Translations under genes and position numbers: made by a program | From: Octopus sinensis | Lineage: Eukaryota | Direction: 5' to 3' | NCBI RefSeq assembly: GCF_006345805.1 | Contig: NW_021835428.1 | Span: 1-40,257 of the forward strand | DNA length: 40,257 bases | In this document: positions 1-40,257 of the stretch, one piece after another | How the letters are laid out: each line of letters opens with the position of its first letter | Position numbering within the stretch: the first letter of the stretch is position 1 | The notes under the pieces: model-generated | Told to the model about the DNA's origin: nothing | Databases searched by the model: none | What the model saw: only the letters and a program-made list of their open reading frames with translations

Positions 1-112
1 CACTCACAAGGCTTTGGTCGGCCCGGGGCTATAGCAGAAGACATTTGCCCAAGAACCCGGAACCATGTGGTTTGGTGAGCAAGCTACTTACCACATAGCC
101 ACTCCTACGCCT
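1..112 (-). mobile_element. SINE family A, 5' half (tRNA-like head), with internal ~19-bp deletion
   Basis: Reverse complement matches the head of the full copies at 16542 and 25647 (aggcgtaggagtggct..gtggtaagtagcttg..catggttccgggttc); lacks agtcccactgcgtggcacc. Confidence 0.85.
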
Positions 113-113
113 A

Positions 114-125
114 CATACATACATG

Positions 126-168
<43 letters not shown>

Positions 169-172
169 AGAT

Positions 173-206
<34 letters not shown>

Positions 207-716
207 AGCATCTATCTGTTCATCTATTTATTTATCTAGGTATCTATCTACATGTCTGTCTGTCTGTCTATCTGTATGCTTAAGTAAATATGTATATGTA
301 TCTCTTCAGTCATGGATCTATGTAATTGCAAGTTATATGTACGTGCGTATGTACATGCATACGTGTGTGTGTATGAATATATATATATGTATGTATATAT
401 GTATATGCATGTTTGTATGTATGTATGTATGTATGTATGTATGTATGTATGTATGTATGTATGTATGTATGTATACTTGCCTGCATGTATATTTGTGTGT
501 GTGTGCATGTATCTGTTTGTGTGTACACACACACACATACACACACACACACACACAAACACACACAAACACACATGCACACACATACGCACACAAGACC
601 TAGGTTTAACGAATTTAAGATTTATTAACGACGATGGTAATGATGACGACGATGATGACGACGACGATGATGATTATGATGACGATGACGACGACGACGA
701 CGACGACGCTGACGAC

Positions 717-752
<36 letters not shown>
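114..752. repeat. Compound microsatellite block: (TA)n, (TATG)n, (CA)n, (GAT/GAC)n
   Basis: Directly visible arrays at about 121-210, 415-476, 524-596 and 628-752. Confidence 0.95.
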
Positions 753-1240
753 ATATTGCCACTATGTATTCGCAATATAATACTCTTCAAATACAGCGTG
801 AAGAAAAGGAAGAAAAAGTGATATATGATATTTTATTAAAGTTCTATTATTGTATATTGTGCAGTAATGTTCGCTTTATTAAAGCACTTTCGCATTAAAG
901 ACGAATAGTTCTTTACCTTCAATTTAACGGTGTTTGAACTCTAACGGACACGTTTTTCCACCCCTTATTGGTCCGTTAAATATATAGGACATGTGTGTGT
1001 GTATATATATATAGTTATATTTATATAATACAAAATACACAGATATATCTTGAGATTGCTAGTAATAACAATACTCAAATATAATACAGAATGGCGTGTA
1101 GTGCTCCAAATGAGCTATATGCCGCTTCTTAATTTGAGCGGAGGCAATGCGACCAGGAACTAAAGGAACATTACTAAGATCCACACTGAATCTTAAATAT
1201 TTATATATATTATACGATTTTTATCTACTTATATATATTA

Positions 1241-1636
1241 CTAGCAGTATCGCCCGGCGTAGCTCGGGTTTGTAAGGGAAATAACTATATAAGCATTTTT
1301 AGAGAGTTATAGCCAAAAATAGCAAAAAAATGCATTAAAAATGGGAAAAAAAATTATGGGAAATTTTTTTTTAAATCGTTGACTCATCGTAGACATTTTT
1401 AGGAGTTACTTCCTTTATATAATAGCGAAAAATGCATTAAAATGGAAAAAAATGATGGTAAATTTTTTTTTAAATCGTAGACTCATCGTAGACGCGCGCT
1501 AATACCCAGAAGGGCTCGATATGAATCACGACTATAAGATACCCGGTTTTGGTTAAACTGCACCGCAAAATGTGGGAGTAGTTAGGAATCTAAATCGTAG
1601 GAGACAGACACACAACTTCACTTTTATATATAAAGA
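1241..1636 (-). mobile_element. Non-autonomous Helitron, family H1, copy 1
   Basis: Minus strand starts TC(tttatatataaaag) and ends CTAG, with subterminal hairpin cccg-agctacgc-cggg about 12 nt before the end. Near-identical to the copies at 19332, 24567 and 27574. Internal ~95-bp tandem duplication. Confidence 0.85.
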
Positions 1637-1814
1637 CTATATTTATACATGTCGAATTTTATATCTGTTCTGTAGATATAATTGAATATGTGAATATATG
1701 TATGTATTTGATCTTTGAGTGTGGGTCTTAATAATGTTCCTTTAGTTCCTGTTTGCATAGCCACTCCTAAGCCAATAAATTTAATTTTGGCAGGGTTTGA
1801 ACACAGAAAATAAA

Positions 1815-2065
1815 GAGCAAGAACAAATACCACAAAGCATTAATGATACATTGGTACCAAATTTTGGCGCAAGGCCAATAATTTCGGGGAATGACTAAGT
1901 CAATTACATCGACCTCAGTGTTCAACTGGTTCATAGTTTATCGACGCAGAAAGGATGAAAGGAAAAGTCGATTTCGGCAGATTTTGAACTCAATGTAAAG
2001 ACGGGCGAAATACCGCAAAGTATTTTGCCCGATGCGCTAACGATTCTGCCAGATAACTGCCTTGT
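1815..2065 (-). mobile_element. SINE family E (degenerate)
   Basis: Shares cgaaaggatgaaaggcaaagtcgacctcggcggaatttgaac core and ctggcagaatcgttagc head with the copies at 3.1, 30.4-32.2 and 33.4 kb. Confidence 0.8.
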
Positions 2066-2100
2066 AATAACCTATATATTAATCTCTTTGTTTGTTCCTT

Positions 2101-2370
2101 CTGGAGCCATGCCTAGCTCATAAGGGCCAGTTTCCCGGTTTCCTTGGTGTATAGGTTCCCCACCTGGACGAGATGCCAGTCCGTCGCAGGTGAGCTGCAA
2201 GATGCAGGAGAAAGAGTGAGAGAAAGTTGTGGCGAAAGAGTCAGCAGAAGTTCGCCATTACCTTCTACCGGAGCCGCGTGGAGCTTAGGTGTTTCGCTCA
2301 TAAACATACACATCGTCCGGCCTGAGATTAGCGAATCCGCTACTCTAACCACTAGGCCATGTGCTTCCAC
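2101..2370 (-). mobile_element. Chimeric SINE (family C body plus family B tail)
   Basis: Head gtggaagcacatggcctagtggttagag; body ctccacgcggctccgg as in 7989; tail gaaaccgggaaactggccc as in 5321. Confidence 0.7.
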
Positions 2371-2767
2371 ATTAATCTCTTTACTGGTACAATAATATCT
2401 TCTTTCTTATATACTTTTCCTATCAAGCATCAGAAGCTTCTCTTTACAATGAAAGGAACAGTTTTAATTAATTTAAATGAAATAACTTGGTCAGGAAATA
2501 TAATTTTGATCACAGACAAATGCAGTAAGGTGCCATTAATACGGTAGCAAATTAACAGATTTGCAAGTAAATATTTTTATATATAAATAATGATATGATT
2601 ATATGAATGTTTTAATATAAACAGTATTTTATCCATTTAGCCTATAATCGAACTGGTTGTTAGTTTAACATGTATGCAAAGTTTCGTCAAGAATGGTTCA
2701 CTAGTGTAGGTTGCAAGATGGTAACAGACAGAAATTGCCATTTATATAAATATATGTTATTTTATTT

Positions 2768-3059
2768 ATGCGCCCTTTTCAAGCGTAGCCAGGCTCATGG
2801 GCCCGGTCTCCCGGTTTTAATGGCGTATGTGTTCCCCCCAGCTGTCCATCGCAGCGTTACTCAAGAAACAGGAAGAAATAGTGAGAGAAAGTTGTGGCGA
2901 AAAAGTACAACAGGGGTGGCCACCACCCCCTGACGGAGCCTCGTGGAGCTTTAGGTGTTTTCACTCACTAAACACACACAACGAGCAGTCTGGGAATCGA
3001 AACCGCGATCCTCCGACCGCGAGTCCGCTGCCCTAACCAATGGGTCATTGCACCTCCAC
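2768..3059 (-). mobile_element. Chimeric SINE (family C head and body plus family B tail)
   Basis: Head and body match 7989-8190; the 3' part matches 5470-5570 (gaaaccgggcccatgagcctggct..aaaagggcgcat). Confidence 0.8.
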
Positions 3060-3129
3060 ATATAAAGATATATATAAACAAAACTTATATTACATCGAGC
3101 TGTTTCTAATTCATATTTGAATATATATT

Positions 3130-3330
3130 ATTTTCTACTCAAAGCACAAGGCCCGAAATTTCAAGGCCTGAGATTAACCCCAGTACGCAACTAGTACTTA
3201 ATTTATCGACCCCGAAAGGATGAAAGGCAAGGTCAACCTAGGCGGAATTTGAACTCAGAACGTAGCGGCAGACGAAATACCACTAAGCATTTCGCCCGGC
3301 GTGCTAACGTTCCTGCCAGTTCGCCGCCTT
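3130..3330 (-). mobile_element. SINE family E
   Basis: ggcgaactggcaggaacgttagcacgccgggcgaaatgcttag head plus family E core. Confidence 0.85.
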
Positions 3331-4280
3331 AATATTTGAATATATATATATATATATATATACATATACACACACACACACACACAGGTGTAGAAAGGCA
3401 GATATACACAATAGTATGTACACAAAAGGGTGAAAAGGGTGTAATAACATGGTTTCTAATAAAGATGCAAAGTAAGTAGTTAACGAAAATACTGATACAT
3501 TTTTAACTTGAGAAAAGTCTTGCATATTTTTACTGTTCCACTTACAGATAGTATTTGTAATGTGTAAGTTACTTGGTTGATTTCTTTTTCTCAAAATCAA
3601 AGTTGATCCAAACTGTCAGTTAAACATTTACTCACAAACAAAGTTGCACGAATTGTTATTCTTATAAATGTAAATTTGTGATCTGTGTATGGAAGCTGGA
3701 GATTTCGAAGCAGTTGTCCAGATTTATCTTATGTCTCTTTAGTTTTCAAACAGATATTCACTTCAAGAGGACGCCTGACCTCTCTAACAGCACATACTTT
3801 TAGTTGTCAATCCTAAACCCGGTCTGTTATGCTTACACTCGACATATGTTTTCATGGGAATGTTCAGCTGGTATTCCGTGCGTTGATATTTGTGTATATA
3901 CGTATGCTCTGCCTCAAAGACAGATTAAAGATTAAAAGGATATCGTTTCTCCTTTTTCTTTCTCTATCGATACATATATATCGGTATCTTTACTGATGTG
4001 GGAGTGAATGAGTATGTATTCGTATTGACGTCATTCATAAATTTTTCCGTTTCATGAATGGCCGAAAATTACATTACCACATTGATACAGCAATCAACAT
4101 TTTTTTTAGTGTTCAGAGCTCCAGGAACAAGAAATGAACTGAAGGTTATTTTAAGCAAAAGGACATGAGCTTAAGAGTACATTAGTCGGAACATTTTGCT
4201 CTATAATGTTCCTTATTCGCTAAAATCGCCGAATATGCAAACAGATTTCGAATTATAGTATGTGCATTCATTCAAACGCG

Positions 4281-4301
4281 CATATATATATATAATGTAT
4301 A

Positions 4302-4339
<38 letters not shown>

Positions 4340-4345
4340 ATATAT

Positions 4346-4413
<68 letters not shown>

Positions 4414-4420
4414 TATATAT
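4281..4420. repeat. (TA)n microsatellite
   Basis: Directly visible. Confidence 0.95.
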
Positions 4421-4805
4421 AGTGTACAGAATACTATTATGGTATCAATAATAAGGTTAATTAGAAGAAATGAAGTAATTGTTCCTTAACTTATTTATAT
4501 ACATGTACTGGGAGTCTTCAAATTTCTAAAGAAATGAAATAGAAAGGAATAAAACAAAATAAAATAGAATAAAACAAAAAATAACATGAAGATGGATGTT
4601 TCGCTTATTACATTTGAGATAACTTGGATGCAATAACGTAAATATTCTATTTTATTTTATTTTATTTTATTTATTTTAATTTATTTTCTTTCCTTCCATT
4701 TCATTTCATTTTCTTGGCGAATTTAAATAATCTCTGTATCTGTATATAAGTATATTAAAGAACAATTCCTTCATTTCTACTGGCTACACGCATACACATA
4801 CACAT

Positions 4806-5110
4806 GCACACGCGCACGCACACACATATACATATATTGTACATATATATATATATATACATAATACATATATATATACATATATTGTACATATACATAT
4901 ATATATACATATATTGTACATATACATATATACATATATTGTACATATACATATATATATATACATATATTGTACATATACATATATATATACATATTGT
5001 ACACATACATATATATATACATATATTGTACATATACATATATATATACATATATGTACATATACATATATATATACATATATTGTACATATACATATAC
5101 ATATATATAT
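4806..5110. repeat. Microsatellite-derived minisatellite, ~24-31-bp unit (atattgtacatatacatatatatatac)
   Basis: Anchor motif tattgtac/tatgtac recurs about 9 times with variable TA spacer. Confidence 0.85.
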
Positions 5111-5320
5111 AATATACTATATATATATAATATATATATATATATATTATATAATAAGTGCGTGTGTGTGTGGTGTATATATTTATATATATATATACAT
5201 ATATATGAATTTGCATAGATAGATATATGTATATATGAACATATATGTGTATGTATATTTATGTATGTATATGTATGTGTATGTGTGTGTGTGTGTGCGT
5301 GTGTGTATGTGTGTGTGTGT

Positions 5321-5570
5321 GTGGAGGCGCGTGGCTTAATGGTTAGGGGGGCAGCATCATGATCGTAAGATTGTGGTTTCGATTCCTGGACCGGTCGACG
5401 CGTTGTGTTCTTGAGCAAAACACTTCATTTCACGTTGCCCCAGTCCACTCAGCTGGCAAAAGTGAGTAACGCTGCGATGGACTGGCGTCCCGTCCAGCTG
5501 GGGAACACATACGTCATAGAAACCGGGAAACCGGGCCCATGAGCCTGGCTAGGCTTTAAAAGGGCGCATT
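5321..5570 (+). mobile_element. SINE family B (tRNA-like head, CORE-like box, tail)
   Basis: A-box-like tggcttaatggtt, B-box-like ggtttcgattcc, then tgtgttcttgagcaaaacactt resembling the CORE-SINE box; T-rich end. Confidence 0.85.
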
Positions 5571-5585
5571 TATTTTTTATTTTTT

Positions 5586-5625
<40 letters not shown>

Positions 5626-5869
5626 CATACACACTCATATACATACGCATACACTCACAGACATACATATATGTACGTGTGTTCGTGCGTGTGTGTGTGT
5701 ATGGATATATTTACATAGATGTATGTGCGTGTGTATGTTTGAATGTATGTGTATATATGTGTGTGTGTATGTGTGCATGTGTATGTGTTGTGCGTGTGTG
5801 CGTGTGTGCATGCGTGCGTATGTGCGTGCGTGTGTGCGTATAGAGCGAGAGAGGGAGAGAACTAGTGAA

Positions 5870-6056
5870 GACTGCGGCCATGCTGGAGCACCGCCTTTAG
5901 TCGAGCAAATCGACCCCAGGACTTATTCTTTGTAAGCCTAATACTTATTCTATCGGTCTCTTTTGCGGAACCGCTAACTTACGGGGACGTAAACACACCA
6001 GCATCGGTTGCCAAGCGATGTTGTGAGGGACAAACACAGACACACAAACATATATA
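5870..6056 (-). mobile_element. SINE family A, 3' half
   Basis: Reverse complement of catcgcttgacaaccgatgctggtgtgtttacgtcccc..ggcggtgctccagcatggccgcagtc. Confidence 0.9.
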
Positions 6057-6209
6057 CACACACATACATAAATATGATGTTACTATAACTAGTTAATACT
6101 TTTCTATTGAAGTGTTTTTATAACTTTGGTATCTTTGTAAAAACTTGTATAACATGACATGTCTCCCCAACACCACCACCACCTTTACTTATCCAGCAGG
6201 GTTACTTTG

Positions 6210-7330
6210 AACGCCGGCAGTAAGCAAACTGCGACCACCCAGTTGGTCAGGAAATATAATTTCGGGGAATGGCTAAGTCAACTACATCGACCTCAGTGTT
6301 CAACTGCCGCTACGTTCTGAGTTCAAATTCTGCCGAGGTTGACTTTGCCTTTCATCCTTTCGGGGTCGATAAATTAAGTACTAGTTGCGTACTGGGGTTA
6401 ATCTCAGGTCTTGAAATTTCGGGCCTTGTGCTTTGAGTAGAAAATAATATATATTCAAATATGAATTAGAAACAGCTCGATGTAATATAACGCCGACAGT
6501 AAGCAAACTGCGACCACCCAGTTCCATATATATATGCTTCAACCACTTGAGGTGACATCCTATAGGCCTCTTTAAAATGTTGGAGAAAAATCTTAAATGA
6601 TTAGAAGGTTTATGGCAGGAAGAGCTCAAAGACCTTAACTAAAGATGCTTTTCCTGCTCTGCTTACACAGCTTCATGCTGCTTTCTTACACTCACAACAA
6701 GAATGTGGAAAGTGGGTTCATGAAATGTGGAATTCACCCTTTTCGTCCGGACAAAGTTTTGGATCAGCTACCAGACCGTGAGGTGAGCAAAGAAGACGAT
6801 AAAATCATCAGTGTAAGAGTTTTGGATGTTGTGTTGGGGACGCTAAAGTCAATGAGAGGAGTGGATGAGAGCAGACCAAAGAAGAGACGAAAGAAGTTGA
6901 ACGTTACCCCTGGCAAACGTATAAATGCTAAGGACATGAGTGCTTCAACAGTTATAGAGAAGCATGGAGAAAGAGCAGCAATTAGAATTAGCAAGATGAA
7001 GAGCTAAACTCTGTGGATAGTGATGTTTCTATGAATGAATGTGACAGGCACGCCGGTACTTCAGACATGGCAAGAGCAGAAAACACAGAAAGATGAAGAA
7101 GTTTTGCTGGAAATTTTATCATTGTGAGGCATGAAAAGCAAACATTTCCCGGTCAAGTGATTTCAACGGGAAGTGATGGTGCACTTGTGTCATCATTGGC
7201 AAAATGTAAAAAGATAGGGTGGAGGTGGCCACGACTGGGAAGACGTGGTAGAATTGTAAACAAAAAGGACTCCACTGAACAGCAGGGGTTTCTATCGATT
7301 CCCTGACCTTGAACAAGAATGGGGAATATA
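6210..7330 (+). pseudogene. Decayed pogo/Tigger-type (DDE_1) transposase, interrupted by the insertion at 6245-6488
   Basis: Conceptual translation with frameshifts gives LRPPSS..MLQPLEV..RPLK..WRKIL (DDE_1 LPPxxTHxLQPLDV-type motif), SGFMKCGIHPF, KKRRKKLNVTPGK and a C-terminal FPGQVI..DGALVSSL..GWRWP. Confidence 0.7.
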
Positions 7331-7510
7331 AAATGTGACTTACAGATAACTGTGATATTTTCTTTAGTGCTACAACACTTAAAGCTGTTAATTGACTTTT
7401 CTTTTGTATTTGTCAATAAAAAAACATTTTTATAACATTTTTAGATAGATATACACACACACATATATATGGATGTGAAATATCGAAGTTTTAATTCATC
7501 ATTTAATAAA

Positions 7511-7842
7511 GACCCCCTTCGGTCATGAATGGCCATGGGATTGCACCTAGAAAGTTACCCTCCTAGACACAAGTCCGGGCAAGCTTGTTTATGGAAGACC
7601 AGCAGTCGCCCATGCATACCAGCCTCCCCTCTCCACGCCACCAGTGTTATCCAAGGGAAAGACAAAGGTCGATACAGCTTGGCACCTGTGACGTCGCAAC
7701 TCATTTCTACACCTGAGTGAACTGGAACAACGTGAAATAAAGTGCTTTGCTCAAGAACACAACACGCAGCCCGGTCCGGGATTCGAGCTCACAACCTCAC
7801 GATCGTAAGCTCGACGCTCTAACCACTGAGCCATGCGCCTTC
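7511..7842 (-). mobile_element. SINE family F, full length
   Basis: gaaggcgcatggctcagtggttagagcgtcg head, gttcgaatccc-type B box, CORE-like box, tail ctaggtgcaatcccatggcc; second copy at 34001. Confidence 0.9.
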
Positions 7843-7988
7843 ACATCGTTTAATAGACCGCATATATTATTAGGGAGAAAATATCGAACACGATGGCCCG
7901 ATTGCGAGAGACCAAGAAAGAAAACGCGTTTTTCAAGCCATGAGAAACAACAGACAAACTTCATTCATGATGTCATTATATAGTCTCA

Positions 7989-8370
7989 GTGGAGGCGCAA
8001 TGGCCCAGTGGTTAGGGCAGCGGACTCGCGGTCGGAGGATCGCGGTTTCGATTCCCAGACCGGGCATTGTGAGTGTTTATTGAGCGGAAACACCTAAAGA
8101 TCCACGAGGCTCCGGCAGGGGGTGGTGGTGAACCCTGCTGTACTCTTTCACTACAACTTTCTCTCGCTCTTTCTTCCTGTTTCTCTTGTACCTGTATTTC
8201 AAAGGGCCAGCCTTGTCACACTCTGTGTCACGCTGAATCTCCTCGAGAACTACGTTAAGGGTGCACGTGTCTGTGGAGTGCTCAGCCACTTGCACGTTTA
8301 TATCACGAGCAAGCTGTTCCGTTGATCGTATCAGCTGGGACCCTCATCGTCGCAACCGATGGAGTGCTCC
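7989..8370 (+). mobile_element. SINE family C, full length
   Basis: tggcccagtggttagg A box, ggtttcgattccc B box; second copy at 10982. Confidence 0.9.
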
Positions 8371-9177
8371 TATATAGTGTGTGTGTGACTATTTCACAGA
8401 GAAATTTTTTCTACAAGATTGATGAGTGTGAGGTGACGTAGTTTTCAGCTCTTAGCGTTTAACGAAGATAGTTGCTGCTGCAGCATCTCACTGCTGCCGT
8501 GTGTAGCCGCCAAAACAAACACGTAAAAATCGAAATACGACTGATGTGAAAAAATTCGATGCTTCGTTGCGTATTTTCCTGTCTTCTCTTTGCTGCTGTG
8601 ATGACTCATATATTAATGTTAACTGATTACCAATCAGGAACTTTAAATGATCTGTTTAATGCCGATGTCTTCAGTTAATTTTGATGCGAGTTCGAAAGAC
8701 TTAATGAACGGCTCTGTGATGACGTCCTCAGTCAATTTGACGGGCATAAAAAAGACTTTGGTGGTCAGCTTTTTGTTGATGTCACCAATCAGTTTGATGT
8801 GTCTAGATGTTAATAAGAATTTCCTGATTCGAAATAATTAGTCTTTGGTTTCAGTTTTTGCAGAGACCCAGTAAATGTAAACACACTTGTGCGCGCGCAC
8901 ACAGACATACACGAGCGCACAGACATACACGCATGCGCACACACACACGTATCAATCTATCTGTCTATCTATCTATCTAATCCGTCTGTCTGGTTGTATG
9001 TATGTATTTATGCATGTATGTATGTATGTATGTATGTATTATATGGTTCAAAAATATACCAAAAATTTACTAAATTCACAGACAGATGAAAGAACGACAG
9101 TGTATATTAGTTTAACGCTGAGCAAAAATGAAAGAAGTTTTATTAAATTTCGAACACACACGCACGCACATACGTAT

Positions 9178-10598
<1,421 letters not shown>

Positions 10599-10608
10599 GT
10601 AGATAGAT

Positions 10609-10663
<55 letters not shown>

Positions 10664-10768
10664 CATACATACATACATACTACATACATACATACATGCA
10701 TACATACATACATACATACAAATATGCATGCATACATACATACATACATACATACATACATACATACA

Positions 10769-10799
<31 letters not shown>

Positions 10800-10800
10800 G
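10599..10800. repeat. (GATA)n then (CATA)n microsatellite
   Basis: Directly visible; (GATA)n to about 10663. Confidence 0.95.
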
Positions 10801-10981
10801 TAATTGTAATATCCACGGATCTAAGTATAGGAAGTTAATCTTCGAGCATTCCGTGTTAGGAATAAAAAAAACTTCCAGGAACAATAATAGTTTATTAAAG
10901 CAGAAGGTTCTAGGCTTTTCCCATGTCGAAGTTCGATAAGCTGAAAACAGTTCTTTTTTACTTCACGGTTAGCAAATGGAT

Positions 10982-11376
10982 GGAAGCATTCTGTCGGTTA
11001 CGACGACGAGGGTGCCGGTTGATCCGAATCAACGGAACAGCCTGCTCGTGAAATTAACGTGTAAGTGGCTGAGCACTCCACAGACACGTATACCCATAAC
11101 GTAGTATCTTGGGGATATTCAGCGTGACACAGAGAGTGACAAGGCCGGTCCTTTGAAATACAGGTACAACAGAAACAGGAAGTAAGAGTGAGAGAAAGTG
11201 AAAGAGTACAGCAGGGATCACCACCATCCCCTGCCGGAGCCTCGTGGAGCTTTAGGTGTTTTCGCTCAATAAACACTCACAACGCCCGGTCTGGGAATCG
11301 AAATCACAGTCTTATGATTCCGGTACAGGAAACCACAATCCAACACCCACCTAACCACTAAGTCATATGGCTCCAC
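10982..11376 (-). mobile_element. SINE family C, degraded head
   Basis: Reverse complement aligns to 7989-8370. Confidence 0.85.
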
Positions 11377-11643
11377 AATGCATACATATACATTCGCACA
11401 ACACACAATATAAAGTCTTGCGGTATAAAGCTTTTAGAATCTTCCGATAGATATGAAATAAATTATTTTTAATGGTGGAAGTCAAAGTAGGCAAAGCTAT
11501 AAATTACAGCGTATAAAGCATTGGTTTAAAAACCTCTACTTCTTATCATTCGAACTTTCTCAATTCTTCTCGTGTAAACATCTTACAGTTCACGCTGGCA
11601 ATTACTGAGCTTCTAAAATGGATGGAGAATATTCGAGTTATTA

Positions 11644-11710
11644 TCCCGGTATAATGGTTAGTAGGTCTGACATGTTCACAATAAACTTGGGTTCGAGTTC
11701 CACGGACAGC
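11644..11710 (+). pseudogene. Isolated degenerate tRNA-like sequence (tRNA pseudogene or orphan SINE head)
   Basis: A-box-like ggtataatggttag and B-box-like gggttcgagttcc at tRNA spacing; ttcac loop reminiscent of tRNA-Glu(TTC); cloverleaf stems do not pair well. Confidence 0.3.
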
Positions 11711-11752
11711 CTTCGACTTTTTCCTATCCAATAGAGGGGTATATGTTATTAA

Positions 11753-11880
11753 GGCGTCGAGATGGCAGAATCGTTAGCACGCCGGGTGAAATGCTTAGCA
11801 ATATTTCGCCCGTCGCAGCGTTCTGAATTCAAATTCCGTCGAGGTCGACTTTACTTTTCATCCTTTCGGGGTCGATAAAA
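11753..11880 (+). mobile_element. SINE family E, 3'-truncated
   Basis: ggcgtcgagatggcagaatcgttagcacgccggg head plus core. Confidence 0.85.
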
Positions 11881-11889
11881 TAGCCCAAT

Positions 11890-12290
11890 GTTATACATAC
11901 TTTTATTTATAGTTTCCTCCGCTTCGAATTCGACCAGTAAAATCAATTTTCTACAAAATATAAAATTAGTCTTGACAGAGGCTTTGAGTTTCGCCAAACA
12001 GCTTATTCAGGTACTGGAGTTCAATAAGCCTCTAATAAACTTAATGTCCTGAATTTGACTCTAGTTTCAGTATTGAGGCCATTCATCAGAAAATGGGTTC
12101 GAAATTCCACCAGAACACCTGATAAAAGCTGGAGAGTACATCAGCCGAAATGTTGTGATAACAACAAACAAGGTGAGGACATCTATCCGTCCATTGTAAA
12201 CAATGTACATAATTCCTCATCTCAAAAATAGTGAACAGTATTATGCTCCGTTGTTATTTTAAAACTTGTTTTAGAATAAGGAGCTCAGTC
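11890..12290. mobile_element. Probable Penelope-like element (PLE) terminal-repeat remnant with degenerate hammerhead motifs on both strands
   Basis: Plus strand aacac-CTGATAA-aagctg..cagcc-GAAA-tgtt-gtgat (12114-12159); minus strand ttt-CTGATGA..GAAAC-taga-GTC-aaa (12092-12054). Confidence 0.45.
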
Positions 12291-12357
12291 TATCCACACA
12301 CACATATGCATACATAAACATATACATACATATACATATATATATATACAAACCGTT

Positions 12358-12422
12358 TCATAAGGCCTGGTTTCCCGGTTTCATGGCGTATAGATTCCTC
12401 ATCTGGATAGGACGCCGGTTCA
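12358..12422 (-). mobile_element. SINE family B tail fragment
   Basis: ggcctggtttcccggtttcatggcgtat matches the reverse complement of the family B tail. Confidence 0.6.
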
Positions 12423-12464
12423 CCATTTGGCTATGTGTGTGTGTGTGTGTGTGTTGTATATGTA

Positions 12465-12663
12465 CCTTATTCCTGTTCGTCGGACAGTTTTGGTTGTGAA
12501 ACCAAAACCGTCCAACGAATGAGAACGTGAAACTCTGAGTAACAGTTTTTGTGATGCCTTTGCAGCTTCATTAATAAAATATATTACTCTACTTCCGGTA
12601 TTCGAGTACTACTTTTTTCCATCTTGTTTCACATTTATGTACTTTCTCTGGTATACATACGCG

Positions 12664-12694
<31 letters not shown>

Positions 12695-12875
12695 TGTTAT
12701 GCTTGGGAGCGGTCATATTTTTTCAGTTAAACACACACACTGTATATTTGGCCTTCACTTCAGCTTTTTACTATTATTTTACTTTCCTTGTCAAAGTTCT
12801 TTCGTGACACATCCTGTAACCTCCTCAGCGACTCTCTATCCCACGTGTCTCCTTTTGTTCTGCTTATTCCATTTT
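12465..12875 (+). mobile_element. Probable PLE-derived remnant with 19-bp hairpin and decayed hammerhead-like motif
   Basis: ttcgtcggacagttttggt / accaaaaccgtccaacgaa inverted pair overlapping cCAACGA..GAAAC-tctga-GTA. Confidence 0.35.
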
Positions 12876-12882
12876 CAGACGT

Positions 12883-13113
<231 letters not shown>

Positions 13114-14671
13114 TTTGCCTCGCTGTATGTCCATCTAAGTAGCAATGAGTTGCCAACCCGAGCATGCTTTATTGTGAAATCTTAGGTTTACAAATTATCA
13201 TCTCTACTAGAAATAACGTTCAATCACACGTGAAATGAATAAACTCAAAGCACAAATCAGCCATTAATTTCTTTTGCGAAGAAAATTCCAAGAAAAAAAA
13301 AAACATAACAAACAGTATCTACTTTGAGTTCAACGACCTTACAGCATTCTAGACCACCCACAATACAGTACAAGTTTTTTTTTCCGTTATGTATAGTTAT
13401 TGTCATTGTCTTCCTGTATGTTGTTGTTGTTGTTGTTATAGTTTCCGATGTTTACATTCAGGTGCATCATCGATTTTCTGGAATCTTTGGTTTGGTTCCA
13501 AATCCTTTACATATCGTTTTTTTTCCTCCTTTTTTTTTTTTTTTTTTTTTTTGAACCAGGAGTGGTTACCTTGGTCAACACGCTCTAAATTAAACGAAAT
13601 ACAGGTACTTGCACATTAGTGTAAATTAGTGCGGATTATAAGAGGTACCCTACCATCAGTGTCTGAGAAGTCGGTGTTGTACCCGTATCTATATATAATC
13701 TGCGTAGCGAGACCAGTTCCCGTGACCTTTTTTTTATTGATAATAGAGGTGATGTTGAAGGCGATGTGGCGTGGTAGAACAATAGTCATAATGGTACGGT
13801 GGTAGTGGTGGTGGTGGTGGTGGCCATCGTCGTTGTCATGTTGGAGATGTCGATATGGCAATGGTGTTTCTGATGCTTGTGTTGGTGGTAATGCAAAAGC
13901 CTGCGGATCTTTTGTTTGCCTGCCACTTTTCAATTTCTTCAATTTTTGTTCAAGTTTATTTCATATTTGGCGTATTGGTGTAGTTTTGTAAAGTAAGCAT
14001 TAACGTAAAATTCATTTTCGCCATAAATTAATAAATAAAGAGTTAATAGCTTTTAAAGTTTACAAATTTTGGGTAGTTAGCAGCCTGTTTCCATAGTAGT
14101 AACAAGCAAAGCTGTTACCAAACTGCTTACGACATGTTTTTTTTTGGGGGGGGGTCGTTTATTAACTACTTAAAACATGTGGTATGAAGTGATCATCAGA
14201 TCTGCTTAAAATAACAGCTAAATAAGCCTTAAATCACGCACGAAAAATTGTTTTTGCCTTTTAACATAATTGTATGAATTCTCGAGTGTAGATTCTGAAA
14301 ATTTCAAAAAGTAACAAAATTATGAGGGGTTATATGGCGTGCGTGAAGCAGAATTCCACCAATATTTCATTTGTTTACAGTTTCAAACACTTGTTGTGAA
14401 GAACAAAATGACAGCTTCTAAATCCTGTATTCTGATTGGATAAAAATTATCAAGCTTTAAACCCCTGTGTGTTTTTTTTCTGTAAAAAGTGAATTATCTC
14501 CTGAGATTCAGCGTGGAAAATTGTATCACTGCAACAAATTTTAATATTTTCACTAAAATTAAAAATTCCCACAGGTGCAAACAGAAAAGGTCCAAGGGTA
14601 CTGCTTCGCCTTGGCGGTAGCGCCCTCTGCAAAATATTTTTTTAAAATCCTACATTACGCAGCTTGAGAGT

Positions 14672-15574
14672 TATACTCACATGACCCGAAATAACTGACA
14701 AAAAGAGACAAGAAGGTGTCAAGAAGGTGGAGGTAGCATGAATAAATTAAGATCATAACATGCCGGCGGGAAATAACATCACTAGGTGAGACAAGCTGAC
14801 ACTGAATCAGCTTCGCTGACTGACAGGTGACGGTCGTTTAGAGAATGCGCGGGCTAAGACTACGCGCCTTCACTAGTCAGTGAAGGTGAGACAGTGTCAC
14901 GTGACAACTTGCTGGGGATGCCTGCTGGAGCCTAGCGGCATGTATTTAAAGGAAAAAAATTGACAAGTCAGTCAGTCACCGGCTGACACTCGCTGACGAT
15001 ACATTGAAGAGGCCAGGGAACAGAAGAAAGAAGAAAGAAGACATGCACCCAACACCAGAGCTGAAGACACCTCCGAAAGGGGGAGCGCCACGTCAAAACG
15101 GTAGAGGAGTAGGGGCCGAAACCGGACGTGGTTCCTCCTGATGATGTCTTGAGCTAACTGGATCCTATAAAGGAGCTGTTGTGGTAGCAGACCACGAAAC
15201 ACGGTTGTAGTTCCTGCTGTAGTAAGAAGTAGAAGTGGACTTGTGTAAGACGTTTATTGCCTCACAATGGCTTTTTATGTTGCAAATATAAGAGGTTTAT
15301 TGCCTCCTTGATATTTTACTATGTAAGAGGTTTGTTGCCTCAATATGGTATTTATAAAGAACAATGTGCTCGGGTGAACAGCAATCGGCGGACGTTGCTG
15401 TTGCCTTTGTTATTATCATATCGTTTGTCATTCCATCTAATTATGTCCTGGTCCAGCCCGCAGCTTCTTTTCTTTGTAAGGCCTTTGTGGCCAATTTAAT
15501 GAATAAAAGAAGTGGAATAGGTTAACGAGGCTTCGTAAAACTGAAAACCCGATGCTGTTCGAATTCTTGTCACA
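14672..15574 (+). mobile_element. Solo-LTR-like sequence (tentative)
   Basis: TATA-like tgtatttaaagg at 14941 followed by gtcagtcagtca, AATAAA at 15502, end tgtcaca, gagt on both flanks (14668-14671 and 15575-15578); the 5' end reads TA rather than TG. Confidence 0.35.
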
Positions 15575-15685
15575 GAGTAGAATCCATTAACTGCTTTCCT
15601 AACTGTCAAACGGTTGCGCTAAACAAGACAACGTGAATAAGGTTATCTGCTGAAAAGAACGGTCACAATCCGTTACTGGATTATT

Positions 15686-15735
15686 ATGGTGGTGAGGGGT
15701 CAGGATGGTGGTGGTGGTTGTGGTGGTGGTGGTGG

Positions 15736-15784
<49 letters not shown>

Positions 15785-16006
15785 GGTGGTGGTGGTGATG
15801 ATGATGGTGGTGGTGGTGGTGGTGGTGGTGGTGGTGGTGGTGGTGGTGGTGGTGTGGTGGTGATGATGATGATGATAATGATGATGATGATGGTGGTGGC
15901 GGCGGTGGTGGTGGTGGTGGTGGTGGTGATGATGATGATGATAATGATGATGATGGTGGTGGTGGTGGTGGTGGTGGTGGTGGTGGTGGTGGTGGTGGTG
16001 GTGATC

Positions 16007-16038
<32 letters not shown>

Positions 16039-16075
16039 AATGGTGAAGATGATGATGATGATGGTTGTGGAAGTG
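15686..16075. repeat. (GGT)n/(GAT)n trinucleotide mosaic
   Basis: Directly visible. Confidence 0.95.
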
Positions 16076-16541
16076 GTGGTGGGAGGAGGAGAAGAAGCAG
16101 GTGGTGAATGTGGTGAGTGGCGGGGAGAGAAGAAGCAGGAATAAGACAAGGGACCGGATTCACAGTTATTTCATTTCATCTGTAAAAGTAAACGAGTAAA
16201 TAGGATGCGATTGTTACTCAATTTGTTCGGTGAAGCGGAATGTACAGATTAGATGATGGTTTGACCCGATGTGACTGGAGTTCACTCGAGCTGACCTCAG
16301 TTAATCTGCATTGACCTCTGTTGAATGAGTGAGTGAGTGAGTGAGTGAGTGAGTAAGGGTGGGCGGGTGGTAGGGATGTAGGTATGGACGAACGGAGGGT
16401 GAGAGGGAGTTTGGAGTATCTCCTCTTTGTTTACGAAATACTTCCTACAATGAATATCCAAGCGCAATCGCAACAAGCATCTGCATAACATATTAGGCGA
16501 CATCTACGAGCACACGTGATGCATACACGTACTTATAATAT

Positions 16542-16715
16542 GGCGCACTGGAGTGGCTGTGTGGTAAGTAGCTTGCTTACCAACCACATGGTTCCGGGTT
16601 CACTCCCACTGCGTGGCACCTTGGGCAAGTGCCTTCTACTATAGCCTCGGGCCGACCAAAGCCTTGTGAGTGGATTCGGTAGATGGAAACTGAAAGAAGC
16701 CCGTCGTATATATGC

Positions 16716-16790
<75 letters not shown>

Positions 16791-16996
16791 TGTGTCTGTG
16801 TTTGTCCCTCCCACCATCGCTTGACAACCGATGCTGGTGTGTTTACGTCCCTGTAACTTAGCGGTTCGACAAAAGAGACCGGTAGGATAAGTACTAGGCT
16901 TACAAAGAATAAGTCCTGGGGACGATTTGCTCGACTAAAAGCGGTGCTCCAGCATGGCCACAGTCAAATGACTGAAACAAGTAAAAGAGTAAAAGA
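16542..16996 (+). mobile_element. SINE family A, full length with internal (TG)n
   Basis: Head ggagtggctgtgtggtaagtagcttg, B-box-like ggttccgggttcactccc, central (TG)n, tail gcggtgctccagcatggccacagtcaaatgactgaaacaa(gtaaaaga)n. Confidence 0.92.
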
Positions 16997-17041
16997 ATAT
17001 ATACATATTTATATACACATATATATATATATATATATATA

Positions 17042-17739
17042 CTAGCATTAAAAACCCGTCGTTGCCGGGTCATAGTGCTAGTGCATGTATATATGTGTAT
17101 GTATATGTATACATATTACATGTACGTCTATATACATACATCTACACATACAATGATATCGCTAGTGATAACAATACTCAAAATATATAACAGACTGGAA
17201 TTGTTAGCTCTTCTTTTTTCCCTACATTGTATACTTTATGAACAATAGTCTTTTCTTTAATTTAATTTTTTATTATCCATCTGGACTATTCCATTTCTGC
17301 ACGCTAATTTTATTTTTAACTTATTCCCATTCATGTGAAACCACTTATTCAAGTTCAAATCATTGATGCAATTTTATACCAATTGCTAATTTTAGTTTTG
17401 TTATGTTACGATTATATTATACTTTAGTTTGATTTTAATTATTACTTACTACATATAATTCAATTGTTATTATTTTCATTGTTAAAGTGAAAGCGTCTGA
17501 CATAAAATAGAGAAATATTTTTGTTTCACTTTTAACATCTAATACTGAAATAGTGGAGAAGATATGATATTGCTATGGGCTTGCTCTAGGCAAGAAGTTG
17601 AACATCTTTTTTGCCCATGAAACTACATGGACCCTAAGTAAGGCATGTGTAAAATTTGAATGAAATTGGTTGTGTAGTTCTCAAGTTTTAGGGAAACAGA
17701 CAGACAGACACACACACATTCTCAGTTTTATATATATAA

Positions 17740-17742
<3 letters not shown>
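17042..17742 (-). mobile_element. Non-autonomous Helitron, family H2 (701 bp)
   Basis: Minus strand A|TCtttatatatataaaac ... acccggcaacgacgggt hairpin ... CTAG|T, inserted in (TA)n. Confidence 0.8.
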
Positions 17743-18375
<633 letters not shown>

Positions 18376-19099
18376 GTATTTAATACAACTTAGTCATTAT
18401 AGAAATTGTACATACATGCTATTTGTCAATATGGTGGCGAACATTTCACGCGTGTTAAACAGATTCAGACTGTTGAAAATTTTTTCTTTGCTATAAAGAA
18501 TGGCGATACAATGTTTCGTTCACCTTTTGTTCAAATAGAATGGTTATTTCGAGAAGTCAACATGTATAATATTTTTAGTAATTTGGAAGATAACGGCAAA
18601 ATTATACTCACTTGTTAAATATTTGGGGTTGTTTTTCAAAGAATTATTTTTTTTCTTTTGTCTTTGCTGTAAACACATTTTGAATTCTATTTAAATTTTT
18701 ATAAGGAACACACTATCCATTATAAATATAGTTTTCTTTTATAAATATAAATTCCCACGGCTGTACGGAAGAATGGTAAAGTCGAAACACATCTCAGGGA
18801 AACATAAGCAATTGTTTGAAGAAGAAAATTTTCAATATAAGTTAATTTTGTCAAACTCACGATGTTTCATACATTTTCTCAAAACAACTCTTAAAGTTTT
18901 TTTAATTTTATTTATACATATTTTTTTTTTAATTTACCCAATACACATGTTATTATTGAAAAGCAGATACTTTCACCGATAGCAAAAACAAAGTGAAGAC
19001 AGCATATCTTTCAGTTTCTTTTCATTGGTTCCTTGTTTTTGGTCTTTGAAAACGTTTATCCTTAATTGAAGGTCAATGGGAAACCAGCCATTCGTTCGG

Positions 19100-19265
19100 C
19101 TTTTGTTGTTATAGCTGTTGTTGCTACTGCTACTGCTGATGATAATGATAATGATGAGGAGGAGGAGGATGAACGTGAAGAAAACAACGTCAATGACGAC
19201 GACGAAGAAGGTGATGATGCAGGTGGTGGTGGTGGTGGTGGTGGTGGTGGTGGTGGTAATGGTGG
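19100..19265. repeat. Degenerate trinucleotide mosaic (GTT/GAT/GAG/GGT)
   Basis: Directly visible. Confidence 0.85.
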
Positions 19266-19331
19266 TATACACACGCATACATACATGCATATATACATAC
19301 ATAGATGCATTCATATATATATATATATATA

Positions 19332-19726
19332 CTAGCAGTATCGCCCGGCGTTGCTCTGGTTTGTAAGGGAAATAACTATATAAGCATTTTTAGAGAGTTA
19401 TAGCCAAAAAAATAGCAAAAAAATGCATTAAAATGGAAAAAAATGATGGTAATTTTTTTTTTAAATCGTTGACTCATCGTAGACATTTTTAGAGAGTTAC
19501 TTCCTTTATATAATAGCGAAAAAAATGCATTAAAATGGAAACAAATGATGGTAATTTTTTTTTATCGTAGACTCATAGTAGACGCGCGCTAATACCCAGA
19601 AGGGCTCGATATGAATCACGACTATAAGATACCCGGTTTTGGTTAAACTGCACCGCAAAATGTGGGAGTAGTTAGGAATCTAAATCGTAGGAGACAGACA
19701 CACAACCTTACTTTTATATATAAAGA
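19332..19726 (-). mobile_element. Helitron H1, copy 2
   Basis: A|TC..CTAG|T termini on the minus strand, inserted in a TA tract; near-identical to copy 1. Confidence 0.88.
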
Positions 19727-20103
19727 TATGTATGTATATATACACACACAAACACAACACATTTATAATTACATCGGTTAATGTATACATGTGTACATAT
19801 ATAGATACACTTCAAGCTATATGCATGCATGTTTGTATATGTGTGTGTGTACTTATATGCTATTTATACGTATGCTATTTATACATATATCCATATATAT
19901 ATATATATGCATATGTAGATATATCCATATATATATGTGTGTGTGTGTAGTTGTGTCATTCTCTTTTAGTGCCTTATTATTTAACACACTCACCGGTTAA
20001 GTTTCCAATCATTTACTTATTTATTTTTCCTAGAGTTTTCGTTGCAACATGCAAACTTTCCAATAGCCGTTGACTCTCATTATATATATATATATATATA
20101 TAT

Positions 20104-21178
20104 GATTTGATTTTGATTTTGATTTTTCCAGTTTCAGCTAATGAGCTGTGGCCATGCTGGGGCACCGCCATTTGGTTTGCTACACGGTTTTACCTCACGG
20201 ATGCTTTTTAGCAAACGCCATCTGATGCATGAGAGAGTTCGATGCAGCTGCCCTCATCTGCACCTCCTGCCGTGGAGTTGGTTCATCCGGAACACCTGAC
20301 AGGAAGAGATCCAGTCCTACTTTAAAGACATCCGCATCTACACCATGCAGGTCCCTCAGGTTCTTCGGGAGGATATTGAAGAGCCGCGGGCCTCTGAAGC
20401 CCAGGCTATCACAATATCTTGTCCTACATCTTGATGGCAAATTGGGAGTCCTTGGTACTACGCAGTGGCGTCCGGTTCTGGCATTTGTGTGACTCTCGAT
20501 GCCAAAGTCTGGGACAAGACCTTCCAGGATCTTCCAGATATATATTATGGCATATCTTTCTCGCCTACGCTCCAGGGAATAGAGCTTTAATCTCTTGAGT
20601 CTCTCCCAGTAGCTCATATGCTGCACAGAGGCTATCTTCTTCGTGTAGCTTCGTTGGATCGCCTCAAGTTCTGTGATCAGCTTGACACTGGATGGTGACC
20701 ATAGCTGAGAGCAATAGTCAAAGTGGCTTAGGACAAGTGTCTTCCAGAGGACCATCATGGTTTCTTGTTCTCTTGTTCTAAAGGTTCTAAGAATCCATCC
20801 AGCCAGCCGTCTACATTTCATTGTCAGTTTAGCAACATGTACATGAAAGGTCGCGTCATCACTCATGTGAATACCCAGGTCACGCACTGTTTGTGCGTCT
20901 GGGATTGCAATCCCTCCGGGTTCAGTGTATTCATTGGGTATTGCATTCAGTTTTGCATGCTGATAGTATAAAGCTTGAAACTTTTCAGCATTGAACTGCA
21001 TGCTATTCTTTTCAGCCCACTTGTATATTTCGTCCAGCTCACATTGCAGGTGCTTAGTGTCTTCAGGGTTCTGTATTGCCTGTGAAACTTTTGTATCATC
21101 TGCATAACTTGTGATCGTGGCTCTCTGCGTGGCTGAGGGCATGTCTGAGAGGGCCATTATGAACAGTAGTGGTCCCAA

Positions 21179-21180
<2 letters not shown>
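20104..21180 (-). mobile_element. 5'-truncated CR1-group LINE with (AAAATC)n tail, flanked by (TA)n on both sides
   Basis: RT motifs GPLLF and YADD; CR1-type C-terminus DYCSQLWSP and YWERLKRLKLYSLERRRER; short 3' UTR then tandem tail. Confidence 0.88.
20195..21178 (-). CDS. Non-LTR reverse transcriptase C-terminal half (327 aa, partial, no stops)
   Basis: ORF track translation with YADDTK, KFQ, RDLG motifs. Confidence 0.85.
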   Translation of the reverse strand: MGPLLFIMALSDMPSATQRATITSYADDTKVSQAIQNPEDTKHLQCELDEIYKWAEKNSMQFNAEKFQALYYQHAKLNAIPNEYTEPGGIAIPDAQTVRDLGIHMSDDATFHVHVAKLTMKCRRLAGWILRTFRTREQETMMVLWKTLVLSHFDYCSQLWSPSSVKLITELEAIQRSYTKKIASVQHMSYWERLKRLKLYSLERRRERYAIIYIWKILEGLVPDFGIESHTNARTGRHCVVPRTPNLPSRCRTRYCDSLGFRGPRLFNILPKNLRDLHGVDADVFKVGLDLFLSGVPDEPTPRQEVQMRAAASNSLMHQMAFAKKHP

Positions 21181-21214
<34 letters not shown>

Positions 21215-21215
<1 letters not shown>

Positions 21216-21381
21216 GGTTTAAGTAATTGAGATTCAAGTGAGTTCTAATGAATTCACATGAATATGGTCCTTAACTATATGCACCGGAAATCTATATGGT
21301 GTTAACCATACGACAAGTGGGGTGATTACAAATAGGAAAAAAGCAACAAGAATGGATCAATTCTTGCTGCTTTTTTCCTAT
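21215..21381 (+). mobile_element. Hairpin-terminated repeat family P, copy 1
   Basis: Homologous to the reverse complement of 22685-22880; ends in a 22-bp inverted repeat (1 mismatch, 6-nt loop); TA tracts at both ends. Confidence 0.65.
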
Positions 21382-22341
21382 ATATATTGGCGGCGTTACA
21401 CTTATCTGGCTTTTAAATAGCGTTTATAAATAATACCTGCACCCATAGCCCTTGGTAACAAATTCTGAAATAGCCTTTAAGATAATTACGATTAACCACT
21501 GCAAGGGGAATTACTCCTGTAAGATAAACGGGGCTTGGTTTTTTGACAACGGGGGGTTACCTTGACAAGGCAGGTTCAGACGAACACACACACACATAAA
21601 ACATAATATATTTTTTTCTGCCACCCAACGGTTCTTACTGCAGTAGCCATTGTGTAGAGCGGCTTAACCACTGACAGCCGAGCGATCAAACGCACACACG
21701 TACACAAAAAATGTTTTCTACCCCTTGACGGAGGTCTTGCCAACCTACGCCAGCACACACATATATAGAACAATATACACACACACATGTCTCTAAGTAG
21801 ATTTTTTTCTCGCCCCTTATAAAACATCCAATATTCCTTAAATAGTCAGAACTTTATTCTCGGTCACAGAGAACATCTACACACCCTCACCCACATGAAT
21901 GACCGCTGCCTGACCCGTTAAAATCTTCAGCCACCGGTTCTCAACAGACACTGATAAACAGTTTTGCCATGGGCTCTTAGGAGCCTAGTTCGATTTGTTT
22001 TGCTCCGCCTCTGTTCTGTTTTTGTTTTTTCCAACGGATTTCCTATTTCTTCCTGAAGAGAAAGACACAATATGGTCTCATTATTCAATCGGATTTTGGT
22101 AAATTGTGCCTTTCGAAACACGTGTAGAATGAAATAAAACGATTTCTGTTCAATCTTCGTTCAGCTCCATTTCTTCAATTCACCAATAATATTTTAATTT
22201 CAATTATCCGCACCAACGCACGGTTGCAACACCATATGGTTGTACCTCCAACCGTGCTGTCTTCTGCTGTGATTTTTGCTACCAAGGTATCGGTTAAACT
22301 TTGATTAATCTGCTACAAGATTATGCATCTTTCTATTTCAC

Positions 22342-22397
<56 letters not shown>

Positions 22398-22473
22398 ATA
22401 TAGATATATATATATATATTATATATATATATATCTATATATATATATATATAGATATATATATATATATATA

Positions 22474-22605
22474 CAGTAATCCCTCGACTATCGCGCGTGT
22501 TACGTTCAAAAACCTCCCACAGAAATACTTAGAATCTAAAACAATATAACTGCCTATCAGCCGCAGAAATGCTGATATACTGACGAGTCCGCGATTAAAT
22601 TTACA
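22474..22605 (+). mobile_element. Tigger/pogo-type MITE fragment
   Basis: TA|CAGTAATCCCTCGactatcgcg resembles pogo/Tigger TIR ends; truncated by (TA)n. Confidence 0.5.
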
Positions 22606-22614
22606 TATATATAT

Positions 22615-22683
<69 letters not shown>

Positions 22684-22684
22684 C

Positions 22685-22880
22685 GCGAGAAAGAAGCAAC
22701 AAGAATGGATAGGTTTTTAGTACAAAAACCTATCCATTCTTGTTGCTTCTTTCTCGCTTATAATCACCCCACATTACTGTATTGTTAAAACAGTATAGTT
22801 TTTTTTTTTGGTGCATCTAAGTTAGGTACCATATTCAAGTAAATTCATTTAAATTAACTTGAATCTTTATTGCTTTTTGA
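22685..22880 (-). mobile_element. Hairpin-terminated repeat family P, copy 2
   Basis: Perfect 34-bp inverted repeat (22685-22718 / 22724-22757, 5-nt loop) plus a body homologous to 21215-21332. Confidence 0.65.
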
Positions 22881-23201
22881 ATATATATATATATATATAT
22901 ATTTACACTTATATGTATTGATATATCTATATGTATGTATATGTATGCCCATGTATATATATATATATACAAACCAACCTACCTATATGCGTATATTCAT
23001 ATATACACACAAACTTGCAAACATGCATACATACAAACCTACATAAATACTCGCATGCATAGATAGATGCATACATGCATACATATACACACATGTACAT
23101 ACTCACATACATAAATAAATGCATACATGCATGCATTCATGCATACATGCATACTGCCACACACATTTACATACGTACGCATGCCTGCGTACAAACATAC
23201 A

Positions 23202-23235
<34 letters not shown>

Positions 23236-23656
23236 CACAAAGTTATAAACTTTGAGATATAACATTGTCACATGATTCATACAAGGTGAAAACCAATTTT
23301 GTGGACAACTAGCTTCAAATAAATAAACACAGCTCTCTCTCTCCCACTCTCGCCCTCTCTCTCTCCCCCATCTCTCTCTCCCCCCTCTATCTCCCCCCTC
23401 TCTTACTTCAACTGACTCATAAAACATCAAAGAGAAAACTATATTACACACCAATAGCGCGGCTCGTTAGATGTTATATCTGGATCCGTGGATTCAATTG
23501 CTTAATCGTGTTACTATTGACGCTGTAATATCGAGTTTAACCACAAGGCATAGCATTCGGTTTTCCTTTGTGGCTTAGCCAAGAAAAAGAAATTATTAAC
23601 TGGAAGTGACTAGTATGATTCCTTATAAAGACAAAGCAAATATATATATATATATA

Positions 23657-23709
<53 letters not shown>

Positions 23710-24094
23710 GAGAGAGAGAGATTAAATAGAGCGAAGAATTTCTGCTCTCCCCTTTCCACCAGCGTGGGTTAAAATCAGCATATATATATATATGTATATA
23801 TTTTTGCGGTTGGGTGCGTGCGCATGCATGTGTGTATGTGTATGGTTAAAGTGGCAAAGCTCAAATAATCCAGATTCGCTGAAATATTTATGCAGGAAAG
23901 CCATAACTGGCATGTTTTCCTGTTTGCACAACACTCGCACACACATGCACACACTCCTATAAACATAGAAACATACTCACACACACATACACAAACACGC
24001 ACACACATGTCCGCGCACACATGCGCACACACGAATATGCATACACAAACGCACAATTACACGAATATTTGTATGTGCATGTATGTATGTATAT

Positions 24095-24245
24095 TGTTTT
24101 TTTTTTCTGTGTCCCTTTCTGTGGAAGAGCGTAGGCTCGAAACGTAAAAGACTTTTTTCTATTCCTGAGCGCTATACTAATATATCTGTTTGTTTTGTAT
24201 ACCTCCTGTCTTCGTCTTTTGTTGTTTTCGTAAACTCTCCCTATA
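24095..24245 (+). mobile_element. Probable PLE terminal-repeat fragment carrying a minimal hammerhead motif
   Basis: See the ncRNA feature at 24115; bounded by TA-rich tracts. Confidence 0.5.
24115..24150 (+). ncRNA. Minimal type-I hammerhead ribozyme-like motif (core variant)
   Basis: cttt-CTGTGGA-a-gagc(gtag)gctc-GAAA-C-G-TA-aaag: perfect 4-bp stems I and II, palindromic minimal stem III, GUA triplet; core differs from CUGANGA at A6. Confidence 0.55.
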
Positions 24246-24313
24246 TATATATATGTGCCACAAATTAAAAGGGTGACTTATTAGCAATTAGAACCTAAAG
24301 ACAAAATTAATAG

Positions 24314-25162
24314 AGGTCACAAAAATGGCGGAGAATACTGACTAGCACCGTTTATGCTAAAATAAGAGTTATATTAACTCAGAAGCAACAAAAGTATTAT
24401 ACGTAATGACTGATAAAGGGAGATAAGTCCCTAGAGAGAGAAGGTGGTCTACACCGAAATTCGAAATCGCGATACGGCTATATACGCTAGAGACTTATCT
24501 CCCTTTGTCAGTCATTGGATATAGTGCTTTAGTGGCTTTGGGGTTAATTTAACTTTTATTTTAGAACTAGCGGTATCGCCCGGCGTTTCTCGGATTTGTA
24601 AGAGAAATAACTATATAAGCATTTTTAGAGAGTTATAGCCAAAAAATAGCAAAATATGCATTAAAAAAAATGATGGTAAATTTTTTTTTAAATCGTTGAC
24701 TCATCGTAGACATTTTTAGAGAGTTACTTCCCTTATATAATAGCGAAAAAATGCATTAAAATGGAAAAAATGATGGTAAATTTTTTTTTAAATCGTAGAC
24801 TCATCGTAGACGCGCGCTAATACCCAGAAGGGCTCGATATGAATCACGACTATAAGATACCCGGTTTTGGTTAAACTGCACCGCAAAATGTGGGAGTAGT
24901 TAGGAATCTAAATCGTAGGAGACAGACACACAACCTTACTTTTATATATAAAGAAGAAGAAGATGACTGTTAAAGGGAGATAAGTCCCGAGAGAGAAGGT
25001 TGTCTACACCAAGATTCGAAATCGCGATACGGATATATACGCTAGAGACTTACCTCCCTTTGTCAGTCATTGAATATAGTGCTTTAGTGGCTTTGGGGTT
25101 AATTTAACTTTTATTTTAGAATAAGCGGTGCTAGCCAGTACCCGCCGTCACTTTTGTGACCT
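24314..25162. mobile_element. Foldback/MITE with ~115-bp imperfect TIRs, interrupted by a Helitron and an internal duplication
   Basis: aggtcacaaaa..tgactgataaagggagataagtc at the left is the imperfect reverse complement of gacttacctccctttgtcagtca..ttttgtgacct at the right. Confidence 0.75.
24567..24954 (-). mobile_element. Helitron H1, copy 3
   Basis: CTAG end at 24567-24570; 5' end followed on the plus strand by a short gaa slippage (aagaagaagaagat). Confidence 0.88.
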
Positions 25163-25368
25163 AAACATATATATATATCATGAACTAACTGTTATTCTCT
25201 CAGATGCAGCGCCAAGTTTTGTCAGTGAGCAGGTGGCGTTGCCTAGGCGATGAAAATAGCTTGACACAAATGAAAATTTAATGTTGAAGTGAAACTGACG
25301 GTTTTTGTTTGTTCTTGAATAGCTTATAAAATATCTTCAACGCTGGCATTATATATATATATATATAT

Positions 25369-25616
25369 ATAAGCAAGGAAAAATTGTAAAAATGCAGAAT
25401 GCTAAATTGGAAGAAAATTTTAAGGAAATGAGAAATTGATAAAATATATAATATATATTAATTCAAACCGGTTTTCGTCATATATATAATATATTTTATC
25501 AATTTCTCATTTCATTAAAATCTTCTTCCAATTTAGCATTCTGCATTTTTACAATTTTTCCTTGCTTATCATTTCTCCACGTGCGGTCAACACAACCCCA
25601 CCATTTATTGATCTAT
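25369..25616. mobile_element. Foldback element with 90-bp inverted arms, left arm truncated
   Basis: 25369-25458 and 25480-25569 are reverse complements with about 3 mismatches. Confidence 0.8.
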
Positions 25617-25646
25617 CTATATATATATATATATATATATATATGT

Positions 25647-26044
25647 AGGCGCAGGAGTGGCTGTGTGGTAAGTAGCTTGCTAACCAGCCACATGGTTCCG
25701 GGTTCAGTCCCACTGCGCGGCATCTTGGGCAAGTGTCTTCTGCTATAGCCCCGGGCCAACCAATGCCTTGTGAGTGGATTTGGTAGACGGAAACTGAAAG
25801 AAGCCTGTCGTATATATGTATATATATGTATGTATGTGTGTGTATATGTTTGTGTGTCTGTGTTTGTCCCTCTAGCATTGCTTGACAACCGATGCTGGTG
25901 GTTCGGCAAAAGAGACCGATAGAATAAGTACTGGGCTTACAAAAGAATAAGTCCCGGGGTCAAGTTGCTCGATTAAAAGGCGGTGCTCCAGCATGGCCGC
26001 AGTCAAATGACTGAAACAAGTAAAAGAGTAAAAGAGAGTAAGAG
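25647..26044 (+). mobile_element. SINE family A, full length with small internal deletion
   Basis: Head to (gtaaaaga)n tail; lacks tgtttacgtccccgtaacttagcg. Confidence 0.92.
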
Positions 26045-26051
26045 TATATAT

Positions 26052-26120
26052 ATAGATCAATAAATAGTGGGGTTGTGTTGACCGCACGTGGAGAAATGAT
26101 AAGCAAGGAAAAATTGTAAA
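26052..26120. mobile_element. 69-bp outer arm of the same foldback element
   Basis: Reverse complement of 25548-25616 with 1 mismatch. Confidence 0.8.
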
Positions 26121-26151
26121 TATATATATGTATATATATGTACACATATAT

Positions 26152-26516
26152 ATATGTATGTATGTATGTATGTATGCATGCATGCATGTATGCATGCATG
26201 TATGTATGTATGTATGCATGCATGCATGCATGTATGCATGTATGTATGTATGTATGTATGTATGCATGCATGTATGTATGTATGTATGTATGCATGCATG
26301 TATGTATGTATGCATGCATGTATGTATGTATGCATGTATGTATGTATGTATGTATGTATGTATGGATGCATGTATGTATGTATGTATGCATGTATGCATG
26401 TATGTATGTATGCATGTATGTATGTATGTATGTATGTATGCATGTATGTATGTATGCATGTATGTATGTATGCATGCATGTATGCATGCATGTATGTATG
26501 TATGTATGTATGTATG

Positions 26517-26545
<29 letters not shown>
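26152..26545. repeat. (TATG/CATG)n microsatellite
   Basis: Directly visible. Confidence 0.95.
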
Positions 26546-26547
<2 letters not shown>

Positions 26548-26764
26548 TCTTTAGAGTATCGGCCAAAATATTCTGAGTTAAAATCCTGCCGAGATAATGT
26601 TTGCCTTTCCGAGATCGATAAAACAATGTTCCAGTCAAGTATATGATCGATGATGTCAGTCGCATCATAATTGCTGGCCCAAATTCCCAGCCACTTTTAG
26701 CTCGTCCTTCTCATCAAAATCGCCGTTCCCGAAGACTGCCCTGCATTGGACCGAAAATGACTTG

Positions 26765-26965
26765 ATTTCTTTGAGATTCCAAACTACGTTTCATAGATAC
26801 AAATTTCTCAGACCGCAACTTTCCAGAATATTTAGAATGTGTTGAGAGATGTTTTGCTTCGTAGTGACGACGAATTTTGTACTCTTTCATAATAGCAACA
26901 CTTTCGTTGCATGTCAGGCAACTAGCTTTCTGTTCGTTTGTTTCCACAAAGAAGTACTTTTCTCG
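26765..26965 (-). pseudogene. Inverted N-terminal zinc-finger segment of the hAT transposase
   Basis: KYFFVE..KASCLTCNESVAIMKEYKIRRHYEAKH (CxxC..HxxxxH). Confidence 0.8.
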
Positions 26966-27076
26966 ACAGAGTTGCTGTTGTGAAAGAGTACAAATATTTG
27001 TCGTCACTACGAGGTAAAATATTTCTCAACACATTCTAAATATTCTGGAAAGTTGCGGTTCAAGTAATTTGAATCT

Positions 27077-27530
27077 ATGAAACGTAGTTTGGAATCTCAA
27101 AGGAATTTCTTTACGAAAAAGTTTGTTGAAAATGAATCTATCATTCGTGTACGTTACAAAATAGGGAATAAATTGGCAGAGCGATGTAAACCATTTACTG
27201 ACGGAAACTTAATAAAAGAGTGCATGATGGAAGCAGCAAATGATTTGTGTCCTGAAAAAGCTAACGTGTTTGGTTGTATCAGCCTTTCAGCGAGTTCAGT
27301 TGTGCGGAGAATAGAAGAACCTGGAGAGAATACACTGTTACAGATACATGAGAAAGCTAAGAAATTTTTGTGGTATTCTCTTGCAATGGATGAGTCTGCT
27401 GATCTCTCTAGTACGTCACAGCTTCTTGTGTTCATTCGTGGTGTTAATTACAACTTTGAGGTTATAGAAGAAATGGCATCCGTTTGCAGTATACATGGAG
27501 CAACAACGATGGGAGAAGAAAAAACGAAAG
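27077..27530 (+). pseudogene. GTF2IRD2-like hAT transposase fragment
   Basis: KPFTDGNLIKECM..ISLSASSVVRRIEE..YSLAMDESADLSSTSQLLVFIRGV, includes the first catalytic Asp (DES). Confidence 0.88.
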
Positions 27531-27573
27531 CAATCTTAGGCCTCGGCGTCAGATATTCTCGTTTTAATTGTAA

Positions 27574-27961
27574 TCTTTATATATAAAAGTGAAGTTGTGT
27601 GAGTGTCTGTCTCCTACGATTTAGATTCCTAACTACTCCCACATTTTGCGGTGCAGTTTAACCAAAACCGGGTATCTTATAGTCGTGATTCATATCGAGC
27701 CCTTCTGGGTATTAGCGCGCGTCTACGATGAGTCTACGATTTTAAAAATAATTTACCATCATTTTTTCAATTTTAATGCATTTTTTCGCTATTATATAAG
27801 GGAAGTAACTCTCTAAAAATGTTTACGATGAGTCACCGATTTTTTAAAATATTTACCATCATTTTTTTCCCATTTTAATGCATTTTTGGCTATAACTCTC
27901 TAAAAATGCTTATATAGTTATTTCCCTTACAAACCCGAGCAACGCCGGGCGATACTGCTAG
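27574..27961 (+). mobile_element. Helitron H1, copy 4, nested in the hAT remnant
   Basis: A|TCtttatatataaaag..cccgagcaacgccgggcgatactgCTAG|T. Confidence 0.9.
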
Positions 27962-28259
27962 TCACTAATAACTGGCTAGACCGAGGTACACGTGATGTAC
28001 TATAGTTATTATAGCGCGTGAAATATATAGCGCGTGGCGTGACTGACTCAGTAGACATACGACATGCGTAATCTAAGAAGTGTAAGCAGTATAAAAGCAT
28101 GCTTGTTTGCTTTTTAAGCGGGCCGGACAAATTGACGTCGCAGGCCGGATCCGGCCCGCAAGCCGTAGTTTGGTGACTCATGCTCTAGACGACCCCCACG
28201 TGTTTGTAACAAAATACCACCATAACTAAACTTTCTTTACATTCTAAACAATGCACAGC

Positions 28260-28301
<42 letters not shown>

Positions 28302-28339
28302 GCCACGCAGGCGCACACAAACACACATACAATTTGTTA

Positions 28340-28890
28340 TGACAAACTACAACTCATACGCAGACGCCATCTTCGCATCCTCACTTCTAGCTACACAAAC
28401 ACTTAACAAGCAGTTCCCCAACTTTCCTCGGCTCAGCTACCAATTATCACAACACATCAATGGAAGAAGCAAAACCACTTTAAAAAGAAAAGACCAATAA
28501 ACCGAGTTCTATCAAGTAAGAGAATCGAGTTTTCAAGTAATTTCACTATAGCATAATCATAAATGCCGACACAACAGCAGTTAATATATTTTAACAAAAT
28601 TATTATAGACGCACCCAGAAGACGTATACCTCAAGGCGCAACATAAAAAGAGCCAATTACACGCCAGAAATAGCTGACCTCGTAGAGAAACAAACACAAC
28701 ATCAAAGGTCGTATACTAAAACCACGCACGGTCAAATTGAAACTTAGCACTGAACAACCAAACATAGAACGGAAACAAATGAATCACAGGAAAAACGAAA
28801 CAGAATTTTGGCAAACATATATTTTTAATGTAAGCCACAAAGCTAACCGTAAAACACTATATATAGTAATTAATTACTGCCGCAACAGCA
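28340..28890 (+). pseudogene. Heavily decayed LINE ORF2 endonuclease-RT linker (I/Jockey-like group, tentative)
   Basis: A-rich strand; frameshifted IIDAPRRRIPQG-NIKRANYTPEIADLVEK and FWQTYIFNVSHKANRKTLY resemble the IPxG..KW..LW linker. Confidence 0.4.
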
Positions 28891-29604
28891 ACAACAACAA
28901 CAATATTTACACTGCAGCTTGTGTCTTAATAACAACCTTATATAATGTACCCACACAACACCAAGAATTTTTCACAATTTTGAAGATATATTTTTTTTTT
29001 TTTTGGAAAATAATTCGATTTGAAGTTGTGAGTTGAAACTAAAGCAATTACAGCGGTGAGGAGACATTTTATTTATTAAAAAAACACAGAAAAGCTGTTA
29101 ATTTTACTTAATCATTTATCATTTGCTGTCGCAAATTTTCGCCAAACAGTTTTCAGTGCAGCTGTTAAAAAGCTGGGTCAGTGACCAGGACAAATGAAGA
29201 GCGACGAAAAAAAAAGTTTGACAGCCAAATAAGAAATGGTTACGAGAAGTTTTTGTGTGATTTTGAATGTCTAATGTATGTCTTCCGCACTTATTGTTTT
29301 TATCGGACATTACTCAAAAATCAGTCTCCAAGATCCAAACTCAAAGAAAAGAAATACGGACAGCGAAAGAGACATATCATCAACTCTGATCATAATTTCG
29401 ACGGCTTCCTTCCTTCAGGCGGTCAGAAAGGATTAGAGAAAGCTAGAATCTCAATAACCTCGGGGAATAACACAAAAGATATCACAAATGTACACCTAAA
29501 ACACCTAAGGCTTCAATGAAATAATAAACTCACCAACTATCCGTAGCAACACAATCAAATTTGTAAAACCTTAAGTATGTGTTCCCGTATAACAATTTTT
29601 TTAT

Positions 29605-29645
29605 GTAGTTTCAGCTCAGAGCTGCGGCCATGCTGATGCACCGCC
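29605..29645 (-). mobile_element. 40-bp 3'-terminal fragment of the CR1-group LINE or an allied SINE
   Basis: ggcggtgcatcagcatggccgcagctctgagctgaaact, similar to 20128-20169. Confidence 0.55.
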
Positions 29646-29818
29646 GTTCAATAGTAAAGAGTACCAAAACTTCAAGTAAAGCAACATTGTACAAACCTAT
29701 TACTCTTCTACGCAAACTCTCAAAACCTCTTGAAAAGCCAATCTTTGGTTTCACTCAGCGCTGTACATAGCAACACAAACATCAGTGTACAAAGCCACAC
29801 ACACACACCCTCTCTCTT

Positions 29819-29874
<56 letters not shown>

Positions 29875-30264
29875 CACACTCATACTCGCGCGTAACTCTC
29901 ACCTTATCACAGCAAACCGCATTAAACCACTACACAGTTCATATCCTACGGCAGAGAATGCATGATGCATTAACAGCGGAAACCTCCCACACATACAGTT
30001 CCAACTATATTCGACATCAGCAAACATTTCGACACATTTTTCTACTCTCTACTCATACAAAAAAAAAAAAAAGAGAGAGAGAGAGAGAGAAGGAAAAAAA
30101 AACAACATCTTAAGAAACAGCACAAAATGCTTACTTGCAAATTACCTGTTCTGCCCGCCGACCATTTGTAGCGTACATGAACAGCACTTCAAGAGCCTGT
30201 AATTTCGCAACTGGAGTGCTACAAGTATCTACCCACTCACTCAAATTTTTCAACCTATAGCTTT

Positions 30265-30842
30265 TCTGCTATAGACACAAGGTTGGAAAATTAGGTGAGG
30301 TGGGGTGGGATAGTCGATTACATCGATCCCAGTACTCAACTGATACTTGTTTTATCGACCCCGAAAGGATGAAAGGCGAAGTTACCCTCGGTGGAATTTG
30401 AACGCAGAACATTAACACGGATGAAATACCTATTTCTTTACTACCCACAAGGGGCTAAACACAGAGAGGACAAATAAGGACAGACAAAGGGATTAAGTTG
30501 ATTACATTGACCCCAGTGCGTAACTGGTACTTATTTAATCGACTCGGAAAGGATGAAAGGCAAAGTCGACCTCGAAGGAATTTGAACTCAGAACGTAGCG
30601 GCAGACAAAATACCTATTTCTTTACTACCCACAAGGGGCTAAATACAGAGAGGACAAACAAGGACAGACAAACGGATTAAGTCGATTATATCGACCCATT
30701 GTGCAACTGGTACTTATTTAATCGACCCCGAAAGGATGAAAGGCAAAGTCGACCTCGGCGGAATTTGAACTTAGAACGTAGCGGCAGACGAAATACCGCT
30801 AACCATTTCGCCCGGCGTGCTAACGATTCCGCCAGGTCACCA
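30265..30842 (-). mobile_element. Family E SINE tandem array (head plus ~184-bp units)
   Basis: aaatacc anchors at 30424, 30608 and 30791; preceded by a diverged third unit. Confidence 0.85.
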
Positions 30843-30884
30843 CCTTACACATATCAACACGACTTTCATAAACCTCGTTATCTT

Positions 30885-30960
30885 GGGTCAGTGTTTTCTA
30901 CTACAGCCCGGGCTGACCAATACCTTGTGAGTGAATCTGGTAGACAGAAATTGTGTGGAA
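30885..30960 (+). mobile_element. SINE family A internal fragment
   Basis: gtgttttctactacagcccgggctgaccaataccttgtgagtg. Confidence 0.6.
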
Positions 30961-31167
30961 GGCCGGGCAAAATGCTTAGCGTTCTTTCATTTGCCGTTAC
31001 GCTCTGAGTTCAAATTCCGCCGAGGTCGTCTTTGCCTTTCATCCTTTCGGAGTCGATAAATTAAGTACCGGTTACGCACTGGAGTCGATGTAATCGACTT
31101 AATCCGTTTGTCTGTCCTTGTTTGTCCCCTCTATGTTTAGCCTCTTGTGGGCAATAAAGAAATAAGA
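30961..31167 (+). mobile_element. SINE family E
   Basis: Core and tail ..gggcaataaagaaataag. Confidence 0.85.
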
Positions 31168-31274
31168 AACTGTGTGGAAGCGCAACGAATGTACATGTGT
31201 GTGCATGTGTGTGTGTGTGTGGTGCGTGCGTGCGTGCGTGCGTGTGTGTGTGTGTGTGTGCGTGCGTGCTTTAT

Positions 31275-31400
31275 GTTAGTCAAAGTACGTGTGTTTGTTC
31301 CCCTTCCTTACCGTTCGACGATCGTTGTTGGTTTGCTTACATCCCCGTAACTTAATAGTTCGGCAAAAGATCCCTATATAATAAACATCAACCATGAAAA
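31275..31400 (+). mobile_element. SINE family A 3' half, degraded
   Basis: gtgtttgttcccc..catccccgtaacttaatagttcggcaaaaga. Confidence 0.55.
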
Positions 31401-31544
31401 ATATATAATGGAATTGTAATTTTCGACTAAAAGAAACCTTCAAGGCGATGCTCAAGCATAACCGAAATCCTTTGACTGCAACAAAGTAAGCGGTAAAAGA
31501 TGTGAACACTAGAGTTATTTACCTTGATTTATGTAGAAGAGTAA

Positions 31545-32522
31545 TTACTTTTGTGGTCGTCGTCGGCTTTGTCTTGTATCCGAGAATTGATTTTCTTTGC
31601 TGAAAGCTTCCTTTATGGTGGTGCCATTGATGACTCTGTAGACCAAATCTTGCGTAGAAGAGTCAACGGTAATGTCCGCACGGTAATGTCGATGGAGGAC
31701 GAAATTTATTTTGTCGAACCTTTTTCTTCTGCCGTCTGATTTCTTCATTTTCTCTCCTGGTGGCTTCGAAGATTTTGGTTCCGATGGTAATGGAATACCT
31801 ATTTCTTTACTACCCACAAGGGGCTAAACACAGAGGGGACAAACAAGGACAGACAAACGGATTAAGTCGATTACATCGACCCCAGAGTGTAACTGGTACT
31901 TATTTAATTAACGCCGAAAGGATGAAAGGCAAAGTCGACCTCGGCGGAATTTGAACGTAGCGGCAGACGAAATACCTATTTCTTTATTACCCACAAGGGG
32001 CTAAACACAGAGGGGACAAACAAGGACAGACATAGGTATTAAGTCGATTACATCGACCCCAGTGTGTAACTGGTACTTAATTTATCGACCCCGAAAGGAT
32101 GAAAGGCAAAGTCGACCTCGGCGGAATTTGAACGTAGCGGCAGACGAAATACCGCTGAGCATTTCGTCCGGCGTGCTAACGTCTCTGCCATCACTTGGTA
32201 CGTTCTCGGGCTTGTGTATCAAACAATTTAGGCTCAATTACAGTGGCTTTAAGTGTTGCTTTGAGTTGGTCCATGTATCTCCGAAGAGGGCAACTCCGTG
32301 GCCTTTTTCCGGAAGTGAGTACGCTGAATAAAAATTGATGTGGGATCTTTGACTCCTCCATTTTTGCTACATGTCCTGACCATCGAAGGCGGTGTTTCAT
32401 GGTCAGCAATTCGATACTTTGACTGTAGGCTCTTCCAAGGACTTTGTTGTTGGTCACATAGTGTTCCCATTCGATGCACGAGATTGAGCGAAGCTTTTGT
32501 TTGTGAACGCGTTCTAACTTTT
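31545..32522 (-). mobile_element. RTE-clade LINE 3' end, split by a SINE dimer at 31793-32190
   Basis: KLERVHKQKLRSI..VTNNKVL..RLRWSGHVAKM..ARERTK then, after the SINE, SITIGTKIFEATRRENEEIRRQKKK..CGHYR*LFYARFGLQSH; tail gacgacgac. Confidence 0.82.
31793..32190 (-). mobile_element. Family E SINE tandem dimer (177-bp period)
   Basis: aatacc anchors at 31794, 31971 and 32148; both units lack the same 7 bp (tcagaac). Confidence 0.88.
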
Positions 32523-33106
32523 TAACGTCACGACGATTTCAGATAGTTTTTGTATACGAACATAAATTCGACTAAATTCGACGAACTGATTTTAACAAAA
32601 TAGAAACTCAAACAGATTGAATACTGAGATTTAATTGACTAAAACTGCTGAAGACAGTGCACCAGCCTGGCCGGAATCTAATGATTAAAATCACGAAAAA
32701 CGCAAAACATAAATATATTTTTAGAACTTCAATAATCACGAAATGAAACAGACACAACAAAACCAAAACACGGAGATATTTTCTTTTTAAAGATCAACAA
32801 TACCAAAAGGAAAAACAAATCCGCAAACAAGTGTTGTTTTTAAAAAAATTAAATAAATTAATACAGAAATGAAATAAATAATAAAATTATATTTTTTAAA
32901 AAAGCACAAATAAAAACAAACATTCGTGCCAACATATTTTTAGGAAAATAAATAAACATAAAATTAATGAAAACCCCCATAAAAATTATCTTTCATAAAA
33001 ATAAATCCAACTTGATAAACAAATTTATTTTTTCCGTTCAAATTTTTGTTTGTTTGCTCCATTCTTCATTTCTATTTTTAGTTAATTATTTATTTATCTA
33101 TTTATT

Positions 33107-33306
33107 GAGCTGGCAGTATCGTTAGAGCGTCGAACAAAATACTTTGCGGTACTTGTTCCAGTTCTTTACCTACGGTGTTCAAATCCCACCATTCTTCACA
33201 AGGTCGATGAAATAAAAAGCCAGTCTGAGGTTCAAGTAATCTTCTGACCTCCCTTGAAAATTGCTAAATCAGAAATAATATGTGCCAAAATCATTATTAT
33301 TATTAT

Positions 33307-33350
<44 letters not shown>

Positions 33351-33563
33351 TTGCTGTTGATGTTGTTGTTACTATTCCGCCGGACAAAATGCATAGCAGC
33401 ATTTCATCCGTCTTCACGTTCTTAGTTCAAATTCCGCCGAGGTCAACTTTGCCTTTCATCCTTTCGGGGATCGATATATTAAGTACCAGTTACGCACTGG
33501 GTTCGATGTAAATCGACTATCGCCCTCCCCCAAATTCCAGATTTTGTGCCTAGAATAAAAAGG

Positions 33564-33616
<53 letters not shown>

Positions 33617-33713
33617 CATTTGAACTGGCAGAATCTCTATATTATATAGAGATACACGCCGGACAAAATGCTTAGCGGCATTTCCGTCCGTCCGTACCTT
33701 CTGAGTTCAAATT
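33107..33713 (+). mobile_element. Three family E SINE copies or fragments interleaved with (TAG)n and (TTA)n
   Basis: Heads at 33107, about 33378 and 33622. Confidence 0.7.
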
Positions 33714-33753
33714 ACAGTCATTTACACTGTATAGACTCTTAAACCTCCTAACA

Positions 33754-33985
33754 TACACACACACACATACATACATACATACATACATACATACATACAT
33801 ACGTACATACATACATACACACATACATACATACATACATACATACATACATACATACATACATACATACATACATACATACATACACACACACATACAT
33901 ACATACATACATACATACATACACACATACACACATACATACATACATACATACATACATACATACATACATACATACATACATG
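33754..33985. repeat. (CATA)n/(CA)n microsatellite
   Basis: Directly visible. Confidence 0.95.
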
Positions 33986-34000
33986 TATACATGCTGCTGA

Positions 34001-34312
34001 GACCTCTTCAGTCATGACTGACCATGGGATTGCACCTAGAAAGTTACCCTCCCAGGTACAAGTCCGGGCACGGTTGTAGTCGTCCATGCATACCGGCCTC
34101 CCCTCTCCACGCCATCGGTGGAAAAGGGAAAGGCAATGGCCGATACAGCTTGGCACCTGTGACGTCGCAATTCACTCCTACAGCTGAGTGAACTGGAGCA
34201 ACGTGAAGAACACAACAACGTCAAGAACACGACACGCAGCCCGGTCCGGGATTCGAACTCACAACCTCACGATCGTAAACTCGACCCTCTAATCACTGAG
34301 CCATGCGACTTC
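34001..34312 (-). mobile_element. SINE family F
   Basis: Aligns with 7511-7842. Confidence 0.88.
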
Positions 34313-34315
34313 ACA

Positions 34316-35415
34316 TATATACATACATACATGCGTACATACATACATCCGTGTGTGTGTGTGTGTTTAGAGAGACAGCGATACATACGTACATACATGC
34401 TTATGTATGTGTGTGTGTATTTACTGCGAGAGAGAGATACATACAAAAATACATACGTACGTACGTACATACATACATGCATGCATACATACATGCATGC
34501 ATGCATACATACATACATGCATGCATGCATACATACATACATACATACATACATGCATGCATACATGCATGCATACATACATGCATGCGTAAGTACGTAC
34601 GTACGTACGTACATGCATGCATGCATACATACATACATACATACATACATACATACGTACGTACGTACGTACATGCATGCATGCATACATACATGCATGC
34701 ATACATACATACATACATACATACATACATACATACATACATACATACGTACGTACGTACATACATGCATGCATACATACATACATACATACATACATAC
34801 ATACATACATACATACATACATACATGCATGCATACATACATACATGCATACATACATGCATGCATACATACATACATACAAACATACATACGTACGTAC
34901 GTACGTACATGCATGCATGCATACATACATGCATACATACATACATACATACATACATACATACATCATACATACGTACATACATACATACATAATACAT
35001 ACATACATACATGCATGCATACATACATACATACATACATACAACATACATACATGCATGCATACATCATACATACTACATACATGCATGCATATACATA
35101 CATACATACATACGTACGTACGTACGTACGTACGTACATGCATGCATGCATACATGCATGCATACATACATACATACTACATACATACATACATACGTAC
35201 GTACGTACGTACATGCATGCTACATCCAACATACATACATACATACATACATACATACATAATGCATGCATCACATACATACATACATACATACATACAT
35301 ACACATAAAATACATACATACATACATACATACATACATGCATACATACATACATACATACATGCATGCATACATACATACATACAAACATACATACATA
35401 CATGCATGCATGCAC
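34316..35415. repeat. ~1.1-kb (CATA/CATG/CGTA)n tetranucleotide mosaic
   Basis: Directly visible. Confidence 0.95.
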
Positions 35416-36232
35416 GCAAATCCAGTGACCAAACAATATTGTACGAAAGCGTTGTCGTCTATATCACGTGATAGTTATTTACTCCTGTTGATAGTTAAAT
35501 CAAATATTTCTACACTCCCCGCACACTAAATGCTGTAGTTTCCGTGTACTTTCTTACATTTGTCAAACTTCTCCAATCAATAATTGTGCTCCTGCACCAC
35601 GCATTAAATTTTCTCTTCTTTTTATGCGGTACATATATATTATATTAGATTTTCTCTTCAGAATTGTTCTGACAATATAAACCGAAGGACATTAATTCTG
35701 CGGCGTTTGATGTGTTGCTCATAAAATTTTAACAGTTGGAGACTATCCGAGCGTTCTACTCGCTTCACTCATTGGAAAGCGGCCATGCTGAAGCGAGACA
35801 TTCAAGACACTTTTAATCGATCGTAACTGAGTTTAGTACATATTTCTGTTTCGTAATTATTGTTTTGATCTCTATGTAGGAAAAAGAGGCAAAATTAATG
35901 CTTTCGAATATGTGTGTGTGTATGTTTGAGAGAGAGGTAGACGTAAATATAGATATATATGTGTATGCTTACATAAATATATATACGCATACGTTACATA
36001 TATATATATATATATAATTCTATATATAATATATATGTAGTATGTTGTAGTATAATGTGTATATATATATGTATGTATTGTATGTATGTATGGTATTTCT
36101 GTATGTAGTAGATGTATGTATGTATGTATGTATTTATGTATGTATGTATTTATGGTATGTATATATATTGTATATGCATGTATATATATATATATATACT
36201 ATATATCTATATATATATCTATATATATAATA

Positions 36233-36267
<35 letters not shown>

Positions 36268-36413
36268 ATATATAGGGAAAATAGAACATGGTAGAAATGC
36301 TAAAATAATTTTATCATGAAGAACATTTTTGTACCGTTTCAGTCTTTGAACTTTTTCAACTTAAAGCAGCATGAAAAACAATTAACTTGTGGAAAAATTC
36401 AATGAAATATTTT

Positions 36414-36736
36414 TGTCGAACCGCTCAGTTATGGGGTTTATGCACACACATGCATTGATTGTCAAGCGATGGCAAGAGGGCGAACAGAGACACTTACATA
36501 TGAATACACATTCACACACGCGCGCACGCACACACACACACACACACACACTATACACACAACACACACACATATATATATATATAGTATATATATATAT
36601 ATATATATTATATTATTATTATGCCGAGGCTTCTTCAGTTTGCGTCTACCAAATCCACTCCCAAGGCTTTGGTCGTCCTGAGGCAATAGTAGAAGACACC
36701 TGCCTAATATGCCACGCAGTAGGACTGAACCCGGAA

Positions 36737-36739
<3 letters not shown>
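36414..36739 (-). mobile_element. SINE family A, head truncated at (TA)n
   Basis: Both halves recognisable; ends at cccggaacca. Confidence 0.8.
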
Positions 36740-36787
<48 letters not shown>

Positions 36788-36919
36788 ATGAATCTGTTTA
36801 TCAAATTCACATACAAGGTCAGCCTAGAGTTATACAAATAAAGGAAAAGACACAGAATCGAACACCACAATACTATATACCCAACTTCTCACCTGCCCAC
36901 TCATGACTGTGGCTATTAT

Positions 36920-37190
36920 AATACTTATTATTATTCAAACTATTACTTGCTACGTTTCTTAGCAGACATGTTTGTTGAGGTATGGAGCAACGAGTCTCCT
37001 CGAATCCCAAGAATCTTTCTTACGAGCTTACAAAATACACAGGACGGCATTTTTATGCAGGTCAGCAATTCTTTCAGCTTCTTATGCAGCAGTCTGGGTG
37101 CTGTGCTAAGCACACCAGTTACCACAGAACTAGGTGTTGTTTTAGTCTTCTACAACCTCTTTAGCTCTCTGGGTAGGTCCTAATCTTACT
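36920..37190 (-). pseudogene. R4/Dong-like (restriction-like endonuclease) LINE 3' fragment
   Basis: DLPRELKRL*KTKTT..VVTGVLSTAPRLLHKKLKEL..VRKIL resembles the DLxxELxRLW..PIVIGALG..LRKVL C-terminus; a taataataa remnant follows. Confidence 0.55.
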
Positions 37191-37224
37191 CAAGTTTCCT
37201 CAATTTCTTTGGTATTTTTTTTTT

Positions 37225-37613
37225 TTTTACTTGTTTCAGTTATTTTGACTGCGGCTATGCGGGAGCACCGCCTTTAATCGAGCAACTCGACCCCGGAACT
37301 TATTCTTTGTAAGCCCAGTACTTATTCTATCGGTCTCTTTTGCCGAACCCCTAAGTGACGGGGACATAAACACGCCAGCATCGGTTGTCAAGCAATGCTA
37401 GGGGGACAAACGCAGACACACAAACATACACGCACATACATATATATACATATATACGACGGGCCTCTTTCAGTTTCCGTCCACCAAATCCGCTCACGAG
37501 GTTTTGTCGGCCCGAGGCTACATAGAAAACACGTACCAAGGTGCCACGCAGTGGGACTGAACCCGGAACCATGTGGCTGGTAAACAAGCTACTTACCACA
37601 CAGCCACTCCTGC
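37225..37613 (-). mobile_element. SINE family A, full length
   Basis: Reverse complement of head to tail. Confidence 0.9.
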
Positions 37614-37690
37614 ACTCAATTTCTCAATCTCTTTGGTCGTACATTGTTTGCTTGTTATCTTTGATAATTATGCTCTTTAATCTTCAATAG

Positions 37691-37962
37691 TATATGTCTG
37701 TGTGTCTGTGTTTTGTCCCCGCCCCCAACATCGCTTGACAACCGATGGTGGTGTGTTTACGTTCCCGTAACTTAGCGGTTTGTCATAAGAGACCGATAGA
37801 ATAAGTACTAGGCTTACAAAGAATAAGTCCTGGGGGTCGATTTGCTCGACTAAAGGCGGTGCTCCAGCATGGCCGCAGTCAAAGGACTGAAACAAGTAAA
37901 AGAGTAAACACACCAGCATCGGTTGTCAAGCGATGTTGGGGGACAAACACCGATACACAAAC

Positions 37963-37964
<2 letters not shown>
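37691..37964 (+). mobile_element. SINE family A 3' half followed by an inverted copy of its own 5' part
   Basis: 37904-37964 is the reverse complement of about 37701-37760. Confidence 0.8.
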
Positions 37965-37994
<30 letters not shown>

Positions 37995-38047
37995 TACATA
38001 TATTACATATATAATATATATACTAATATATATAGATATATATATAG

Positions 38048-38112
<65 letters not shown>

Positions 38113-38115
<3 letters not shown>

Positions 38116-38608
38116 AATATAAGAGAGTGTCCACTACGTGGTCGACTCTTGCGCTAAAAATAAATCCGCTATGGTCTCAACCACCAAAAATTGTTTCCAA
38201 GGAGAATTAGCACAACTTTTAATGTAAACGAGCAGGGCAAATGAAAAATAACAAAAATGTAGATTAATTCTAGATTAATTCAAACACACGTGTGGTTTAG
38301 TCGATTATATTCGCAGTTATGATTCGAATGCCCTCGTTAAAGCGCGCCAAGATTTCCGGAAACAAATACTGCATAAAAAATTTACTGCAGTATAATTAAA
38401 ATCAAAAATAAGGGTGAAAAAATTGGATATTAATTTAATAATACCATCAATTTAACACCAAGTTGCTTAGCGCATAAAAACCAGGGATACAATAAAAATT
38501 TATACACAAATATAAGAGAGTATTCACTATGTGGTCGACGCTTGCGCTACTAAAAAATAGCATCCTCTATGGTCTCAACCACCAAAAATTGTTTCCAAGG
38601 AGAATTAG

Positions 38609-38610
<2 letters not shown>
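38113..38610. repeat. Unclassified element with ~100-bp terminal direct repeats (393-bp period) between (TA)n arrays
   Basis: 38113-38212 and 38506-38610 share acaaatataagagagt..ggtctcaaccaccaaaaattgtttccaaggagaattagca. Confidence 0.75.
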
Positions 38611-38654
<44 letters not shown>

Positions 38655-38683
38655 ATATATATATATATATATATAGACATATA

Positions 38684-38867
38684 TACGACGGGCTTCTTTC
38701 AGTTTCCGTCAACCAAATCCACTCACAAGGCTTTGGTCAGCCCGAGGATATAGTAGAAGACACTTGTCCTAGATGCCACGCAGTGGGACTGAACCCGGAA
38801 CCATGTGGTTGATAAGCAAGCTACTTACCACAGAACTACAATATATATATACACATATGTATGTATG

Positions 38868-38901
<34 letters not shown>

Positions 38902-39080
38902 TGTATGTATGTATGTATACGGCAGGTTTCTTTTCAATTTCCGATTACCAAATTCACTCACATGGCTTTGGTCGGCCCCGAGCTACACTAGAAGACATTT
39001 GCCCGAGGCGCTACACAGCAAGACCGAACCTGAAACTATTTCGTTAGGAAGCAAACTTCTTATCACATTGCCATGGCTGC
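38684..39080 (-). mobile_element. Two SINE family A 5' halves separated by (TATG)n
   Basis: 38684-38833 and about 38917-39080. Confidence 0.8.
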
Positions 39081-39523
39081 CCCTCTGTTAGAAATTCCTA
39101 AATCATTGCATGGCTATAGTTCTGTTTTGTGACATTTTTCTTTCTTGGTTATATTTTTCCTGCTTGAAATTTTTTTCTCTCTTTGTCTCTGTTCGCCATT
39201 ATAAAACTCCCGCCGATTTGTTAATTGTCATTGTAATGTCTCTTTATTCAATGCCCCTGTGGCAGAAGACAGAAATAATTGGTATTATATTAATGCCATT
39301 GTTGTTATAGCAGTATCACGTCACCAAAGACTGGGTCTTTTAATTTGCATATGCCACATTGCTGGCAATAACAGCTGTTGATTCCTCTCCAGGGCATCTT
39401 TTAAATACAGTGAGACCTCATTGGATAATTTAGAGTTTTATTTCCGTCGGAATATCGGAATATGACTCTGCAAGTGAGAGATGCCAGCCGTTTCAATCAA
39501 TCCTTAAACACATCTCTCCCTCT

Positions 39524-39585
39524 CCCTCTCTTCATCTCTCTCTCTCTGTCTTTCCCTCTCCCTCTCTCTCTTCTCTCTCCCTCTC

Positions 39586-39629
<44 letters not shown>

Positions 39630-39800
39630 ATACATATTCACACACATAGGCACTCATATACACACAAACACTCATGCACATTTACATGTGTATATACGTA
39701 TATATATATGTGTGTGTGTGGATACACATCTATATATATATATGTATATACCCACCTATGTGGGTATATATGTGTGTGCGTGTTTCTGTCTGTATTTATG

Positions 39801-39832
<32 letters not shown>

Positions 39833-39986
39833 TGTATATTCACGTACATATACATATATATGTACATTCAAACATCTTTAGATATGCATATATAAATGTA
39901 TGTATGTATCTATATATGTATGTATGCATGTGTGTACATGTGTTTATGAGTGTATATGCCTGTATGCGTGTATGTATGTATGTGTC

Positions 39987-40018
<32 letters not shown>

Positions 40019-40100
40019 TGTATGTATGTATGTACGTATGCATGTATGTATAAACAAACACATTCATACATCTGTGAATGTATATATATATATGTACATT
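39524..40100. repeat. (CT)n then mixed TA/TG/TATG microsatellites
   Basis: Directly visible. Confidence 0.9.
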
Positions 40101-40257
40101 TGCGTTTTTCCGGCGTGTTTGTGACGTGTCTGTTTGTGAGTATTTGTGTTATTCGCGTGTCTATATCATTTTTTTTTTTCTTCTTTTTTAATGTAAAGTG
40201 ATTTGTGCATCTGATTAAGCTTTTTCTAATATTTAAATATAATTAAATTTATAAACC

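What the first reader, a model, noticed from the sequence alone, without database searches (positions are those of the whole stretch)
6210..6523. Patchwork templated insertion copied from three nearby loci and bracketed by a 35-bp duplication
A 35-bp direct repeat (6210-6244 and 6489-6523, 1 mismatch) lies in the pogo transposase LxPP..QPL motif and encloses 244 bp made entirely of local copies. 6243-6262 equals 2487-2506 (20/20, same strand). 6256-6306 equals 1878-1928 (2 mismatches, same strand). 6304-6490 is the reverse complement of 3085-3271 (4 mismatches in 187), including the unique non-SINE flank at 3085-3130. Every junction is a microhomology (tt, ataattt, ctg, aa). Serial microhomology-mediated template switching (FoSTeS/MMBIR, or polymerase-theta-type templated insertion) is established to make such patchworks. 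Inference: one repair event sampled DNA 3-4.4 kb away on both strands, then re-primed 35 bp behind the break. The ~2% divergence suggests an inherited germline event.
Basis: partly seen in the sequence, partly recalled or inferred. Interest (0 to 1): 0.75.

Follow-up and report, generated by a model that had tools for sequence, protein, structure and literature searches.

The report
Patchwork templated insertion in octopus transposon
In one octopus lineage, error-prone repair of a break in a dead transposon deleted 28 bp, duplicated 35 bp and added 244 bp copied from three sites 3-4.4 kb away; this is a clean, datable example of a known repair process, not a new kind of element.

Summary
A 35-bp direct repeat (1 mismatch) brackets 244 bp built entirely from three local copies. 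These are 2487-2506 (20/20), 1878-1928 (49/51) and the reverse complement of 3085-3271 (183/187). The junctions have 2, 7, 3 and 2 bp of microhomology.

The window is Octopus DNA. The collinear locus in O. vulgaris (L001) has all three donors but an empty target: one copy of the 35-mer region and no insert. That empty site is ancestral. It keeps 28 bp, also present in a paralogous transposon copy, that both window 35-mers lack.

The ancestral site is a transposon-borne palindrome with 16-17-nt arms. The 28-bp deletion starts in its hairpin loop, and the deletion joint lies inside the duplicated unit.

My best reading is one two-ended break repair at the palindrome centre. An aborted first joint at CCG was extended from both ends, which gives the 35-bp duplication. 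Three ectopic priming steps followed, then a final AA joint. A scripted replay reproduces 411 bp with 7 substitutions and no indels.

The event is germline and about as old as the split from O. vulgaris. It is a known kind of event (SD-MMEJ/TMEJ, MMBIR-type templated insertion), unusually well resolved here.

The parts
6070..6209 (+). 5' part of a non-autonomous (internally deleted) pogo-type transposon, up to the duplicated unit
   Evidence: 93% identical to L002 4447-4540, and 89% to L002 4541-4576 for window 6179-6214. Collinear with O. vulgaris L001.
6197..6212 (+). Surviving left arm (CAGGGTTACTTTGAAC) of the transposon's palindrome. The right arm is deleted in this lineage.
   Evidence: Paralog L002 has a 16-bp stem (-19 kcal/mol, z -5.95). 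O. vulgaris ortholog L001 9775-9810 gives z -3.4. The window sequence no longer folds (z -0.7).
6210..6244 (+). Left copy of the 35-bp duplicated unit. It consists of 7 nt (AACGCCG) left of the 28-bp deletion joint plus 28 nt to its right. The CCG joint is at 6214-6216.
6243..6262 (+). Templated segment A, a copy of 2487-2506 (20/20). It shares TT with the 35-mer and ATAATTT with B.
6256..6306 (+). Templated segment B, a copy of 1878-1928 (5' part of a SINE), 49/51. Both differences are private to the insert.
6304..6490 (-). Templated segment C, an inverted copy of 3085-3271 (46 bp of unique flank plus the first ~140 bp of a SINE), 183/187.
6489..6523 (+). Right copy of the 35-bp unit, with the same deletion joint (CCG at 6493-6495). 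6496 A is a private substitution.
6524..7407 (+). 3' part of the transposon: a degraded transposase C-terminal reading frame (QPLE motif at ~6538-6549, 120-aa ORF at 6645-7007).
   Evidence: 82-85% identical to L002 5813-6745. Octopus-only protein homologs P0001-P0006. DDE_1 hit in the paralog.
2487..2506 (+). Donor of segment A, in non-repeated DNA. Intact and 100% conserved in O. vulgaris.
1878..1928 (+). Donor of segment B, the 5' part of the SINE copy at 1878-2076. Intact and 100% conserved in O. vulgaris.
3085..3271 (+). Donor of segment C: unique flank 3085-3130 plus the SINE copy that runs on to ~3334. It is intact. One substitution is private to the donor, at the position matching insert base 6344.

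Best explanation
This is a derived, germline, one-off deletion-duplication-insertion made by iterative microhomology-primed DNA synthesis during repair of a break at the centre of a transposon-borne palindrome.

Shown:
- The ancestral site, as in O. vulgaris, read L-a-d-b-R. Here a = AACGCCG, d = 28 bp and b = 28 bp.
- The window reads L-a-b-[A][B][C]-a-b-R.
- The donors are intact, so the process copied rather than cut.

Inferred order of steps:
1. The palindrome (16-17-nt arms, 3-nt loop GCC) formed a hairpin or cruciform and was cut in or near its loop. The left end then terminated in ...AACGCCG.
2. That terminal CCG paired with a CCG 28 nt into the right end. This removed the right arm of the palindrome plus 12 nt.
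3. Both 3' ends were extended across this weak joint. The left end copied 28 nt (b) and the right end copied 4 nt (AACG). The joint then fell apart, so both ends now carried the same 35-mer.
4. The free end primed again at TT (2487, 18 nt copied). It then primed at ATAATTT (1878, 44 nt), and then at CTG on the opposite strand (3271, about 182 nt).
5. The terminal AA paired with the tip of the other end, and the break was sealed.

This is synthesis-dependent MMEJ / polymerase-theta-type end joining in logic. Its long, distant tracts are more typical of MMBIR-type template switching.
For: - L001 is collinear with window 1-16580 at roughly 89-99% identity per aligned block. Window 6216 corresponds to L001 9795 and window 6493 to L001 9821, so L001 has one 35-mer region and no insert.
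- All three donors are present at the corresponding positions in L001.
- Polarity: the 28 bp missing from both window 35-mers are present in L001 and in paralog L002. The empty site therefore cannot be a secondary loss by recombination between the 35-mers.
- The 28-bp deletion is the only non-microsatellite deletion of >=20 bp found among the 85 in-alignment indels plus the unaligned stretch at the site, over 16 kb. It lies inside the 35-bp unit. Chance co-location is about 63/16000 = 0.004.
- The deletion's left edge (L001 9793-9796) falls in the loop (9792-9794) of a palindrome. The palindrome folds with z = -5.95 in L002 and z = -3.4 in L001.
- A scripted replay of the five steps from the inferred ancestor reproduces window 6150-6560 (411 bp) with 7 substitutions and no indel.
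- Microhomology is present at all five joints; the product of chance probabilities is 9e-8.
- Age: there are 6 private substitutions in 279 bp of new DNA, against a window-lineage rate of 1.5% since the split.
[quoted passage not shown] Germline templated inserts are described for polymerase theta (PMC4490562). [quoted passage not shown]
Against: - No third species or haplotype was available, so a pre-existing 28-bp deletion allele cannot be excluded.
- Tracts of 44 and ~182 nt copied from 3-4.4 kb away are longer and more distant than typical polymerase-theta inserts. In the papers read, those inserts came from close to the break. In the yeast model of MMBIR, templates lay within 100 bp.
- Hairpin cleavage is inferred only from the position of the breakpoint. 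A 16-bp-arm palindrome is small for cruciform extrusion in eukaryotic chromatin.
- Palindrome conservation rests on only two copies, L001 and L002.
- Which end synthesised which segment cannot be told.
- No read-level data were available for the assembly.
Confidence: 0.6

Rival explanations
1. Two separate events occurred. First, a palindrome-associated 28-bp deletion (CCG slippage or MMEJ) became fixed or polymorphic. Later, a replicative FoSTeS/MMBIR event happened. In that event a nascent 3' end left the template at 6244, copied A, B and C, and re-primed 35 bp upstream.
For: - Each step is simple and well documented.
- It needs only four switches for the insertion.
- Tract lengths rise 18 -> 44 -> 182 nt in one direction. 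By my own knowledge of the Hastings et al. 2009 model, that fits a low-to-high processivity picture of MMBIR.
- Indels are frequent in this region: 85 in 16 kb.
Against: - It requires two rare, non-microsatellite rearrangements within the same 35 bp in the same short lineage. Chance is about 0.004.
- After the first event the palindrome was destroyed, so the presumed fragile structure was already gone (z -0.7).
- It offers no reason why the duplicated unit should straddle the deletion joint.
Confidence: 0.27
2. The insertion was reverse-transcriptase mediated. A LINE enzyme jumped between RNA templates (chimeric retrocopy or twin priming), and the 35-bp repeat is a target-site duplication.
For: - Two of the three pieces are SINE sequence.
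- The insert is flanked by a direct repeat.
- LINE remnants are present in the window.
Against: - No SINE 3' end, poly(A) or microsatellite tail lies at either end of the insert.
- Segments B and C contain only SINE 5' parts.
- Segment C includes 46 bp of upstream flank of one particular SINE copy, and segment A is unique non-SINE DNA.
- Both strands of one 1.4-kb region are used.
- Both copies of the 'TSD' carry a 28-bp deletion relative to the ancestral target. Target-primed insertion does not produce that.
Confidence: 0.03
3. The 244-bp composite is a mobile or pre-formed unit. It could be a small non-autonomous element, or an extrachromosomal patchwork fragment captured at a staggered break.
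For: Capture of free DNA fragments at breaks is known. The 2-bp end microhomologies would also fit plain end joining.
Against: - The insert has no terminal inverted repeats.
- No second copy of the composite or its junctions exists in the window, L001 or L002, about 73 kb in all.
- No protein-level trace of junction-spanning ORFs is in the database.
- Its parts match unique local DNA at 98-100%.
- A staggered cut would not explain the shared 28-bp deletion.
Confidence: 0.05
4. The structure is an assembly or library artefact, such as a chimeric read or misjoin.
For: No read data could be examined. The region is very repeat-rich.
Against: - The new DNA differs from its templates by 7 substitutions and no indels. 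An artefact built from reads of the donors would be identical to them.
- Four ordered microhomology junctions plus a flanking duplication are not a known assembler failure mode.
- One difference (6344) retains the state seen in O. vulgaris while the window donor has changed. That implies real, independent history.
Confidence: 0.05

Closest known systems
[quoted passage not shown] 2015, PMC4490562)
   Same: - A small deletion at the break.
- 2-7-bp microhomology at every joint.
[quoted passage not shown]
- Flank sequence duplicated across the junction.
- Germline occurrence and evolutionary fixation.
   Different: - Three of the templates lie 3-4.4 kb away rather than next to the break.
- One tract is ~182 nt, far longer than usual for such inserts.
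- Enzyme dependence is untested, and the octopus POLQ gene was not examined here.
MMBIR / FoSTeS templated insertions, 'complex MMB-TI' class (Osia et al. 2021, PMC8421209; Hastings et al. 2009, from my own knowledge)
   Same: - Serial template switches at microhomology.
- Use of both strands.
- Up to five templates per event reported in human germline variants.
- Return to the original locus.
- Donors retained.
- Tract length increasing with successive switches.
   Different: - The shared 28-bp deletion in both 35-mers is awkward for a single-ended, purely replicative path.
- The detection signature used in that work took its template distance (within 100 bp) from the yeast model.
- No copy-number change of large segments occurs here.
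Palindrome- or hairpin-induced breakage (Mre11-Sae2/CtIP or SbcCD cleavage at hairpin loops; Lobachev et al. 2002, Eykelenboom et al. 2008, from my own knowledge)
   Same: The breakpoint maps to the loop of a near-perfect palindrome, and one arm is lost in the product.
   Different: Arms of only 16-17 bp. Cleavage was not observed, only inferred from position.
Abortive gap repair / 'filler DNA' in DNA transposons (Rubin & Levy 1997 for Ac/Ds, from my own knowledge)
   Same: - A DNA transposon interior carries a patchwork of nearby sequences joined at microhomologies.
- The same element already has an older internal deletion with a microhomology joint.
   Different: - The element was already a dead fragment, fixed at this locus in the common ancestor with O. 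vulgaris.
- The break is internal, at a palindrome, not at the excision ends.
LINE-mediated chimeric retrocopies / L1 twin priming
   Same: An insert containing SINE sequence, partly inverted, flanked by a direct repeat.
   Different: - No 3' tail.
- Includes untranscribed flank and unique DNA.
- The 'TSD' carries a deletion relative to the empty site.

Membership tests
Templated insertion by microhomology-primed template switching (general class: SD-MMEJ/TMEJ, MMBIR/FoSTeS) | Every inserted base can be assigned to a template elsewhere, and the templates remain intact (copying, not moving). | tested here: met
   All 244 bp are assigned. The donors are intact and conserved in O. vulgaris.
Templated insertion by microhomology-primed template switching (general class: SD-MMEJ/TMEJ, MMBIR/FoSTeS) | Microhomology at each junction beyond chance. 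| tested here: met
   TT, ATAATTT, CTG and AA, plus CCG at the deletion joint. The product of chance probabilities is 1.4e-6 for four joints and 9e-8 for five.
Templated insertion by microhomology-primed template switching (general class: SD-MMEJ/TMEJ, MMBIR/FoSTeS) | An ancestral 'empty' allele lacking the insert exists. | tested here: met
   O. vulgaris L001 9760-9860. It is polarised as ancestral by paralog L002.
SD-MMEJ / polymerase-theta end joining | A two-ended break with a small deletion, and flank sequence copied in trans from the other end, giving repeats that span the junction. | tested here: met
   There is a 28-bp deletion. The 35-mer equals 7 nt of the left flank plus 28 nt of the right flank around the CCG joint, and it is present on both sides. 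This is consistent with the feature, not proof of it.
SD-MMEJ / polymerase-theta end joining | Templates lie in the immediate flanks and tracts are short (tens of nt). | tested here: not met
   Segments A, B and C come from 3.0-4.4 kb away, and C is 187 nt.
SD-MMEJ / polymerase-theta end joining | Dependence on POLQ. | not testable with these tools
   Needs genetics.
MMBIR / FoSTeS | A single-ended break or stalled fork whose nascent strand returns to the original template and continues processively. | tested here: inconclusive
   The return to the locus is seen. However, a return to an ancestral-type template would re-copy the 28 bp that both 35-mers lack. It works only if the deletion pre-existed.
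MMBIR / FoSTeS | Dependence on replication or BIR factors. | not testable with these tools
   Needs experiments.
LINE-driven retro-insertion (TPRT, twin priming, chimeric retrocopy) | A 3' tail (poly(A), microsatellite or SINE 3' end) at one end of the insert, and insert limits that match transcript limits. | tested here: not met
   No tail is present. Segment C carries 46 bp upstream of the SINE start, and segment A is unique DNA.
Mobile composite element | Multiple copies with the same internal junctions, and terminal repeats. | tested here: inconclusive
   No terminal inverted repeats. No second copy in about 73 kb of Octopus DNA on hand, and no protein-level hit. A whole-genome search was not possible.
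pogo/Tigger-type DNA transposon (identity of the host element) | DDE_1 (PF03184) transposase domain with an N-terminal HTH. | tested here: met
   The local remnant has no Pfam hit. Paralog L002 hits DDE_1 at E=1.2e-9, 38.5 bits against a cut-off of 22. Distant relatives of its N-terminal ORF carry HTH_psq.
pogo/Tigger-type DNA transposon (identity of the host element) | Terminal inverted repeats and a TA target-site duplication. | not tested
   The element ends were not defined. No convincing TIR was found in 5900-7700.

The most novel reading that the evidence does not exclude
The 35-bp palindrome carried by this pogo-type family is a recurrent fragile site in octopus genomes. Its breakage would repeatedly seed long-range, multi-template patchwork insertions. 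SINE fragments and unique DNA would then be dispersed by DNA repair rather than by retrotransposition, as a systematic contributor to the mosaic repeat landscape of cephalopod genomes.
Probability: 0.1. Interest if true: 0.6.

Novelty: new member of a known kind. Interest (0 to 1): 0.4.

Why it matters
Natural, fixed examples of multi-template repair insertions are rarely resolved this fully. Here we have the ancestral allele, all donors, every junction, an approximate age and a plausible initiating structure.

The case shows long-range (3-4.4 kb), long-tract (up to ~182 nt) templated synthesis combined with the flank-duplicating signature of SD-MMEJ. That bears on whether 'TMEJ' and 'MMBIR' products are really separable from sequence alone.

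It also warns annotators that SINE fragments in inverted or truncated form can arise without retrotransposition. There is no sign of functional consequence: the target is a dead transposon remnant in repeat-rich non-coding DNA.

Tried and rejected
1. Rfam scan of the whole window: no family found, so the SINEs are not recognisable RNA families.
2. Pfam on a frame-stitched translation of the local transposon remnant: no hit. The 'pogo' label had to be tested through a paralog instead.
3. Exact look-ups of four window ORFs, to find the source assembly or independent assemblies of the same species: none on record. The window's species is therefore unidentified. It is Octopus, with about 2.7% substitution divergence from O. 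vulgaris over 16 kb.
4. Protein search with the two junction-spanning ORFs (6159-6320 +, 6381-6629 -), to find independent support for the junctions or further copies of the composite: nothing. This test is weak, because such ORFs are rarely annotated.
5. Search for more Octopus paralogs of the transposon's 5' half, to test palindrome conservation: only distant non-Octopus relatives at 37-52% identity.
6. P0002's locus could not be fetched because the gene range was too long.
7. Error-prone synthesis as the source of the insert's private substitutions. There are 6 in the new DNA against 1 in the donors (binomial p = 0.125). At most ~4.2 are expected from the lineage rate. The excess is not significant, so the claim was dropped.
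8. A purely replicative one-event path: rejected, because it needs the identical 28-bp skip twice.
9. Loss of the insert in O. vulgaris by recombination between the 35-mers: rejected, because O. vulgaris keeps the 28 ancestral bp that both 35-mers lack.
10. Terminal inverted repeats on the insert or the transposon: none convincing.

Full report
**1. The observation**

I re-read the region and the three proposed donor sites and compared them by script and by BLAST of 6150-6600 against the window. Every statement of fact in the finding holds.

- The 35-mers 6210-6244 and 6489-6523 differ at one base (6217 G vs 6496 A).
- 6243-6262 equals 2487-2506 (20/20, same strand).
- 6256-6306 equals 1878-1928 with 2 mismatches.
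- 6304-6490 is the reverse complement of 3085-3271 with 4 mismatches in 187.

The bases just outside each match disagree. The overlaps between neighbouring segments are therefore exactly TT, ATAATTT, CTG and AA, and no inserted base is left unexplained.

The matches are far beyond chance, with E-values of 4e-91, 8e-19, 6e-5 and 1e-11. With the local composition, the joint chance of microhomologies of at least 2, 7, 3 and 2 bp is about 1.4e-6.

Segments B and C are partly SINE sequence. The local donors are nevertheless clearly the best matches available. About nine other SINE copies in the window and five in another Octopus locus reach only 82-93% over the SINE part of C, against 97.9% for 3085-3271. 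The 46-bp flank 3085-3130 matches nothing else.

**2. Where the window comes from, and the host element**

A frame-stitched translation downstream of the site has only Octopus homologs. The best is P0001, a hypothetical protein of O. vulgaris.

I fetched P0001's locus as L001 (GCA_951406725.2, OX597824.1). It is collinear with window 1-16580 at roughly 89-99% identity per aligned block, through unique DNA, microsatellites and several different repeats. It is the orthologous locus of a close relative, or a very divergent haplotype. Substitution divergence is about 2.7%.

I could not identify the window's own species. No window ORF is on record.

The local transposon remnant gives no Pfam hit. 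A longer paralog in O. vulgaris, L002, has ORFs with the motif ICLPTNSTHMLQPFDVAFYGPLKK. These hit DDE_1 (PF03184) at E = 1.2e-9. Distant relatives of its N-terminal ORF carry HTH_psq. The host is therefore a pogo-type element.

Compared with L002, the window and L001 copies lack about 1.2 kb of transposase. Their 5' ~145 bp is joined directly to the 3' part at ...CTGC|GACCAC.... So the host is an old, non-autonomous deletion derivative.

**3. The empty site, and which state is ancestral**

In L001, window 6216 aligns with 9795 and window 6493 aligns with 9821. There is one copy of the 35-mer region and no 244-bp insert.

The three donors are present at the corresponding upstream positions. 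A and B are 100% identical over 71 and 111 bp. C is 183/187.

L001 also has 28 bp that neither window 35-mer has: TTCAAATTAACCCCGACTACTGTTTCCG, at L001 9796-9823. This stretch is bounded by CCG on both sides. The paralog L002 has the homologous 28 bp.

The O. vulgaris state is therefore ancestral. The window lineage carries a derived 28-bp deletion, a 35-bp duplication and a 244-bp insertion. O. vulgaris cannot have lost the insert by recombination between the 35-mers, because that would leave it without the 28 bp.

**4. Age**

A three-way comparison gives the following.

- Segment C of the insert has 3 private substitutions and the window donor has 1. At that donor-private position the insert keeps the O. 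vulgaris state.
- One further position is shared by the insert and the window donor against O. vulgaris.
- Both B mismatches are private to the insert.
- The 35-mer mismatch is private to the right copy.

That makes 6 private changes in 279 bp of new DNA (2.15%).

With L002 as outgroup, the window lineage has accumulated 13/857 (1.5%) substitutions in the adjacent transposon since the split, against 0.8% for O. vulgaris. The event is therefore old, close to the time of the split, and inherited through the germline. The small excess over expectation (6 against at most ~4.2) is not significant. I make no claim for error-prone synthesis.

These substitutions, with no indels, also argue against an assembly artefact.

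**5. A likely trigger**

The ancestral sequence is a palindrome.

- In L002 it reads CGGGGTTACTTTGAAC-GCT-GTTCGAAGTAACCCCG. This is a 16-bp stem with a DNA folding energy of -19 kcal/mol and z = -5.95 against shuffles.
- In L001 it reads CGGGATTTACTTTGAAC-GCC-GTTCAAATTAACCCCG, with z about -3.1 to -3.4.

The window retains only the left arm (6197-6212) and no longer folds (z = -0.7). Allowing for the CCG ambiguity, the left edge of the 28-bp deletion lies at L001 9793-9796. That is in the 3-nt loop (9792-9794) or at the first base of the right arm.

Cleavage of hairpin loops into double-strand breaks is established biology in yeast and E. coli (my own knowledge; not tested here).

**6. One event or two**

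The 85 indels inside the aligned blocks between window and L001 over 16 kb are almost all microsatellite length changes. With the site's own unaligned stretch, the 28-bp deletion is the only non-repeat deletion of 20 bp or more found. It lies inside the 35-bp duplicated unit, with 7 nt to its left and 28 nt to its right. The chance of that co-location is about 0.004. Both 35-mers carry the identical deletion joint.

A purely replicative path has a problem. In it, the strand leaves the template, copies A, B and C, and returns 35 bp upstream. It would have to skip the same 28 bp twice, unless the deletion already existed.

A two-ended break model needs only one extra step, as follows.

1. The break occurs at the palindrome loop.
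2. The left end's terminal CCG pairs with the CCG 28 nt into the right end.
3. Both 3' ends are extended, by 28 nt and 4 nt.
4. The weak joint dissociates, so both ends carry the 35-mer.
5. The free end primes at TT, ATAATTT and CTG, copying 18, 44 and about 182 nt. The last tract is on the opposite strand.
6. The terminal AA pairs with the tip of the other end.

A script that replays these steps from the inferred ancestor reproduces window 6150-6560 (411 bp) with 7 substitutions and no indel.

This is the logic of synthesis-dependent MMEJ. [quoted passage not shown] Templated inserts of this general kind are polymerase-theta dependent in the C. elegans germline and contribute to natural variation (PMC4490562).

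The distance and length of the ectopic tracts are more like MMBIR-type events. [quoted passage not shown]

I give about 0.6 to the single-event version and about 0.27 to two sequential events. The rest is divided among retro-insertion, a mobile or captured composite, and artefact.

**7. Rivals rejected**

- **Retro-insertion.** No 3' tail is present, SINE 5' parts only are used, an untranscribed flank and unique DNA are included, both strands are used, and the 'TSD' carries a deletion.
- **Mobile composite.** There are no terminal repeats, no second copy in about 73 kb of Octopus DNA and no protein-level trace. A whole-genome search was not possible.
- **Artefact.** The insert has real, independent substitutions, including one where it preserves the ancestral base and the donor has changed.

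**8. Verdict**

It is refined in three ways: an accompanying 28-bp deletion, a palindrome at the break point, and a different origin for the 35-bp duplication.
- The phenomenon belongs to a known class. This is a new, unusually complete natural example in a cephalopod, with no evident functional effect.
- Interest is 0.4.

Noticed in passing
window 6070-7407; L002 4447-6745: The host transposon is an internal-deletion derivative. About 1.2 kb of transposase (L002 ~4577-5812) is missing. The old joint (...CTGC|GACCAC..., about 6228-6236) shows microhomology, is shared with O. vulgaris, and also lies inside the 35-mer.
   Followed up: partly
L002 4559-4593; L001 9775-9810: This pogo-type family carries a near-perfect 35-bp palindrome about 125 bp from its 5' end (z -5.95 in L002). 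Its function is unknown; it could be a transposase-binding site. Only two copies could be examined.
   Followed up: partly
protein P0002 (O. vulgaris, annotated SNAP-25-like isoform X6): The last ~130 residues of this annotated SNAP-25-like isoform are the C-terminal ORF of the same transposon family (65% identical to the window's). This is either an exonised transposon or an annotation artefact.
   Followed up: no
window 1-4300 vs 6493-16580 (against L001): Substitution divergence from O. vulgaris is 0.8-1.1% upstream, which includes the donor region, but mostly 2.3-2.9% downstream of the site. This two- to three-fold step is unexplained.
   Followed up: no
window 6524-6537: Immediately after the right 35-mer the window has CCATATATATATGC, where O. 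vulgaris has CCATACATATGC. This is a small (AT)n expansion at the edge of the rearrangement.
   Followed up: no
window 9702-10670 (-), 20195-21178 (-): LINE remnants are present: a zf-RVT hit (E 3.9e-8) and an RVT_1 hit (E 2.7e-6, just under the gathering score). The 169-aa ORF at 27077-27586 has no Pfam hit.
   Followed up: partly
window 30300-33720: A cluster of at least nine copies of the same SINE family in both orientations, 82-93% similar to the SINE part of segment C.
   Followed up: no
window 4750-5900, 15686-16149, 17900-18500, 25870-26670, 34267-35471: Long compound microsatellites (TA/CA-, GGT/GAT- and CATA-type) dominate the long 'ORFs' of the window. Most indels against O. vulgaris fall in such tracts.
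   Followed up: no
window 5870-6075; 16769-16965 (inverted): Another ~200-bp dispersed repeat abuts the 5' end of the transposon. It has further copies in L001 (1137-1351, 3382-3586). It was not classified.
   Followed up: no
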